A program made the translations under genes and the position numbers. This document shows, one piece after another, positions 1-64,000 of a DNA stretch of 64,000 bases. The notes under the pieces are model-generated. The model did no database searches and had not been told where the DNA came from. It was given only the letters and a program-made list of their open reading frames with translations. Source of the DNA: Roseiflexus sp. (lineage in GTDB: Bacteria > Chloroflexota > Chloroflexia > Chloroflexales > Roseiflexaceae); assembly GCA_034432635.1 (NCBI GenBank), contig DAOUBK010000101.1, positions 263-64,262 on the forward strand. Reading direction: 5' to 3'. Positions within the stretch are counted from its first letter, which is position 1, and each line of letters begins with the position of its first letter.

Positions 1-1211
1 AAGAGGCGGGCGGTATGAACGTTTATGTCCGCGAATTGAGCCGTGAGTTCGGACGTCGCGGCATAGCAGTCGATATATTCACACGCGCTCAGACGTACAA
101 CGCACCGACTGTCGTTCCGATCGATCGGGGTGTGCGCCTGATCCACGTGCGCGCCGGCCCGCCAGCACCCTACGATAAAAATCGCTTACTGGACTATCTA
201 CCGGAGTTCATCGGGCGGGTACGCTGCTTCGCCGACGGTGAAGACCTGCATTATGACATCATTCACAGTCACTATTGGGTTTCTGGCGAAGCGGCGCTGG
301 CGCTGCGCCGCAGCTGGGGGGCGCCGGTTGTCCATATGTTCCATACGCTCGGCGCAATGAAAAATCTGGTTGCGCGCGGCGACCAGGATCGTGAGACCCG
401 CGAGCGGGTTGCGATCGAGGCGCGGATCCTGCATGAAGCCGACGCGATTGTAGCGGCAACTCCGCTCGACCGGGCGCAGATGGTCTGGCACTACGGCGCC
501 GGAGGAAGCAGGACTCACATCGTTCCGGCGGGGGTTGATCTGCGCCGTTTTCAGCCGCGCGATACAGCGATGGCACGCACCATGCTCAATCTGCCGCTGG
601 CGCCGCACCGCATTATTCTGCTAGTGGCACGTATCGAGCCGCTTAAGGGTATCGATGCGCTGATCGAAGCCAGTGCGCTGCTGGTGCAGCATCACCCTGA
701 GTGGCGCGGCGCGCTGACAGCGTTGATCGTCGGCGGGGGCAGCGAGGAGGAGCGGACACACTGGAATACCGAGCAACGGCGTCTGGATGCCATCCGGCAG
801 CGGCTTGGCGTCACCGATATCGTGCGGTTCGCCGGAGCGCAGCCGCAGGAACGTCTGCCGCTCTACTATACGGCTGCCGACGTGGTAACCATGCCATCGC
901 ACTATGAGTCGTTTGGAATGGTAGCACTCGAGGCGCTAGCATGTGGCAGACCGGTGATAGCAACGAATGCAGGCGGTCCGGCGTTCATCATCGAAGATGG
1001 CGTCAGCGGTTTGCTGACGCCGCCGTCTGATCCGCCAACTCTAGCGCGGCATCTTGAGCACCTGCTGCTGAATGACGACGAGCGTGCAACGCTGGGAGCA
1101 GCGGCACGGGAACGCGCGCTGCGGTTTGGTTGGGAGCATATCGCGTGTGACATTCTCAGCATCTACCGCGACCTGCTGCGACAGCGCGACTGTCGGGCGC
1201 GAGCAGGGTAG
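1..1211 (+). CDS. GT4-family retaining glycosyltransferase (MshA/BshA-like), 5' end outside the window
   Basis: ORF 15..1211. The frame stays open back to nt 3 (EAGG before MNVYV), matching the GGMNVYV region of MshA-type GT4 enzymes. The C-terminal SHYESFGMVALEALACGRPV block is typical of GT4. Confidence 0.8.
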   Translation, partial: EAGGMNVYVRELSREFGRRGIAVDIFTRAQTYNAPTVVPIDRGVRLIHVRAGPPAPYDKNRLLDYLPEFIGRVRCFADGEDLHYDIIHSHYWVSGEAALALRRSWGAPVVHMFHTLGAMKNLVARGDQDRETRERVAIEARILHEADAIVAATPLDRAQMVWHYGAGGSRTHIVPAGVDLRRFQPRDTAMARTMLNLPLAPHRIILLVARIEPLKGIDALIEASALLVQHHPEWRGALTALIVGGGSEEERTHWNTEQRRLDAIRQRLGVTDIVRFAGAQPQERLPLYYTAADVVTMPSHYESFGMVALEALACGRPVIATNAGGPAFIIEDGVSGLLTPPSDPPTLARHLEHLLLNDDERATLGAAARERALRFGWEHIACDILSIYRDLLRQRDCRARAG

Positions 1212-1286
1212 ACATCGTTTACACCAGTGCAACCTGTTCGTCTTCATCCACATCGTCGCCGCCAGCGGCGGCATCACGCGCGACGT

Positions 1287-2564
1287 ATGACGCCGCTGGT
1301 TTTGCGCGTCGTGCTGATCATAGTCGGCGCGCTGCTGGTGACGCTTGTCACATGTAGCGCGCCGCTTCTACCGCTCAAACTCCGGCAGGCGTCCGGCATG
1401 ACGCCAACGCCGCTCCCGACTGCGGCACTTGCCTCTGATCCTACGATAGTCGCCACAAAAGCGCCGCAGCCAGCGCCAACTCCGCTGCCAGTAGCAACAC
1501 GCACTGCTCTACCGACACCCACGCCAACCCTGATGCCGGGTTCTGCGCCCGGCGCACCGCCGCTCGATCCGCTGGGGCGCGAGATCGATGCATACCTGAC
1601 CGGACTCACCACCAGCGGGCAGTTTCAGGGGGCAGTCCTTGTTGCACAGGACGGGAAGGTGGTGATTGCGCGTGGCTATGGCAACGCCGATGAGAATGTT
1701 CCTAACACTGTGAACACGCGCTTCCGCCTGGCGTCGATCACCAAACAGTTTACTGCTGCTGCAATTCTGGCGTTGCAGCAGGATGGTAAACTAACCGTGG
1801 ATGATCCGATCTGCACCTACCTCGACAATTGTCCCGATGCCTGGAAACCGCTGACGATCCGGCACCTGCTGACCCATACGTCCGGTCTGGTCGACTACAC
1901 CGATTTTGCTAGTTTCGAGCCGACCGAGATGTATCCGGCGACGCCACAGGAACTGGTCGAGCGTTTTCGTCCTTTTCCGCTTGCCTTTGTGTCCGGAACA
2001 CTCTACGATTACTGCAACTCGAACTATGTGTTGCTGGGACTGATCATCGAGCGTGTGTCTGGTATGGCATATGCCGATTACCTGCTCCAGCGCTTCTTCC
2101 TGCCGCTCGGCATGACTGCGACCGGTTATGATACCAGTCGAGGCGCGATTGCTGATGGAGCACAGGGGTATGTTGTTCCCGGCAAGAAATCCGGCTTCCT
2201 CGATGCTTCGACGCTCTACGCAGCCGGCGGGCTGTACTCGACGGTTGGCGACCTCTTCCGCTGGGACCAGGCGCTTTCCACAAATGAGGCACTCGCACGT
2301 GAGCAACTGGAGCAGATGTTCACTCCGGCGCTGCGCGATTATGGGTTTGGTTGGAAGATCGAAGTGATCAACGGACGTCGACGCATCAGTCACCCCGGTA
2401 ACATGACCGGCGTTGCCACGTTCTTTGCCCGCTACCCCGACGACCGGGCGACAATTATTGTGCTGTCGAATATGGAGTACGCCAACGTCGAAGGGATCGC
2501 CAACTATATTGCATCGCTCATGTTTCCGCCGCCGCCGACGCCTTCGCCGACCCCGACGCAATGA
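1287..2564 (+). CDS. Membrane-anchored serine hydrolase of the beta-lactamase/PBP-like family
   Basis: Lies in ORF 1227..2564. MTPLVLRVVLIIVGALLV is a TM anchor, followed by a Pro/Thr/Ala-rich linker. An SxxK motif (ASITKQF) and a YxN-like motif (YCNSNY) are present. The start at 1287 is preferred because the 20 aa upstream are Arg/His-rich. Confidence 0.8.
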   Translation: MTPLVLRVVLIIVGALLVTLVTCSAPLLPLKLRQASGMTPTPLPTAALASDPTIVATKAPQPAPTPLPVATRTALPTPTPTLMPGSAPGAPPLDPLGREIDAYLTGLTTSGQFQGAVLVAQDGKVVIARGYGNADENVPNTVNTRFRLASITKQFTAAAILALQQDGKLTVDDPICTYLDNCPDAWKPLTIRHLLTHTSGLVDYTDFASFEPTEMYPATPQELVERFRPFPLAFVSGTLYDYCNSNYVLLGLIIERVSGMAYADYLLQRFFLPLGMTATGYDTSRGAIADGAQGYVVPGKKSGFLDASTLYAAGGLYSTVGDLFRWDQALSTNEALAREQLEQMFTPALRDYGFGWKIEVINGRRRISHPGNMTGVATFFARYPDDRATIIVLSNMEYANVEGIANYIASLMFPPPPTPSPTPTQ

Positions 2565-2567
2565 TGG

Positions 2568-3467
2568 TCACTGTGCCCATTCCGGGGCCGGCGCGACGAT
2601 GACCAGCAATGCGCCGCTCCGTGGATGCGGCAATTCCAGGCGTTCGGCGTGCAGGTGGTGGTGGAACGCCGGGACACCGCGCCAGATAGATGGACCGCCA
2701 TACTTGCTGTCGCCGATGAGCGGGTGACCTAGGAAGGCAAGGTGTAGTCGAATCTGGTGCGTGCGTCCGGTGAGGGGCCAGGCGCGCACCGGCGCGGCAT
2801 CGTCCATTCGTCGCACAACACGCAGTCGTGTGCGCATCGATTTGACAGTTCCACCCTGCGGGAGTGAGCGTCCAATCGCTTCGCGCGGAAATACGCGGAA
2901 CATGCCGCCGCGCCCTCGTCCATGACCGGTTTCGATGTCGATCTCATCAAAGGAAGGCAGACCGGCGCAGAGCGCCAGATATGTCTTGTGCACCGATCCG
3001 TCCCGAAATGTGCGTTGTAGCGCTGCATTGATATCGGGAGTTTTCGAGATCAACAGAACACCAGAGGTATCCCGGTCCAGGCGATGCGCCAGATGCAGCG
3101 GCGGCGCAGCGCCATCGCGCACTGCGAGGAATCGCGTCAGTGCTGCACGCAGATGCCCCTCCGCATCCCAGGGTGTCGCCTCAACGTAGATATTGATGGG
3201 TTTGTTGAGCGCGATCAGATCATCATCTTCGTACAGGATCATCTCCGGCGTCACGACCGGTTCGCGATAGATTCCGTCGGGTGGACGCTGAACCACAACC
3301 GTTGCGTCTGCAGGAAGACGCATATCCGGATCGCGCACACGCACGCCATCAACCCACACGCCGCCACGCGCGATCAGCCGCAGGGCTTCCGTTGCGTTGC
3401 CAAGAGCAGTCGTGAGCGCATCACCCACCGATGTGCCCTGAAATGTACCCGCTGGAATGAGAGTCAT
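2568..3467 (-). CDS. RluA-family pseudouridine synthase
   Basis: The catalytic motif HRLDRDTSGVLLISK and an S4-like N-terminus are present; length is 299 aa. Confidence 0.85.
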   Translation of the reverse strand: MTLIPAGTFQGTSVGDALTTALGNATEALRLIARGGVWVDGVRVRDPDMRLPADATVVVQRPPDGIYREPVVTPEMILYEDDDLIALNKPINIYVEATPWDAEGHLRAALTRFLAVRDGAAPPLHLAHRLDRDTSGVLLISKTPDINAALQRTFRDGSVHKTYLALCAGLPSFDEIDIETGHGRGRGGMFRVFPREAIGRSLPQGGTVKSMRTRLRVVRRMDDAAPVRAWPLTGRTHQIRLHLAFLGHPLIGDSKYGGPSIWRGVPAFHHHLHAERLELPHPRSGALLVIVAPAPEWAQ

Positions 3468-4572
3468 TGCTGCTTCTTATTTTATTATTCCTTACGGACT
3501 GTGTCGAGGGCGTTGCGGGTGGAGGTGCACCATTGAGATCAGCGTGGAGCCTGAATCCACAGGCACGACACTGGAACAGAGCACGAGAACGGCGGTTGTT
3601 GCAGGCGATGTATCCACAACATGCCTTGGAGGTATGTCGAGGATCAACCCCGACCACCGTACAGCCCCGTTCCTCAGCCTTGTACTCGAAAAAGGATCGC
3701 AACTGCGCGAACGACCAGCCGTGAATACGCCTGTTCTGAGCGCCATGATGCTGCCTGACACGGGCACGGATATTGGTGAGATTCTCGACCACAAGCGTGC
3801 TGCTGGGTGGCGTCGCGTTGACGACGTGCCTACTCAGCACATGGTCGCAGTCATGGCGAAAACGTCGTTGTTTGCCCCACATTTTGCGCAGGTGGCGCCT
3901 GGCCGACCTGGTGCCTTTCGACTGCAAGGCGCGGCGCAAACGAAAATAACGAGCCTCAATTTCACGCCAGCGCTTCTGACCCAGGAAATGGTTGTTGCTG
4001 GTGACGGCCGGCGTCGCTATGCCCAAGTCCACGCCAACGACATCGGACGTTCGCGCGACGTCAGGGGCGGGTATATCGACGACGATGTGCAGCCACCAAC
4101 GACCATCGCGGTGGATCAGGTCGGCGGTTACCACCTCGCCGCCGACGTACTTGGTGGCATAGGCAGGAATATGAAAAGGAAGCGTCATCCGACCAGCAGC
4201 GGTGGACAGACGGACGGTGTTCGCTTGCCAGTAAACCTTGAACGTGTGGACATTGTAACGCGGTGGACAGAAAGATGCTTGGGGTGCAGAGACCTTCCGA
4301 CCCTTGCGAGCCAGGGTGAGCACACTCTTCACGGCTTCCGTAGCCTTGCCCCTGGCCTGAATGTGCAGATCGCTCACCAGGTTGGGGTATTTGGCCTTGA
4401 GGGAGCGGTACGTGGCATGGTGCAGAGTGACGCCATTCTTCTGGCGATACTGCCAGCCATATCTACAGACTTCATTGAAGGCCAGCGTGAAGAAGCGCAC
4501 CGTCTCAGCGAGTGCTTGCGACTGTTCTTCGGTTGTATCGAGCAACACACGGATCGTCCTATTCGTAAGCAA
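3421..4572 (-). mobile_element. tnpB: Solo IS200/IS605-family TnpB (OrfB) homolog, probably degenerate; no TnpA
   Basis: RuvC-like triad contexts are present: VGVDLGI, LVVENLT and RLHADLNGA. The zinc-finger region reads TSKACCGYIAC...FQCRACGF, so the first knuckle is CC rather than CxxC. The start is TTG. The last 47 nt overlap the rluA-family start codon. Confidence 0.8.
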
Positions 4573-5018
4573 AATATACCATATGTCAGAAGTATTGGCA
4601 AATAAAGGATCTGATCGGCGCCGCCAGCCTGAGCCACATATGTTTGCATATCCTGTTAGCGACGCGGTTCATGAACTGAGACAGGCTGATAAAGTTAGAT
4701 TTACCGGATCTATAGACTTCTATCCCTATGATACGACGTGGGAGAAACACCGCTGACTATACCGTGCAGCGATAAACACGGTCAACAAGAGGAAACAACG
4801 AGACAGGGCGATTGCATCTTTTGAACCGCGCCGGAGCGCAAAATGCCCCCCTCTTAAGTTCCAGCCGCGCGTTCTCCCACGATCCAGCCCTCCAGCAGTG
4901 CGCACATAAGCCCTACCAGACTAACCGCACGTGAGTGCCGCGCTCATCCTGCCTGCTGTGGATGTATCCAAATTCTCCTGCGCTCCTGACCTTGCTATGG
5001 TGACACACATGTCCTATA

Positions 5019-5804
5019 ATGACAATGTTACCTGTAACCGGAGCGTATGCTATGACGACCGTAACCGCACCGCCAGCTGCCGATCGCTTTCCCTACGGAT
5101 GGCGCTATATCGAGCGGGTCGCACCCGATGGCACGGTGTCGTTCGAACAGGTTCCCCTGACGCTGGAAGATGTTGCACATCCACAGGAGGGCGACCAGGT
5201 GACCCACAGCGACCTGCATCAGCGTATCTGCGCGTATCTGTACAATGTCCTGCGCGGGTTGCTTGCCGGCATCCCCGGCGCTGTCGTGCTGCACAATGTG
5301 CGTATTGACTAGGATGCTCCCGACCTGAAGGCGCACGGTCCCGACCTGGCGGTTATCTTCGGCATCCGGGAATACAAAGACTGGAGCTCCTTCGATGTCG
5401 CTGTCGAGGGTGTGCGCCCCACGCTGATCATCGAAGTCACCTCCCCCGAAACGCGCACCATCGACCTGATGGTCAAACTCGACGAGTACGACCTTGCTGG
5501 GGTGGAGTTCTACGTGATTGTGGACGTGGTGCAACGGCGTGGGCAGGTCACGCCGCGTCTGCTCGGCTACCGGCGGACGCCGACCGTCTACAGTGTGCTG
5601 TCGCCCGATGCGCAGGGGCGGTTGTAGATCGAACCGATCCAGGTCTGGCTGGGTGTGCAGGAGCAGGCGGTGATATGCTACGACGCTTCCGGCAGACCAA
5701 TCGGCGATTACCCTGATCTCCAGGCGGCGCCCTCAACTGCCGAGCAGCGTATTGCTACGCTCAAAGCCGAACTCCGCCGGTTGCGCGGTGAAGAGAACGC
5801 CTGA
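5019..5804 (+). pseudogene. Uma2-family (DUF820) endonuclease gene interrupted by two in-frame TAG codons
   Basis: ORFs 5019..5312 and 5412..5627 plus the open stretch to the TGA at 5802 are all in one frame. The stops are TAG at 5310 and TAG at 5625. Uma2-like blocks are present: PDLAVIFG, PTLIIEVTSPET and a C-terminal coiled AEQRIATLKAELRRLRG. Confidence 0.7.
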
Positions 5805-5833
5805 AACTTTGTCTCCTGTGGTACAATGCAGCC

Positions 5834-8263
5834 ATGCGTTGTCTTTGGGGCGTCCTAGTGATTGTACTGTCGCTTATCGCCTGTACGTCGGAAACCGCAC
5901 TCAACGTTGCGCCTCCTTCCGATGCGCCTCTGTCTGTTTCGCCGCAGTCAAGCCCTGCTATGGTGCCCCCAGAGGCGGCGGGAACGTTGCAACCCGATCC
6001 ATCCCCCACTCCCGTCGATGGTTCGCCTTCCGCTGCCGCCTCACCCGACGAGGCGCTGGCGCGCGGGCTGGAGCGGCGTGAAGCTGGCGACTATGATGCG
6101 GCTGCTGAGGCATTCTTTGCTGCTGCCAATGCTGTGCCAGGAACGCCGACAGGACGCACAGCGCGCTTCTACCTGGCGGAAAGTTTTGCCCTCCGCGAAC
6201 GCTGGACATCGGCTGTCGAAGCGTTGAATGCTTTTGTTGCCGACGGAGTCCAGGACGATCTGACGGCACGGGCGTGGTTCTGGATCGCGCGTGGGCATGA
6301 GGAAGCCGGTTCGCACGCTGCGGCAATCGCTGCATACGAGCAGTTCCGATCCTTCGCCACCCCTGCTGAGACGTATGCTCGCCTGCGACAGGCGGCTCAG
6401 GAGCGCGCCCTTGGTCGTCTCGATGCTGCTGCTGCAAACTATGAGGCGGTTGCGCGTAGCGATCTTCCGCGTAGCCAGCGCGCTGCGGCATACGAGGCGG
6501 CAATTCAGGTGCGCCGCGACCTGGGGCAGTACGAGACAGCGTTGCAACTGGCTGGTGAATTGCTGACACTGGCGGAGCAACCGGCATACCGCGCTCGCCT
6601 GCTGGCAGAGTTTGCCGACCTTCCCTACAGCCAGGGTAATGCGGCACTGGCGCGCGCCTGGTTGATAGAGGCTATCGAACGCGCTCCGGCATCTCCATCG
6701 GCGCTGGCCGCGCTCGACCGGTTGCGCACCGATACAGAGGCAACTGTGCCGCCGGAACTGGCAGTTCGCGTCTACGAGGCGCACGGTCGCTGGTCTGACG
6801 CAGTTGCTGCGCTCGATGCTGCACTCGCCACGGCGGATGACTCACAGCGCGCCGATCTGCTCCGGCGACGGGCACTGGCGCTGCGTGGTTTGGGAGATTT
6901 TCCTGCAGCTCTGGCAGGGTTCGACGCCGCGATTGCTGCGGGTAGCGAGAGTGACGCCGGTATCCAGGCGCGGCTCGACCAGATTCAGACGGTTGGACAG
7001 AGTGGCGCCACCGAGGCAGCCATTCAGGGATACCGTGATTTTGCGGCAACTTTCCTCGATGACTCCCGCGCCCCGGAGGCGCTGCGTCGCGCGGCAGTGT
7101 TGCTCGACCGGCTCGGTGATGGTGATGCGGCGGCACAGCAACGTATCGACCTGGGCCGACGGTATCCGTCTGTGCCGCTGGCGCAGGAAGCCTGGTTTGC
7201 CGGTGGACTGCACCTGTTTGCGTCTGGTCAGGCAGTTCAGGCACGCCAGGTGTGGGAAGAACTGGCAGCTGTCGCCACAGGCATAGCCGCCCTGCGGGCG
7301 CAGTACTGGGCAGGGCGCGCGGCGCTTGCCACAGGCGACAGCGAAGAGGGGCGCGCTTTGCTCGACCGTGTGATCGCGTCTGCGCCGGATTCCTACTTTG
7401 CTGCGCGCGCCCGCGCACTGCTCAACCGCCAGGAAACCGGTACGATTGCGCCCGATGCTTCTATCGACGCCGACGCTTGGCGCTCTGTCGAGGAGTGGCT
7501 TGTCACCTGGGCTGGCGAACCGCCATCCGACACAAGCAGTCCAGCTGACGACCCCACAATCCGGCGTGCCCGCGACCTCAACGCGCTCCATTTGCGCGTC
7601 GAAGCGATGGCAGAATGGTCTGCAGCACTGGCAGCGCGCAACGATAACCCGTATGCGCTCTACGTTCTGGCGCGCTATGCGCATGAACAGGGTGCTGCCA
7701 GCGTTGCACTGCGCGCTGTCAACCGCCTGATCCGTCTCTCCCCCAGCGGCGCAGCGTCAGACGCACCGCTTGCGCTGCGGCGCATCCTCTACCCGGTTCC
7801 ATTCACAGCGACGGTGCTGGCACGATCACGGGAGTTTGGCGTCGATCCTGCGCTTATGTATGCGCTGCTGCGTCAGGAGAGTGCCTTCGATGCGGCAGCA
7901 ACCTCATGGGCTGGAGCGCGCGGTCTGGCACAGGTCATGCCTGCAACCGGCCAGGGTATTGCCCAGGCGCTGGGGATAGCCGAATTCCGCGAAACGGATC
8001 TCTACCGCCCCGATCTGAGCGTTCGTTTTGGCGCGTTCTATCTCAGTCGCCAGATGATAGCAATGAATGGCAGTATCGAGGGAGCACTTGCCGCATACAA
8101 CGGCGGACCAGGCAACGCGCGACGCTGGTCGGGCGGCACGACTGTCACCGATCCGGATCTGTTCGCCGAGCGGATCGACTTCGAAGAGACCAGAAATTAC
8201 GTCAAGTCGGTGATTGCCCAGTACGATGTCTATCGGCGTCTGTACCGCTGGGACGGGGAATGA
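5834..8263 (+). CDS. Lipoprotein lytic transglycosylase (Slt-like) with a long helical-repeat N-terminal region
   Basis: A lipobox is present (LSLIACTS). The Ala-rich superhelical region has the repeat character of the Slt70 U-domain. The C-terminal SLT domain carries the catalytic Glu context LLRQESAFDAAATSWAGARGLAQVMPATG. Confidence 0.8.
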   Translation: MRCLWGVLVIVLSLIACTSETALNVAPPSDAPLSVSPQSSPAMVPPEAAGTLQPDPSPTPVDGSPSAAASPDEALARGLERREAGDYDAAAEAFFAAANAVPGTPTGRTARFYLAESFALRERWTSAVEALNAFVADGVQDDLTARAWFWIARGHEEAGSHAAAIAAYEQFRSFATPAETYARLRQAAQERALGRLDAAAANYEAVARSDLPRSQRAAAYEAAIQVRRDLGQYETALQLAGELLTLAEQPAYRARLLAEFADLPYSQGNAALARAWLIEAIERAPASPSALAALDRLRTDTEATVPPELAVRVYEAHGRWSDAVAALDAALATADDSQRADLLRRRALALRGLGDFPAALAGFDAAIAAGSESDAGIQARLDQIQTVGQSGATEAAIQGYRDFAATFLDDSRAPEALRRAAVLLDRLGDGDAAAQQRIDLGRRYPSVPLAQEAWFAGGLHLFASGQAVQARQVWEELAAVATGIAALRAQYWAGRAALATGDSEEGRALLDRVIASAPDSYFAARARALLNRQETGTIAPDASIDADAWRSVEEWLVTWAGEPPSDTSSPADDPTIRRARDLNALHLRVEAMAEWSAALAARNDNPYALYVLARYAHEQGAASVALRAVNRLIRLSPSGAASDAPLALRRILYPVPFTATVLARSREFGVDPALMYALLRQESAFDAAATSWAGARGLAQVMPATGQGIAQALGIAEFRETDLYRPDLSVRFGAFYLSRQMIAMNGSIEGALAAYNGGPGNARRWSGGTTVTDPDLFAERIDFEETRNYVKSVIAQYDVYRRLYRWDGE

Positions 8264-8545
8264 TCACAATACCAGTTTGCGTTCACGAACCAGGCGCTGT
8301 TTGGTCTTCTTGAACAGTTCGTCGTAACTCAGACGACCCATAGTAATCTCGTATTTGTGCGCCTGAAGCATCTTATGAATCTCGGCGTCGAGGCGTTCTT
8401 CAACCAGCAACTCATCGGTGATGATCTGCTGCACCGCCAGGCGCAACTGGCTGTCGTCACCGCGGAACATCACACCGTCCACCTCTGCCAGATAGTCAAC
8501 CAGCGACGCTGACAACTGTTCGATTTTTGCCGGCGAAAGTTTCAT
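8264..8545 (-). CDS. Small DUF507-like protein
   Basis: 93-aa acidic helical protein (KIEQLSASLVDYL...KYEITMGRLSYDELFKKTK) recognised from memory as DUF507-like. Its stop abuts the convergent transglycosylase stop. Confidence 0.55.
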   Translation of the reverse strand: MKLSPAKIEQLSASLVDYLAEVDGVMFRGDDSQLRLAVQQIITDELLVEERLDAEIHKMLQAHKYEITMGRLSYDELFKKTKQRLVRERKLVL

Positions 8546-8560
8546 CTGACCTCCTCCGCT

Positions 8561-9808
8561 TCACGCCTGATCAAACGCCGCGCGGCGTAGCAACGCATGC
8601 TCGGCGCCCGCAGCCGCTATCAGGATTCGGCGCACATGTCCGGGTGCACGGATAAACAGACGCAGCATCGTGCGCGCCAGTTCAACGGTGCTCAGCGTGT
8701 CGGACAGATACCCCATCCATTCGTCACGCGGCAGACTGAAGAAGAGAGCGAAAAATGCCTGGATGGTTGCGCTGTCGCAGCGCATCAGACTCGCCAGCCC
8801 GAACAGGTACAACTGTCTGCGACGCAGGCGCGCTGGCGACCAGAGCGCCTGCCATCCGGCACGGGCAGCACTGAGCGGAGTGGCGCCCGCTACACCCAGT
8901 GCGTGTGAAATTGCCTGGGCAACCTCAGGAGCGCGGCGCAGCACCTTGCCGACCATATACCCCGACGGAGGATGCACCATACTTGCTGCGCCGCCAAACC
9001 CGATTATCGGCTGATCAAGGTACGGCAGCGGATTATTCATCGGGAACAAACACCGCTCGACGTGCACAATCTGCTGCACCGCCACGCCTCTGGCAGTCAA
9101 GCGGCGCTGTAACCGCTGTTCGAGCGTGGTGAGCGGCAAACCGGGCACATGCGCCAGCGATGTTTCCTCGACAAAAAACTGCCCACCACCCAGATCCATG
9201 GCGTACAGAAAGGTTGGCGGCTCACACCGTTCCTCAGCGGTCAGATGATCGGTGTGGTAGTCCATCAGCACCATTTGACTCGGACGGATCGGCGGGGTGG
9301 AGAACAGACCGACGATGCCATACGCCGCCTGGCGCGCCACCTGCGATGTTGCAGGACGACGCAGCAGTGCCGGTGAATGACCGCTGGCATCCACGACCAG
9401 CCGCGCTGCAACAACACGCCCGTCGCGGGTGGTCACCAGGGAATGTGTCGCCTGATGCTCGACGCGCGCTGCGATCCCGATAGACCACGCAACGCCGAAG
9501 CGCTCGCACTGATCGAGGAGATACCGCTGCAACCGCAGATTATCGAACAACCCATATGCACGATCAAGGGCAAGAGTGCGCCCCCCGACGCACACCACGA
9601 CATCCGACCAGCGATGCCCCAGCGTGTCACGCAGTTCCGGCGTCAGCAGTTCATCGAGCCACACACCGTAGGTATTCTGCCACGGTTTTGTCGGCGGCGT
9701 CGCCGAAAGCCCTGCCACGCGCAGTCCTGTGGCGCCCAGCGCAGCGGCAATTGCTATACCGCTCGGACCCGCGCCGACAACGAGAACATCATGCATTATC
9801 GTGCTCAA
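8561..9808 (-). CDS. crtL: CrtL/CrtY-type FAD-dependent lycopene cyclase
   Basis: The N-terminal dinucleotide fold is HDVLVVGAGPSGIAIAAAL. PWQNTYGVWLDEL and GHRWSD are blocks characteristic of CrtL-type cyclases. Confidence 0.7.
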   Translation of the reverse strand: MSTIMHDVLVVGAGPSGIAIAAALGATGLRVAGLSATPPTKPWQNTYGVWLDELLTPELRDTLGHRWSDVVVCVGGRTLALDRAYGLFDNLRLQRYLLDQCERFGVAWSIGIAARVEHQATHSLVTTRDGRVVAARLVVDASGHSPALLRRPATSQVARQAAYGIVGLFSTPPIRPSQMVLMDYHTDHLTAEERCEPPTFLYAMDLGGGQFFVEETSLAHVPGLPLTTLEQRLQRRLTARGVAVQQIVHVERCLFPMNNPLPYLDQPIIGFGGAASMVHPPSGYMVGKVLRRAPEVAQAISHALGVAGATPLSAARAGWQALWSPARLRRRQLYLFGLASLMRCDSATIQAFFALFFSLPRDEWMGYLSDTLSTVELARTMLRLFIRAPGHVRRILIAAAGAEHALLRRAAFDQA

Positions 9809-10905
9809 AACAGAAACTTCCCATCTTTGTAGATCAGGCGTCCATCGGCATACGCCTCGCCCTGGCGCATATCACAGATCATATCCCAGTGGAGCGCCGA
9901 TACGTTTTGTGAGCCGGTTTCCGGATACCCTGCACCGAGCGCAAGGTGCACCGTACCGCCGATCTTTTCATCGAACAGAATATTCCGGCTGAAGCGGGTA
10001 ATATCATAGTTCGTGCCGAAAGCCACCTCTCCCAGTCGCCGCGCTCCCTCGTCCATATTCAAGAGCGAGTGTAACAGATCCTCGCCTTTCGCCGCAATCG
10101 CCTTAACGACCCGGCCATTCTCGAACCACAGACGAATGTCTTCAACTTCACGTCCGGCATAGATAGCCGGGAAACTGTAGCGGATATACCCCTGGGTTGC
10201 TGTTTCATTGCAACTGGAGAAGATCTCGCCATCGGGGAAATTACGGTCACCCGCACAATTGATCCAGGTGCGCCCAGCAACGTGATAGGTCAGGTCGGTA
10301 TCAGAGGCAACGAGGCGGATAACGCTGCACTCGTTGAGCCGATCGGCGATTCGCTGCTGCTCAGCGGATGTTCTGCGCCATTCGGCAACCGGATCGTCGT
10401 AGTGCAGTTTGCAAGCGCGGTAGACGAAATCCTCGAAATCGCTCAGCGACATATCAGCATCCTGTGCAGCTGCATTGGTCGGAAACAACGTCACACACCA
10501 GTTGAGCGTCCCTTCAGCAGAACGTTGCATGGTACGCTTCTGGATGTCACTCAATGCCTGACGACGCAACGCAATTTTGTCCGGCTCGATCCCGGAGAGT
10601 GCGCGGGTGTTATCGCTCGCCATGATTCGAATAGTCGCATCGATCGCTTCAATCTCCTGCCGCATGATAGGCGAAACGAACCGGATCTGCGCTTCGGAGC
10701 CGTGCCGGAAGAGCAATTCTTCCGTCTCTTCGAGGATCACCGCCAGGTAGGGATGGGCGCCGGCGAACAGGGCTTCTTTGTACAATGCGCGTACCAGCGG
10801 TGCGGCTGCTGGCGGTGCAATGATCCGAAACAGGTCACCTGGCTTGATCGCCAGCGAGTAGTGCACCAGCACCTGAGCCATCTTTTCAACACGCGGATCA
10901 GCCAT
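9805..10905 (-). CDS. M29-family (AmpS/PepS, aminopeptidase T-like) aminopeptidase
   Basis: The N-terminus KMAQVLVHYSLAIKPGDLFRI and the C-terminus GTVHLALGAGYPETGSQNVSALHWDMI are typical of thermophilic metalloprotease M29. It overlaps the lycopene cyclase start by 4 nt. Confidence 0.8.
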   Translation of the reverse strand: MADPRVEKMAQVLVHYSLAIKPGDLFRIIAPPAAAPLVRALYKEALFAGAHPYLAVILEETEELLFRHGSEAQIRFVSPIMRQEIEAIDATIRIMASDNTRALSGIEPDKIALRRQALSDIQKRTMQRSAEGTLNWCVTLFPTNAAAQDADMSLSDFEDFVYRACKLHYDDPVAEWRRTSAEQQRIADRLNECSVIRLVASDTDLTYHVAGRTWINCAGDRNFPDGEIFSSCNETATQGYIRYSFPAIYAGREVEDIRLWFENGRVVKAIAAKGEDLLHSLLNMDEGARRLGEVAFGTNYDITRFSRNILFDEKIGGTVHLALGAGYPETGSQNVSALHWDMICDMRQGEAYADGRLIYKDGKFLF

Positions 10906-11923
10906 TGGTCTTGCCTTTCATGTTGACAATCTCGCGGAGCGCCATACCCAGCGCACCGGTATCGTAGCGAATGGTATCCTGCTTGTTCCACAGCGCGCGT
11001 CGTGGTTCCACATATCCGGTCAATTCTTGCACCAGCGGCATCACCCCCAATGCACGAACAGCGGCGATTTCATCCTCATCAGGGCGCAGCAGATGAAGCC
11101 CTTCTTTCTCATACTGACGAAGCGCATCCACATCCGGATTGCTGCGGTTGATCAGCACCACATCGAGCACACCCGGTCCCAGCTCCGCAACAATCCGCTG
11201 CACATGGTCGATACAGCGGTAACCATCGGTCTGACCCGGCTGCGTCGTCGAATTGCAGACATACACCACCGTCCCACGACAGGTTGCCAGCGCGTCCACC
11301 ACACCGTCAAACTGCAAACAGGCAAGCACCGATGTCCATAGACTTCCGGGTCCGATCACCACCAGATCGGCGGAGCGGATCGCATCGAGCGCCGGAGGAT
11401 AGGCATGTGCCGGTTCACACAGGAACAGGCGCGCAAGGGGAGGCTTGCCCGGTGCGCGCACCTCGAACTCCCCCGTCACGTGTGTGCCATCGACCAGTTC
11501 GGCGCACAGGGTTGTGTTGGCGACGCTGACCGGCAACACCCGCACCGACGCTCCTGCCAGGTGCGCGGTATGCTCAACAGCGGCGGCGAAGTCGCCGGTG
11601 ACGCGAGTCAGCGCAGCGATCAGCAGATTGCCGAACGCCATTCCTGCCAGTGCAGGCACACCGGTGCCATCGAAGCGATGGTTCAACGTCTCTGCCATGA
11701 CCTGATCGCTGGCGAAGGCTGCTATTGTCGCACGCAGATCGCCGGGGGCGGGCATGGCGCCGATCTGTCGCGCCAGTCCGGAGGAACGACCGGTATCGGT
11801 CACGGCGATGATCGCCGTGCGCGATGCAGCAATGGATGCAACTGCGTGCAATACGTGAGTGGCACCACCACCACCGCCAATGGCAACGACACTGATTTTT
11901 ATGTCAGATGAACGAAGATCCAT
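10898..11923 (-). CDS. YvcK/GlmR-CofD family (UPF0052) protein
   Basis: VVAIGGGGGATHVL, VTDTGRSSGLAR and LVVIGPGSLWTSVL blocks match the YvcK/CofD fold signature. Confidence 0.7.
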   Translation of the reverse strand: MDLRSSDIKISVVAIGGGGGATHVLHAVASIAASRTAIIAVTDTGRSSGLARQIGAMPAPGDLRATIAAFASDQVMAETLNHRFDGTGVPALAGMAFGNLLIAALTRVTGDFAAAVEHTAHLAGASVRVLPVSVANTTLCAELVDGTHVTGEFEVRAPGKPPLARLFLCEPAHAYPPALDAIRSADLVVIGPGSLWTSVLACLQFDGVVDALATCRGTVVYVCNSTTQPGQTDGYRCIDHVQRIVAELGPGVLDVVLINRSNPDVDALRQYEKEGLHLLRPDEDEIAAVRALGVMPLVQELTGYVEPRRALWNKQDTIRYDTGALGMALREIVNMKGKTNG

Positions 11924-12075
11924 GCTGGATCGTGCGGCACACGTCGGCTCACGGTGAGATACCGGTCACGTACAGGGCATTATACAGAACAGGTGTGGCA
12001 GACGCAAACCAGAACCAGGAGCAACACCGGAGCGAGAGCATCTCGCTCTTGCAGAGAGAGCGAGTATGGGCAACA

Positions 12076-13116
12076 CTACCCGGAATGGTTGACCGTGTGC
12101 ATGGTCACTATTTGAAGCGCCTCGTATGGGTTGCGCACAGTTTGCATCTCTTCCAGACGCATCCCCAGGTTACTCAGCGTCATCGCAGTTTCTGCGGAGA
12201 TCCCGGTCAGCGCGACACGGCTGCCGAGCAGACGGATGGATTGCGCCGTGCGGATCAGCAACTGTGCCACCTGCGTATCAACCAGCGGCACACCGGCAAT
12301 GTCAATAATCACCGCACGGGCGCGCTGCGCATAGACGGCATCAAGGAGCCGCTGTGTCAACTGACCCGCGCGTCGACTATCCAGATAACCGACGATCGGT
12401 GCCAGCAGCACCCCTTCGGCAATGGCGATCACCGGCGTTTCGAGCACACTCACTAGGTCGAGCAGACGCTGCTGTTCAGCATACTGTTGTGCGATGGTGG
12501 ATTGCGCTTCCTCAGCGCGCTGCCGCGCGTCCTCGGCTTCTGCAGCGCGTTTATCGGCGAGCGTGACGGCAGCATCGGAGACGGTGAGCAACCGATCACT
12601 TAGGAGCCAGATGATCACCAGCAGGGTGACAAATCCAATACCGCTGAAGAGTGGTAGCGCGTCGCCGATGATGACCTGCTCCACCCTGACTTTCGGCGCA
12701 AACCAGGCAAGCCCGGCACCAGCAACAATACTGCTGACCAGCGTCAATAGAATGGAAGGACGATGTCTTCCAAGAGTGACCAGCACCAGCGGGACGGTGA
12801 AGAACGGTAGCGCCACAAATGTCTGCTCTGGCACCAGAAACACGCTCATCGTGAGCCCCGCGATCGTTGTGATCACTATCGGGAGAATAGCCTGCCACAA
12901 CACCCGACGTTTCATCAGCGCCAGTGTGGTCAGGCTCCCCAAGATTCCCAGTGCCACCACGCTGGCATAAGGCGCAAAAGTGGCAATATTGCTGGTTATG
13001 ATCATCAGAATGGCGATCAACAGCAGAGCAGCGCACGCACTGGCTACAATGGTCATTGCAATAAGACGGATCAATTGTCGTCGTGCAATTGCAACGAACT
13101 CCAGACCGGTCTCCAT
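12076..13116 (-). CDS. Polytopic membrane protein with a C-terminal STAS domain
   Basis: About six hydrophobic helices come first, then a coiled segment, then an RsbR/SpoIIAA-like STAS block (VIAIAEGVLLAPIVGYLDSRRAGQL...AVIIDIAGVPLVDTQVAQ...GSRVALTGISAETA). Confidence 0.7.
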   Translation of the reverse strand: METGLEFVAIARRQLIRLIAMTIVASACAALLLIAILMIITSNIATFAPYASVVALGILGSLTTLALMKRRVLWQAILPIVITTIAGLTMSVFLVPEQTFVALPFFTVPLVLVTLGRHRPSILLTLVSSIVAGAGLAWFAPKVRVEQVIIGDALPLFSGIGFVTLLVIIWLLSDRLLTVSDAAVTLADKRAAEAEDARQRAEEAQSTIAQQYAEQQRLLDLVSVLETPVIAIAEGVLLAPIVGYLDSRRAGQLTQRLLDAVYAQRARAVIIDIAGVPLVDTQVAQLLIRTAQSIRLLGSRVALTGISAETAMTLSNLGMRLEEMQTVRNPYEALQIVTMHTVNHSG

Positions 13117-13306
13117 CCTTATTTCCTTTCTGAACAGGTTCCAGGCATACTATAATTGCATATGGCTGGCACTATGCCTTCAACATGGTCTCGAAACGGT
13201 TGCAGTTTTGCAATTGTCGGGTCATGCCTAATCAATGTAACAACGATCTTGCAGCAGGCGCCGGTCTCACCAGCCGCGACAGCGCCGTGAAAGGAAACAT
13301 TGCTGC

Positions 13307-14272
13307 ATGACAATCGAGCCGTGGTACTGGCAGGCTGTCGAGGCGATAGACTATCCATTCCCACAGCATATGCATCCTGATATTGACTGGTTGGAGCGTG
13401 AGATCATCGCGTGGTCTCGCACTCACCGTCTTGTTCAGAGCCAGGAGCAAATCGATCACATTCGTGCAATGCTCCTGGCAGAATTTATTGCGCGCGCCAA
13501 CGCCGACTTAAGGCGGCCTGTGTTGCGTCTGATCGGGCTGTGGACTGTCTGGTTTTTCTTTCTGGATGATCTGACTGATACTATTCCCTCAGTCGAATCA
13601 TTGGCGGATTTCCATCTACGCATTCTTTCAGCGACTACCGAACATATCACACATTCGCAGGAGCATCCGCTCATCTCAGCGGTTGCAGACCTCTGGGATG
13701 AACTCAGACAGTACGCAGGACCCATCACACAGGTTCGCTTTTACCGTGCGTTCGTTCAAACATTGGAGGCGCATCTGTGGGAGGTATCCAATCGCACTGC
13801 CCGTGTCCAGCCGGATAGCGCAACATATACCGCCATGCGCCTCTGGTCTGGAGCGTTTTTTCCGATGATCGCACTGATAGATGCGGCACGTGACTTTGTT
13901 TTGCCTTCTTATCTCTTCGAGCACGCTACGATGCGCGAATTCTTAGATGCCGCTGCTCGAGCTGTCCTGTGGTACAACGATCTCTGGTCGTACCCAAAAG
14001 AGCGGCGAACGAACGACTCGCCGCATAATATCGTTCACATCATTGCACGAGAGGAACATCTGTCCCTCCGGGAAGCAGTGGATCGAGTCATTGCCCAGCA
14101 CGACCAGTCGCTCCAATGCTTTCTTGCGCTCAAACAGCATCTCCAGCATCTTGGTGGTGAGAGTCCTCAAGTGCACTACTTCATAGAAGGTGTAGCGGCC
14201 TGGTTGCGTGCGACACAGGACTGGTCGCACCGCACTGAGCGATACAGGGAGGCCAGAGCTCTGAAGCAATAA
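13307..14272 (+). CDS. Bacterial class I terpene synthase (sesquiterpene-cyclase type)
   Basis: The Asp-rich motif is FFFLDDLTD (DDLTD at 13565-13579). The NSE/DTE motif is NDLWSYPKE (13976-14002). An RY pair (TERYRE) lies near the C-terminus. Length is 321 aa, and the gene is visibly more AT-rich than its neighbours. Confidence 0.85.
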   Translation: MTIEPWYWQAVEAIDYPFPQHMHPDIDWLEREIIAWSRTHRLVQSQEQIDHIRAMLLAEFIARANADLRRPVLRLIGLWTVWFFFLDDLTDTIPSVESLADFHLRILSATTEHITHSQEHPLISAVADLWDELRQYAGPITQVRFYRAFVQTLEAHLWEVSNRTARVQPDSATYTAMRLWSGAFFPMIALIDAARDFVLPSYLFEHATMREFLDAAARAVLWYNDLWSYPKERRTNDSPHNIVHIIAREEHLSLREAVDRVIAQHDQSLQCFLALKQHLQHLGGESPQVHYFIEGVAAWLRATQDWSHRTERYREARALKQ

Positions 14273-14341
14273 GGTTTCAAACAAATTGATAGCAGGCGCC
14301 AGAACGACGCTGATACGCTGGCGCCATCTATGCAACATCTG

Positions 14342-15715
14342 TCACCCGCCCGACGCTTCGACCAGATCAAAGGCGCGTACTGCTTCCGCCTCCGCCCGCC
14401 GCAGCGCTGCTTCATCACGCCCACCACCATCGTCCAGACCGGCGCGGTCGCCGCGCGTCATGGCAAACACAGCGCGGAGCACTTCTTCCTGCTCGACGCT
14501 CATGCTTACCTTGCGACGCGCCATAACTTTGCGCGCCACGTCGATCATCGACTGGATGCGGTACTCGCGAAACACTTCGCCACCCCAGGTGAAGGGCGGA
14601 ATAGTTTTGGGCGCAAAGTGAACCCCAAAAATGTTCGAGCCGGTGCCGATGACGGCGCCACCATTCAAATGAACCCCAATTCCTAGCTTGACATGATCGG
14701 CAAGGAAACACCCCAGTTTGAGGATGCCGCTGTCGATCTGACCGAACCCCTCGATCACCATGCGGATTGTGCCATAGGTGTTCTTCAGATCGCTGTTGGT
14801 TGTCATGGCGCCGATATTGACCCACTCGCCGAGGTATGAATGACCGAGAAAACCGTCGTGGTGCTTGTTACTGTACCCCTGAACAATGCTCGCCTCAACC
14901 TCGCCACCGATACGGCAGACAGGTCCGATACTTGTTTCGCCGCGTATGCGCGCACTGGCGATCAGTGAGCCAGGTCCGATCCAGGCCGGTCCCTGGATGA
15001 ACGAAAACGGTTCGATCCGCGCGGCATCGATCACGATCGGACCATCGCGCGCATCGAGCGCCAGCGGTGGTTCCAGGCGCGCCTCGCGGTGAATGAAGAC
15101 GTGCGCCGGCTTGGTGATGACAATCGATGGATGGGCCGGCGGCTGGTCAGCTGCACACATCCAGCCATCCTGCCTGACGATGAGTGGAACATCGCGCACG
15201 ATCTGTTTGCCGTTCAGCGCAATCAGGTCCCAGGGGAAGGTGAGCAGACGTGTCTCGATCTCGACGAGACGCCCGATCCGACGCAGTTCCGCAAGCGTCG
15301 CTGCGCCACGCTGCTCCAGAAGGTAGGGAAGCACTGCGCTTGCCATCCACGGCGTCAGACGCGCGCCCAGCAACACCGGACTGCCGAGCAGAGCATACCC
15401 TGCGTCGGTGAGATACACCGTTCCCACCGGTTCATCGAGCAGATCGGGGACCCATCTCGCGTCGAGCGCACGCGCATTCACAAACGTAATCGGTGCACTC
15501 CGACTGAGCAGAGTGAGGGGCCAGCGTCCAACGCCATACGCCCGCGCTAGATGAGCACGGCAGATAACCGCTGGCGCAATCCCCGTCAGCGCGTGTACCC
15601 GCTCGCGTAAGGTAAAGATGCCGCAGCGCAGGTCACAAACAGGTCGCGTATGCGTCAATGGCAGGAATGTGCGACATCCCTCGTCTTCAAAGAGCACGAT
15701 TGCTTCATCAGTCAT
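14342..15715 (-). CDS. GlmU-like sugar-1-phosphate nucleotidyltransferase with a left-handed beta-helix domain
   Basis: The N-terminal region is nucleotidyltransferase-like (IVLFEDEGCRTFLPLTHTRPVCDLRCG). Hexapeptide-repeat stretches follow (IGPGSLIASARIRGETSIGPVCRIGGEVEASIV...GEWVNIGAMTTNSDLKN). The start may be at 15715 (MTDEA) or 15754. Confidence 0.6.
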   Translation of the reverse strand: MTDEAIVLFEDEGCRTFLPLTHTRPVCDLRCGIFTLRERVHALTGIAPAVICRAHLARAYGVGRWPLTLLSRSAPITFVNARALDARWVPDLLDEPVGTVYLTDAGYALLGSPVLLGARLTPWMASAVLPYLLEQRGAATLAELRRIGRLVEIETRLLTFPWDLIALNGKQIVRDVPLIVRQDGWMCAADQPPAHPSIVITKPAHVFIHREARLEPPLALDARDGPIVIDAARIEPFSFIQGPAWIGPGSLIASARIRGETSIGPVCRIGGEVEASIVQGYSNKHHDGFLGHSYLGEWVNIGAMTTNSDLKNTYGTIRMVIEGFGQIDSGILKLGCFLADHVKLGIGVHLNGGAVIGTGSNIFGVHFAPKTIPPFTWGGEVFREYRIQSMIDVARKVMARRKVSMSVEQEEVLRAVFAMTRGDRAGLDDGGGRDEAALRRAEAEAVRAFDLVEASGG

Positions 15716-15738
15716 AGCAGACCTGGTATCAACAGGGG

Positions 15739-16956
15739 TTACTGCCGCTTCCACACTTCCATAATCGCGGTCGCCAGTTTTTCGGGATCGTGACGCAACA
15801 CCCGTACCGTGCGTCCCTCGCCGGGATGATCGAGCGACGCTGTCAACTGGACCACCGCTGTCGCAAGATCGGCTTCGATAACTTTTGCGCCCTCGATAAG
15901 AATATCCCGCGTCGTCAGCCGGTCGGTCGTGCTGACGACGGTTTCTTCGTATTCCTCAGGGGTGAGAAAGACCGGCATCTGCCCGGCTGCTGCATAAATC
16001 CGGCGCACCTCTGCGTCGATCCGTGGTGCATTGACCAGAACATAGTCGGGGGTGAAGCCGCCGAAGCGCACAATCTGGCGTACATGATCACCGACACTGT
16101 AGCCGGCGGTCATGCCGGGTTCGGTCATCAGGCTGCATATGTAGATTTTACAAGCCTTACTGCGACGAATGGCATCGCGCAGGTCGGGAATGAGCAGATT
16201 GGGCAAAATACTTTCGTACAAACTGCCGGGACCGAACACAAGAACATCGGCAGTGGAAATTGCATCAAGCGCAACCTGGGTCACCTGCAATGGCGTGGTG
16301 GCAGGTCCGTCTTCATCGCCGATGTAGATATTGACGACGTGGCGCTGCGCCAGGCGTTCATCGTGAGCGATATTGTGCTTAATATTGAAACGTTGCCCAT
16401 CGTCGAGCTCGACGAATACCTCATGCGGTTCCAGCGTCGGCACCACAAACACCACATTTTCGAAGTTGAACAGACTCGACGCGCGGTAGTAATATTCGAC
16501 CGGATCCTGAACCGGCGTGATACAGGTCAACAATTGAGCCGTCCGACCGAGGCTGGCAGTAATCAGCAACCCCGCGCCTCCAGAAATGACCGTCATCCGC
16601 GGATGCATCTGATCGCGCTGATAGGCGAGCACGACTTCGCCGCTCGTGTCGCGTGCATCGAGTGAGATAACCGCGACACCACTGAGTTGCCATATGCCAA
16701 CGGCGAGCACAATCAGCCCCAATACTGCAAAGACTAACCCGCGCGCCCACAGGGGCAGGAATTGCAGCGTGATGAACGAGAACATCGGTGGCAGCGTCGC
16801 CGTGCGGTACACGAAGATGAAGAAATACGCCACCCCCAGTGACAACAGGACGATACCGATAAACGTCAATGCCAGCGGACGGAGCAATCGACGCAACGAA
16901 CTCAGACGTTGCACGACAGGTTGCATAGTGATGGCGTTCTCCTGTTCCTGTATCAC
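15739..16956 (-). CDS. Membrane-anchored YvcK/CofD-family paralog
   Basis: Two N-terminal TM helices are followed by a strong YvcK C-terminal block (ADVLVFGPGSLYESILPNLLIPDLRDAIRRSKACKIYICSLMTEPGMTAGYSVGDHV). The N-terminal DDGGSSG-type motif is not conserved. Confidence 0.7.
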   Translation of the reverse strand: MIQEQENAITMQPVVQRLSSLRRLLRPLALTFIGIVLLSLGVAYFFIFVYRTATLPPMFSFITLQFLPLWARGLVFAVLGLIVLAVGIWQLSGVAVISLDARDTSGEVVLAYQRDQMHPRMTVISGGAGLLITASLGRTAQLLTCITPVQDPVEYYYRASSLFNFENVVFVVPTLEPHEVFVELDDGQRFNIKHNIAHDERLAQRHVVNIYIGDEDGPATTPLQVTQVALDAISTADVLVFGPGSLYESILPNLLIPDLRDAIRRSKACKIYICSLMTEPGMTAGYSVGDHVRQIVRFGGFTPDYVLVNAPRIDAEVRRIYAAAGQMPVFLTPEEYEETVVSTTDRLTTRDILIEGAKVIEADLATAVVQLTASLDHPGEGRTVRVLRHDPEKLATAIMEVWKRQ

Positions 16957-18062
16957 GCCCCCTGCGGTTGACGCAACTTTTCGCGCAGCACATGCAGTTT
17001 CACACCACGCCGCGCCACCAGTTCGACGAGCGTGAGCGCAGCCAAAGATGCATCACCGATACCGCCAGCACGTCCAAGGGTCGGCTGCCCATCTTCTGTC
17101 ACACCGATCAGCAACTGATGGGCTGCACGCGCTTCGACAATGCGCATCGCCGGTTGTTCGGCGAACTCGACACTCAAGCTGGTTTGCGTTTCCCAGACGC
17201 GCACCCATGGCGCCGCTGCTGCTGCGGAAGCAGGAACGATAACCAGCCCGCGCTGACGATACTGACGATTGAGGTAGTGCGCCAGTAACAGTGCAACTTC
17301 GAGGGGCGACGCCAGCTCGCCTTCGTTGTCGACCACGCCGAGTGACCGACCATCCGCCGAAATTGCAACACCCAGGTGCGAGTCGCTCTCGCGCACCAGT
17401 TTGCGCAAACGCACGAGTGAGGCACTGTGTGGATGCGGCGTCTGACGACCGAACCAGGCGTCCTGTTCGCGGTTGATCTCGATTGTTTTGGTGCGAGCGT
17501 CGTCGCCGATCACGGCAGGAATGACGCCGCCTGTTGCACCGTTCATCACGTCCACAAAAATGGTCAGTGACGTCTGACGCATCAGTTCGACATCGATCAC
17601 ATCTCGCAGGCTATCGATGTAGATGCGGCGTGCATCGACCAGGTTCGCATCGGGTGCATCCGAAGGGAATGGCAGCCATTCGGCAGGCGGCGATCCATTG
17701 ATGAACGGATTCAACCCCGGCGCGGGGGCAATCAGGATCAATCCGTTGAGCCAGTACTCTCGATTACCGGCGGAAACGATCAATGCACAATCGGCAACAT
17801 GCTGATCAAGCGCGACATCGGCTGCCGGACGCGGCAGTGGCGTTGCACTGAGCGACACCTGCGCTCCCAACGCACGCAATCCCCGATAGCAGTCGGCAGC
17901 AATCTGTGCAGAAAGGAAGCGTGTATCGCAGGCGACCAGGCACCGCCATCCACGCGCATTGAGCAGATCAGCCAGCGCTGCATACCGGCGACGGACTGCG
18001 TCAAGCGTAAAATCGGCAACAACTGCGCCTTCCCAACAGTACGTGTATCGCACGGTGTGCAT
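16953..18062 (-). CDS. Alpha-D-phosphohexomutase-like protein lacking the catalytic phosphoserine and metal loop (pseudo-enzyme)
   Basis: It aligns with the neighbouring mutase. SAGNRE (17757-17774) replaces TASHNP, and SADGRS replaces DGDGDR. There are 4-nt overlaps at both gene junctions. Confidence 0.65.
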   Translation of the reverse strand: MHTVRYTYCWEGAVVADFTLDAVRRRYAALADLLNARGWRCLVACDTRFLSAQIAADCYRGLRALGAQVSLSATPLPRPAADVALDQHVADCALIVSAGNREYWLNGLILIAPAPGLNPFINGSPPAEWLPFPSDAPDANLVDARRIYIDSLRDVIDVELMRQTSLTIFVDVMNGATGGVIPAVIGDDARTKTIEINREQDAWFGRQTPHPHSASLVRLRKLVRESDSHLGVAISADGRSLGVVDNEGELASPLEVALLLAHYLNRQYRQRGLVIVPASAAAAAPWVRVWETQTSLSVEFAEQPAMRIVEARAAHQLLIGVTEDGQPTLGRAGGIGDASLAALTLVELVARRGVKLHVLREKLRQPQGA

Positions 18063-18083
18063 AGTCGAAACCCGACCGCCGCC

Positions 18084-19493
18084 TCATCCACGCTCATTGC
18101 GCCCGACGACGCTCGCGTTATCATCTGCAGACGCAAACTCGCGCAGTTTACCGATCATCGAATCGCGGATTTCGTATACGCGCTCCATGGTACGCGCCTC
18201 GAAACGGGTGGTGATTGCCGGCTCAGTGTTGGAGGCGCGCAGGATACCCCATCCATCGCCGAAATCAACGCGCACACCATCGACATCGATCACCGGGTAG
18301 CGGGCGGCAAAGTAGTCGCGTACGAATTCAATCGCTTTGAACTTCGTTTCTTCGTCGAAAGGCAGACGACCTTCGGATAGCGATGGCAGCGATGGGAACG
18401 GCGCCAGTGCTTCGGCAAGGGTTTGTCCGCTCTTTTCTAGTGCGTCGAGCAGCATACATCCGGCAAAGATGCCGTCATCATGAAAATGGTGTTCGACTGC
18501 GCCGAATACGTGACCGCTCAACTCACCCGCTAGCGGAGCACCGGTTTCGCGCATCTTTGCCGAGAGGTTCGAATAGCCGGTTCGCCACATCACCGGCGTC
18601 CCGCCAAACGCACGGATGGCGTCGATCAGTACCGCACTGCACTTCACATCAAACACGATCGGCGCTGGTCCCCGCGCCAGCACCTGTCTCACCAGAACGA
18701 TCAGATACCGGTCGGCAAAAACGATCTCGCCATTGCCATCGACAACACCAAGCCGGTCGCCGTCGCCATCCAGCCCGATGCCCATATCGGCGCCCGTTTC
18801 TCGCACTGCACGAATGAGGTCGTGAAGGTTTTCCTCCTTGAGCGGATCGGGATGGTGGTTGGGGAACGTCCCATCAGGTTCGATAAACAACGGAACCACA
18901 TCACAGCCAATTGCTGCTAGCGTGCGCACCCCCAACGGTCCCGCCACGCCGTTTCCGCCGTCGAGTACCACCTTCGGTCGGCGTTTGAGCGCAATGTGAC
19001 GGACAACATCGCGCACATAGTCATCCTCTGCGTTGTACTGTTCGTACCCGCCCGTTCCGGATGCGAACGCATCACTGGCGGCAATACGCCCTACTTCCTG
19101 GATCTGATCGCTGCTGAGCGGCGTACCGCCGTACACCGGATCGGAGAGGCGCAACTTCAGACCGTTGAAATGTGGCGGGTTGTGGCTGGCAGTGACCACT
19201 GCACCGCCATCGGCGCGCAGAAAAGACACTGCAAAATACATGAGCGGCGTCGGTGCCCTGCCAATATCGACCACATCGCATCCGCTCTGGCGCAGACCTT
19301 CGATCAACGCTGCGGCATATGCTGGCGACGTCAGGCGAGCATCGCGCGCCACCACGATCCGACGGCGTTCGTGCTGCCGGAAAAATGTGCCACTGGCGCG
19401 CCCCAGTGTCCAATACACCTCTTCCGAGAGGTCGCGATCAACAATGCCACGGATGTCGTATGCGCGAAAGATGGCAGGGTTCACCGTCGTCAT
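18084..19493 (-). CDS. Phosphomannomutase/phosphoglucomutase-type phosphohexomutase
   Basis: FRAYDIRG, the active-site block VVTASHNPPHFNGLK, the metal loop GIGLDGDGDRLGVVD and the sugar loop GELSGH are all present. The start at MTTVNP (19493) is preferred over the 27-aa upstream extension. Confidence 0.85.
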   Translation of the reverse strand: MTTVNPAIFRAYDIRGIVDRDLSEEVYWTLGRASGTFFRQHERRRIVVARDARLTSPAYAAALIEGLRQSGCDVVDIGRAPTPLMYFAVSFLRADGGAVVTASHNPPHFNGLKLRLSDPVYGGTPLSSDQIQEVGRIAASDAFASGTGGYEQYNAEDDYVRDVVRHIALKRRPKVVLDGGNGVAGPLGVRTLAAIGCDVVPLFIEPDGTFPNHHPDPLKEENLHDLIRAVRETGADMGIGLDGDGDRLGVVDGNGEIVFADRYLIVLVRQVLARGPAPIVFDVKCSAVLIDAIRAFGGTPVMWRTGYSNLSAKMRETGAPLAGELSGHVFGAVEHHFHDDGIFAGCMLLDALEKSGQTLAEALAPFPSLPSLSEGRLPFDEETKFKAIEFVRDYFAARYPVIDVDGVRVDFGDGWGILRASNTEPAITTRFEARTMERVYEIRDSMIGKLREFASADDNASVVGRNERG

Positions 19494-19603
19494 CAGAGCG
19501 CTCCTTTTGCACGATACCGGCGATTGGACACACACTGCAACGTTCAACACACGTATTGTAGTACCAATGTGCAATCATAGCAACCTGGCACCGGCGCCAG
19601 TCC

Positions 19604-21103
19604 TCAGTTCTCACGTCGCGCCACAACAGTCATCAGCACCCAAAAGGCGATCGCCAGGTCTGGCACGAAATAGAACCGATCAACCAGACCATGGAAGAGT
19701 GCCGCTGTCATCGCTGCCAGCGTCCCCACCATCACCACCTCACGCCATGTCTTCAGTGTGATGAGTGCATTGCGATAGAAGCGCACCAGCAGCAGACCAA
19801 ATGCCAGAACCCCCAGAGGTCCGACGTTCACCCAGGTATCGAGAATGAGATTGTGAGGGTGAGCAGCAAATTCCTCACTTGTGCCGATCAACGATGGGTC
19901 GATCGCACTTCGCCCGAATGCTGGATTGTGGTAATAGTAGAACTGGTCAGGTCCCAAACCAAATGGATGCTGCCGGAGATAGACCAGCGTCGCACGCCAG
20001 AGAAGCAGACGCGCATCGACACTACCACCACCAGGACCACCGCGCAGCGCTAGCGCCAGTCCGATCATTCCCGCGATCAGCACTCCGACGAGCGCCAGCG
20101 CCGACCAGCCTACCGCCTGTCGATGTTGTGACCGGTACAGCAGCCAGCCAATCCCCAACACACCTGCCGCAACCACACTCGCCAGCCACGCGCCGCGCGA
20201 AAAGGAGACCACAACTCCTGTCAGCGACAGTAATGCACAGGCGGCAAAGAAGAAAGCAACACCAGTTGATCGTCGTTCCGCCATGGCGAGAGAAACGCCG
20301 GTTGCCTCATCTCCTCGCCGCGTGTGCCATATCTCCACCGCCATCGCCACCGCCAGGGGCCAGACCCGTTCCAGATAAAGACCCAGATTGTTGGGATGAC
20401 CATAGACCGAGGTTACCCGTCGCACTCCATCAACGATGATAATGTTTTCGCTGAAGGCGCGTTTCTCGCCGATCAACGGCGTCAGGTCCAGCCCGACAAA
20501 CTGGAAAGCGCCAACTGCCCCCACGAATGCGCCACTTATCGCCAGTGTACCGATCAGGGTTGCGCGCGACATATCGATGACGCGCACGAGTCCGTAGAAC
20601 ACTAACGGCTCGGCGATCAACCAGCGAAACTCACGCAGCGCAGCGCCTCGACCCTCAGGAACTGCCAGTGCCACGCCAATGATGCCCGCCAGCACCAGCA
20701 GCGCCTCCGGAGCACAGAAAGCGCCCATCGCTCGCACACGTTGCAGTGCAGCGCGCGCGTCGGGCATACGGCGCTCCTGAATCTGTCTGCCAAACCAGCG
20801 TCCACATACGACTGCGGTCGTGATCAGGAGCGCGACTTCATGGAGCGGAAGGAACAGCGTTCGTGCCGGAATATCGACCTTCGCCGGCATCAGGTAGAGT
20901 GGTACGGTCAGAATGACGCACACTAGACCACCTGCCGGATACGCCAGCGCCAGCGCTGCGAACAGAAACACACCGGTCAGGCGTAATGCGAGCGGCAACC
21001 CGCTGGCAGAGAAGACAGCCAGGCACAGCGCCATGAAGAACGTCGCCTGCACAAACGTTGTGCGTGCGGTGCGCTGATAGAGGTCGAACAGAAAACCGGG
21101 CAT
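19604..21103 (-). CDS. O-antigen ligase/polymerase-like (Wzy_C) polytopic membrane protein
   Basis: More than 10 hydrophobic helices are present, with a Wzy_C-type loop (AAHPHNLILDTWVNVGPLGVLAF; also YGHPNNLGLYLE). Confidence 0.7.
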   Translation of the reverse strand: MPGFLFDLYQRTARTTFVQATFFMALCLAVFSASGLPLALRLTGVFLFAALALAYPAGGLVCVILTVPLYLMPAKVDIPARTLFLPLHEVALLITTAVVCGRWFGRQIQERRMPDARAALQRVRAMGAFCAPEALLVLAGIIGVALAVPEGRGAALREFRWLIAEPLVFYGLVRVIDMSRATLIGTLAISGAFVGAVGAFQFVGLDLTPLIGEKRAFSENIIIVDGVRRVTSVYGHPNNLGLYLERVWPLAVAMAVEIWHTRRGDEATGVSLAMAERRSTGVAFFFAACALLSLTGVVVSFSRGAWLASVVAAGVLGIGWLLYRSQHRQAVGWSALALVGVLIAGMIGLALALRGGPGGGSVDARLLLWRATLVYLRQHPFGLGPDQFYYYHNPAFGRSAIDPSLIGTSEEFAAHPHNLILDTWVNVGPLGVLAFGLLLVRFYRNALITLKTWREVVMVGTLAAMTAALFHGLVDRFYFVPDLAIAFWVLMTVVARREN

Positions 21104-21117
21104 GATGACTCAGTCCC

Positions 21118-22770
21118 TTACCACCGCACAACGCTCCTCCCGATGTCCAGCATTATCAGCGCACTGGCGCATGCCAGTGCCGTCGTCAGCACGGTAGGAA
21201 CCAGCGTCCATACCCACGGAAGCGGACGTTCACGACCGACAACAAAGTAATCCGGCGCAACAGTGCTCCGAATAGTGCACGTATGCACACCATCGGTCAA
21301 CCCCGACGCAACCTGTGCCAGACCGCCATCGCTCGATGGATCGAAGCGCAGCACCGTTCCATCATCGAGCGTCACTTCGGCGGGTGCATTGAAACGAATG
21401 GCAAGCGATTGACCAGTAAAACGCAGACGCCACTCCCCTTCACCAAAGGACTCAACTGCCGGATGATACCAGGTGTGCGCACCGACGCCCGCAACTGAGC
21501 CGGCTTTAGCGTAGGCACGTACCGCATGATAAGCGGGCAGTGGACGGAAATCACGATCAACCAGGGCAAAGTAGGGAGTCGGGTCGGCGGGGTCTGCTTC
21601 ACGGTAGCCTCCCCAGCGCAAAAACCAGATATTCATGACCCCCACCCAGGGCCACTCGCGGCGGGCGCGTTCCAGTTGACCGACCAGGTAGGCGCCCTTC
21701 GTTTCCTCGGAGACGGGCGGACCCCACGTACTGCGCGCCGGTTCCAGTATGTGGTCTGGAGCGCTGTTATAGCCAAATTCACTGATCCACACCGCTTTTG
21801 CACCGTCTCCGTGACGCTCCATCACCTCTCGCAGCATCACGATACGCGAAACATCGATCCGCGAGTCGATCGGGCGGTCGAGGTCGCGCAAAGGTGCTTC
21901 CGGTCGCCAGCGCAACCGGATATAACGGTTCTCGTTGGGGGGTTGACCCAGTCCATACGCCTGCGCCGACATGATATCGAAGTATGGCGCACCGCCAGCG
22001 CGGTACACACGGTCGAGATACTCCAGTTCGCTCATCGGCGCAATGCGTGGCTCCCTCCCGTCGGTTGGCGAGAGACTGGGAAACAGGATCACCACGTCGG
22101 GATTGGCAGTGCGCGCTGCAACTGCCGCCAGTCGCAACAGTTCGACGAAACGCTCCGGTTCGGGCGTTCGCCAGCTCCACTCATACGCCAGGTTCGGCTC
22201 ATTCCAGATCTGGATGAATCGAACCTGTCCGCGGTACCGCGCCGCAACCGCAGCGACGAAATCAGCATAATCGACGTAGTTCTCCGGCGGACCGGTCGAA
22301 CTGGCGTGCTCCGCCAGACCTACCTGGAAACGTGGATCGGCATCATCGTTGGGACGCGCCCACTGCGGCGCGCGGTCGATGCGGACGATCAACTCCAGCC
22401 CCAGACGCCGCGCCTCCTGGACGATGATATCGTACTTTTCCCAGGAACTGCGCACCCGATCCGGATTGCGACGATCGACGAAATCTCCCTTGCCGTGGAT
22501 TTCGACATCATCCCATGGCATCTGAATGCGCACAAAATCCGCCCCCATGTCACGCGCCAGTTCGAGGGTGCGGGTAACATCCGCGCTGTCAGGTTCAAAC
22601 TGGAGGTTGAACGCATTGACGCCAATCTGTGGTACATCCGTCCAGGCAATCGGCGTTGCAGATGGCTCATACGTTACCCCGCGATTAACTTCGTTGTCGA
22701 ACCAGGTGTACACCGCCAGCGCGCCGGTCAGGACGCCGATCACCACACCATACACCAGGACGCGAACCAT
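21118..22770 (-). CDS. Membrane-anchored clan GH-A glycoside hydrolase (GH5/GH39-like)
   Basis: An N-terminal TM helix is followed by a TIM-barrel glycosidase with acid/base context IQIWNEPNLAYEW and nucleophile context VWISEFGYNS. A C-terminal hydrophobic helix is present. Confidence 0.6.
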   Translation of the reverse strand: MVRVLVYGVVIGVLTGALAVYTWFDNEVNRGVTYEPSATPIAWTDVPQIGVNAFNLQFEPDSADVTRTLELARDMGADFVRIQMPWDDVEIHGKGDFVDRRNPDRVRSSWEKYDIIVQEARRLGLELIVRIDRAPQWARPNDDADPRFQVGLAEHASSTGPPENYVDYADFVAAVAARYRGQVRFIQIWNEPNLAYEWSWRTPEPERFVELLRLAAVAARTANPDVVILFPSLSPTDGREPRIAPMSELEYLDRVYRAGGAPYFDIMSAQAYGLGQPPNENRYIRLRWRPEAPLRDLDRPIDSRIDVSRIVMLREVMERHGDGAKAVWISEFGYNSAPDHILEPARSTWGPPVSEETKGAYLVGQLERARREWPWVGVMNIWFLRWGGYREADPADPTPYFALVDRDFRPLPAYHAVRAYAKAGSVAGVGAHTWYHPAVESFGEGEWRLRFTGQSLAIRFNAPAEVTLDDGTVLRFDPSSDGGLAQVASGLTDGVHTCTIRSTVAPDYFVVGRERPLPWVWTLVPTVLTTALACASALIMLDIGRSVVRW

Positions 22771-22905
22771 GCTTCCTCCTCGTTCAACCAGGCGGGGAGT
22801 ATAGCGGCATCAGAGAATGGCGTCAAGAGAACCGGCATCCCTGTCAGCACACCACGCCATATCGTGGCATCATGAACCTGATGATCCATAACGGAGGTTC
22901 AAAAG

Positions 22906-23574
22906 ATGACGTTCACCGTTCGCCCTGCAACTCGAGCGGATATTTCTGATCTGGCACGTCTGATTGTCGAACTGTATCAGGCGGAAATGCCGGGTGCATT
23001 GACCGGTCCTGTCGAAAAACAGATAGAACTGTTACGCTTCACCCTGGAAGCCAACGGCGAGAAAGCAGTACATCACCGTTATGTACTTTGCAGTGAACGC
23101 GGCACGGTTATCGGAACGGGCATGATTGAATTTCCCGGTCATGGACGTTTCGAGCGCGCTCCCAGTGGTGTTGTGGCGACTGCGTTTCGCACACTGGGAG
23201 TTTTCCCGACACTTCGATTGTTCGGCGCCATTGCGCGCACGCTGTTTGGCGTCTATCGTCATACCGATCCGCATAGCGCCCTGATCCACACGGTCGTGGT
23301 GACCGGCAGCGAGCGCAGCAAGGGCGCCGGGACGGTTCTGATGCACAACCTGGAATGCACGATCCGCAGGTATGGCTACGCCCGCGCGCGGTTGCAGGTG
23401 CTGGTGTGGAATACCAGGGCGCAGCGTTTTTATGAGCGTCGCGGTTACACCGCGGTCTGGCATCGTTCAAGCTGGCGCGCCCTGTTCTCGTGGCCCAGCG
23501 TGGTGATGGAAAAAATCCTGGAGGATTGTCCCGACGATGAACGCTTTTCAATGATACATGTTTCCTCAGAATAA
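22906..23574 (+). CDS. GNAT-family N-acetyltransferase
   Basis: The acetyl-CoA motif is VVVTGSERSKGAGTVLM (R-x-x-G-x-G). ARAQRFYERRGY is typical of GNAT motif B. Confidence 0.75.
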   Translation: MTFTVRPATRADISDLARLIVELYQAEMPGALTGPVEKQIELLRFTLEANGEKAVHHRYVLCSERGTVIGTGMIEFPGHGRFERAPSGVVATAFRTLGVFPTLRLFGAIARTLFGVYRHTDPHSALIHTVVVTGSERSKGAGTVLMHNLECTIRRYGYARARLQVLVWNTRAQRFYERRGYTAVWHRSSWRALFSWPSVVMEKILEDCPDDERFSMIHVSSE

Positions 23575-23625
23575 TGTTGCTGTCGCTCACACCTTTTCTG
23601 GAGCGATTCAGAATCACGATCCCGG

Positions 23626-23653
23626 TTGCGTCGCCGGGTAAACATGCTATAAT
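23626..23653 (+). promoter_or_regulatory. Candidate sigma70-type promoter (TTGCGT-N16-TATAAT) about 240 nt upstream of the kinase gene
   Basis: The hexamers were read directly from the sequence. This is the only good -10 in the 326-nt intergenic region. Confidence 0.35.
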
Positions 23654-23900
23654 CGAAAGTAGTACCTTGAAGGCGATCCCATCACCTGACTTTACCGCTT
23701 TCGTCCTCACCGGAGAGCACGTACCGGCAATGAACCACTGAGTTATCCCGACCACACGCCCGACACGTCTGATCGGGACAGAGGTTCGTGTGCTGCCGGA
23801 AGTCTACAGCATCCAGTGACGTATGCTGTCCATCAGGAGACCATTGCACCGCAATGATGCGGATCAACAAGGGATGCCTCTCCCTGGAAAGGGGAGAACC

Positions 23901-26399
23901 ATGAGCGAACCCGAACGGTCGAACGACCCATCCCACGACTCTCCCTCCCTGGTATCGCTGATCACGCTCATGCTGATGTTTGCGTTTCTCCTGGCGCTGG
24001 TCAATATCACGCTCTTCTTTGTGAGCGACGATCTGACAGGTGCGGCGATCGCAGTCGTTGCCGCATGCGCCACATTGCTCCTTGCGCTTGCACGACACCT
24101 GGCGCTGCATAAGCATCGGTATGCAGCGATCATGCTCTTTGCAACCACGCTCGCCACCGGCACAACCGTAACCGTCTGGATTGAACCGGCGAGCACGCCG
24201 GTGGCAGTGCTCGTTCCACCGCTTATTCTGATAACAACGCTGCAATACCTCCGTGTGTGGGACATCGGACCACTGATTGCCATTGTCAGCCTGGTCTCAG
24301 TGGCGCTGACCGTTGTCGGCGAAACGGCGCATCCCTGGTTCGTTTCGACCGACCCGCTTGCACCGGCGATCCGTGCTGCGGCGATTATTGTTGCCATTTC
24401 ATTGCTGACGGCAATGCTCTGGAATTACGGGTCGCGTCTGCGCGCAACGCTGCTGCACCTCGAAGCGGTCAACACCGCGTTGCACGAAAGTGAGGTGTGC
24501 TATCGCTCGATTGTTGAGGATCACACCGAACTGATCTGCCGTGCCCAACCCGATGGGACGGTGACCCTGATCAATCCGGCTGGCAGTCGCTCCTGGGGAC
24601 TGAAACGCGACGAGATTATCGGCAACAACCTGCGGCAGTTCATCCATCCCGATGATCTTCCGCTGTTCAATCGCCACCTGGCGTCGCTCACGCCGGAAGC
24701 GCCTGTGAGCACGAGTGAACATCGCACGCTGATGCCGGACGGCGACATTCGCTGGCAGCGATGGACCATCCGCGCCCTCTACGATGGCGAACGCCTGATC
24801 GGGTATCAGGTGGTTGGGCGTGATGTGACCGAACACAGGCGCGCAGAAGAGCAGATGCTGCGCAGGGAGCAACAGTTCAAAGCGATTGCTGAAAATGCGC
24901 CAGACCTGATTGTTCGCTATGATTTTCAGCAACGCCATCTTTATGTCAATCCGGCATTCGAGCATGCAACCGGGCTGACCGGCGCCTCTGTCATCGGCAA
25001 AACGTACCGTGACATCGGTGCACCTGAAGCAATTGCGCAGAATCTGGATGCTTGTCTGCGGAATGCGCTAATGACCGGTACCGTGCAGACACTTGCCTTC
25101 GATACGCCGACACCTTGCGGGCTTCGCTCTTACGAGGCGCGCATTGTACCGGAATTCAGTCCGAATGGCAATGTTGAGTCGTTCCTTGCAATCTTGCGCG
25201 ACAGAACCGAACACCGTCAGCACGAACAGGTAATGCAACATCGCCAGAAACTCGAAAGCATGGGAGTAATTGCGCAGGGCATTGCGTACGAATTCAACAA
25301 TCTGCTCGCCATTATCCTGAACAATGCTGAACTGACCCTTGCAACGCTCGCTCCTCATACACCGGAACGCCTCTCACTCGAAGCGATTCTCAGCGCCGGA
25401 CGCCGGGCAGCCGTCATCACGCGCCAGATGCAGACCTATGTCGGGCATAGCCCATTGCAGACAACCCTGATCAGCCTCAATGCTCTGATCGAGGAGATGA
25501 AGGAACTGCTCCAGGCATCAATCACCCGGAGCGTTGATCTAGTCTATCGTCTGAGCGACGCCGATCCGCTGGTGGAAGGCGACGTAGCGCAGTTGCGCCA
25601 GGTAATCCTCAACCTGACAATCAATGCTGCCGAGGCCATCGGTGATCGGTCTGGCGAAGTTGCTATCTCCACTGAGGTTCGTGCCGTTGACCGTGCACTC
25701 CTGGAGACAGCCATTGGCAGCGATGGTCTGAAGGAAGGCGCGTATGCCGCGCTGACGGTCAGCGACAATGGCTGCGGAATGGATGCAGTCACGCTCGAGC
25801 GGATCTTCGATCCCTTCTTCACGACAAAATTCATTGGGCGTGGTCTGGGTCTGCCGGCTACCCTCGGTATCGTGCGCGGGCACGGTGGTGCAATCCGTGT
25901 GACCAGCACACCCGGCGAAGGCACAACGGTCGCCGTTTTCCTGCCGGCGGTCCACACACCATCTACCCGTGTCGAAACGTTCACGCCGACACTGCGGATG
26001 TTGATCGAACATACCGGTTGCTCGCGCATCTTTCTGGTCGTTGATGACGAAGAGAGTACGCGCGCCGTTGCAGCGCGCATGCTGGAGTGGATGGGGCACC
26101 CTGCGCTCACAACTGGCGATGTCGAAACGGCGATCATTCTCGCCCGACAGCATCGTGAGCATCTCGCATGCGTGCTGCTCGATCTTCCAGCGGATCACAC
26201 TCTCGCCCAAGCGGTTGGGCGGTTTCGACAGGTCTGTGCCCATGTACCGATCGTGCTCATGAGCGGCTACCCGGAAGAGATTGCAAGCCGGCGGTTTGCG
26301 TACCTGGGGCTGAGTGGTTTTCTCCAGAAGCCTTTCACATCATACGAACTGAGAAGTGTGTTCGATGCTGTGGCAATGACCGATCATCTTCCCGCCTGA
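23901..26399 (+). CDS. Hybrid sensor kinase homolog (TM region, PAS domains, HisKA-like, HATPase, receiver) with Tyr at the phospho-acceptor position
   Basis: An AGGGGAG SD lies before the ATG at 23901. PAS blocks are present. The H-box reads GIAYEFNNLL (TAC at 25287-25289) instead of GIAH(D/E)FNNLL. The N box (LNLTINAAEAI), G1 (SDNGCGMD) and G2 (GRGLGLP) are intact. The receiver has DDEES...VLLDL...QKPF. Confidence 0.8.
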   Translation: MSEPERSNDPSHDSPSLVSLITLMLMFAFLLALVNITLFFVSDDLTGAAIAVVAACATLLLALARHLALHKHRYAAIMLFATTLATGTTVTVWIEPASTPVAVLVPPLILITTLQYLRVWDIGPLIAIVSLVSVALTVVGETAHPWFVSTDPLAPAIRAAAIIVAISLLTAMLWNYGSRLRATLLHLEAVNTALHESEVCYRSIVEDHTELICRAQPDGTVTLINPAGSRSWGLKRDEIIGNNLRQFIHPDDLPLFNRHLASLTPEAPVSTSEHRTLMPDGDIRWQRWTIRALYDGERLIGYQVVGRDVTEHRRAEEQMLRREQQFKAIAENAPDLIVRYDFQQRHLYVNPAFEHATGLTGASVIGKTYRDIGAPEAIAQNLDACLRNALMTGTVQTLAFDTPTPCGLRSYEARIVPEFSPNGNVESFLAILRDRTEHRQHEQVMQHRQKLESMGVIAQGIAYEFNNLLAIILNNAELTLATLAPHTPERLSLEAILSAGRRAAVITRQMQTYVGHSPLQTTLISLNALIEEMKELLQASITRSVDLVYRLSDADPLVEGDVAQLRQVILNLTINAAEAIGDRSGEVAISTEVRAVDRALLETAIGSDGLKEGAYAALTVSDNGCGMDAVTLERIFDPFFTTKFIGRGLGLPATLGIVRGHGGAIRVTSTPGEGTTVAVFLPAVHTPSTRVETFTPTLRMLIEHTGCSRIFLVVDDEESTRAVAARMLEWMGHPALTTGDVETAIILARQHREHLACVLLDLPADHTLAQAVGRFRQVCAHVPIVLMSGYPEEIASRRFAYLGLSGFLQKPFTSYELRSVFDAVAMTDHLPA

Positions 26400-26412
26400 C
26401 ACCCGCAGCCAC

Positions 26413-26434
26413 ATGTCGGGTATAATCCCGACAT
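26413..26434. promoter_or_regulatory. Perfect 8-bp inverted repeat ATGTCGGG / CCCGACAT bracketing a TATAAT hexamer
   Basis: Read directly. It lies between the kinase stop (26399) and the second possible start (ATG 26437) of the first GT-C gene. A CTGACA hexamer lies 19 nt upstream of the TATAAT. Confidence 0.35.
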
Positions 26435-28815
26435 CTATGATCCGTTGGTTGCAACATCATTCAACCTGGCGCCCCGGTGCGCACCTGCCGCTCCTGACTG
26501 TGCTGGCGGTGTCCGCGCTCTTCCGGGTTGCATTGTGGGATGCGCTGCCCCGCCAGGGTCTCGTCTCCGATGAGGGTGAATACCTGTCTGCCGCCTGGTG
26601 GCTGGCGCACGGGCGCGGTTTCGACTGGCATCAGGAGTATCTGTGGACACGAGCGCCGCTCTATCCCTTATTTCTGGCGGCGCATCTCCGTTTTTTGGGC
26701 GACGACCTCAGATCAATCATGGTCACCCAGACTGCGCTGAGCCTGGTGATCATTGTTCTGATCTATGCGCTGACCCGCACACTTGCACCACCCGATCTGA
26801 AAGCAGCACCGACGCTGGCGGCTGCACTAACCGGCATCTTCATGCCGTTCGCTGTATACCCGCACCTGTTCCTCTCCGAAACCCTGTATATCACGCTGGT
26901 GTGCGGCGCCATCCTGGCGCTGGTTGCAGTCCGCCCCGGCAATGTCCGTTCATCGACCGAGACCGATCCATCCAATCGGACTGATCGAACGCCGCCGTCA
27001 CGCCGTCGATTGATCACTGCTGGCGTGCTCTTCGGACTGGCAACGCTAACCCGCAGCCAGACCCTCCTGTTTCTGCCGGTAATCGCCGCGTGGCTGGCGT
27101 ATACCGGGCGATACGTTCTACGCCACGCACTGTTGCAGGCGCTCCTGTTCCTATCCATTGCCGTCCTCGTTATTGCGCCGTGGACGGTCTACAACTCGCG
27201 GATCTACGGCGGGTTGATCCTGGTCGATACCAGCGGCGCCTTTAACCTGCTCCTGGGCGCATGGTCGGCTCACGATGGCACACGACGCGACGCTCCTACG
27301 CGCGATTTTGTGCTGGCGATGTTTCCCAACCCGCGCGTGACAGCACCATCCGACACCTGTCTGCCGCACCCCAGTGTGCAACCAGACCAGGCAGCGCGTC
27401 AGACGGCGATGATTCGTGAGGGGTTGTGCCTGATCATCGACCGTCCGCTGGCATTTATCCACAAGTCGCTGGTCGAGTTCATCGATCTGTTCCGCATCAA
27501 TTACACCGGCGCCGAGCGTTTGACCGACGGATTCTCGACCGGACGACTGCCAGTTTGGTATGTGGTGCTGCTTTTTCTGCTCGAGGATACACTGTATGTC
27601 TGCGCTCTTCTGCCTGGCGTTATCGGATGGACGGTGATGCGCCACTGCTCACCGAAACCTGATGCGGTCGCACTGGTCGGTCTTTGGCTCCTCTTCAACA
27701 TCGCCCTGGCGCCGCTGCTGTTCGCCATCAACCGCTTCCGTCTGCCGCTTATGCCGCTCCTCTTCATACTTGCGGCAGTGACGATCACCACGCTGCTGCG
27801 GAGTCGCGCCTGCCTGGACAGTGTGCTACGCAGGCGCTACGGTATTGCCTGTGGTGTGCTTGCCGGATTACTGACGCTCGTTGCTGCTGCGCCGTATGCC
27901 TATCTGGAACCACGACCGCAGGATAGCGACTCACAGTGGGCGTCGTACCTCGGACCATATCCATCGAGTCTGGCGATCACCGGCATTGCGATTGTGGCAC
28001 GTCCACGCGCACTCGACGATGCGCGTTTCCTGGCAGCGTTGCAAACCGGCAATATCGCCGCTGCCGAAACAATACTGCACACCGGCACACCCGGGCGCGA
28101 CACTGCACGGTTAGGTGCAGCCCTGATCGCCGCCCATCAGGGGCGATACCATGAGGCACTGAATCTGCTCCCACCAGCCGATGTTCTTGCTGCCACGGGC
28201 GATGTACCGGGGAGCGTCCTGCGCGGCGATCTGTTGCGCAGCATCGGCGATGAGTCTGGCGCACGCGCTGCTTTTACACCGCGCTATGTCGATGCTGCCA
28301 ACCCCGTTGAGTGGGCGTGGAACTGGCTGCGACCGGCGCCAACCCGCACCATCGACCTGGGCGGCAACCTCGATCTGGGGTATATCCACGGATGTTACCC
28401 TGGTGAAGGTGATGCAGCGACCCGCACAACCTATCGCTGGTGCACCAATGGAGCGCGCCTGCGCTTTCCGGGCGCCGGGCGCGCACACCCGCAACGCCTT
28501 GTGTTTATCGTCGATGGACGTGGATGGTCTCCCGATCTGCGTCCCGTTCCGCCGGTGCGCATCCTGCTTGACGGGCAGATCATCGGCACATTTCCACCGG
28601 ATGGCGAAGATGGACGTACATTCGAGGTTATACTCCCGCCGATGCCGGAAGGCGCCGATGTTGTCATCGAACTACGCGGTCCCACATTCGTTCCCGATGC
28701 AGCGCGGTATCTGAGTCAGCAGGGAGAAGCGGCTGTAGGACAGGTGCATCGGTTGATGGTGCGTCTTGATCGGGTTGCGATTGTTGAGGACTGGGAACCG
28801 AGAACCGAGAACTGA
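26413..28815 (+). CDS. GT-C fold glycosyltransferase (GT39/ArnT/PMT_2-like) with a C-terminal soluble domain, paralog 1
   Basis: The first-loop acidic motif is SDEGEYLSAAWWLAHGRGF. There are more than 10 TM helices and a helical-repeat middle region. The shared C-terminal block is LDLGYIHGCYPGEG...YRWCTNGARLRFPG. An alternative start is at 26437. Confidence 0.7.
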   Translation: MSGIIPTSMIRWLQHHSTWRPGAHLPLLTVLAVSALFRVALWDALPRQGLVSDEGEYLSAAWWLAHGRGFDWHQEYLWTRAPLYPLFLAAHLRFLGDDLRSIMVTQTALSLVIIVLIYALTRTLAPPDLKAAPTLAAALTGIFMPFAVYPHLFLSETLYITLVCGAILALVAVRPGNVRSSTETDPSNRTDRTPPSRRRLITAGVLFGLATLTRSQTLLFLPVIAAWLAYTGRYVLRHALLQALLFLSIAVLVIAPWTVYNSRIYGGLILVDTSGAFNLLLGAWSAHDGTRRDAPTRDFVLAMFPNPRVTAPSDTCLPHPSVQPDQAARQTAMIREGLCLIIDRPLAFIHKSLVEFIDLFRINYTGAERLTDGFSTGRLPVWYVVLLFLLEDTLYVCALLPGVIGWTVMRHCSPKPDAVALVGLWLLFNIALAPLLFAINRFRLPLMPLLFILAAVTITTLLRSRACLDSVLRRRYGIACGVLAGLLTLVAAAPYAYLEPRPQDSDSQWASYLGPYPSSLAITGIAIVARPRALDDARFLAALQTGNIAAAETILHTGTPGRDTARLGAALIAAHQGRYHEALNLLPPADVLAATGDVPGSVLRGDLLRSIGDESGARAAFTPRYVDAANPVEWAWNWLRPAPTRTIDLGGNLDLGYIHGCYPGEGDAATRTTYRWCTNGARLRFPGAGRAHPQRLVFIVDGRGWSPDLRPVPPVRILLDGQIIGTFPPDGEDGRTFEVILPPMPEGADVVIELRGPTFVPDAARYLSQQGEAAVGQVHRLMVRLDRVAIVEDWEPRTEN

Positions 28816-28824
28816 AGTCGGTTC
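28795..28824. repeat. Heptamer repeat GAACCGA GAACCGA GAACTGA plus an inverted copy TCGGTTC
   Basis: Read directly. The third unit contains the stop codon of GT-C paralog 1. The inverted copy can pair with unit 2 (7 bp). The paralog 2 start follows at 28835. Confidence 0.6.
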
Positions 28825-28834
28825 ATTATCAATT

Positions 28835-30898
28835 ATGATGTCGCACGTCAGACGGATCACAACGGCATGCTCCTCGAACTATTCGCACGTCCTGGCGCTG
28901 ATCGGGTTGACCGGTCTTGCGCTGGCGCTACGGTTGCTGGTGTGGCGCTGGCACGAACTGTACCCTCTGGGCGGTGATGAGCAGGAGTATCTGAATCAGG
29001 CGCTGACACTGCTGCGTACGCGGCAGTACGTGGAACTACGCCTGATGCGTCCGCCGCTCTACGCTCTTTTCCTGGCGACATGCATCATCGCCTTCGATCT
29101 GCTGATCCAGAACCTGCGCCTGGTGCAGGCGATCATCAGTGCGCTGACGGTGATCCCACTCTACCTTCTGACCCTCCAGGTGTTCGGTCATCGCCGTGTG
29201 GCGCTGGTTGCCGGGTTGTTGATGGCGCTGAACTACACCCTGGCGTTCACCGCTACCGAACTGTTGACCGAAACGCTCTTTCTGTTTGGGGCAACGATCA
29301 TATTCTGGTTGCTGTTGCGGATCACGTCCCGATCAACCTGGCAAACCGTCTTTGCCAGTATCTGCCTGGGCGCACTGGCGCTCCTCCGGTCGGTCGCCAT
29401 GCCGCTGCTGGTGCTGGGAGCGCTCTGGCTGCTGCTCAACGCGGGCAAACGTACCGCGGCGATCTTCGTTCTCACCGCCGTGCTGGTCATCGCACCCTGG
29501 ACGATACGGAACTACCTGACCTATCAGGCGCTGATCATTGTCGATACCACCGGAGCGGAGAACCTCTGGCTCGACAACGATCCAGCCGGACGCGAGGCGG
29601 TCAAGCGTCAACTCTACGCTCTTGGCAATGATATGGCTGCACGTCAGCGTCTGGCAACCGAGCGCGGCATTGCGGTAATCCTTGCCCATCCCGATCACAT
29701 CGCGGCGAAAGTCTGGCGTGAGGCGCGGCTCTTTACGGCGCTCCAGTTTTTCGACGATATGCGCAACCGTCCGGCAATATGGGTTCCGCCGCTCCAAGTG
29801 TGGCTACGACTGATCCTGGGAGATGGACTCTGGTTGATCACCCTTCTTGGCGGCGCTGCCGGACTCTGGCTTGCACCGGCTCGTCGCTGGACGGTCATGC
29901 TCGCCGCGCCGTGGACCCTCTACATGGTACTGACCACCCTTATCTACCACGTCGAGGCGCGCTATCGGCTCCCCCTCTACCCGACGCTTATTCCCTGCGC
30001 TGCCTGGGCGATCGTGCGCCTGAGCGTGTGGCGACTGCCGACGACCCGCCAAATACCGGCGCTAAGCGCTGCCGCAATCACGTGCACGGGTCTAATCGCC
30101 CTTCTGCTCGCACATCGTCCGTACCCGGCAGAAACAATGATGCTGGCGCAAAAGCACGCCTGTCTCTGGCAGGCAGAACGCGCGCTCACACAGGGCAATC
30201 TCGTGATTGCACGCAATGCCGCAGAAACCGCGCTACACCTCGATCCACGCTCTGCCCTGGCACGCGTCGCTCTGGCGCGTGTCGCTCTGCTGAACGACGA
30301 CACCGATACCGCACTCGCATACCTGAACACAGCCCTGACCGCTATCCCCGATCATCCCTATGCCCACCTCTTGCGTGGCGCCGTCCATCGCCTCAAAGGC
30401 AACCAGCGCGCCGCCCGGAGCGATCTGCGCTACGAGACGGCATCGCTCGAAGACCTGCAACGCTGGGCATGGACTGTCTTCCGTCCTGTGGCACCACCAC
30501 AGGAATATCTGGATGTCGGTGACCTCGACCTAGGGTACGTGCGCGGGTTTCATCCACCGGAAAGCGGCTTTCGCTGGACGACCGACAATGCCGAGATGAT
30601 GCTGGCAGCGCGTTCCGACGGCATCCTCACGCTGCGTATCAGCGGCGACCGGTTGCCTGGCGCACCATCCCCGGAGATTGCGGTCAGGATCGACGGCATC
30701 GACACCATTCGCATGACCGTTCCAGACGGCTGGCATACCGTACAATTACCGCTGCCGCCCGGCGTTACCGACGATGAACAGATACTGGTCAGCATTCAGA
30801 GCACCACCTATCGCCCCCGAAGCATCGACCGGGCGAGTCCCGATAACCGTCCGCTCGGGGTCGCCATTGACGAAGCAAGGGTCGTGTATGCACCCTGA
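28835..30898 (+). CDS. GT-C fold glycosyltransferase (GT39/ArnT/PMT_2-like) with TPR-like and C-terminal soluble domains, paralog 2
   Basis: GGDEQEYLNQALTLLRTRQY motif; polytopic; TPR-like segment (ALHLDPRSALARVALARVALLNDDTDTALAYLNTAL); C-terminal block LDLGYVRGFHPPESGFRWTTDNAEMMLAA. The start at MMSHV (28835) avoids overlap with paralog 1. Confidence 0.7.
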   Translation: MMSHVRRITTACSSNYSHVLALIGLTGLALALRLLVWRWHELYPLGGDEQEYLNQALTLLRTRQYVELRLMRPPLYALFLATCIIAFDLLIQNLRLVQAIISALTVIPLYLLTLQVFGHRRVALVAGLLMALNYTLAFTATELLTETLFLFGATIIFWLLLRITSRSTWQTVFASICLGALALLRSVAMPLLVLGALWLLLNAGKRTAAIFVLTAVLVIAPWTIRNYLTYQALIIVDTTGAENLWLDNDPAGREAVKRQLYALGNDMAARQRLATERGIAVILAHPDHIAAKVWREARLFTALQFFDDMRNRPAIWVPPLQVWLRLILGDGLWLITLLGGAAGLWLAPARRWTVMLAAPWTLYMVLTTLIYHVEARYRLPLYPTLIPCAAWAIVRLSVWRLPTTRQIPALSAAAITCTGLIALLLAHRPYPAETMMLAQKHACLWQAERALTQGNLVIARNAAETALHLDPRSALARVALARVALLNDDTDTALAYLNTALTAIPDHPYAHLLRGAVHRLKGNQRAARSDLRYETASLEDLQRWAWTVFRPVAPPQEYLDVGDLDLGYVRGFHPPESGFRWTTDNAEMMLAARSDGILTLRISGDRLPGAPSPEIAVRIDGIDTIRMTVPDGWHTVQLPLPPGVTDDEQILVSIQSTTYRPRSIDRASPDNRPLGVAIDEARVVYAP

Positions 30899-30922
30899 CA
30901 ATCTGATTGAGGTTCCAGTTCC

Positions 30923-33097
30923 ATGACCTATCCGCAGGCGCGTATCTTCCTGGTATTCATCCTCGCATTCGCGCTGGGGTTACGCCTGCTCCTCTGGTCT
31001 CAGCCACTCCACGAGCCGGCGAACGACGAGGTTGAATATATCACCGTTGCGCGCGACCTGCTGGAAGGGCGCGGATGGTCGTTCTACGATCAGTACCACT
31101 GGTTGCGCGCTCCTCTCTACCCGCTGTTTCTGGCAGCTTCGTGGCGGCTTGCAGGCGACGATGGCTGGCCCTATGCCAAACGTGCATTGCATCTGGCGGC
31201 ACTGCCCAACATTCTGCTGAGCGTCGTGAGTGTGTATCTCTCGTATGCGCTGACGATGCGACTGGTGAATCACCGGCGGGTAGCATTGCTGGCAGCGTTG
31301 ATCACCGCCATCCTCTGGACGAACGCCACATTTGCCAGTCTGTACATGTCCGAGACGCTCTTTACCGTGCTGTTTCAGATCGGACTGCTGATGCTCATCC
31401 ACGCAGCGGATCAACAACCGGCCTCACGGCGTCGGTTGCTGATCATTGTGGCGGGAGCAGCACTGGGTCTCGCCGCGCTGACCCGGTCGCTGGCACTCCT
31501 GTTTCTTCCGATTGCGGCGTGCTGGCTGGTGTTCCAGGTGGTGCGGCAGACCCCATTCGCCAGCACACACCGGTTGACAGCGCCACTGCTGACCGCAATC
31601 CTCTTTCTGCTGAGCGCGGGGACGGTCATTGCACCGTGGACGATCCGCAATTATCAGGCATACGGCGGGTTCATCCTGATCGAAACCGGGCTATCGTACA
31701 ACCTATGGGTCTTCAACGAACCACGCGAAGATCGCGACACGATCCATCGGATACTCGAAGGTATCAGCAATCCGGTCGAGCGGTCGAACTACGCGACTGC
31801 ACGCGGGTTGGAGCGTCTGCGGGAAGACCCGGCGATCATCATGCGGAAACTCTGGCCCAACTGGGTCTTTCTGGCGCGTGTCAAGCCGATCCAGGATCGT
31901 TTTCTGATGGAACATTATGTCGCCGACGTTGATCTGCCGCTGTTCGTTGCTGCGCTGATCTTCGACGATCTGCTGTACGTCCTGATCGCCACCAGTGCCA
32001 TCATCGGTCTGGCACACGCAGTGCGCATACGCGAAATACCATCCGGTCCACCGTTCCACCTGTCCTGTCATTTGCCAGTCGCGCCGGCTACACTCTGCCT
32101 GCTCTGGATCGGCTATGCGATTGCAACAATGCTCCTCACCCACGGCGAGGCGCGCTACCGGCACTTCCTCTTTCCGACACTCATCCCATACGCGGCATGG
32201 ACGTTCACCATGCTGACGCAGCGCATCGCATGTTTTGAGCGCCGGCGCCTGCCGATCATCGCTCTGCTGACATGCATCTTTCTGTGGACGGTGCTGACCG
32301 CCTACCCGTGGGCATGGGCTGGCGAAAACCTGGCGCGTGGCAGTCGCGTGCTGGTTGGCGACGTATGGATGGCATTGGGTGCGCCAGATCGCGCGGCGCG
32401 CGCCTACCTGAGCGCACTGAGTGTCAAAGCGACTCCCGATGGCTGGTTACGGCTAGGAAAAGCGCATCTGGCGCGCGGCGAGATTGCACAGGCACGGGTT
32501 GCGTACCGCGCAGCATGGGACGCGAGCCGGGCATACTTTATTGCCAGCGCTTACCTCGGCGATCTGGAACGTTCGCTTGGAAATCTGGATGAAGCACGAC
32601 GCGCATTTGTCGGGTATTACGCCGACGAACAGCGCGTCACCGACTGGTCGTGGCGTGTACTGGGAAGCGATCCGCCGTCATCGCTGGAGGTTGGCGACGG
32701 ACTCGACTTCGGGTATGTTGGCGGTGTCTATCCGGCTGAAGAGGTTCAAGGTGTGCGGATGCGCTGGAGTGCGGGGCGCGCACTGCTGCGACTCGCCAGC
32801 CCGGCAACGAACACGCCGGCGCTGCTCACCCTGCGCCTGGCAGCACCGCACCCGGATCGACCTGTGGTTCCTGCTCGTATTTGCGTCAATGGAACCTGTC
32901 GCAGTATTCCCCTGAGCGCCGACTGGCGCACCTGCACGTTCGTTTTCGACATCCGCGACCAGCCGACGTTGACAGTAGAGGTGCATACGCCAACGTTCAT
33001 CGCGGCTGACGGGCGACGTCTGGGGGTGCTGATCGACCGTGCGTATGTGACGCCACTGACACACGGCGGTGCAAACAATATAGACAAAGCACACTGA
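30923..33097 (+). CDS. GT-C fold glycosyltransferase (GT39/ArnT/PMT_2-like) with TPR-like and C-terminal soluble domains, paralog 3
   Basis: ANDEVEYITVARDLLEGRGW motif; polytopic; C-terminal block LDFGYVGGVYPAEEVQGVRMRWSAGRALLRLAS. Confidence 0.7.
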   Translation: MTYPQARIFLVFILAFALGLRLLLWSQPLHEPANDEVEYITVARDLLEGRGWSFYDQYHWLRAPLYPLFLAASWRLAGDDGWPYAKRALHLAALPNILLSVVSVYLSYALTMRLVNHRRVALLAALITAILWTNATFASLYMSETLFTVLFQIGLLMLIHAADQQPASRRRLLIIVAGAALGLAALTRSLALLFLPIAACWLVFQVVRQTPFASTHRLTAPLLTAILFLLSAGTVIAPWTIRNYQAYGGFILIETGLSYNLWVFNEPREDRDTIHRILEGISNPVERSNYATARGLERLREDPAIIMRKLWPNWVFLARVKPIQDRFLMEHYVADVDLPLFVAALIFDDLLYVLIATSAIIGLAHAVRIREIPSGPPFHLSCHLPVAPATLCLLWIGYAIATMLLTHGEARYRHFLFPTLIPYAAWTFTMLTQRIACFERRRLPIIALLTCIFLWTVLTAYPWAWAGENLARGSRVLVGDVWMALGAPDRAARAYLSALSVKATPDGWLRLGKAHLARGEIAQARVAYRAAWDASRAYFIASAYLGDLERSLGNLDEARRAFVGYYADEQRVTDWSWRVLGSDPPSSLEVGDGLDFGYVGGVYPAEEVQGVRMRWSAGRALLRLASPATNTPALLTLRLAAPHPDRPVVPARICVNGTCRSIPLSADWRTCTFVFDIRDQPTLTVEVHTPTFIAADGRRLGVLIDRAYVTPLTHGGANNIDKAH

Positions 33098-33148
33098 AGA
33101 CCGGCTTTGCACCCGGCATGTATGGCGCTTTTCACGCCTCTTCGGACG

Positions 33149-33838
33149 TTAGAATCGTTCTCCGCGCACCGGAATGATGTAGCTGCGGATTAACGCGAGC
33201 GCACTTTCGCTCATCTTATCGATATGCTCGCGCATCAAGTCGCGAGCAGCCTGACTATCGCCGGCTGCAATCGCCCGAGCCACAGCGACATGCTCATGGG
33301 TACAGTCCAGGAGACGCTCCGGGCGGGTGCCAGAGTTGATGGTCACGCGATGCAACCGACGCCGCACGTCCCGAATAGACTGACTCAGCAACCGATTACC
33401 TGACGCTGTCAGGACAATATCGTGCCACACTCTATCAACACTCGACCACTCCTCAACATCGTGGCGCTCAGCAGCAGCCAGGAGTGCTGTTGAGACCTCC
33501 ACCAGTTGCTGAGCCTGCTCTGAAGTGCGACGCAATGCTGCCAGTTCGGCTGCGTGTGAGTCCATCAACCGCAGCAACTCCAGCATGTCTTCCACTTCCT
33601 TGATCGTCAACTCAGCAACAACAAGACCGCGACCTGGAACATTCCGGATAATGCCTTCCTGCTCCAGCCGGCGCAGGGCTTCGCGTACTGGTGTGCGGCT
33701 GATTGCCAGCCACTTCGCCAGCCGATCTTGTGTCAAAGACTCACCTGGCTTCAACTCAAGGTTAGCGATTGCCCGTGAAATCGCGAAGTAAGCTTTATCG
33801 GTGAGCGAATATGCGTCGCCGTTCAACTCAGATCCCAT
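33149..33838 (-). CDS. GntR-family transcriptional regulator (FadR/FCD subfamily)
   Basis: The N-terminal wHTH is GESLTQDRLAKWLAISRTPVREALRRLEQEGII, followed by an all-helical C-terminal FCD-like domain. Confidence 0.85.
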   Translation of the reverse strand: MGSELNGDAYSLTDKAYFAISRAIANLELKPGESLTQDRLAKWLAISRTPVREALRRLEQEGIIRNVPGRGLVVAELTIKEVEDMLELLRLMDSHAAELAALRRTSEQAQQLVEVSTALLAAAERHDVEEWSSVDRVWHDIVLTASGNRLLSQSIRDVRRRLHRVTINSGTRPERLLDCTHEHVAVARAIAAGDSQAARDLMREHIDKMSESALALIRSYIIPVRGERF

Positions 33839-34048
33839 ATTATCTGCTCTACCTGTCTACATATTTTCTATTTAGGGGCGCATGCGAGCCTGAGACGCTC
33901 GCAAATGCCACTTTTTGCCCTGTGGATATGCACATATTATCATCTGGCGTGCATGCATGAGATACACACACGAGAACTCTTTCTCCTCGAAGGTGCTCAG
34001 CGCCTTTTCGTCTCTGTGACATGTTGCATCATCTCGAGGTTCTGCACC

Positions 34049-34465
34049 TTACGCAGGAAGCGTACCCGACGGCAATACCTGACAGCCAGGCAACTCCCGC
34101 AACAATCGTTCCGGACCGGCAGGGGCATACACAACCAGCAGGCGTAACGGCTCCCATCCGGTATTGACCGTCGAATGATACACATCCGCAGGAATGAAAA
34201 TTGCTGCACCGGGACGAATCTGGATCGGCGGATGATCATCGATCATCTGTTCCCCCTCACCGGACACGACAAAGATGATCTCTTCGACACCGGGATGGTT
34301 GTGGCGGGCATGACCTTTGCCCGGCGCCAGAATCACCATGCCAAAGCTGAAACGCTGTGCGCCAGTCACTACCGGCTCGCTTAGAAACTTGAGCGTACCC
34401 CAGTCAAACACGAGCGATTCGACATCGTTGCCATAGACGATGCAGCCTCGACCCACCTGCTGCAT
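34049..34465 (-). CDS. Cupin-domain protein
   Basis: Only the last 138 codons of ORF 34049..34789 look coding. Cupin motif 1 is GKGHARHNHPGVEEIIFVVSGEG and motif 2 is PGAAIFIPADVYHSTVN. The start ATG is at 34463-34465. Confidence 0.75.
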   Translation of the reverse strand: MQQVGRGCIVYGNDVESLVFDWGTLKFLSEPVVTGAQRFSFGMVILAPGKGHARHNHPGVEEIIFVVSGEGEQMIDDHPPIQIRPGAAIFIPADVYHSTVNTGWEPLRLLVVYAPAGPERLLRELPGCQVLPSGTLPA

Positions 34466-34520
34466 AGCCGCACTCCTTGCAGATTGAAAGGACGATGGGC
34501 GCCAGATTCGGTTTGCCCTC

Positions 34521-35369
34521 CTACGCCAGCAGTTGCCGTAAAAATGCCAGCCCTTCCTGCGCAAGCACATCCTGGCTGGGTGCGAGTGGACGCCAGATCG
34601 CGGCAGCACGCGCAATCGTCTTGACCAAGTTTGTAAACGATTCGATGACGACTGCACCATCATAGCCAATGTCACGTAGTCCAGCCGCAACCTCCTGCCA
34701 CGGAACATGTCCTGCGCCTGGCGTGCCACGGTCATTCTCAGATGCGTGCACGTGGCGCAGGCGCGAACCAGCAGAACGAATAGCATCACGCACCGATGTT
34801 TCCTCGATGTTCATGTGAAACGTATCGAGCATGATCTGACAGGACGGATGAGCGACCCGATCAACAATGGCCATTGCCTGCGATGCAAGATTGATGAAGC
34901 TCGTTTCGAAGCGGTTGAGTGGCTCAATTGCCAGGGTCACGCCGCGTTCACCAGCGTAAGACGCCAGATGGTACAACTGGTCGACCAGCAGACCGGTATC
35001 GTGCTCACGTTCCTCGGCGGTCATCTGCCAGGTGCGTCCAACCGCCGAATACAGCGGACCCATCAGGATCGGCGCGCCCATCGTCGATGCAGCATCGATG
35101 CAATGACGTACATATGCCACACCATTCGCGCGAATGGACTCGTCTGGATGGATAAGATCGCGATCAGCGCTGATGACAGCTGCAACACTGACTCCCAGTC
35201 CGTGCTCCCGTGCCAGTGCCCCGGCACGAGCATAGTCGAAGCCATCGGGAAACTCGATAGGGAATTCAATCCAATCGAAACCCATTGCTGCGACGTGCGG
35301 CACCAGCCGCATCACATCTGCATCCGTCAGTGGCGATACCCAGACCCACGTATTTACACCGAAGCGCAT
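34521..35369 (-). CDS. Sugar phosphate isomerase/epimerase (xylose-isomerase-like TIM barrel)
   Basis: Typical blocks are present: GFDWIEF, LAIEPLNRFET, MLDTFHMNIEE and HVHASENDRGTPG. Confidence 0.8.
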   Translation of the reverse strand: MRFGVNTWVWVSPLTDADVMRLVPHVAAMGFDWIEFPIEFPDGFDYARAGALAREHGLGVSVAAVISADRDLIHPDESIRANGVAYVRHCIDAASTMGAPILMGPLYSAVGRTWQMTAEEREHDTGLLVDQLYHLASYAGERGVTLAIEPLNRFETSFINLASQAMAIVDRVAHPSCQIMLDTFHMNIEETSVRDAIRSAGSRLRHVHASENDRGTPGAGHVPWQEVAAGLRDIGYDGAVVIESFTNLVKTIARAAAIWRPLAPSQDVLAQEGLAFLRQLLA

Positions 35370-35476
35370 GATAGGACTCCACTAACGTATATCCAGACAG
35401 GAACCGGCAAAGACCGGCTGTATCTCAGACAGCCAGAATCGGCGATCGCACCCTTTGATGGACTATCTGCTATCCA

Positions 35477-36550
35477 TCATGGCGACTCTGTTATCCGTCT
35501 CCCATCCTCACCAAAGACATGTAATCGCTCACGAGCAATAGTGAAACGCACCGTATCACCGCGACGCAGTGATGTCATACCAGGCGTTGTACTGACAATC
35601 GTTTGAGCCCCCGATCTGATGTAGAGCACCGTCTCAACACCCAGCGGTTCGACGAGCGTTACCTCACCGGCAAAAGAACCGTTCGGATCAGGTTGCACAT
35701 CCTCCGGACGCAAGCCAATCTGGAACCGTGCTGGCAGCGTCGTATTTCTGGTTCCGTCAATAGGAATGGCTATCGAGCTCCCCTCTACGTGGATGCAGCC
35801 ATTTACGAAGTCAGCCGGCAGCAAATTGATCCGCGGGGTTCCGACGAGCTGAGCAACGAACGTCGTCGCCGGATAATCATAAATCTCATGTGGAGTGCCA
35901 ATCTGGACGATCTGAGCCTGCGACATCACAGCAATTCGATCCGCCATCGTCAGCGCCTCGATCTGATCGTGAGTCACAAAGAGGATCGTACTGCTCTGGG
36001 TCTTTTGAAGGTGCTTGAGCTCAATGCGCAGCGCCTCTCGCAACTTGAAGTCCAGGTTCGACAGCGGCTCATCCATCAGAAAAATGCGCGGATTGCGCAC
36101 GATTGCACGACCGATAGAAACCCGCTGCATTTCGCCTCCGGAGAGGCGAGCCGTCTTTCGTTCCAGGAGATGGCTGATGCGCAGTATTTCGGCTACATGG
36201 GTCACACGCGCCTTGATCTCCGACTCCGGCATGCGGCGGAGTGGCGCGCGCAGTGGGAATGCCAGGTTATCGTAGACCGACATGGTTGGGTACAGTGAGT
36301 ACTGCTGGAACACAAAGGCCACATCACGCTGCGGCGGTGCGAGTCCATCGACCGGTTGATCATCGAACAGGACACTTCCTTCATCATGTCGCTCAAGCCC
36401 GGCGATCACGCGCAGCGTTGTGGTTTTGCCCGCACCGCTCGGTCCGAGCAGCACAAAGAACTCACCATCGCCAATCGAAAACGATACCTGATGAAGTGCC
36501 CGGAGTGTACCAAAATATTTTGTGATCGATTGGAGTGTTACATCGGCCAC
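35477..36550 (-). CDS. ABC transporter ATP-binding protein, MalK/UgpC-like (copy B)
   Basis: Walker A GPSGAGKTT, signature LSGGEMQRV, Walker B IFLMDEPLSNLD and a C-terminal TOBE-like domain are present. The GTG start at 36550 is preceded by GGAGGG. Confidence 0.85.
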   Translation of the reverse strand: MADVTLQSITKYFGTLRALHQVSFSIGDGEFFVLLGPSGAGKTTTLRVIAGLERHDEGSVLFDDQPVDGLAPPQRDVAFVFQQYSLYPTMSVYDNLAFPLRAPLRRMPESEIKARVTHVAEILRISHLLERKTARLSGGEMQRVSIGRAIVRNPRIFLMDEPLSNLDFKLREALRIELKHLQKTQSSTILFVTHDQIEALTMADRIAVMSQAQIVQIGTPHEIYDYPATTFVAQLVGTPRINLLPADFVNGCIHVEGSSIAIPIDGTRNTTLPARFQIGLRPEDVQPDPNGSFAGEVTLVEPLGVETVLYIRSGAQTIVSTTPGMTSLRRGDTVRFTIARERLHVFGEDGRRITESP

Positions 36551-36658
36551 AAGCCCTCCGTCTGCAGAGTTCACCTGGTACAGACAAGCACAACGCTCAG
36601 GCGCTGGCGCCTTGTTGCACTGCACTATTTATTGCGCGGCATCTTTGGATTGCTGTTC

Positions 36659-37747
36659 TCACATGACGCGAATTGCGGCTTCACTTGTCGCATCGAAGAA
36701 ACGTACCAGCGCCGGATCGATGTCGAAGCGCACGAGTTCACCGATTGGATACATTGTATCGCGCGATGTGCGGGCGTGGACGATCATTTCATCACTGCCG
36801 AGCGCCAGATGGAGCATTGAATATGCGCCATGCATATTGGAAGCATATACTTCGGCGGCGATAGATCCATCACTCCTGATCTTCACGGCTTCGGGTCGAA
36901 ATCCAACGACGATACGGTTCTCGGTCAATCCAGCCCGCGCGATCGCCGCATGCCAGTGTTCAGGAACAGGGTAACGGCTTCCGCCTGGCAGTATCACCAG
37001 ACCATCCTGGTAAACGCTGGGAACCAGATTCATGCCAGGACTGCCAATAAAACGCGCTACAAACATCGTTGCGGGATCGTAGTACACATCGTGCGGCGTA
37101 CCGATCTGCTGCACAACCGCATTAGCCATCACGACAATCCGATCGCCCATGGCCATGGCTTCGATCTGATCGTGGGTGACGTAGACCGTCGTTGCGTGCT
37201 GCTGAAGGTGCAAACGCTTGATTTCAGTACGCATCACCTCGCGGAACTCAGCATCGAGCGCACCAAGGGGTTCGTCCATCAGGAAGGCTGCCGGTCGACG
37301 CACAAGTGCACGCGCCAACGCCACCCGCTGCCGATCGCCGCCGCTGAGCGCATGCGGGCGAAGGTTGAGCAACGGTGCGATATTCAGCATCTGCACAACC
37401 TCATTGACCCGCCGCTCGATCACTTCACGCTTCTCACCTTGTGCTTCGAGCGGGAAGGCAATGTTCTGCCGGACCGTCATATGAGGGTAGAGTGCGAAGA
37501 GCTGAAAGACGAACGCAATATCCCGCTCACGACCAGACTTCTGCGTGACATCCTGACCATTCAGCAGAATACGTCCGGCTGTGACTGTTTCCAGTCCGGC
37601 TATCATGCGCAGAGTAGTCGTCTTGCCACAACCGGATGGTCCGAGCAGCGCCACGAACTCGCCGTCGTTGACGATCAGGTCCATCGGTCGTACCGCATAG
37701 ACATCGCCGAATTTCTTTTCGACCTGCTGAAGTGCAATAGTCGCCAT
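36659..37747 (-). CDS. ABC transporter ATP-binding protein, MalK/UgpC-like (copy A)
   Basis: Walker A GPSGCGKTT, signature LSGGDRQRV, Walker B AFLMDEPLGALD and a C-terminal regulatory domain are present. Confidence 0.85.
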   Translation of the reverse strand: MATIALQQVEKKFGDVYAVRPMDLIVNDGEFVALLGPSGCGKTTTLRMIAGLETVTAGRILLNGQDVTQKSGRERDIAFVFQLFALYPHMTVRQNIAFPLEAQGEKREVIERRVNEVVQMLNIAPLLNLRPHALSGGDRQRVALARALVRRPAAFLMDEPLGALDAEFREVMRTEIKRLHLQQHATTVYVTHDQIEAMAMGDRIVVMANAVVQQIGTPHDVYYDPATMFVARFIGSPGMNLVPSVYQDGLVILPGGSRYPVPEHWHAAIARAGLTENRIVVGFRPEAVKIRSDGSIAAEVYASNMHGAYSMLHLALGSDEMIVHARTSRDTMYPIGELVRFDIDPALVRFFDATSEAAIRVM

Positions 37748-37830
37748 TTCGGTATTGTTTCAGGTGTTGACTGCTATGTCTCGTCGACGAATGGTTTCTC
37801 TCCTGCCGGTGCAGGTGAAGCGCCAGTTGC

Positions 37831-38034
37831 TCAATCGGGCAAATGACTGACAATGATGAACATCAACGTTCCCGCCAGAATCACAACGAAACTGTAGGTA
37901 TACAGTACGAGCATGAACGGCTGGAACATCATCAACGCACCGAGAGCCATGATACCCATCGCAATCCGCTCCAGATAGCGCTTGCGCAAGACCCGGCGCG
38001 GAGTCGCATATGTCTCATCCGGTTTGTCGCTCAT
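37831..38034 (-). CDS. Possible 67-aa two-helix membrane micro-protein inside the ABC operon
   Basis: MSDKPDETYATPRRVLRKRYLERIAMGIMALGALMMFQPFMLVLYTYSFVVILAGTLMFIIVSHLPD has a basic N-terminus followed by two hydrophobic helices. It fills the gap between the permease and ATPase genes. No homology was recognised. Confidence 0.4.
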   Translation of the reverse strand: MSDKPDETYATPRRVLRKRYLERIAMGIMALGALMMFQPFMLVLYTYSFVVILAGTLMFIIVSHLPD

Positions 38035-38068
38035 CCTTGCCATCCTCCCCGTTGAAGCCGATCGTTGG

Positions 38069-39016
38069 CTATTGCCGCAGGGCGCCGAATGTAATCCCAC
38101 GCAACAGGTAGTTGCGCAGTGCAAAGGTAACGATGACCACTGGAATCAGAAAGAGGAGCGAGCCAGCAGCGATCGCCGACCATTCAACTCCTGCCGTTCC
38201 TAGCACTGTCGGGATACTCGGCGGCGCAGTACGCGCCCGTTCGCGTGTGAGCATCAACGCAAAGGCATACTCATTCCACGCGAAGATCAGGCAGAAGACC
38301 GTAGTCGCTGCAATGCCGGTGATTGCTTGGGGGAGCACAATCTTACGAAACGCCTGCCAGCGAGTGTAGCCATCCACCAGCGCAGCTTCTTCGTACTCGC
38401 GTGGAATCTCATCCAGAAATCCTTTCAGCAACCAAACCGACAGCGACAGGTTGAAGACGGTATAGAGCAGAATCATCCCCAGATGAGTATCGTTCAGTCC
38501 CAGTTGTGTGTACATCAGGAAGATCGGAATAGTGACAACGACGGCTGGCAGCATGCGGGTGCTGAGAATGAAGAACTGCCAGTCAGCGCTGGCACGCACC
38601 CGAAAGCGACTGAAGGCATAGGCGGCCAGCAATCCCAGAACGACTGCTGCAACCGTCGACAGTGTTGCAATGATCACGGAATTGATCAGCCGCTGGAGGT
38701 ACTGACTCGGTCCGATGATCTTAAGCCCGCGTTGCAGCATCATCCGGTCAGCCCAACCAAGATTTGGATCGCGTTCGAGTCGCTCCTGTTGCATCCTGGT
38801 CAACGTTGACCGTTGCGTAAAGAGACTGACAAACCCTTCAAGCGTTGGGGTGAAAAACACTTTCGGCGGCACAGCGATCACATCCTCACGCGGCTTGAAT
38901 GCCGTCATCATCATCCAGATGATGGGGATGAGAAACAGAATGCATATGATGATTGCCAGAACAGCGCGAACGCTCATCACAGCACGCGCGCGGACAGTGT
39001 TTTCGACCTTTGGCAT
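38069..39016 (-). CDS. Carbohydrate ABC transporter permease (MalG-like)
   Basis: Six TM helices and an EAA-loop context (EEAALVDGYTRWQAFRKIVLP). Confidence 0.85.
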   Translation of the reverse strand: MPKVENTVRARAVMSVRAVLAIIICILFLIPIIWMMMTAFKPREDVIAVPPKVFFTPTLEGFVSLFTQRSTLTRMQQERLERDPNLGWADRMMLQRGLKIIGPSQYLQRLINSVIIATLSTVAAVVLGLLAAYAFSRFRVRASADWQFFILSTRMLPAVVVTIPIFLMYTQLGLNDTHLGMILLYTVFNLSLSVWLLKGFLDEIPREYEEAALVDGYTRWQAFRKIVLPQAITGIAATTVFCLIFAWNEYAFALMLTRERARTAPPSIPTVLGTAGVEWSAIAAGSLLFLIPVVIVTFALRNYLLRGITFGALRQ

Positions 39017-39017
39017 G

Positions 39018-39953
39018 TCAGTCTCCCTTGATCTGGTTCAGATATTTGATATACACATTACTGACACCAATGATCAACACCAGCACAATGTATGCCAGAG
39101 CGCTTGCCTTACCAGTCTGCCAGTTCGGAAACGCAATACGGTAGAGGTTGACTGCCACCAGCTCGGTCGCATCACCCGGACCGCCACCGGTCAGCCCCAT
39201 GACCAGATCGAACGTTTTGAATGCTTCGATAGTGCGGAACAGGACGGCGATCAGGAGGAGCGGCGCGACCATCGGCAATGTGATACGCCAGAATGTCAAG
39301 AGCGGACCGGCGCGATCGATTTCAGCCGCTTCGTAGAGATAATCAGGGATGGCGCTCAAACCGGCAAGACAGAGCAGCATGACGTATGGCGCCCACATCC
39401 AGACATCCACAATCACGACAGCCCAGATTGCCAGCGCTGGATTACCGAGCCAGTCAGGTCCGCGCCCTGGCGGATAACCGAGCAGGTAGTTGAAGATACC
39501 GTAATTCGGATTGAAGATAAGCTTCCAGAACAACCCGACCACGACCGGCGACAGCATCATTGGAGTGAGGATAAGGGTCGTGATCAGACCGCTACCGCGA
39601 AACTTTTGTCGCAACAGCAGCGCCAGTCCAAAACCAACCAGGGTTTCGAGGGCAACCGATACAACTACGTAGAAGGCGGTATTTCGGAAGTATATCCACA
39701 ACTGGGGATCACCCAGGATGTCGCGATAATTCTGCAATCCGATAAAATTGGGCGGCCGGTTGGCGATTGCCGAAAAATCGGTAAAACTGAGACCAAGGCT
39801 GTAGAGGAGTGGAAAAATATTGAACGCAATCAGGAGCACGAGGGTCGGCCAGAGAAAGAGCCGTCGGAGTGTGTCATCGCTGAGTACGCGCTGGTGACGT
39901 ACACCGACCTGGGAAGATACAAACGTCTGCCGGGTTGATTTCGCTCGATCCAT
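39018..39953 (-). CDS. Carbohydrate ABC transporter permease (MalF-like)
   Basis: Six TM helices and an EAA-loop context (YEAAEIDRAGPLLTFWRITLP). There is a 1-nt gap to the next permease. Confidence 0.85.
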   Translation of the reverse strand: MDRAKSTRQTFVSSQVGVRHQRVLSDDTLRRLFLWPTLVLLIAFNIFPLLYSLGLSFTDFSAIANRPPNFIGLQNYRDILGDPQLWIYFRNTAFYVVVSVALETLVGFGLALLLRQKFRGSGLITTLILTPMMLSPVVVGLFWKLIFNPNYGIFNYLLGYPPGRGPDWLGNPALAIWAVVIVDVWMWAPYVMLLCLAGLSAIPDYLYEAAEIDRAGPLLTFWRITLPMVAPLLLIAVLFRTIEAFKTFDLVMGLTGGGPGDATELVAVNLYRIAFPNWQTGKASALAYIVLVLIIGVSNVYIKYLNQIKGD

Positions 39954-40031
39954 GTGGTTCTCGAAACATTGGCGAGAGCGGAGATTGGAGATCGATACTG
40001 CCCCAGCCGATCTCCAATCTCGCTCGCCGCG

Positions 40032-41432
40032 CTATGCTTTCAGCAGTCCAGCCTTTCTGAAGATATCCTCGTGCTCTCGTGCTATGGTTTCGAGAGTGCC
40101 TTGTGCAGTACCCTCGCCATTTACGACGAACTTGTGCAGTTCACGCTGTGAAACTTCCAGCAGTTCACTGTAGACCGGCACAGCCCAGAAGTCCTTCACT
40201 TTCTGCATCGACTCGGCGAAGGCCCGGTTGAACGGCGTGTTTTCCAGGAAGGCTTGTGAGTTGAGAATATTGGCATTGCAGGTATACCCGCCAAGCTCAG
40301 CCCATTTTTGCTGTACCTCGTCTTTTGCCAGCCACTTGAGGAACTCCATGGCTGCGGCCTGCCTCTCTGCGCTGATATACTTGACGATACTGATGCCCTG
40401 TCCACCGAGTGCTGAGTAGCTCTTGCCGGTCGGACCGGCCGGGTTCGAGAAGAAACCGGTCACCCTGGCGTACTTATTGGTCGCCTCATTGGCCAGCCCG
40501 GGGAAGAAAGCGAAGTAGTTCATCGCCATTGCAACCTGCCCGCCTACGAAGTGATTAATGCTCTCCTGCCAGAAGTCGTTCGAGCTGCCGGGGGGGCAGA
40601 ACTTGTATAATTCGCGATAAAACTCGAGTGCTTCCACGTTCTCTTGCGAATTGAGCACTCCCAGAACCTTGTAGTCATTCGTCCCCCAATCTCCGCCCCA
40701 GGAGAACATGGTGTTCTGATAGCCCATCGTGATGGCGTCATAATCCTTCTGGGTGTAGATCGAGATGCCGTACAGGTTCTTGTCCGGCCGGGTAAAGAAT
40801 TCGGCGATGTCCCGTAGCTCCGCCCACGTCTTGGGTACACCCAGATCGCGGTTGTACCTGGCTTTGTAATCAGCCATTTCCTGCGGATCCTCAAAAAGGT
40901 CTCGGCGATAGCTCCAACCGCAGGCATCGCCTTCCAGCGGATACGCCCAGAACTTGCCCGATCCCTTCGGGTACTCAGCATAGGCGGTAACTGTGGCCGG
41001 CGCCAGCGCCTTGCCATTCAGCTCGGTGTAGAAGACATCAGTCAGCTCAACGTAATGCCCCTGTGTTGCGCCCTGGCCGAGCCATTGACTGTCGCCCACT
41101 ACTAAGTCGTAGGCAGTGCCTCTGGCAGCAAACTCGGTGAAGACCTTGTTGCCAAATGACCCCCACGGTTCCTGGACAACTTTGACAGTCGCGTTTGGAT
41201 ACTCTGCAACCAGCTCCTGAAGGTAGTTCGAGGGATCCCACTCTGCCCAGATGATCGTCAGATTTGTGCTAGATCCACCAGCAGCGGGCGGGGCGGTGGT
41301 CGGCTGATTCGACGGCGCTCCGGCGGGAGTTCCGGTTGCACCGCCACAGGCTGCGAGCAGTAGCGTTCCACCACCGGCAATCACGCCACGGAGGAATGTG
41401 CGGCGTGAGAGACTCTTATCACTCAGAGACAT
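40032..41432 (-). CDS. Extracellular solute-binding lipoprotein (family 1, sugar type) with a Tat-like signal
   Basis: SRRTFLRGVIAGGGTLLLAACGG is a twin-Arg signal plus lipobox. An AAAGGAG SD lies before the ATG at 41432. The longer ORF to 41501 would run through the promoter/operator described below. Confidence 0.85.
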   Translation of the reverse strand: MSLSDKSLSRRTFLRGVIAGGGTLLLAACGGATGTPAGAPSNQPTTAPPAAGGSSTNLTIIWAEWDPSNYLQELVAEYPNATVKVVQEPWGSFGNKVFTEFAARGTAYDLVVGDSQWLGQGATQGHYVELTDVFYTELNGKALAPATVTAYAEYPKGSGKFWAYPLEGDACGWSYRRDLFEDPQEMADYKARYNRDLGVPKTWAELRDIAEFFTRPDKNLYGISIYTQKDYDAITMGYQNTMFSWGGDWGTNDYKVLGVLNSQENVEALEFYRELYKFCPPGSSNDFWQESINHFVGGQVAMAMNYFAFFPGLANEATNKYARVTGFFSNPAGPTGKSYSALGGQGISIVKYISAERQAAAMEFLKWLAKDEVQQKWAELGGYTCNANILNSQAFLENTPFNRAFAESMQKVKDFWAVPVYSELLEVSQRELHKFVVNGEGTAQGTLETIAREHEDIFRKAGLLKA

Positions 41433-41461
41433 CTGTCGTGCTCCTTTGCTCGTGACGCCTT

Positions 41462-41511
41462 TGGATACAACGGGGTATCCAGAGAATACACGAACCGGCA
41501 TGGTTTGTCAA
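41462..41511 (-). promoter_or_regulatory. Promoter-operator module for the ABC importer operon: TTGACA-N17-TATTCT-C-TGGATAC-N6-GTATCCA
   Basis: Read on the minus strand: -35 at 41506-41511, -10 at 41483-41488, inverted repeat at 41462-41481. It sits 30 nt upstream of the solute-binding protein start. Confidence 0.55.
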
Positions 41512-41627
41512 GGGGTTTCCTGTGAAGGTAAACACGAAGTTATACTGGATGGGAAAAGTCGCTTGACCATACGACTCTTCACGATAGCGGTAGAAAAGCA
41601 TCGATCATAGCCTGCCATGATTGCCTC

Positions 41628-41677
41628 TTGACAAAGTAGATCGCTTCGTGTATTTTTTGGATACTTTGCTGTATCCA
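41628..41677 (+). promoter_or_regulatory. Promoter-operator module for the oxidase operon: TTGACA-N17-TATTTT-T-TGGATAC-N6-GTATCCA
   Basis: The -35 is at 41628-41633, the -10 at 41651-41656 and the inverted repeat at 41658-41677. The geometry matches the divergent module, and both share TTCGTGTATT before the repeat. Confidence 0.55.
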
Positions 41678-41732
41678 GAAAGTTGTCCAATCAAATCGGA
41701 ATGGCACGAACGCTTCCGGTGTCCTTGCGACG

Positions 41733-43187
41733 ATGAGGTTTCGTTCGGTGGTGCATCCATTTCAGCTCGAAGCAGTCGTCAGTGAGCTCAACGACGCGAT
41801 TGGCGCCGGGTATGTTTCGACGCGCCCCAGTGACCGGCTGATCTATGCTGCCGACTGGTCATGGATGTCTCAGGTCTGGCTGGATCGTGCGCAGCCGCCA
41901 GCTATGGCCGACATTATCGTCCATCCCGGTTCAGCCAGGGAAATTGGGCTGGTGTTGCAGATCGCCGGACGATACGGACTGCCGGTCGTCCCGTGGGGTG
42001 GTGGATCGGGTTCACAGGGCGGCGCTGCGCCGATGTACGGTGGCATCCTGCTCGATACCAAGCGTCTGAGTCGCATCCTGGAGATCGATGAGCAATCACT
42101 TACGGTGCGCGCCCAGGCTGGAATCATCGGTACGCAACTCGAGTGGGCGCTAAACGAGCGCGGGCTGACGCTGCCTCATTATCCGGCCTCTGCCCATTGT
42201 GCCACCCTTGGTGGCTACCTGGCTGCACGTGGTTCCGGCGTCATCTCCACCAAGTACGGCAAGGCTGAGGATCTGGTGCTGGAGATTGAGGTGGTTGTAC
42301 CAGGCGGTGAGATCATTCGCACCTTACCGGTGCCGAACCACGCCTCTGGTCCAAGCCTGCTTCAGCTCTTTGTCGGCTCAGAAGGAACCCTGGGCGTCAT
42401 CACCGAAGCAACGATGCGCATCGAACACATGCCGGAGGTGCGTCTGTTCCGTGGGGTGCTCTTCCGTGATCTGTCGTCGGCGCTCGAAGCCGGGCGGCGA
42501 ATCATGATCCAGCGACTCCAGCCGTGCGTGATGCGGCTGTACGATCCGGCATCAACAGCGACACTGCTCCGGCGAGTCCTTGGACTGGAGCTCGAAGGCG
42601 CCTGTTTCATCCTGGGTTTCGACGGCTGGGCTGAAATCGCTGCCGCGCAGGAAGCGCGTGCCCTGGCGATCTGTACCGACCTGGGCGGTGAGGATTTGGG
42701 ACCCGATCTCGGCGAGCACTGGTGGCGTCACCGCTATGACTTCTACTATCCACCGCTGGCACTCGCGCTGCCGAAAATGTTCGGCACTGTCGAGACCGTC
42801 TGTACCTTCGCAAACATCGAGCGGCTGTATGCTGCCAAGAAGCGGGTCATCGAGGAAGAGTTCACCGAATGGGGTGCACGCTATATCGCCCACTTTTCTC
42901 ACTGGTTTCCATGGGGGGTGATGATCTACGATCGCTTCGTGATTGACTCACCGCCAGAAGATGCCAGAGAGGCATTGCAACTGCACAACGCTATCTGGAC
43001 TGCCTCGGCACGTGCATCACTGGCGCATGGCGGCGTCCTTAACGAGCACCATGGTATCGGCTGGAAGCTTGGTCGGCTGATGCCGGAGCTCTACGGCCCG
43101 GCATGGTCAACGTTGCTGGCTATCAAGCGTGCCCTTGATCCACAGAACATTATGAATCCGGGCAAGCTTGGTTTTCCTGTAAAGTAA
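41733..43187 (+). CDS. FAD-binding oxidase (PCMH-type; GlcD / D-lactate dehydrogenase / alkyl-DHAP-synthase-like)
   Basis: FAD-binding blocks are present (VVPWGGGSGSQGG, GIIGTQLEWAL). The C-terminal cap domain has HHGIG and NIMNPGKL. Confidence 0.8.
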   Translation: MRFRSVVHPFQLEAVVSELNDAIGAGYVSTRPSDRLIYAADWSWMSQVWLDRAQPPAMADIIVHPGSAREIGLVLQIAGRYGLPVVPWGGGSGSQGGAAPMYGGILLDTKRLSRILEIDEQSLTVRAQAGIIGTQLEWALNERGLTLPHYPASAHCATLGGYLAARGSGVISTKYGKAEDLVLEIEVVVPGGEIIRTLPVPNHASGPSLLQLFVGSEGTLGVITEATMRIEHMPEVRLFRGVLFRDLSSALEAGRRIMIQRLQPCVMRLYDPASTATLLRRVLGLELEGACFILGFDGWAEIAAAQEARALAICTDLGGEDLGPDLGEHWWRHRYDFYYPPLALALPKMFGTVETVCTFANIERLYAAKKRVIEEEFTEWGARYIAHFSHWFPWGVMIYDRFVIDSPPEDAREALQLHNAIWTASARASLAHGGVLNEHHGIGWKLGRLMPELYGPAWSTLLAIKRALDPQNIMNPGKLGFPVK

Positions 43188-44327
43188 GTGGTAGGTACAG
43201 GACGCTTGCCTGCCTTTCATCTCGCCATGCCAATGGATGATATCTCACTCACAACCGAACACTGCCGTTACTGTCTCATGTGCCGCCATGTCTGCCCGGT
43301 GACGCGAGTGACCGCGAATGAGGCAATCTCGCCACATGGCTGGGCGCTCCTTGTGGCATCAGCCCGGCGTGGTCTGGTGACATGGGATGATGATGCGGTC
43401 GATCGCCTCTATCAATGCGCAGATTGCGGACTCTGCCGGGTGCATTGCGTCACCGACCAGCCGCTGCCCGATGCCCTGATCGCGGTACGCGCCAGATTGG
43501 CGGCAGGTGGACAGGCGCCGGCACGTGTGGCAGTACTGGATGAGCGACTACGGCAGTGGGGCAATATCTATACCGGGGATAGCAGCATTCTGTCGACCGG
43601 ACGAGCACCGACGGCACTCCTGGTGGGAGCCGAGGCGTGGCGCCGTACTCCAGAGGAGGTACAGGCAGCGCAACGGCTCCTCAACGCAGCCGGGCTCGAA
43701 CATGCCCCGGCAGCAGTAGGGCGCGATGAGGGCTACCTGCCCTGGGCATTGGGATTGCATGATACAGCGAGGTCCCTGGCGCAGGCAACACACGAGGAAC
43801 TGACCGCAATCGGTGCGCAGCGCATTGTGGTGCTCTCACCACAACAATTCCACACACTTGTTCATGTCTACCCACAGCTCGGTGTACCACTTCCAGAAGG
43901 TCTCGAAATCGTTGAACTGACGGTGCTGCTGGTTCGACTGGTAGACACGGGGCGACTTGCATTTCGTCCGCTCACACGCGAAGCAGTGTACCACGATCCG
44001 GCGCAGGCGCCGCGGCTGGAAGGACACGGATCTGCGCCACGTCGACTCCTGCGATTGATAGGGATGACCCTTCACGAGACACTCTGGCGTGAACGACGGG
44101 CGATGAGTGCCGGAGCAAGCGGCGGGCTTCCATGGACACAGCCGGTACTGGCAGCACAAATGGCGCGGACCGTGCTGAACGATGCAATGTGCACCGGTGC
44201 TGCCATGCTGGTGACTGAGGCGCCCGAAACACTTGCACATCTACGAACGGTGACGGACGGGTTCGATGTACGGGGATTGTACAGTTTGCTGGCAGAGCAG
44301 CTGAGCGACTCACAGGTAGGGACTTGA
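43188..44327 (+). CDS. (Fe-S)-binding oxidoreductase partner (GlcF/LutA-like)
   Basis: Two ferredoxin-type cluster motifs are present: CRYCLMCRHVCPV and CADCGLCRVHCV. The GTG start immediately follows the oxidase stop; an alternative ATG is at 43227. Confidence 0.65.
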   Translation: MVGTGRLPAFHLAMPMDDISLTTEHCRYCLMCRHVCPVTRVTANEAISPHGWALLVASARRGLVTWDDDAVDRLYQCADCGLCRVHCVTDQPLPDALIAVRARLAAGGQAPARVAVLDERLRQWGNIYTGDSSILSTGRAPTALLVGAEAWRRTPEEVQAAQRLLNAAGLEHAPAAVGRDEGYLPWALGLHDTARSLAQATHEELTAIGAQRIVVLSPQQFHTLVHVYPQLGVPLPEGLEIVELTVLLVRLVDTGRLAFRPLTREAVYHDPAQAPRLEGHGSAPRRLLRLIGMTLHETLWRERRAMSAGASGGLPWTQPVLAAQMARTVLNDAMCTGAAMLVTEAPETLAHLRTVTDGFDVRGLYSLLAEQLSDSQVGT

Positions 44328-44386
44328 GGCTTATACGTGGGTGTAAGCCTGTACTTCCAAGATCTTAGCCTAAAGGAGATGCAACG

Positions 44387-45286
44387 ATGCAGGTTTCCAT
44401 GCACAACTGGATGCGGGCCGAGCCGGTCGAGACGACCATTCGACGGCTTGCAAAGTATGGCTACGACAGCATTGAGATCAGCTACGACAGTGTCGAACTT
44501 TCTCCCGGTGCGCCTGGTGTTAAGGCCGTCAAGCAAATGCTCAAAGAGAACGGCATCCGCTGTTACGGCTCGATCAGCCTCATGTTTACCGGACGCGACC
44601 TGATCCACGCCGACCCCGCAGTACGCGCACGGTCGGTTGAGTATTTGAAAAACTGCGTTCAAATGGTCGCCGATCTGGACGGAAGTACGATGAGTATCGT
44701 CCCTTCAGAGGTCGGCAAGGTGAAACCGATGGCCTCGCCAGAAGAGGAGTGGCAATGGGCGATTGAAGGGTTGAAGGAAGTACGTGATTTTGCCAACAAG
44801 GTCGGTGTGCGCATCGCAATTGAGCCGCTCAATCGCTTCGAAACCAACTTTCTCAACCGGCATGATCAGGCATTGCTGCTGGCTCAAGAAGTCGGACCGG
44901 ACGTGGGTGTCTGCCTTGATGTATACCATATGAATATGGAAGAGGCAAACATGTTCAAAGCCATTGAGAATGCCGGCTTGCAACTGTACGACCTCCACGT
45001 AGCCGATAACAACCGGATGGCGTGTGGTATGGGCGCGATTGACTGGGAACGACTGATCAACACCTGTAAACAGATTGGTTACGACGGATCACTAACGGTC
45101 GAATTCGTTCCACCGATTGATCGAACACCGGCTAATCCGTACAAGAATGCACTTGCCGCCGCAGATGCCACGTTAGCGCCTGAACAACTCAAGTTTATCG
45201 AAGCCCACGGCTCTGGCATTCTCTCCGAAGAGTTTTACTCCTGGCTGGTCGAGGAAAGCATCAAAACGTTGCGAAAATACCTGTAA
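44387..45286 (+). CDS. Sugar phosphate isomerase/epimerase (xylose-isomerase-like TIM barrel), second copy
   Basis: An AAGGAG SD is present. Blocks: GYDSIEIS, IAIEPLNRFETNFLN, CLDVYHMNMEE, HVADNNR. Confidence 0.8.
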   Translation: MQVSMHNWMRAEPVETTIRRLAKYGYDSIEISYDSVELSPGAPGVKAVKQMLKENGIRCYGSISLMFTGRDLIHADPAVRARSVEYLKNCVQMVADLDGSTMSIVPSEVGKVKPMASPEEEWQWAIEGLKEVRDFANKVGVRIAIEPLNRFETNFLNRHDQALLLAQEVGPDVGVCLDVYHMNMEEANMFKAIENAGLQLYDLHVADNNRMACGMGAIDWERLINTCKQIGYDGSLTVEFVPPIDRTPANPYKNALAAADATLAPEQLKFIEAHGSGILSEEFYSWLVEESIKTLRKYL

Positions 45287-45294
45287 TCTCTTCA

Positions 45295-45334
45295 GAGTTC
45301 AGCATTCTCTTTCATTACCGAGAATGCTGAACTC
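45295..45334 (+). terminator. Perfect 15-bp stem hairpin (GAGTTCAGCATTCTC / GAGAATGCTGAACTC, 10-nt loop)
   Basis: Read directly. It lies 9 nt after the isomerase stop and 17 nt before the next start. No U-tract follows. Confidence 0.45.
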
Positions 45335-45350
45335 TCAACGCTGAACTCCG

Positions 45351-46682
45351 ATGAAGTCAGTCCTGCTCATTGGTACACTCGACACGAAAGGGCGCGAAAT
45401 AGCCTACCTGCGCGACCGGTGTCGGGCGCTCGGGCTGGGTGCGCTGGTGCTCGATTCTGGAATACTCGGCGAGCCGCTTGGCTGTGAGGCTGACATCACC
45501 CGCACGGAAGTAGCGCGCGCCGCTGGCTATGATCTCAACACGCTCCAGACGATCGGAACTCGCGGCGCCGCAGTTGAGCGCATGATTCGTGGCGTTGAAA
45601 AGCTGGCGGCGGATCTCTTTGCTGCCGGACGTTTCCATGGAGTAATCTGCCTCGGCGGGGCGGAAGGCGCCGTGCTTGGTGCAGCAGCAACCCGTGTATT
45701 GCCCATCGGTGTTCCAAAAATCATCGTCTCACCGATCGCTTCCGGCATGCGCCGTTTCGGTCCACTCGTCGGGCGACGCGATGTGATGGTGCTGCACTCG
45801 ATTGTTGATATTCTCGGTATCAACCCAATCAGTCGAACAATCTTCGACAATGCAGCAGCGGCGATGGCTGGAATGCTGCTGTACGGCGCAAGCCGTGAGG
45901 CTGTGACGAAACCGGCAGGCAATGAAGCGGGAGAACCGCAAACCGACATTCAACCTCCATCCATTCGTCATGCTGCTCTCCGGTCGCACGATCCGGGTCT
46001 CACCTCTCAGGCTTATGTCGCTGCCACCATGCTCGGTAATACAACCAGAGGAATGATGATCGTCAAAGAGGTGCTGGCTCAGCATGGATATGAAACGGTC
46101 ATCTTTCACTCGAACGGTGTGGGTGGACCGATCATGGAAGAGTTGCTGGACACCGGGATGTTCGTCGGTGTAATTGACTACACCCTCAATGAACTGTCCG
46201 AACCATTGCTCGGCGGTTTCCAGTCCGCTCCAGAACGATTGGAGCGCGCTGGAGCACTTGGACTGCCGCAACTTGTCGTGCCGGGGTGCGTGGATTTCGC
46301 CTGCCATGGGCCGCAACACGCCGTTCCGGAATCTCTACGTAACCGACCGGCATACTATCACAATCCCGAATTTACGTTGATACGTTTGAACCGCAGCGAG
46401 ATGGAAGAAGTCGGTGCAACGATTGCCCGCAAACTGAATGCCGCGCGTGGTCCGGTCACCGTACTGGTGCCGCTGGGAGGTCTTTCTGTGCCAAATATGC
46501 CTGGCGGAGTATTCTACGACCCCGCTGCCGATGCTGCCTTCCGCGCTGCTCTGCGTACCAACCTGCGTCCCGAGATCTCTCTGCACGAGATCGACGCACA
46601 TATCAACGACGAAACATTTGCGCGCGCCGTTGCTGCGGCATTCCTGGAACTGATGCGTAAACGACCGGCACAACCTGCCTGA
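45351..46682 (+). CDS. Tm-1-like ATP-binding domain protein (UPF0261 family)
   Basis: The N-terminus LLIGTLDTKGREIAYLRDR plus GGAEGAVLG and VPGCVDF blocks were recognised as UPF0261/Tm-1-like. Confidence 0.75.
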   Translation: MKSVLLIGTLDTKGREIAYLRDRCRALGLGALVLDSGILGEPLGCEADITRTEVARAAGYDLNTLQTIGTRGAAVERMIRGVEKLAADLFAAGRFHGVICLGGAEGAVLGAAATRVLPIGVPKIIVSPIASGMRRFGPLVGRRDVMVLHSIVDILGINPISRTIFDNAAAAMAGMLLYGASREAVTKPAGNEAGEPQTDIQPPSIRHAALRSHDPGLTSQAYVAATMLGNTTRGMMIVKEVLAQHGYETVIFHSNGVGGPIMEELLDTGMFVGVIDYTLNELSEPLLGGFQSAPERLERAGALGLPQLVVPGCVDFACHGPQHAVPESLRNRPAYYHNPEFTLIRLNRSEMEEVGATIARKLNAARGPVTVLVPLGGLSVPNMPGGVFYDPAADAAFRAALRTNLRPEISLHEIDAHINDETFARAVAAAFLELMRKRPAQPA

Positions 46683-46720
46683 CGCCGACCTGTCTGAGCG
46701 AACAACGGAGGTATGCTCAC

Positions 46721-47581
46721 ATGACCGACAAACTGATATCCCATTGTCTGGCAGACCTGTGTATGCCAGATATTCAGGCGTATCTTCAACGTGATGATAC
46801 CATCCTTATTCCTATGGCCAGTACTGAACAGCACGGACCGCATCTACCGCTCTCTACCGACACTGTAACAGCACTGGAGGTCAGTCGACGAGCAGCAGAG
46901 GCAGCGGACGTGCTGTATACACCGGTCGTCTGGATGGGTTACTCACCGCAGCACATGCGTCCACCCGGCCTCGGCGCTGGCACGATCACGGTGCGTGCCG
47001 AGACATTGCTCAACCTGCTGTATGACATTGCTCGCAGCCTCATCCATCACGGTTTCAATCGCCTTATCTTTGTCAACGGGCATGGTTCGAATGTCAAGAT
47101 CATCGACCCGTTACTGCGGCGCATCCGTTACGAAACCGGAGCACTGGTCGGGTTCTACAAGCCGTATGCGGAACGTTACATGGGACTGATCAAAGACTTG
47201 ATGGAGAACCCGCCAGAAGAAACTCCCGGCTGGCACGCCAGCGAACTTGAAACCTCACAAATGCTTGCTCACAATCCGAAACTGGTGCGGATGGAGCGCG
47301 CAGCGAAGACGGAGACCCACATCCCAGCATGGTTTCCGCCATCCTTCAAGAAGGCCGACGGTGCACCGGACGTCGAGTTTGAAGGGTATCAGTACTTTCA
47401 GTTTCCGATGGATCACGATGAGTTCAACGATACGGGCGTGATCGGCAACCCGCTACGCGCCACAGCAGAGAAGGGCGAAGAAGCCTTCCGTCGCTATGCC
47501 CGCCATCTGGTGCACGCGATCAACGAACTGCGCAAAGTCGATGTGAAAGTACACAACCGTGCATTTGTCGATAGAGTTTGA
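46721..47581 (+). CDS. Creatininase-family amidohydrolase
   Basis: Family blocks are IPMASTEQHGPHLPLSTDT, FVNGHGSN and HASELETS. A GGAGG SD is present. Confidence 0.85.
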   Translation: MTDKLISHCLADLCMPDIQAYLQRDDTILIPMASTEQHGPHLPLSTDTVTALEVSRRAAEAADVLYTPVVWMGYSPQHMRPPGLGAGTITVRAETLLNLLYDIARSLIHHGFNRLIFVNGHGSNVKIIDPLLRRIRYETGALVGFYKPYAERYMGLIKDLMENPPEETPGWHASELETSQMLAHNPKLVRMERAAKTETHIPAWFPPSFKKADGAPDVEFEGYQYFQFPMDHDEFNDTGVIGNPLRATAEKGEEAFRRYARHLVHAINELRKVDVKVHNRAFVDRV

Positions 47582-47604
47582 ACGACGATAATACCTGCAA
47601 TTGG

Positions 47605-48061
47605 TTACACCTTTTCCAGCGAAAAGATCTGGTTCAAGCCGTCCCAGTAATAGATGGCATAGAAGGCGCCGTCTTCCAGTTCGGAAAAGGCTTCGTCCGG
47701 CACCGTGTAGATGTTGCCCCCAGGTGTAGTTCGGTAGCAACATAGGTGCTAGTAGGGTTGTTGTTGCTGTTGCGACGGGTACGCTGGACGAGGAATGGCG
47801 CACCTGCCAGAGCGACAATCCCTGCACCGGCGAGCATACCCACGCCGGTGGCGCTATCTGTGGCGAGCTCCAGCCAGCCCATTACTGCCAGCAGCTAACC
47901 GAGGACACCGATTATTCCAAAGCCTATGGCAGTCAGCAATCGTTTTAGGGCGCGGCGGTCATTCGTCACGCGCACCGATTGACGCGGCGACAATTCACGC
48001 TGCGGTTGTAAGCCAGGTCTTCGAGGGTGAAGTCGAACAGTTGCATGAGACAAGTAGTCAT
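47605..48061 (-). pseudogene. Disrupted small membrane-protein gene (two frameshifts and one in-frame TAG)
   Basis: A GGAG SD and an ATG at 48061 give MTTCLMQLFDFTLEDLAYNRS. The sequence continues in another frame as RELSPRQ...IGFGIIGVLG-TAG(47895-47897)-LLAVMGWLE. After the C-run at 47717-47721, a third frame gives NIYTVPDEAFSELEDGAFYAIYYWDGLNQIFSLEKV-stop (47605). Confidence 0.45.
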
Positions 48062-48095
48062 GCTGTTTATCTCCACAAAACAGAGTCTATCCATT

Positions 48096-48126
48096 GGGTA
48101 GGCGAAGGCAGAGCCTTTGCCTACCC
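48096..48126. repeat. REP-like hairpin element, copy 1 (GGGTAGGCGAAGGC-AGA-GCCTTTGCCTACCC)
   Basis: 14-bp stem with one G-T pair and a 3-nt loop, read directly. Confidence 0.55.
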
Positions 48127-48237
48127 CGGATGTTTCGGACAGGCTCTGCGAACGAGTGACGATGTGCGGTCGGAGAAACGGCGAGCGCCTGCATGCCGGC
48201 TGTGCGCTGACGATGATTGTCTCCGATACGTCGAAGC

Positions 48238-48268
48238 GGGTAAGCGAAGGCAGCGCTCCTGCCTACCC
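48238..48268. repeat. REP-like element, copy 2 (GGGTAAGCGAAGGCAGCGCTCCTGCCTACCC), direct orientation
   Basis: It shares the GGGTA-GCGAAGGCAG...TGCCTACCC frame with copy 1, 142 nt away. The stem is less perfect. Confidence 0.5.
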
Positions 48269-48288
48269 GCTTTTATGCCATCGACCCT

Positions 48289-48507
48289 TCACATTAAACC
48301 TGTGCCGCCACGCTTCGACAACCGCTGATCGAGTGTGACGGCGAACGCCTGAAGACTTGTACTATCCAGTTTTTCCAGCGCATCGAGTTCTTCTTCCGTC
48401 AGATCGTATTCTTTGCATGCCTCGCGCGCATTCTCGATCAATGCCTGGCGAAACTCCGGATCCGTCACTGCCCGCCCGATGACCCGTTCGACTTCCGACT
48501 GAGACAT
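48289..48507 (-). CDS. 72-aa NHLP/Nif11-clan leader-like small protein
   Basis: A GAAAGGAG SD lies 7 nt before ATG 48507. The sequence is MSQSEVERVIGRAVTDPEFRQALIENAREACKEYDLTEEELDALEKLDSTSLQAFAVTLDQRLSKRGGTGLM. It has the DP-x-FR...LT-x-EE-x-x-AL helical pattern of NHLP-type leaders, with a GG six residues before the end. It lies 30 nt downstream of the cyclase gene. Confidence 0.6.
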   Translation of the reverse strand: MSQSEVERVIGRAVTDPEFRQALIENAREACKEYDLTEEELDALEKLDSTSLQAFAVTLDQRLSKRGGTGLM

Positions 48508-48537
48508 GGCACTGCTCCTTTCTGAACGAAACATGCG

Positions 48538-51500
48538 CTACAGCCCGAGCATATCGTGATACATACTGCGCATCCGGCGCACTTCTCCATCGGCGCCTGT
48601 CAATGTAAACGTATCGAATGCTCGTTTTAGATACGCAATTCCTTCGTTCAGGTTACTGGTCCGGAGCAGTGCAGCGCCATATGCCTGCCAGGTGCGCGCC
48701 AGTTCGAAGCGATCTCGAACCGCTTCGCACAGCGTCGCACTGCCGATAAAATCTTCCTGCCAGGAATATCTGCCGGCGACGGTTGCCTCGCCGCGCAACC
48801 GCAGCGCAATTGCCATCAGATCGTCGGCGCCGAGGGAGCGACTCAACTCGACCGCCTGATCGGCATACGCTGCCGCCGACTCCCGATCGCCATACCCGAT
48901 CATCGCTTCTGCCAGCGCGTTGAGTGCCTCGATCCGCAGCAACGGCGCCTGAAGCGCCTCAGCAGTCGCCAGTACACGGCGGGCAAGTTCGGCAGCCTGA
49001 CGAGGATCGCCCAGCGCACTGTACGTCTGCGCCAGATGGACGAGTGTGTTTGCCTCCTGATCGGTGCTGCCGAGTGCGTGGTGCGACTGCAGCGCCTCCT
49101 CGAAGACTGCCCGTGCGCGCTCACAGTCGCCGCGACGGTAGTGAATGATGCCAAGGGTGTTGAGCAACTGCGCTGTTGTCAACTGTGCGTGCAGGCGGCG
49201 CGATAGTTCCAGCGCTTCTGCGCAGCAGGCTTCGGCTTCGGCGTACTGACCGAGAATGGTAAGAGAGTAGGCGATATTGCCCAGAGCATAGACAATCGCG
49301 TACTGTAACCCGATCTTGCGCGCCAGCGTCTCAGCCACGCGGTAATGTTCGAGCGCTCGCTCGTGGTCGCTCTGCAACTGCCAGAGGTAACCGATATTGT
49401 TGTGCGAGGCGATCATGCCCGGCAGATCGTCGATTGACTCGCGCACCCGCAGGCTCCGTTCAAAGAACTCACGTGCACGAGCGTATTCACCACGCAAGGT
49501 CAGCACCGAACCGCTCTCGGCATGTAACCGGGCTTCGATCTGTTCGTTCTCCACCGTTCGAACGGCGGTGTGCAATGCCGCCAGTCCTTCCTCGCACGCT
49601 ACCAGCGCCAGATCATATTCACCGCGTCGTCGCCGCACAAGGGCGATGTCGGCGTTAATGTGCGCCATTGCCAGCGGCGCCACTTCGGTCGGATGCGTGC
49701 GCACGACGAGCATGGCCTGCTCCAGCGCCTCCAGCGCCGCGGCGTACATCCCCTGTTTTTCGAGTACGGCGCCACGCCGATGGTACGCCTGCTGCGCCAC
49801 ATCCGGCGGAATGCCGGGCGTTTCGAGGATGTGCGCAAGATGCAGCAGCGCTTTGTCGTAATGACCGAGTGTGGCTTCCACGTCGGCAATTGCTGTGCGC
49901 GTCTCCCATGTGCGCGGGTCGTCGGTGTCTTCCGCCAGTGCGTCGAGAGCCCAGGCATAGTACTGCAACGCCTCTTCGTTGGCGAAGACTGCACGCGCTG
50001 CGTGACCAGCTTTCAACAGATAGTGGATTGCCTTGTCGCGCCGGTTACTGAGACGATAGTGGTGCGCCAGCAAACCGTAGTAATCGTCCAGGTCGTCGGC
50101 GTAGCGCTGTTCGAGGTATTCGCCGATTCGACCGTGCAGTTCGCGCCGCCGCGAGTAGAGCATACTCTGGTAAGCGACTTCCTGGAGTAACGCATGGCGG
50201 AACGTATGAACCCGCTCCGGTTCGAGCCGTTCCAGAATCGTGATTTCCTGCTCGTCCAGATGGGTTAACTGACGAAGCAGCGCAATGCGGTCAACCGTCT
50301 GGATCGCCTGTAAGACACCGAACGGTATCCGCTGCCCGATGACCGACGCCACGCGCAGCACATTGCGAGCATGTTCGTCGAGGCGATCGATACGCGCCAG
50401 CAGCAAGCCGTTTAAGCTGTCGGGCAGGCTATCGAGGCTATGAAGCAACGCCTGATTCGATTGCACGAGCACCACACGCAACAGTTCCGCCATGAAAAGC
50501 GGGTTACCCGCCGCCCGCGCAGCGATCTGACAGCGCAACGTTTCTGGCAGTGGCACGTCGCCGGCCAGTATCTTGACCAGGCGGTCACTGTCGTCGGCAG
50601 GCAATTCGCGCACTTCAAGCACGGCAGCCTGATCATCACCGGTCAGAGCAGGGGTCGGGCGATGGGCGCCGAGCAGCAGAACCGGTGCCTGCCGTACTGC
50701 GTGCGCAACACGCCGCCAGAGTTCGAGTGAGACCGGATCCGCCCAGTGCAGATCTTCGAAGATGACCAGCAGCGGATCGCGCGAAGCGGCATGCAGCAGC
50801 AAGCGTTCCAGCAGATCGAAGCGACGTTCCTGACGCAACTGTGGATCCAGACCACGCGTCAACCGGTTATCGGGAATATCGAGCCGCACCAGGTCACCCA
50901 GCAAAGGCAACCATTCGTCCATACCAGGACCAAGCGCCGCGAGATGGTCGGCGATCTTTGCTGCGCGCACCTCGCTGCTCTCACCGGCAACCAGACCACA
51001 CAGCGATTTCAGCAATTCGCCCCATGCAGCGTAAGGAATGGTAGCCGTGTAGGAAAGACAGGCCGCCGATACTACCCGCATCCTGCATTCGTTCGCCATC
51101 TCGATGAGCGCCGCCACCAGCCGGCTCTTGCCAACCCCTGCCTCGCCGACCAGACGCACGGCTCGCCCCGATCCGACACGCGCGGCATCGAGTTCGCCGC
51201 TCAACCAGGCGAGTTCGCGCTCCCGCCCGACGAGCGGGTGTGCTTCCCGCAGAAGCAACCGTGCCACTTCACCACCGTCGCGCTCGCTTACGACCCGGCA
51301 GAGTTCGAGCGGTTCCGTCTTCCCCTTGAGCGCGACACTCCCACGCGGCTCGCACACAATCCGGGACGCGCTATTGCCCAAAGCCTGGCTGCACCACACA
51401 TCGCCCCACGGCGCTGCGCTCATCACCCGTGCAGCGATATTGACCGCGTCACCCATCACGGTGTACTCTTTGCGGGTGGCGCTGCCGACATTGCCGGCGA

Positions 51501-52806
51501 AGACAACCCCCGAATTCAAGCCGATGCGCTGCTGAAGCAGGGATGACGCCGCAGACTGTGATCGAGCTCCAGAGTCATCATGATCGCTCAGGATCGCTTC
51601 GATATGGGCATTTACATCGTGCAGACCTTCCTGCATGGCCAGTGCAGCGTGCGCGGCTCGCTCGGCGTGATCCTCATACGCAGCCGGAGCGCCAAAAATT
51701 GCCAGCAGTTTCACGCCTTCCTCAGCCACGTCCAGTTTGTTGATCACCCCACCGTAGCGCGCAATCGCGGATTGCATGGCAACCATGTAGCGCTCGAACA
51801 GTTGCGCAGACTGCACCGGCGGCAGCGCCTCCGCCAGCGCCTCAAGTCCGACGACCTGCGCGAATAACGCAGTCACCGGTCGCAGATCGGCTTCGATCTG
51901 CGGTTGGTCCGGAACGGCGATGATCCGGCTCAGCAGTGCGGGTGGCAGGTAGGGACTGAGACGGTCGAGATCGTCCAGGAGGTCGGTAAGCGTCTCACCG
52001 GCTTTCATTGTGTCCGTCCGAAGGCGTTCGGCGCCCGAGGGGGTGGTTGCATTGATCGTCGTGTGCAGGCGAAAGAAGCCTGATGGCAACATATCGCCCA
52101 CGACATCGACATCGGCGAGCAGCTCACGTGTGCGCCGCCCAAGAACGATCTCGCCCGGACCCGCCAGCGCCTCGGCGCGCGCCACACCGTTGACAACCGC
52201 GCCAAGCGCCGCGTAGTGCCACGACTCGGACTGCCCGGCGCTGACCAGCGCTACCTGACCGCTCTCCACCCCAATGTGCAGATAAACGGGGAAATCGCCG
52301 ATGCTGGCGACGTGGCACACAAAACCGTGCAGAGCGCGCTGCAGGTCTACGGCTGCACACGTGGCCGTCCGTGGATGATCGACATCATCGAACATCACCA
52401 GGAGCGCATCGCCGCCGAACGAAATCAGATCGCCGCCATATGCGTGGATCACATCGATCATGCGCGCGAAGACACCGTTGAGAAAATCGGTGACCAGTTC
52501 GATGCCTTCCCGTCCCAGCACGCCAAGACGTTCTGCCAGCACTGTCGAGCCGGAGAGATCGGCAAACAGCAGCGACCCTTCGATCCATTGCAACCAGGGC
52601 GGAGAGAGATATTCATCCAGCGCGCGGTGCACGATCCGCCGTGGCAGATAGGTGGCAATGGTCGCGCGCACTGCTGCAAGATGCGTAAAGACGGAATGCA
52701 GGTCAACACGACCGGCAGTATGACTCAGGCGGTCGTACATATCCATCGGCAGGTAGCGCGTCAGTCGTTCTGATGCTACCACGCTGATGTCTGCAGGGTA
52801 AGGCAT
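48538..52806 (-). CDS. STAND-type signalling protein: two tandem class III nucleotide-cyclase homology domains, an AAA/NACHT-like ATPase and TPR repeats
   Basis: CHD1 (52132-52578) has FADLSGST and GGDALLVMF. CHD2 (51292-51879) has LFAQVVGLE, GGVINKLDVAEEGVKLLAIFG and YTVMGDAVNIAARV. Walker A is GEAGVGKS (51124-51147), followed by a long TPR region. The start at MPYPAD (52806) is preferred; the 82-aa upstream extension is Arg/His-rich and overlaps the neighbouring gene. Confidence 0.85.
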   Translation of the reverse strand: MPYPADISVVASERLTRYLPMDMYDRLSHTAGRVDLHSVFTHLAAVRATIATYLPRRIVHRALDEYLSPPWLQWIEGSLLFADLSGSTVLAERLGVLGREGIELVTDFLNGVFARMIDVIHAYGGDLISFGGDALLVMFDDVDHPRTATCAAVDLQRALHGFVCHVASIGDFPVYLHIGVESGQVALVSAGQSESWHYAALGAVVNGVARAEALAGPGEIVLGRRTRELLADVDVVGDMLPSGFFRLHTTINATTPSGAERLRTDTMKAGETLTDLLDDLDRLSPYLPPALLSRIIAVPDQPQIEADLRPVTALFAQVVGLEALAEALPPVQSAQLFERYMVAMQSAIARYGGVINKLDVAEEGVKLLAIFGAPAAYEDHAERAAHAALAMQEGLHDVNAHIEAILSDHDDSGARSQSAASSLLQQRIGLNSGVVFAGNVGSATRKEYTVMGDAVNIAARVMSAAPWGDVWCSQALGNSASRIVCEPRGSVALKGKTEPLELCRVVSERDGGEVARLLLREAHPLVGRERELAWLSGELDAARVGSGRAVRLVGEAGVGKSRLVAALIEMANECRMRVVSAACLSYTATIPYAAWGELLKSLCGLVAGESSEVRAAKIADHLAALGPGMDEWLPLLGDLVRLDIPDNRLTRGLDPQLRQERRFDLLERLLLHAASRDPLLVIFEDLHWADPVSLELWRRVAHAVRQAPVLLLGAHRPTPALTGDDQAAVLEVRELPADDSDRLVKILAGDVPLPETLRCQIAARAAGNPLFMAELLRVVLVQSNQALLHSLDSLPDSLNGLLLARIDRLDEHARNVLRVASVIGQRIPFGVLQAIQTVDRIALLRQLTHLDEQEITILERLEPERVHTFRHALLQEVAYQSMLYSRRRELHGRIGEYLEQRYADDLDDYYGLLAHHYRLSNRRDKAIHYLLKAGHAARAVFANEEALQYYAWALDALAEDTDDPRTWETRTAIADVEATLGHYDKALLHLAHILETPGIPPDVAQQAYHRRGAVLEKQGMYAAALEALEQAMLVVRTHPTEVAPLAMAHINADIALVRRRRGEYDLALVACEEGLAALHTAVRTVENEQIEARLHAESGSVLTLRGEYARAREFFERSLRVRESIDDLPGMIASHNNIGYLWQLQSDHERALEHYRVAETLARKIGLQYAIVYALGNIAYSLTILGQYAEAEACCAEALELSRRLHAQLTTAQLLNTLGIIHYRRGDCERARAVFEEALQSHHALGSTDQEANTLVHLAQTYSALGDPRQAAELARRVLATAEALQAPLLRIEALNALAEAMIGYGDRESAAAYADQAVELSRSLGADDLMAIALRLRGEATVAGRYSWQEDFIGSATLCEAVRDRFELARTWQAYGAALLRTSNLNEGIAYLKRAFDTFTLTGADGEVRRMRSMYHDMLGL

Positions 52807-52922
52807 GTTTTCTGCCTTTTGATGCAGCACCATACTGTTCTGGTGGAGAAAACGCGCAACGCTGCTTTCATTATAACGTATACAGACGACTCCGCGGGCT
52901 ATCGCGCTGTCTCCTGAAGCGT

Positions 52923-54464
52923 TCATTCCGCCGATGTGCGTATCAGTTCGCGCGGGAAACCGCCATCGAAGGCGATGACCAGCGTATTCGGGCGCAATTC
53001 GCGCTCGACATCGCCTGTGCCAATGACCATCGCGTGGATGCGGACGCCACAACTCAGATGAATGATCGCTTCGACGTGCGGCGCTGCGATTGGCGGCTCA
53101 ACCACTAGGATGCGCTCGAAAACAGCGTCGGCGCACTGTGCCGCTGCGAACAGGCGCAATTCTTCGCTAGGACGCGCGCCGGCGGCAAAACGAACTTCGC
53201 GCCCTCGAATTTCATTCACCGCCAGCGCGCCGGATAGTGTCACAATCGCTATTGCTGCCGCACCGACGAATATGCGTAGGATAGGGATGCGCCTCTCTTC
53301 CCATGGGATGCGCTGCCCGACAGCACTGTCCCCTGTGCTTCCGGTCACGCCGGTCGCTGTTCGATGTGTTCCCAACGATGTGATCCATCCGACAAGTTTT
53401 GATGCGCCTGCCCCGATGAGGAGTGCGATTACCAGAACCGGCAGATAGAGGTAGCGCGAATCAGGCGCCGAGGCGAACGGTGCGGTAGGGATAAGGGTCA
53501 GGATCAGCGCCAGGAAGCCGGTCAGCAGAGACGCTCCTCCGCTCCGGAGTCGCCAGCAGACGAAGAGTACGCCCGCGCACGAGAGCACCACGAATGCGCC
53601 AGCCAGGGGCAACCACGCTTCCCGACCATACTCGACGCCGGGTAACGGCACAGCGATCAGACCGAGACTGCGGAGCGGGTTGAGGACAACCTGGATGCCC
53701 AAACCGTAGCCGCGCGCGCGCACCACGTCGTTGCGTGCAGCGACATCGAGTGCGACAACGAGATATGCGCCGGTGACCAGGAGCGGCAGAACGAGTGGAC
53801 ACCACTCAGGGCGCCGTCGCGCAGCACGCGCCGCCTGCCATTCCAGTAGCGCGAACAACGGCAGGCCGATGATTGCGCTCTCTTTCGTCAGCAACGCCAG
53901 TGCCAGCACCGCTGTCGCAGCCACACGCCATCCCCAGCGATGCGTCGCCTGTTGATCGGACCCTCCGGCGCTCCACCAGCAATGCGCTGCAAGCAGGAGC
54001 AAGCAGGCAGCGAGGAGTTCACTCTGCGCCGAAACCCACACCACTGCCTCGAACGGCGCCGGATGGAGCGCGACGAAGAGCATCGTCCCGCTGAAGCCGA
54101 CGATGGACGCGAGCGGCGACTGCGCCTTGATCAGGCGGTATGCCAGGGCGCCGGTGAGCGCTGCGTTGAGCGTGTGCAGCGCTAGGGAAAGGAAATGAAA
54201 GGCGCGCGCATCGAAGCCGAACAGTTGCCATTCACTCCATAGCAGCAACCAGACCAGCGGACGGTAGAAGTGGGATGCAGCACCCACATCGAAGGCGCGC
54301 GCTGCAACTTCCGGCAACGACCGATCTCGAACATTCAGCACCCATTGAAAATCATCGGCAGCGAATGCGCGATCGGGAACGGCACGATACGCGACGGATA
54401 CGGTCATTACTGCGACGACTGCTGTGACGATCATCAGCAGCGCATATCGTTGTGCAGCGGGCAT
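52923..54464 (-). CDS. Polytopic GT-C-like membrane protein (TMTC/DUF1736-type N-terminus) with a small C-terminal soluble domain
   Basis: The motif is ADDFQWVLN...HFYRPLVWLLLWSEWQLFGFDARAFHFLSLALHTLNA (DD loop, YRPL, H-x-x-N pattern). There are more than 10 TM helices. Confidence 0.55.
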   Translation of the reverse strand: MPAAQRYALLMIVTAVVAVMTVSVAYRAVPDRAFAADDFQWVLNVRDRSLPEVAARAFDVGAASHFYRPLVWLLLWSEWQLFGFDARAFHFLSLALHTLNAALTGALAYRLIKAQSPLASIVGFSGTMLFVALHPAPFEAVVWVSAQSELLAACLLLLAAHCWWSAGGSDQQATHRWGWRVAATAVLALALLTKESAIIGLPLFALLEWQAARAARRRPEWCPLVLPLLVTGAYLVVALDVAARNDVVRARGYGLGIQVVLNPLRSLGLIAVPLPGVEYGREAWLPLAGAFVVLSCAGVLFVCWRLRSGGASLLTGFLALILTLIPTAPFASAPDSRYLYLPVLVIALLIGAGASKLVGWITSLGTHRTATGVTGSTGDSAVGQRIPWEERRIPILRIFVGAAAIAIVTLSGALAVNEIRGREVRFAAGARPSEELRLFAAAQCADAVFERILVVEPPIAAPHVEAIIHLSCGVRIHAMVIGTGDVERELRPNTLVIAFDGGFPRELIRTSAE

Positions 54465-54507
54465 AGTGTGTCTGCGGATTATCAGGATGTACAGGCGATA
54501 ACGCTGC

Positions 54508-54828
54508 TCAATCGCGCAATGACCTGATCTGCTGGCAGAGCCAGTCGAACTGCGCCTGGTTCAGCACATAGCAGGTCGCCGGTCCCTCCGCTTCGGCATG
54601 AAGCAGACCGGCAGCACACAGGATCTTCAAATGTTGCGACAGTGTCGACTGAGCACGTGCCAGTTGCGCAGGCAGATGTAACTGTATCTGGTTGCCGATG
54701 CAGCGTGGATGACGTTGAACATAGCGCACAATTGCAAGACGGACGGGATGTGCAAGCGCCCGACACGCAGCAATCAGACGATCATCGTCGGATAGTGTCG
54801 CTATCATCATAGCAGACCTCTCCGCCAC
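54508..54828 (-). CDS. ArsR/SmtB-family transcriptional regulator
   Basis: The wHTH is LAHPVRLAIVRYV...STLSQHLKILCAAGLLHAEAEGPATCYVLN. The classic ELCVCDL metal site is absent. Confidence 0.8.
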   Translation of the reverse strand: MAERSAMMIATLSDDDRLIAACRALAHPVRLAIVRYVQRHPRCIGNQIQLHLPAQLARAQSTLSQHLKILCAAGLLHAEAEGPATCYVLNQAQFDWLCQQIRSLRD

Positions 54829-54896
54829 AATGTACGCTTCTCTGCGCGATATGTCAAGCGTGGTCTTTGTCTTGCAAAGACCCCGTCAGATTGTAT

Positions 54897-55371
54897 CCAC
54901 CCAGCGCGCCCCTGCAATTCCTGGATGGTTCGGATGGCGTACCCGTTCTGGCGCAGCAGACGGATGGTGCGGGAGGGACACAGAGCAGGAGGTCTGACCG
55001 GCATGAGGATACCGGTGCGTTGGGCTGCCTAGCGGATGGCTGTGTACGTCGCCGCTCTCGTCGAGATGGTGGTGTCGCTGCACAGGTCGCTCGCCAGGCG
55101 TGAGGTTGTCAACGAGGTGTAGCAAATCCGCTTCTACAGCGTCGGTTGTGTCATTTCATCCCCGCCCGGAACGAAACGACGTCGAGAACTGCCGATTCCG
55201 AACCCGCTCAGGGTCTTGACCGGCGTCCCGATAGAATTGCACCTCGAGTTCCGTAAGTTCGGGAGGACGATGCCCGGAACGGGGATAAGACCCGAAGAAG
55301 CGGATGAAATATCCCGGAAACCTGCTCAACCTGGTGAGCAGGCGAAAGAACGTTCGCAGATAGTACATCAC
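54897..55371 (-). pseudogene. Remnant of a tyrosine recombinase (IntI/XerD-like) gene
   Basis: The N-terminal SAM-like fragment (ORF 55156-55371, GGAGG SD) reads GYFIRFFGSYPRSGHRPPELTELEVQFY. The C-terminal fragment (54897-55019) reads RTGILMPVRPPALCPSRTIRLLRQNGYAIRTIQELQG, which resembles [32 protein letters not shown]. The catalytic core between them is missing. Confidence 0.45.
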
Positions 55372-55543
55372 ACCTCCTGATCTCTACGTTCTCGACAGAA
55401 TTACGTTCTGTGCGCATATACAGACGGAACAATGTTGCACGTCTGTACAGCCCGCGAAGGCGGGCTTCGCATCAGTGGCCCGTAGTCAGTCGCCTGGTTA
55501 TAGGGCGAATGCCGGTTTCTACACGATACCCGCGCACGCAATA

Positions 55544-55582
55544 TGCACGCAGTTCGACAATTCTGCACGTTTGAGCGACAAT
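55544..55582. repeat. Tandem direct repeat TGCACG-N5/6-CGACAAT (two units)
   Basis: The units are TGCACGCAGTTCGACAAT (55544-55561) and TGCACGTTTGAGCGACAAT (55564-55582), read directly. A further TGCACG lies at 55436-55441. Confidence 0.5.
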
Positions 55583-55591
55583 ACCCAGGCG

Positions 55592-56356
55592 TCAGGTAGA
55601 AAAGATCAGCTCACGCTGCGCAAATGAGTACACTGCCAGCGAAAGCAGTCCGAACACCAGGAACAACTGCGCAACAGGAACGACCGCCGAAGCGCCGCTG
55701 TAATCGCGGCTCACCGATATGGCGAAACCAGTGAAAGCCGGCAGTAGTGGCGTGCTCAAGACGGTGCGCAGAACATCCAGCGCCAGTGCCACTGGCGCTG
55801 GCAGCGTCGACATTGTTGAACCGCCGATCAGGTTCCCCGAAAACGCCAGTGCAACCAGTGCCAGAACTGCCAGGCGCCACGGCGCCGGCAGCACAATCGG
55901 CGTCAGTAGAGTCAGTAGCGCCGCCAGCATTGCCAGGTTCAGCAGCAGCGGCAGCGTTCCCAGCGTCCATCCGGCAATATTGAGACCACTCACCGGGTTC
56001 GTGAGTGCAATCAGTAAACAGATGATGCCATACACGCCCCACGATACTGCCAGAACCGCGAGATAGAGACCGATCAGATACGGACCGCGCCCCAAACGTC
56101 GCGCCAGAGTCACATATCCCTGGGGCCGGTCGCCAAGCGCAAGGATGGTCGAACCTGTGTACACAGTCAATCCCAGTGTGAACAAACCAGCCGTCGAAAA
56201 GAAATAGTCCGGCGTCATCGGCAGCGTCCAGCGACGGAAGAACAGATAATAGGCTGCGGCTGTCGCCGCCAGTTCAATCACGATCCGTCCCGAGCGCAGG
56301 TATTCGCTCAGCGTGAAGATGGCAAACCAGAATGTGCGTAGCAACGCCTGCATCAC
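55592..56356 (-). CDS. Six-helix membrane protein, probable permease partner of the adjacent ABC ATPase
   Basis: 254 aa with about six hydrophobic helices. A 4-nt overlap with the ATPase stop suggests coupling. No family motif was recognised. Confidence 0.5.
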   Translation of the reverse strand: MMQALLRTFWFAIFTLSEYLRSGRIVIELAATAAAYYLFFRRWTLPMTPDYFFSTAGLFTLGLTVYTGSTILALGDRPQGYVTLARRLGRGPYLIGLYLAVLAVSWGVYGIICLLIALTNPVSGLNIAGWTLGTLPLLLNLAMLAALLTLLTPIVLPAPWRLAVLALVALAFSGNLIGGSTMSTLPAPVALALDVLRTVLSTPLLPAFTGFAISVSRDYSGASAVVPVAQLFLVFGLLSLAVYSFAQRELIFST

Positions 56357-57378
56357 GGTTCGTCCGTCCGACTTTCCTGCGTCCGTTGATCTTCCCGACG
56401 CAGCAACTCGTGCAACAATGTGTCTCCAGTTCCTGACAGACCTGGAGGCGGAGGTGCGTCCAGCCTTCCATCACGATCTGCCTCGCCACGCACGGCGCTG
56501 AGGTAGAACTCCTCGACCGGGTGGAACCGTGGCGCGAGGGAGAGGATGGAAACCCCATGATCGAGCAACAGCCGCAAGACCTGCGCCTGCAATTCTGGTG
56601 TGTTGGGCGCCAGGGTTATTTCGCGCTGATTGCAACACACTGCGGTCGATAGCGCACTCAGCGCCGCTGCTACGTCGGGTGGCAGATCCACGACCGTGAT
56701 CACGACACTCCTCGACGACCGGCGAAGTGCTCGCGTTTCGGCTTCCGCGATCATATGCCCGCCATGCAGAATGCCGAAACGATCACACAGGAGATCCACC
56801 TCATCGAAAAAATGCGTCGCCATCAGTATTGTGCATCCGCGCTGGCGAATCGTACCGAGCAGATCGGTAATGTCGCGTTGCCCTTCCGAGTCGAGCTCAG
56901 ACGTCGGTTCATCGATCAGCAACAGTTCCGGCTGGCTGATCAGCGCCTGAGCAAAACCGACACGCTGCACCATCCCGCGTGTGAGGGCGCTCATCTGCCG
57001 GTTGACGACGCCGATCAAACCACACGCCTCGATTTCCTCGTCAACTCGCCGACGCAGCAGTGCGCCAGCAAGTCCGCTGAACTGCCCCAGGTAGAAGAGA
57101 TACTCGCGCACGGTGTAGCGCGTATGGTAGCGCAAACGTTCTGGTACGTAACCAACCCGCCCATCGACCCGATGCAGGTTCTCATCGCCGAGAACACGCA
57201 CGATACCGCGGTCTGCACGCAGAAAGCCGACTAGGAGATGGATCAGGGTCGTTTTGCCTGCGCCGTTTGGACCCAGCACCCCATAGACGATGCCGCGTGG
57301 CACGTGCAACGACACACCGCGCAGTACAGGTATGCCGTCGTATGATTTGTGGACATTCTCGAGCGCTATGACGTCCAT
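56353..57378 (-). CDS. ABC transporter ATP-binding protein (ABC-2/Nat/Ccm-type) with a C-terminal extension of about 100 aa
   Basis: Walker A GPNGAGKTT, signature LTRGMVQRV, Walker B LLLIDEPTSELD and an H-loop (ATHF) are present. The start at MDVIALENV (57378) is preferred; the 215-aa upstream extension of the listed ORF is Arg/Gly/Cys-rich and overlaps the NuoH-like gene. Confidence 0.85.
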   Translation of the reverse strand: MDVIALENVHKSYDGIPVLRGVSLHVPRGIVYGVLGPNGAGKTTLIHLLVGFLRADRGIVRVLGDENLHRVDGRVGYVPERLRYHTRYTVREYLFYLGQFSGLAGALLRRRVDEEIEACGLIGVVNRQMSALTRGMVQRVGFAQALISQPELLLIDEPTSELDSEGQRDITDLLGTIRQRGCTILMATHFFDEVDLLCDRFGILHGGHMIAEAETRALRRSSRSVVITVVDLPPDVAAALSALSTAVCCNQREITLAPNTPELQAQVLRLLLDHGVSILSLAPRFHPVEEFYLSAVRGEADRDGRLDAPPPPGLSGTGDTLLHELLRREDQRTQESRTDEP

Positions 57379-57382
57379 GAGA

Positions 57383-57417
57383 GAACTGAGAACCAGGAAC
57401 TGAGAACCGGGAACCGA
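57383..57417. repeat. Five tandem heptamers GAACTGA GAACCAG GAACTGA GAACCGG GAACCGA
   Basis: Read directly. They fill the 44-nt spacer between the NuoH-like stop (57423) and the ABC ATPase start (57378). The unit family matches that at 28795-28824. Confidence 0.6.
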
Positions 57418-57422
57418 ACACT

Positions 57423-58241
57423 CTATCCTGCCGCCAGGTGCAGATAGACGTTGACAATCAATGCTACAGGCAGGGCGCGCAGAAGGCACCAGCGCATCGT
57501 CGTGTGCAACGACGCCAGTGGAAGGGTACGGCGCGCCTGGCGCAACCCTGCAAGCAACACAGCCAGGAGCGCCAGTGCCATCATCGCTGCGATCCAGGGT
57601 TGAACGACGTCCGAGCCAGGAAGAATGCCGACTACAAACAGCGCCAGCGCCAGCCCTGCGCGCATCTGACGCGCCAGCTGCGCCAGCCACCGTTCGCCGA
57701 CATCGAGTCCTGCCTCCGCCCCAGACGGCGTCAGGCTGGTATCCGGAGCGAACGGACCCAGACCGGCGGCGGCAGCGACAGCCACCACCCCTACCAGGAA
57801 CAGGCAGAGCCGTCCCAGAACTTCGAGAGCACCCCATCCCACATCGCCCCACAGTGAACTTCCAACCACAATCCACAGCACCAGGCGGCCAGCCATGTTC
57901 ACCTGCGCTTCCCGAAGCGCTGCGCGTGCCACCAGCGGCGATGGCGCCAGGAGCCCGGCAAACGCCGGCACGAGGAATGCCCCTTCGACAAGCGCCCACA
58001 CCAGCGCCGGGCGCCCGACCCACGCAGAGGCGCCTGCCGGATGCAGGGGCCAGGGAAGCGCAACATATGCCAGAACGGTCAGAATAACGCTAGCGCCCGA
58101 CGCCAGACTATCGATACTCGTCGGGAAACGTCGCTTCGGCAGACGCAACGCGAGACCGGCGCCGTTGATTGCCAGGGTTACGGCGATGCTCAGCCCTGTC
58201 GCCAGGAGAACTGCAAGAATCAGTGTGATAACAATATGCAT
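57423..58241 (-). CDS. Divergent NuoH/HycD/EchB-like membrane subunit
   Basis: Polytopic, 272 aa. AALREAQVNMAGRL resembles the G-x-LR-x-x-AQ-x-ISYE block, and PFAPDTS...GAEAG resembles the PFD-x-x-E-x-E loop with the acidic residues lost. Confidence 0.45.
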   Translation of the reverse strand: MHIVITLILAVLLATGLSIAVTLAINGAGLALRLPKRRFPTSIDSLASGASVILTVLAYVALPWPLHPAGASAWVGRPALVWALVEGAFLVPAFAGLLAPSPLVARAALREAQVNMAGRLVLWIVVGSSLWGDVGWGALEVLGRLCLFLVGVVAVAAAAGLGPFAPDTSLTPSGAEAGLDVGERWLAQLARQMRAGLALALFVVGILPGSDVVQPWIAAMMALALLAVLLAGLRQARRTLPLASLHTTMRWCLLRALPVALIVNVYLHLAAG

Positions 58242-58271
58242 ACTGCGGTACTGCTCGCCTGCTGCGTCTTC

Positions 58272-58658
58272 CTATGGTTCCCCGGCAATTGTACGAATCG
58301 CTTCGATGATCTGCGCTGGTGTCGGCGGGCAACCATTGAGCGCCACATCTACCTTCAGGTTGGGAACGACAGCAACCCCGCCGCGTCCAAACGGATACCC
58401 GTCGATAGCGCACCGTCCAATAGCACAGATTAGCGCCCTGTGCCCCAACTCCTGAAGCAGCGCCATGAACGCCGTCCTCGTGCCGGGCGTCAACGGGCCT
58501 GTCAGCAGCAACACATCAGCCTCGCAGGGTGTCGTTGCCCAGTCAATATCGGCTGCGGCAGCGATTGCGGCAGTGATTTCCAGATCACAACCGCCGCACG
58601 AACCGGTGTTGAACCGGTAGACCCGTATCACGCGCTGTTCCTTTCGGTGCCTGTTCAT
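58272..58658 (-). CDS. NuoB / group-4 hydrogenase small-subunit homolog ([4Fe-4S] proximal-cluster type)
   Basis: RVYRFNTGSCGGCDLEI, ADVLLLTGPLT, GRCAIDG and NGCPPTP together provide four Cys in the canonical spacing. The start at MNRH (58658) is preferred. Confidence 0.8.
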   Translation of the reverse strand: MNRHRKEQRVIRVYRFNTGSCGGCDLEITAAIAAAADIDWATTPCEADVLLLTGPLTPGTRTAFMALLQELGHRALICAIGRCAIDGYPFGRGGVAVVPNLKVDVALNGCPPTPAQIIEAIRTIAGEP

Positions 58659-58707
58659 GCTGTGCTGCGCCGGGAACCAGAAACGAAACAACCTTCAACA
58701 CACGACG

Positions 58708-60213
58708 TCAAAACCGTACAAAGGTCAGACCACTGATAACATCGGCAATCGTTGCGATCAGCGGTTGCGGATACACTCCGATTGCCAGACTGATCCCCAG
58801 CAGCGCCATCACGACAATTGCCGTGATGAACGGCTCGGACGCCAGACGGCGCCGGGTCGGCAGATCGAGTTCGGTTGCGCCCGACAACACTGGCGCCTCA
58901 GCCACTGCTTGATCTTCGGGAGCGCCGATCAACCAGTCACGTGCGACGCGCGCCAGCGCCAGCAATGCCAGCAGTGTCGCGCCGATCAACAGCACGACCA
59001 TGGGTGCACCGTAGGATGCAGCAACCTGGTACAGCAATATCTTACCGGCAAAGCCACTCAACGGCGGCAAACCGATCAACGCTGCGCCGCTGCACAATAA
59101 GCCGCTTCCAGCAACGGGCCAGCGCCAGAGCATATCGCGTCGCATCGCCTTCGGTAGCCGTCCATCCGGTTGTTCCAGCAGCACCAGCGATACCATCAAC
59201 AGTGGAACCGCCAGCATCTGGTTGAATGCCTCGAACACCGCACCCATCAGACCAACCGGCGTGATCGTCGCCAATCCGAACAGGATCATTCCGGTATTAT
59301 AAACGACCAGATACCCGGCAGTGCGTCGCGGTCGATCCTGCAGAAGCGCTAGTAATGCACCGGCCAGCGCAGCAATCGCTCCCAGCCAGGTCAACAGCGC
59401 CAGTTCACGCTCGTTTCCGGCTACCAGGGTTGGAAAGAACTGCAAGACGCTGATCAGAAACAGCAGTCCCGTCGTGTTCAGCACCACAACGATGACCGCC
59501 GACGCCAGCGGAGAAGCGTCCTCAACCAGATCCGGCAACCAGGAATGAAATGGCACAAGCGCCATGCGTAACCCAAACGCCGCCACAATAAGCGCCAGCA
59601 CGAGGCGCGGCGCGATCGGATCGGGTGTGACGCCAGGACGGTACACATTGATCAGGACGAAGCCGAGATACGCTAGCGCACCGGCCAGCGCCATGAGCAC
59701 CAGATACTTGAGTGCTGACGCGATCACTTTTGGTTCCACCAGTCGTGATGTTCCGGGTGGAAGATCAACAATCGCAAGCACAGAGATCAACCCGGCGCTG
59801 ACCAGGAGCAGCGCCACTATCAGCGGCTCCTGAAGCAAAACGATCATCGCCGACGCAACACCGATGATGATGAGCGTCATTGAGACGAAGTGCTCGCCGT
59901 GCGGCAAACGCCACGTTGCCAGTATCATCAAAGCGATTACTGCCGGGAAACCGGCAAGGAACAAACGTCCAAGCGGATCGAGGTTGAGTGTCAGACCAAG
60001 CAACCGCACCGGCTGATCGACCGGCGCGAGGATCACCAGGGCACAGTGCGCAATCAGCGCGGCAATCGCCACCCCAATGACCAGTCGCGTCTCGTGGCGC
60101 AGCAGGAAACAACTCGCACCGAGCGCCAGAGGAAAGGTTATGAGAAGCACGTAGGGCATACATCCCGCCGGAATACGCTGACGCCGACACCGGCGTACAG
60201 CGATGGTTGTCAC
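58708..60213 (-). CDS. Mrp/NuoM/NuoN-type antiporter-like subunit
   Basis: About 14 TM helices with the Proton_antipo_M signature FHSWLPDLVEDASPLASAVIVV. A GTG start overlaps the upstream stop by 4 nt; an alternative ATG is at 60159. Confidence 0.75.
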   Translation of the reverse strand: MTTIAVRRCRRQRIPAGCMPYVLLITFPLALGASCFLLRHETRLVIGVAIAALIAHCALVILAPVDQPVRLLGLTLNLDPLGRLFLAGFPAVIALMILATWRLPHGEHFVSMTLIIIGVASAMIVLLQEPLIVALLLVSAGLISVLAIVDLPPGTSRLVEPKVIASALKYLVLMALAGALAYLGFVLINVYRPGVTPDPIAPRLVLALIVAAFGLRMALVPFHSWLPDLVEDASPLASAVIVVVLNTTGLLFLISVLQFFPTLVAGNERELALLTWLGAIAALAGALLALLQDRPRRTAGYLVVYNTGMILFGLATITPVGLMGAVFEAFNQMLAVPLLMVSLVLLEQPDGRLPKAMRRDMLWRWPVAGSGLLCSGAALIGLPPLSGFAGKILLYQVAASYGAPMVVLLIGATLLALLALARVARDWLIGAPEDQAVAEAPVLSGATELDLPTRRRLASEPFITAIVVMALLGISLAIGVYPQPLIATIADVISGLTFVRF

Positions 60214-60929
60214 GGTTTGTACAGGACACTGAGATCGAGCGTCTTGAGCCGTCCATACATCAATCCGCTCAAATACGCGACCGACAGCGCGAGGACGATT
60301 GTGGTCAGACTCAACAACGCCAGCGGAAACACCTGAACGGTGCTGGCAATAGCGGTATAGACCAGATCGATACTGCTGACGACCAGGAGTAACCCCAGAC
60401 CGATCTTCAACGTATCACCGGCGAGCACAATGGTAAACAGTCCGGTCAACCCCAGCCAGTACCAGGCAAAATCGACCGTCTGACTGCCGATTGGATAGAG
60501 GCGCGGAAGCGCAACGCTCGCCAGCGCTGCAAGCACCAGCGCCCAGAACGGCACAACATACTCGGCAAGGCGAAACGGTTCACCGGCGCGCTGTCGCTGC
60601 GCACGCCGCGCCGCACGGCGCAGTTCCGCCAGCGAGAATTCGTCGAGATCCTCCAGATTGTACTCCCGCGAAAAGGTCACTGCCGTGATCGCCAGAATAG
60701 CGCTGGCAGCAAAGCCGGTGATCATCTTGACCACAATCGTCGTGCTGAGCGTAATCTCGCCGACGGTCAGATCGGGCGTGATGAACTGCTGCTGCGCCAG
60801 AAACCACGCAACGCTGAGATAATTGATCAACATCGCTGGAATGGTAATCCGCCAGTCGCGCAGCAGAAGCACAATCCCGCTGGAGACCGCCAGACCGACA
60901 ATTGCCCAGTTGATCGCGAAGGTCGGCAT
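60210..60929 (-). CDS. 239-aa polytopic membrane subunit of unknown family (position suggests a HyfE/NuoJK-like role)
   Basis: Two blocks of hydrophobic helices are separated by a charged loop (EDLDEFSLAELRRAARRAQRQRAGE). The gene is tightly packed between the two antiporter-like genes. Confidence 0.4.
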   Translation of the reverse strand: MPTFAINWAIVGLAVSSGIVLLLRDWRITIPAMLINYLSVAWFLAQQQFITPDLTVGEITLSTTIVVKMITGFAASAILAITAVTFSREYNLEDLDEFSLAELRRAARRAQRQRAGEPFRLAEYVVPFWALVLAALASVALPRLYPIGSQTVDFAWYWLGLTGLFTIVLAGDTLKIGLGLLLVVSSIDLVYTAIASTVQVFPLALLSLTTIVLALSVAYLSGLMYGRLKTLDLSVLYKP

Positions 60930-60932
60930 CGA

Positions 60933-62669
60933 TCACCCCGCTGCAAAAACAAGAATGACAACAATCAATGCAAAAACGACCACTGCCAGATAGTAACGGC
61001 GCCCCAACACTGCCAGCCTCTGCCGGATCAGCAGTGCAGCCCGCCCCAGTCCGGTCTGCATCGTTTCGGGCGCTGCGGGTGCTGCAAGCCACACCAGCCC
61101 GTACAACGCCGTGCCGGTTGTGTCCGGGGTCAATACCGCTGTCAGAGGCTCTTCCGTCGGTGGTGCGCGACGCTGCCGGACGCGACGCAGCGCTACTGGC
61201 GCTGTAATTACGAGCAGCGCAGCGATCATTGCAGCGATCGATCCCGGCAATGACGGAAACCGGGGTATCGCCGTAAGCGGTGCAAACTGCGCCGGAATTG
61301 CCGCCAGCGCCACGTCCCATACTGCACGGGGAGCGGCGCCCATGAGCGCCAGCAATGCGCCCACCAGCGCAGGCAGTGTGTCGCCCGGATGGGCGCGCCA
61401 TTGCGACCGGGAAAACCCTGCCGCCTGCCAGAAGCGCACCAGCGGCGCCAGCATCACCAGCGCCAGCAGACTGCTCCCCGCAAGCAACAGCGCCACCGCC
61501 CATGGCGCAGAGCGCTGCATCGCATCGAACAACCAGAGCCGCGTCCAGAATCCCCAGGCGCCGGGGATGCCCACTACCGAAGATGCTGATACAATCAGCC
61601 CCACGAATGCAACATGCAACGCACTATCGGGATGCCGGGTAAGCGCAGTCACATCATCGGCGCCGCTCCGACGCTCGAGTGCAGCAATACTTAACCCCAG
61701 CCCCAGAGTCGAGATCAGCGCATTGATCGCCAGGGCGGGCGCCACGTGCAAGAAGGCGCCCTCGCCGCTTCCGGCGCAAACGATGATCAGCGCAACCTGA
61801 GCGCTCAGCTGCGCCGCTGCCGTCTGACGCAACGAGTGCGTCCACAATGCGCGTGCAGCCGCCAGCACAAACGCCAGGACGCCGATGACCACGATGATGA
61901 TCAGGTGCGTCTCTTCCAGTAGCGCTAGATAGTCCGGCAGCAACCGCAACGATGCAGCCATCCCGATCAGCGGCAGACCAAACGGCGCCACGACAGCCAG
62001 CGGCGCCGGCGCCTGATACACCGCAGCAAGCGATCCAAACGCTGGTGGGAGACCGCAGAGCGTCCAGGCGTATATCAGGATGCCTGCAACCATTAGGATA
62101 GGCGCACCCGACGCCGCACCGGTACCGTCGTTCAGCAGCCCTGCCACGAGAAACAACGCCGCCGCGCTGCCAGACAGCGCCAGAATGAGTGGCGCATCCG
62201 ATCCCGGCAGCACACTGCTGGATCGCAGTGCAACGAACCATGCCACACCGACGGCAACCGGCGCGAACGCCAGCACTGGCAGCGTCGGACTGCACGCGCC
62301 GATTGCGGCGACGCCCGGAACAACGATCAGAGCTGCAAACAACCTGCCAAAACCACGTAGATCGGGAGGGATCGCCAGCGCCGATCCCAGCAGAGCGAAT
62401 GCGCCGCCGATCAACGCCATCAACGCCAGGAGCCACCCCAGCGGATCGATGACCAGCGTGATCCGAAACGATACATTACTCCACTGCAACCAGGTGTGGT
62501 CAACCACCATCGGCAGCAATCCCTGAAGGCGCGCAACAATCATCAGGATAGCGCCGAAAAACAACGTACCGGCAGCGCCCAGCCCTATCAGGCGTGCGGT
62601 AACCAAACGATCCAACGCCAGACAGACAACCGCACCGATCAGAGGTAGCATGAGCGCTAATGGAACCAT
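60933..62669 (-). CDS. Degenerate NuoL/HyfB-type antiporter-like subunit
   Basis: The N-terminal block RITLVIDPLGWLLALMALIGGAFALLG resembles the NuoL-type l-x-l-D-x-L-S region. The WLP-x-A-x-E-x-P-x-P-V-S motif is degenerate (GLPPAFGSLAAVYQAPAPLAVV). ATG 62669 lies 4 nt after the large-subunit stop; a GTG at 62696 would overlap it. Confidence 0.5.
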   Translation of the reverse strand: MVPLALMLPLIGAVVCLALDRLVTARLIGLGAAGTLFFGAILMIVARLQGLLPMVVDHTWLQWSNVSFRITLVIDPLGWLLALMALIGGAFALLGSALAIPPDLRGFGRLFAALIVVPGVAAIGACSPTLPVLAFAPVAVGVAWFVALRSSSVLPGSDAPLILALSGSAAALFLVAGLLNDGTGAASGAPILMVAGILIYAWTLCGLPPAFGSLAAVYQAPAPLAVVAPFGLPLIGMAASLRLLPDYLALLEETHLIIIVVIGVLAFVLAAARALWTHSLRQTAAAQLSAQVALIIVCAGSGEGAFLHVAPALAINALISTLGLGLSIAALERRSGADDVTALTRHPDSALHVAFVGLIVSASSVVGIPGAWGFWTRLWLFDAMQRSAPWAVALLLAGSSLLALVMLAPLVRFWQAAGFSRSQWRAHPGDTLPALVGALLALMGAAPRAVWDVALAAIPAQFAPLTAIPRFPSLPGSIAAMIAALLVITAPVALRRVRQRRAPPTEEPLTAVLTPDTTGTALYGLVWLAAPAAPETMQTGLGRAALLIRQRLAVLGRRYYLAVVVFALIVVILVFAAG

Positions 62670-62673
62670 AAGC

Positions 62674-63750
62674 CTATTGCTCGGCGCAGGCGACACACAT
62701 AGCGAGCGACGCCAGAATTGCGATTACATCGTCCAGTTGCGCCCGGCTCAACAGTGTGCGCGCCAGCAGTCGATCACACTGACGCGGCGTATCGATCTGC
62801 ACCCGCGTCAATCGCACGCCATCGCTCTCGAGGGTATAGTGAATAGCGCCACGAGGACCCTCCACAACCGAGGAGGATTGACCACGCGGCAGTTCGTGCG
62901 GTAGTTCGACGATCGGGTCTTCTTCGGGGAGACGTTGCAGCGCAGACTCGACGAGTTTGACACCTTCATACGCTTCCAGCAAGAGCACCAGTAGACGCGC
63001 GTATACATCGCCGCCTTCCTGAATGATCGGATGTACGTCGAGCATACTGTACGCTGCGTAGGGTTGATCAACACGGACATCGCGACGAATGCCGGAAGCT
63101 CGCGCCAGCGGACCACGCACACCGAACTGCTCGGCTGCTGCGCGTGGCAGCGTCCCGACCTCAACAGTACGTGTGAGCAGGAAACGTTGATCGATGAGGC
63201 GATCAATGAAGCGATAAAGGCCGGCGCTCATCCCCGGCGACATTGTCAGCAACGCCTGCCGGTCAACCGGCGTCAGGTCGCGCAACAGACCACCCGGTAC
63301 GCAGACCGGCGGCGGAATGCGACCACCGGTGATCAGCGCCAGCATATCACGGAACTGCTGACAGGCATGATCGAGAAAAAGGCTGCGCTGCTCCAGACCA
63401 ATTGCGCGTAACACCGCGCTCGCCGCACGGATATGAGCAGCCGTCCGCTCCAGCTCTGCGATTGCAACCCGGATCAATGCAGCGCGCACCCCCACGCTTC
63501 GCTGTTGCAGCTGCTCGATCGCCTGACAGAACGCCAGTGAATGGGCAAAGGAGCACTCACCGCAAATCCGCGCAACCAGGTGCAGCGCATCGGGCAGAGA
63601 CAACCGTGGTAATCGCTCAGCGCAACCGCGCTCGTTGAACCCGTTCTGATACTCGACATCGACGACGCGATCGTCGACAATGCGCAGAATGAAGCGCTGC
63701 GGACCAGACAAGGCAGGGTGGAAAGGTCCCAGCGCCAGCGAGTATGACAC
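62674..63750 (-). CDS. Group-4 [NiFe]-hydrogenase large-subunit / NuoD homolog retaining both CxxC ligand pairs
   Basis: LGPFHPALSGPQRFILRIVDDRVVDVEYQNGFNERG is the GP-x-HP...G-x-x-x-RG block. RICGECSFAH lies at 63541-63570. The C-terminus is LAMCVACAEQ-stop, with Cys codons at 62695-62697 and 62686-62688. Length is 358 aa, Ech-like. Confidence 0.8.
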   Translation of the reverse strand: MSYSLALGPFHPALSGPQRFILRIVDDRVVDVEYQNGFNERGCAERLPRLSLPDALHLVARICGECSFAHSLAFCQAIEQLQQRSVGVRAALIRVAIAELERTAAHIRAASAVLRAIGLEQRSLFLDHACQQFRDMLALITGGRIPPPVCVPGGLLRDLTPVDRQALLTMSPGMSAGLYRFIDRLIDQRFLLTRTVEVGTLPRAAAEQFGVRGPLARASGIRRDVRVDQPYAAYSMLDVHPIIQEGGDVYARLLVLLLEAYEGVKLVESALQRLPEEDPIVELPHELPRGQSSSVVEGPRGAIHYTLESDGVRLTRVQIDTPRQCDRLLARTLLSRAQLDDVIAILASLAMCVACAEQ

Positions 63751-63844
63751 GCCTGCACTCCTTCATATGCATCGGGCGCGCATTATACCACGTTATGCGG
63801 CGTGTCATAACAACCGGCGTGACAATCCGTTACACAACGATCAA

Positions 63845-64000
63845 TCAGGACATCACCGGCGTTATCTCAAGAAAGATCGGCGTTGCGCGCCGCAATTTCC
63901 AGAGAGCGGCAAACATCTGGAACATCACCCCATATTTCTTTGCCAGCGCGCGACGCGCGGCTTCTCCTTCAGAAGGAGCAAGGATACGCGCCTGCGCCTC
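63845..64000 (-). CDS. 3' end of a gene running off the window; possibly a PPOX/split-barrel flavin- or F420-binding protein
   Basis: The frame is open from 64000 to the TGA at 63845-63847: EAQARILAPSEGEAARRALAKKYGVMFQMFAALWKLRRATPIFLEITPVMS. It resembles C-termini of the pyridoxamine-5'-phosphate-oxidase-like family. The call is weak. Confidence 0.3.
   Translation of the reverse strand, partial: EAQARILAPSEGEAARRALAKKYGVMFQMFAALWKLRRATPIFLEITPVMS

What the first reader, a model, noticed from the sequence alone, without database searches (positions are those of the whole stretch)
57423..63750. Stripped-down six-gene group-4 [NiFe]-hydrogenase/complex-I-like module that keeps the Ni-Fe cysteines but has no NuoC/NuoI-type partners
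**Gene order (minus strand, abutting or overlapping)**
- Large-subunit homolog (62674-63750, 358 aa).
- Degenerate antiporter-like subunit (60933-62669).
- 239-aa polytopic protein (60210-60929).
- Antiporter-like subunit (58708-60213).
- NuoB/small-subunit homolog (58272-58658).
- NuoH-like subunit (57423-58241).

**Seen directly**
- The large subunit keeps both ligand pairs: RICGECSFAH (63541-63570) and C-V-A-C ending three residues before the stop (...LAMCVACAEQ). There is thus no protease-cleaved extension.
- The flanking consensus is altered: GFNERGCAER where the usual pattern is G-x-x-H-R-G-x-E-K, and A-M-C instead of D-P-C.
- The small subunit keeps four Cys (SCGGC, GRCA, NGCPP).
- One antiporter-like subunit keeps FHSWLPDLVEDASPLASA, and the other is degenerate at that motif.
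- The NuoH-like protein has PFAPDTS where an acidic PFD-x-x-E-x-E loop is expected.

**Missing from the whole window**
- Any 2x[4Fe-4S] NuoI/HycF/EchF-type gene.
- Any NuoC/EchD-type gene.
- Any hyp or endopeptidase gene.

**Neighbours**
- The upstream neighbour looks like a split-barrel flavin/F420 protein.
- The downstream neighbours are an ABC pair.

**Why it stands out**
- A hydrogenase-type catalytic pair with no recognisable electron-transfer partner matches neither canonical Ech/Mbh/Hyf/Coo operons nor, as I remember them, the Cys-less Ehr complexes.
Basis: partly seen in the sequence, partly recalled or inferred. Interest (0 to 1): 0.7.

Follow-up and report, generated by a model that had tools for sequence, protein, structure and literature searches.

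The report
Stripped-down hydrogenase-like membrane complex in Chloroflexia
A Roseiflexus operon encodes a pared-down relative of membrane-bound nickel-iron hydrogenases; it keeps the metal-binding cysteines but has lost the proton-relay residue and the usual electron-input subunits, and related bacteria lose still more parts, so it is probably no longer an ordinary hydrogenase.

Summary
Six abutting minus-strand genes encode a 358-aa large-subunit homolog, two Mrp-type antiporter-like subunits (one degenerate), a 239-aa protein with weak NuoK/MrpC-like matches, a NuoB homolog and a protein whose predicted fold is NuoH-like.

- **Metal ligands:** the four large-subunit cysteines align with the Ni-Fe ligands of MbhL and HycE. 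NuoB keeps a hydrogenase-type four-Cys cluster site.
- **Missing partners:** no NuoC, NuoI, hyp or endopeptidase gene is in the window, and none is hidden as a fusion.
- **Against a hydrogenase:** the proton-relay Glu (MbhL E21) is Gly here and is never Glu in the family representatives examined. It is Glu in 82 of 91 four-Cys representatives outside the family.
- **Larger unit:** in 72 related loci, mostly from Chloroflexia, the unit also includes an ABC ATPase and an orphan membrane protein. Roseiflexaceae add an ArsR-type regulator.
- **Variable parts:** sister lineages lose cysteines, NuoB or NuoH while keeping the large subunit and the membrane core.
- **Comparison with Ehr:** the one Cys-less Ehr-like locus examined carries NuoC and NuoI as fusions, so this is not that layout.

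Verdict: a hydrogenase-derived, probably non-H2 ion-translocating module. It is a new variant of a known kind; function is untested.

The parts
62674..63750 (-). Large-subunit homolog (NuoD/MbhL/HycE-like, 358 aa). It keeps four Cys at the Ni-Fe ligand positions (C63, C66, C352, C355), plus His70 and Arg300. It lacks the proton-relay Glu (Gly16) and the Asp of DPC (Ala350).
60933..62669 (-). Degenerate MrpA/MrpD/NuoL-type antiporter-like subunit (578 aa). The canonical TM7, TM8 and TM12 lysines are all replaced.
   Evidence: Weak NCBIfam MrpD match. No single-sequence PDB hit. The family profile hits MrpA, MbsH, MrpD and MbhH at up to 4.5e-22.
60210..60929 (-). 239-aa six-helix membrane subunit, the most conserved protein of the locus. 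It is probably a tandem NuoK/MrpC-type (HyfE/EhrC-like) subunit. An invariant charged linker (EDLDEFSLAELRRAARRAQRQ) and invariant D172, K175 and D188 are present.
   Evidence: Alignment. Profile match to MbsG/MrpC at E 0.022 for residues 160-239. 13 of 27 members weakly match Oxidored_q2. AlphaFold pLDDT 78, but no significant whole-model fold match.
58708..60213 (-). Antiporter-like subunit (501 aa, Proton_antipo_M). The TM7 Lys is an invariant Arg216, the TM8 Lys is absent, and the TM12 Lys391 is mostly kept.
58272..58658 (-). NuoB/small-subunit homolog (about 128 aa). It has a hydrogenase-type C-x-x-C...C...C-P-P site for one [4Fe-4S] cluster and no ferredoxin domain.
   Evidence: Cys spacing compared with the description in PMC7684303.
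57423..58241 (-). NuoH/ND1-like membrane anchor (272 aa), recognisable only by its predicted fold. The acidic loop is reduced (PFAPDTS...GAEAGLD), and E86 is the only invariant acidic residue within its predicted helices.
56353..57378 (-). ABC ATPase of the DrrA/GldA/NodI (ABC-2 exporter) type, 44 nt downstream of the NuoH-like gene. It is a conserved member of the locus.
   Evidence: It follows the NuoH-like gene in 35 of 35 loci.
55592..56356 (-). 254-aa polytopic membrane protein with no recognised family. It overlaps the ABC ATPase stop codon and is its conserved partner.
   Evidence: Present in 29 of 31 loci.
54508..54828 (-). ArsR/SmtB-family regulator (106 aa) with a conserved HPxC motif and its own promoter-like site. 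It is linked to the locus only in the Roseiflexaceae/Kouleothrix-type loci.
   Evidence: Present in 11 of 29 loci.
63845..64000 (-). C-terminal fragment of a PNPOx-like split-barrel flavoprotein gene that runs off the window. This neighbour was found only in the Roseiflexus loci and L012, so it is probably not part of the module.

Best explanation
**What it is.** The locus encodes a reduced descendant of an Mrp-linked, Mbh-type group-4 [NiFe]-hydrogenase, found mainly in Chloroflexia. It no longer works as a canonical H2-evolving enzyme.

**Conserved machine (inferred from homology).** The membrane module is built from two MrpA/D-like subunits and a probable tandem NuoK/MrpC-like subunit, capped on the cytoplasmic side by the NuoD-like protein. 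It most likely moves cations or protons across the membrane.

**Accessory parts.** In most lineages a NuoH-like anchor and an ABC-2-type ATPase with an orphan membrane protein travel with the core. In about 60% of loci a NuoB subunit does too.

**The Roseiflexus version.** Here the cap is the most complete form. NuoB probably still binds one [4Fe-4S] cluster, and the large subunit still offers four Cys to a metal site.

**Proposed mechanism (inference, not shown).** I propose that this pair acts as a redox- or metal-responsive element that drives or gates ion translocation, as suggested for Ehr complexes, rather than turning over H2.

**Shown:** homology, anatomy, ligand conservation, loss of the proton relay, and the pattern of gene loss across lineages. 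**Inferred:** ion transport, cofactor content, and redox gating.
For: **Ancestry**
- The large subunit is closer to MbhL and HycE than to NuoD.
- Its nearest relatives outside the family are mostly canonical four-Cys group-4 large subunits at 30-33% identity.
- One such relative examined sits in an Mbh-like operon with NuoC and NuoI.
- A rough neighbour-joining tree places the family as one clade. The basal member P0312 still has HRGVEK and LDEP.

**Loss of catalytic features**
[quoted passage not shown] It aligns with Gly16 here.
- That position is Glu in 82 of 91 four-Cys representatives outside the family, and never Glu in the family representatives examined.
- MbhL D372 corresponds to Ala350, and Ile70 to Glu65.
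- There is no NuoI-type electron-input subunit and no NuoC, and neither is fused to another gene.

**Dispensability in sister lineages**
- Of 43 loci with enough sequence, 25 have NuoB and NuoH, 12 have NuoH only, and 6 (Herpetosiphon) have neither.
- Cys ligands were lost several times.
- The NuoB-less Oscillochloris clade keeps all four large-subunit Cys. There they cannot belong to an electron-transfer chain unless NuoB is encoded elsewhere.
- A member with no Cys and no NuoB keeps the membrane core, the NuoH-like gene and the ABC pair.

**Invariant core and altered membrane chemistry**
- The order large subunit, antiporter-like 1, 239-aa protein, antiporter-like 2 holds in 54 of 54 loci.
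- The 239-aa subunit is the most conserved, at 61% mean column identity.
- Invariant Arg216 replaces the TM7 Lys in 49 of 49 sequences.

**Retention in Roseiflexaceae**
- The four large-subunit Cys are invariant across 19 proteins spanning 54-88% identity to the window protein.
- The NuoB Cys are conserved wherever NuoB is present.

**Precedent**
- MbsL keeps two of the four Cys, and mutating them did not affect catalysis (PMC7684303).
Against: - All eight metal-ligand Cys are strictly kept in the Roseiflexus/Kouleothrix clade, together with His70 and the PRG arginine. This is what a working Ni-Fe site with a proximal cluster would also show.
- A neighbouring Glu (E46, in RGCAER) or bound water could substitute for the missing relay.
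- According to a review of Chloroflexota (PMC11218635), homologs of the Roseiflexus group 1f [NiFe]-hydrogenase are highly expressed in geothermal mats. I infer from this that the genus probably has Hyp maturases available.
- Ion transport is inferred only from homology, and both antiporter-like subunits lack canonical lysines.
- No experiment or expression data were examined.
- NuoB could be encoded elsewhere in the 'NuoB-less' genomes; only about 10 kb on each side was seen.
- The tree is a rough neighbour-joining tree.
Confidence: 0.45

Rival explanations
1. It is a genuine minimal group-4 [NiFe]-hydrogenase. Reduced ferredoxin or flavodoxin (or, in Roseiflexus, the PNPOx-like flavoprotein) docks directly on the exposed NuoB cluster. 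Electrons pass to a Ni-Fe site, protons are reduced to H2 (or H2 is oxidised), and the energy drives the antiporter-like subunits.
For: - The four Cys align exactly with the Ni-Fe ligands of MbhL and HycE. His70 and Arg300 are kept.
- NuoB has the hydrogenase-type C-x-x-C spacing.
- All eight Cys are invariant across Roseiflexaceae.
- The missing C-terminal extension is normal for group 4.
- The basal family member P0312 still has canonical motifs.
- The genus is reported to express a group 1f [NiFe]-hydrogenase (PMC11218635), so Hyp proteins are probably present (inference).
Against: - The proton-relay Glu is lost in the family representatives examined. The Asp of DPC is lost in Roseiflexus.
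- There is no NuoI or NuoC, which the canonical relative examined has.
- Relatives drop NuoB or Cys ligands without losing the rest.
- Canonical pumping lysines are replaced.
- No hyp genes are nearby.
Confidence: 0.2
2. It is a purely secondary, non-redox Mrp-like cation/proton transporter (or part of an ATP-driven transport system with the ABC pair). The NuoD/NuoB cap is a structural relic, and the Cys bind only a structural metal such as Zn, or nothing.
For: - The core of large subunit plus membrane subunits persists without NuoB, NuoH or Cys in Herpetosiphon and in L084.
- The ABC pair is tightly linked to the locus.
- No electron-input subunit is present.
- The Mbs precedent shows retained Cys that are not needed for catalysis.
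Against: - Invariance of all four NuoB Cys and all four large-subunit Cys over deep divergence in Roseiflexaceae is hard to explain for a relic.
- The N-terminal NERGCAER loop co-varies with the presence of NuoB, which suggests a functional interface.
- MrpB, MrpE, MrpF and MrpG equivalents were not found.
Confidence: 0.2
3. It is a reductase for another substrate, in the manner of Mbs (sulfane sulfur) or another small molecule. Catalysis would occur at the NuoB cluster or at the two CxxC pairs acting as redox-active dithiols.
For: - The Mbs precedent shows a hydrogenase-derived complex with a changed substrate and without E21.
- In Herpetosiphon the four-gene core lies directly downstream of genes that look like a persulfide-dioxygenase/rhodanese fusion, a rhodanese and a TauE-type exporter. 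This identification is by inspection of the translations only.
- The ArsR homolog has a weak BigR-type match at 2.7e-5.
Against: - The sulfur genes are found only next to the Herpetosiphon loci, which lack NuoB and one Cys.
- The regulator's Cys pair is not conserved.
- NuoB has four Cys ligands, not the three of MbsJ.
- There is no electron-input subunit.
Confidence: 0.08

Closest known systems
Mbh-type (Mrp-linked) group-4 [NiFe]-hydrogenase, e.g. P. furiosus MBH (PDB 6CFW)
   Same: - It is the best solved relative of the large subunit (8.5e-38), and all four Ni-Fe Cys, His and the PRG Arg align.
- NuoB has the same C-x-x-C cluster motif.
- It also has a NuoH-like anchor, MrpD-like subunits and an MrpC/NuoK-like subunit.
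- Its large subunit likewise has no C-terminal extension.
   Different: - No MbhK (NuoC), no MbhN (NuoI), and none of the small Mrp-like subunits.
- The E21 proton relay is Gly.
- The antiporter lysines are replaced.
- Gene order starts with the large subunit.
- The locus is linked to an ABC pair.
[quoted passage not shown] 2013 as cited in PMC6349859; Geobacter GSU0739-45, PMC7894505)
   Same: - Hydrogenase-derived large and small subunits sit with a NuoL-like subunit, a HyfE-like subunit and a further antiporter-like subunit.
- Function is unknown and presumed to be ion-translocating.
- Some members of this family have lost the Ni-Fe Cys, which fits the Ehr definition.
   Different: - Ehr is defined by lacking the Ni-Fe ligands; the window protein keeps all four.
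- The one Cys-less Ehr-like locus examined (Methanolobus, L075) has a NuoC::NuoD fusion and a Fer4::NuoB fusion. Here both domains are absent.
- The large subunits are only about 30% identical.
Mbs/Mbx membrane-bound sulfane-sulfur reductase (PDB 6U8Y)
   Same: - It is a hydrogenase-derived complex that lost E21 and changed function while keeping some Cys.
- The 239-aa subunit's only PDB match is MbsG.
- The antiporter-like subunits match MbsH and MbsH'.
   Different: - MbsL keeps two Cys, not four.
- MbsJ has three cluster ligands, not four.
- Mbs retains NuoC- and NuoI-type subunits and the full Mrp module.
Mrp Na+/H+ antiporter (PDB 7D3U, 6Z16, 7QRU)
   Same: - The two large membrane subunits are MrpA/MrpD-like.
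- The 239-aa subunit is weakly MrpC-like.
   Different: - Mrp has no NuoD-, NuoB- or NuoH-like subunits.
- MrpB, MrpE, MrpF and MrpG were not found here.
- The canonical lysines are replaced.

Membership tests
Functional group-4 [NiFe]-hydrogenase | Four Cys (two CxxC motifs) at the Ni-Fe ligand positions of the large subunit | tested here: met
   C63, C66, C352 and C355 align with the ligands of MbhL and HycE. They are invariant in 19 Roseiflexaceae-type proteins.
Functional group-4 [NiFe]-hydrogenase | Proton-relay glutamate next to the terminal Cys (MbhL E21; HPxxxEP motif) | tested here: not met
   It aligns with Gly16. The position is Glu in 82 of 91 four-Cys representatives outside the family and never Glu in the family representatives examined. 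Its role is stated in PMC7684303 and PMC8679088.
Functional group-4 [NiFe]-hydrogenase | Canonical flanks: HRGxEK, R-x-C-G-[ILV]-C-x-x-x-H, D-P-C-x-x-C-x-[DE]-R | tested here: not met
   The window has NERGCAER, RICGECSFAH and AMCVACAEQ. The canonical forms are seen in the representatives outside the family.
Functional group-4 [NiFe]-hydrogenase | Small subunit with four Cys for the proximal [4Fe-4S] cluster, C-x-x-C spacing | tested here: met
   SCGGC, GRCA and GCPP are conserved across the family. The spacing matches the description for MBH.
Functional group-4 [NiFe]-hydrogenase | NuoI/HycF/EchF/MbhN-type 2x[4Fe-4S] electron-input subunit | tested here: not met
   None was found in the window or as a fusion. 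None lies in the 10-kb flanks of relatives. It is present in the canonical relative examined.
Functional group-4 [NiFe]-hydrogenase | NuoC/EchD/MbhK-type subunit | tested here: not met
   No Complex1_30kDa match was found in any scanned window ORF. The large subunit has no N-terminal extension.
Functional group-4 [NiFe]-hydrogenase | NuoH-like membrane anchor | tested here: met
   Fold match to NuoH/ND1 at TM about 0.70, probability 1.0. There is no sequence-level match.
Functional group-4 [NiFe]-hydrogenase | Hyp maturation genes in the genome; Ni-Fe(CO)(CN)2 cofactor; H2 activity | not testable with these tools
   No hyp genes are in the window. A review reports group 1f hydrogenase expression in Roseiflexus.
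Ehr complex | Large subunit related to group 4 but lacking the Ni-Fe-binding residues | tested here: not met
   The window protein keeps all four Cys. The definition is taken from PMC6349859, PMC12342949 and PMC10284858. Some sister-lineage members do meet it.
Ehr complex | Mrp antiporter-like membrane subunits together with NuoB-, NuoD- and NuoH-like subunits | tested here: met
Ehr complex | NuoC and ferredoxin domains present, as fusions in the one Cys-less Ehr-like locus examined | tested here: not met
   L075 has a NuoC::NuoD protein of 534 aa and a Fer4::NuoB protein of 275 aa. The window proteins are 358 aa and about 128 aa and lack these domains.
Mrp antiporter | MrpA- and MrpD-type subunits with canonical TM7, TM8 and TM12 Lys/Glu | tested here: not met
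   Homology is clear. However, the TM7 Lys is Arg216 and the TM8 Lys is absent in the 501-aa subunit. All three are lost in the 578-aa subunit.
Mrp antiporter | MrpB, C, E, F and G small subunits | tested here: inconclusive
   There are only weak MrpC/NuoK-like matches in the 239-aa protein. No other small subunits were seen.

The most novel reading that the evidence does not exclude
The Chloroflexia family is a living series of intermediates in which a redox-driven Mbh-type pump is being taken apart. The order would be: first NuoC, NuoI and the proton relay; then NuoB; then the Ni-Fe cysteines; then NuoH. The end point is a NuoD-capped Mrp-like transporter.

On this reading, the Roseiflexus form keeps a metal centre and an Fe-S cluster that sense or use a redox signal (possibly H2) with no dedicated electron-input subunit, and works physically with an ABC ATPase. 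This would be a previously undescribed architecture in the complex I superfamily: a NuoD-like subunit bound to antiporter modules without NuoB or NuoH, and a link between a complex-I-like membrane arm and an ABC system.
Probability: 0.2. Interest if true: 0.8.

Novelty: new variant of a known kind. Interest (0 to 1): 0.6.

Why it matters
**Relevance to complex I evolution.** Group-4 hydrogenases, Mbs, Ehr, Mrp and complex I are used to reconstruct how respiratory complex I arose. All solved or well-described members keep NuoC- and NuoI-type subunits.

**What this family adds.**
- The NuoD/NuoB/NuoH 'adaptor' can persist without NuoC and NuoI.
- The NuoD-like cap can persist on Mrp-like subunits without NuoB or NuoH.
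- Retention of the Ni-Fe cysteines can be uncoupled from the proton relay.

**Practical warning.** Annotation pipelines and cysteine-motif-based hydrogenase classifiers may call these proteins hydrogenases or NuoD. Sources already name them 'Ni,Fe-hydrogenase III large subunit', 'ech hydrogenase subunit E' or 'NADH-quinone oxidoreductase subunit D'. That would inflate inferred H2 metabolism in Roseiflexus, Kouleothrix, Oscillochloris and Herpetosiphon.

**Experimental access.** The family occurs in cultured organisms, R. castenholzii and H. aurantiacus, so its function can be tested directly.

Tried and rejected
**Searches that found nothing useful**
- Sequence and profile searches of the 272-aa protein against Pfam, NCBIfam and PDB sequences gave nothing. 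Only the predicted fold identified it.
- A whole-model Foldseek search of the 239-aa protein gave no significant match.
- hhalign of the 239-aa and 272-aa families against single Methanolobus Ehr-like subunits gave nothing.
- The 254-aa ABC partner has no Pfam, NCBIfam or PDB relative, even at profile level.
- No riboswitch or other Rfam family lies in 54000-64000 that could have indicated a ligand. There is only a sub-threshold CRISPR-repeat-like hit.
- The promoter and terminator scans were no better than shuffled sequence.

**Partners considered and rejected**
- The PNPOx-like gene as an electron donor: found only in the Roseiflexus loci and L012.
- The Fer4 protein at 43188-44327 as a missing NuoI: it is GlcF-like, next to a GlcD-like oxidase, and 13 kb away.
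- A persulfide-sensing BigR role for the ArsR homolog: the second Cys is not conserved.

**Literature**
- The Greening 2016 hydrogenase survey (HydDB basis) could not be read, so no HydDB subgroup assignment was made.
- Literature searches found no description of this family.

Full report
**1.

The window comes from a Roseiflexus species. The large-subunit protein is 88-96% identical to Roseiflexus MAG proteins and 76% identical to the R. castenholzii protein.

Family assignments are as follows.

| Gene product | Evidence |
|---|---|
| 358-aa large subunit | Complex1_49kDa at 4e-38; weak NiFeSe_Hases |
| 501-aa protein | Proton_antipo_M |
| about 128-aa protein | Oxidored_q6 |
| 578-aa protein | antiporter-like only at profile level (MrpA 4.5e-22; also MbsH, MrpD, MbhH) |
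| 272-aa protein | no sequence match; AlphaFold model (pLDDT 86, pTM 0.84) matches NuoH/ND1 at TM about 0.70, probability 1.0 |
| 239-aa protein | MbsG/MrpC at E 0.022 for its C-terminal half; Oxidored_q2 weakly in 13 of 27 members |

All NCBIfam scores lie far below the curated cut-offs, so these proteins are very divergent. The 239-aa layout resembles the 218-aa HyfE-like subunit of a Methanolobus Ehr-like locus, which also carries Oxidored_q2 in its C-terminal half.

**2. The cysteines sit on the Ni-Fe ligand positions**

- The best solved relatives of the large subunit are MbhL (6CFW, 8.5e-38) and HycE (7Z0S, 1.5e-37), ahead of NuoD (about 1e-26).
- C63 and C66 align with the first CxxC, and C352 and C355 with the second.
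- The four Cys are invariant in 19 family proteins spanning 54-88% identity to the window protein.
- NuoB keeps C-x-x-C...C...C-P-P. That spacing is described for MBH and soluble hydrogenases, not for complex I or MBS (PMC7684303).
- The missing C-terminal extension is not unusual. Many canonical four-Cys relatives end at the same place.

**3. NuoC and NuoI are absent, and not hidden**

- A Pfam sweep of 36 window ORFs (the locus genes and the long ORFs elsewhere) found no Complex1_30kDa, no NuoI-type ferredoxin, no Hyp protein and no HycI.
- A six-frame motif scan agreed. The single Fer4 protein (43188-44327) is GlcF-like and sits beside a GlcD-like oxidase.
- The large subunit aligns end to end with MbhL, and NuoB is only about 128 aa, so no fused domain exists.
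- In contrast, a canonical representative (P0322, 30% identity) lies in an Mbh-like operon with separate NuoC and NuoI genes.
- A Cys-less Ehr-like locus (Methanolobus, L075) carries them as NuoC::NuoD (534 aa) and Fer4::NuoB (275 aa) fusions.

**4. Active-site details argue against a working hydrogenase**

[quoted passage not shown] It also belongs to the active-site model of PMC8679088.

- E21 aligns with Gly16 here.
- The position is Glu in 82 of 91 four-Cys representatives outside the family. It is never Glu in the family representatives examined.
- Only the basal relative P0312 keeps LDEP and HRGVEK.
- MbhL D372 corresponds to Ala350, and Ile70 to Glu65.
- The HRGxEK motif reads NERGCAER.
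- His70 and the PRG arginine are kept in Roseiflexus, but the arginine is His in several relatives.

**5. Comparative genomics changes the picture**

A scan of one genome per species gave 76 loci. Together with loci fetched earlier, 72 distinct loci belong to this family. Most come from Roseiflexaceae, Kouleothrix, Chloroflexaceae, Oscillochloris, Viridilinea and Herpetosiphon, plus Thermoflexus and several MAGs labelled only Chloroflexota. Three loci sit in MAGs labelled Klebsiella (two) or Gracilibacteria (one), which are probably mis-binned.

| Feature | Count |
|---|---|
| Order large subunit, antiporter-like 1, 239-aa, antiporter-like 2 | 54 of 54 |
| After the second antiporter-like gene: NuoB and NuoH-like | 25 of 43 |
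| After the second antiporter-like gene: NuoH-like only | 12 of 43 |
| After the second antiporter-like gene: neither (Herpetosiphon) | 6 of 43 |
| ABC ATPase directly after the NuoH-like gene | 35 of 35 |
| Orphan membrane partner after the ATPase | 29 of 31 |
| ArsR-type regulator after the partner | 11 of 29 |

- The conserved unit is therefore eight genes, or nine in Roseiflexaceae, not six.
- Cys ligands were lost repeatedly. Examples are Herpetosiphon HICAADSHAH, Chloroflexaceae RICGSDSHAH, and fully Cys-less forms.
- The NuoB-less Oscillochloris clade keeps all four large-subunit Cys. This separates these Cys from any electron-transfer chain, unless NuoB is encoded elsewhere.
- A member with no Cys and no NuoB keeps everything else, including the ABC pair.
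- The N-terminal NERGCAER loop is largely confined to loci that have NuoB. This fits a NuoB-NuoD interface.

**6. The membrane arm is also atypical**

- In the 501-aa subunit the TM7 Lys is an invariant Arg (49 of 49). The TM8 Lys is missing, and the TM12 Lys is mostly kept.
- The 578-aa subunit has lost all three.
- The 239-aa subunit is the best-conserved protein, at 61% mean column identity. It has invariant D172, K175 and D188 and a charged linker.

**7. Interpretation**

The family descends from an Mrp-linked group-4 hydrogenase. The lineage-invariant part is the NuoD-like cap plus the three membrane subunits. NuoB, the NuoH-like anchor with the ABC pair, and the metal ligands are all optional.

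The simplest reading is that the conserved function is not H2 catalysis. It is more likely some ion or solute translocation, with the cap in Roseiflexus keeping a [4Fe-4S] cluster and a Cys4 metal site that may gate or drive it. I give this reading a confidence of 0.45. MbsL provides a precedent for retained Cys that are not needed for catalysis.

A true minimal hydrogenase remains possible (0.2), because all eight Cys are invariant in this clade and the genus is reported to express another [NiFe]-hydrogenase. A purely non-redox transporter (0.2) and another reductase (0.08) are the remaining rivals.

**8. Novelty**

- Sources name these proteins 'NuoD', 'Ni,Fe-hydrogenase III large subunit' or 'ech hydrogenase subunit E', and name the partner proteins 'hypothetical'.
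- I found no paper describing the family.
- Ehr complexes are defined as lacking the ligands, and their function is still unknown.
- I rate this a new variant of a known kind, with interest 0.6. It matters for models of complex I evolution and as a warning against calling hydrogenases from cysteine motifs alone.

**9. Limits**

- No whole-genome access, so hyp co-occurrence and relocated NuoB genes could not be checked.
- No multimer model was built.
- The tree is a rough neighbour-joining tree.
- The HydDB subgroup was not assigned.
- All functional statements are inferences.

Noticed in passing
window 3421-4572 (-): A 383-aa ORF with OrfB_IS605 and Cas12f1-like TNB domains, that is, a TnpB/Cas12f-like IS605-family nuclease gene.
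   Followed up: no
window 48538-53052 (-): A 1504-aa protein that combines adenylate/guanylate cyclase domains, an AAA_16 STAND-type ATPase and many TPR repeats. It lies two genes downstream of the ArsR homolog.
   Followed up: no
window 54829-55591: A 764-nt gap lies between the ABC membrane gene and the ArsR gene. It holds a 71-aa ORF (55156-55371, minus strand) with a strong GGAGG ribosome-binding site, a 27-nt imperfect inverted repeat, and a sub-threshold CRISPR-DR28-like match at 55448-55471 (E 0.072) with no repeat array.
   Followed up: partly
window 10898-11923 and 15739-16956 (-): Two CofD-family (2-phospho-L-lactate transferase-like) genes lie close together, with a nucleotidyl-transferase/hexapeptide gene between them. 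This hints at an F420-related or similar cofactor cluster.
   Followed up: no
window 26413-33097 (+): Three consecutive large membrane proteins (710-800 aa). The second and third have PMT_2/PMT glycosyltransferase domains and TPR repeats, and the first has only a sub-threshold PMT_2 match. They look like tandem paralogs.
   Followed up: no
L036 7394-9882 (Herpetosiphon aurantiacus) and the other Herpetosiphon loci: The four-gene core lies directly downstream, on the same strand, of genes that look like an MBL-fold persulfide-dioxygenase/rhodanese fusion, a rhodanese and a TauE/SafE-type exporter. I identified these by inspecting the translations, not by a family search. The arrangement is found only in Herpetosiphon loci.
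   Followed up: partly
L042, L074, L078: Three family loci sit in MAGs labelled Klebsiella (two) or Gracilibacteria (one). They cluster with Chloroflexota sequences, so the contigs are probably mis-binned.
   Followed up: no
window 52923-54464 (-): A 513-aa polytopic membrane protein with no Pfam or NCBIfam match lies immediately downstream of the ArsR homolog.
   Followed up: no
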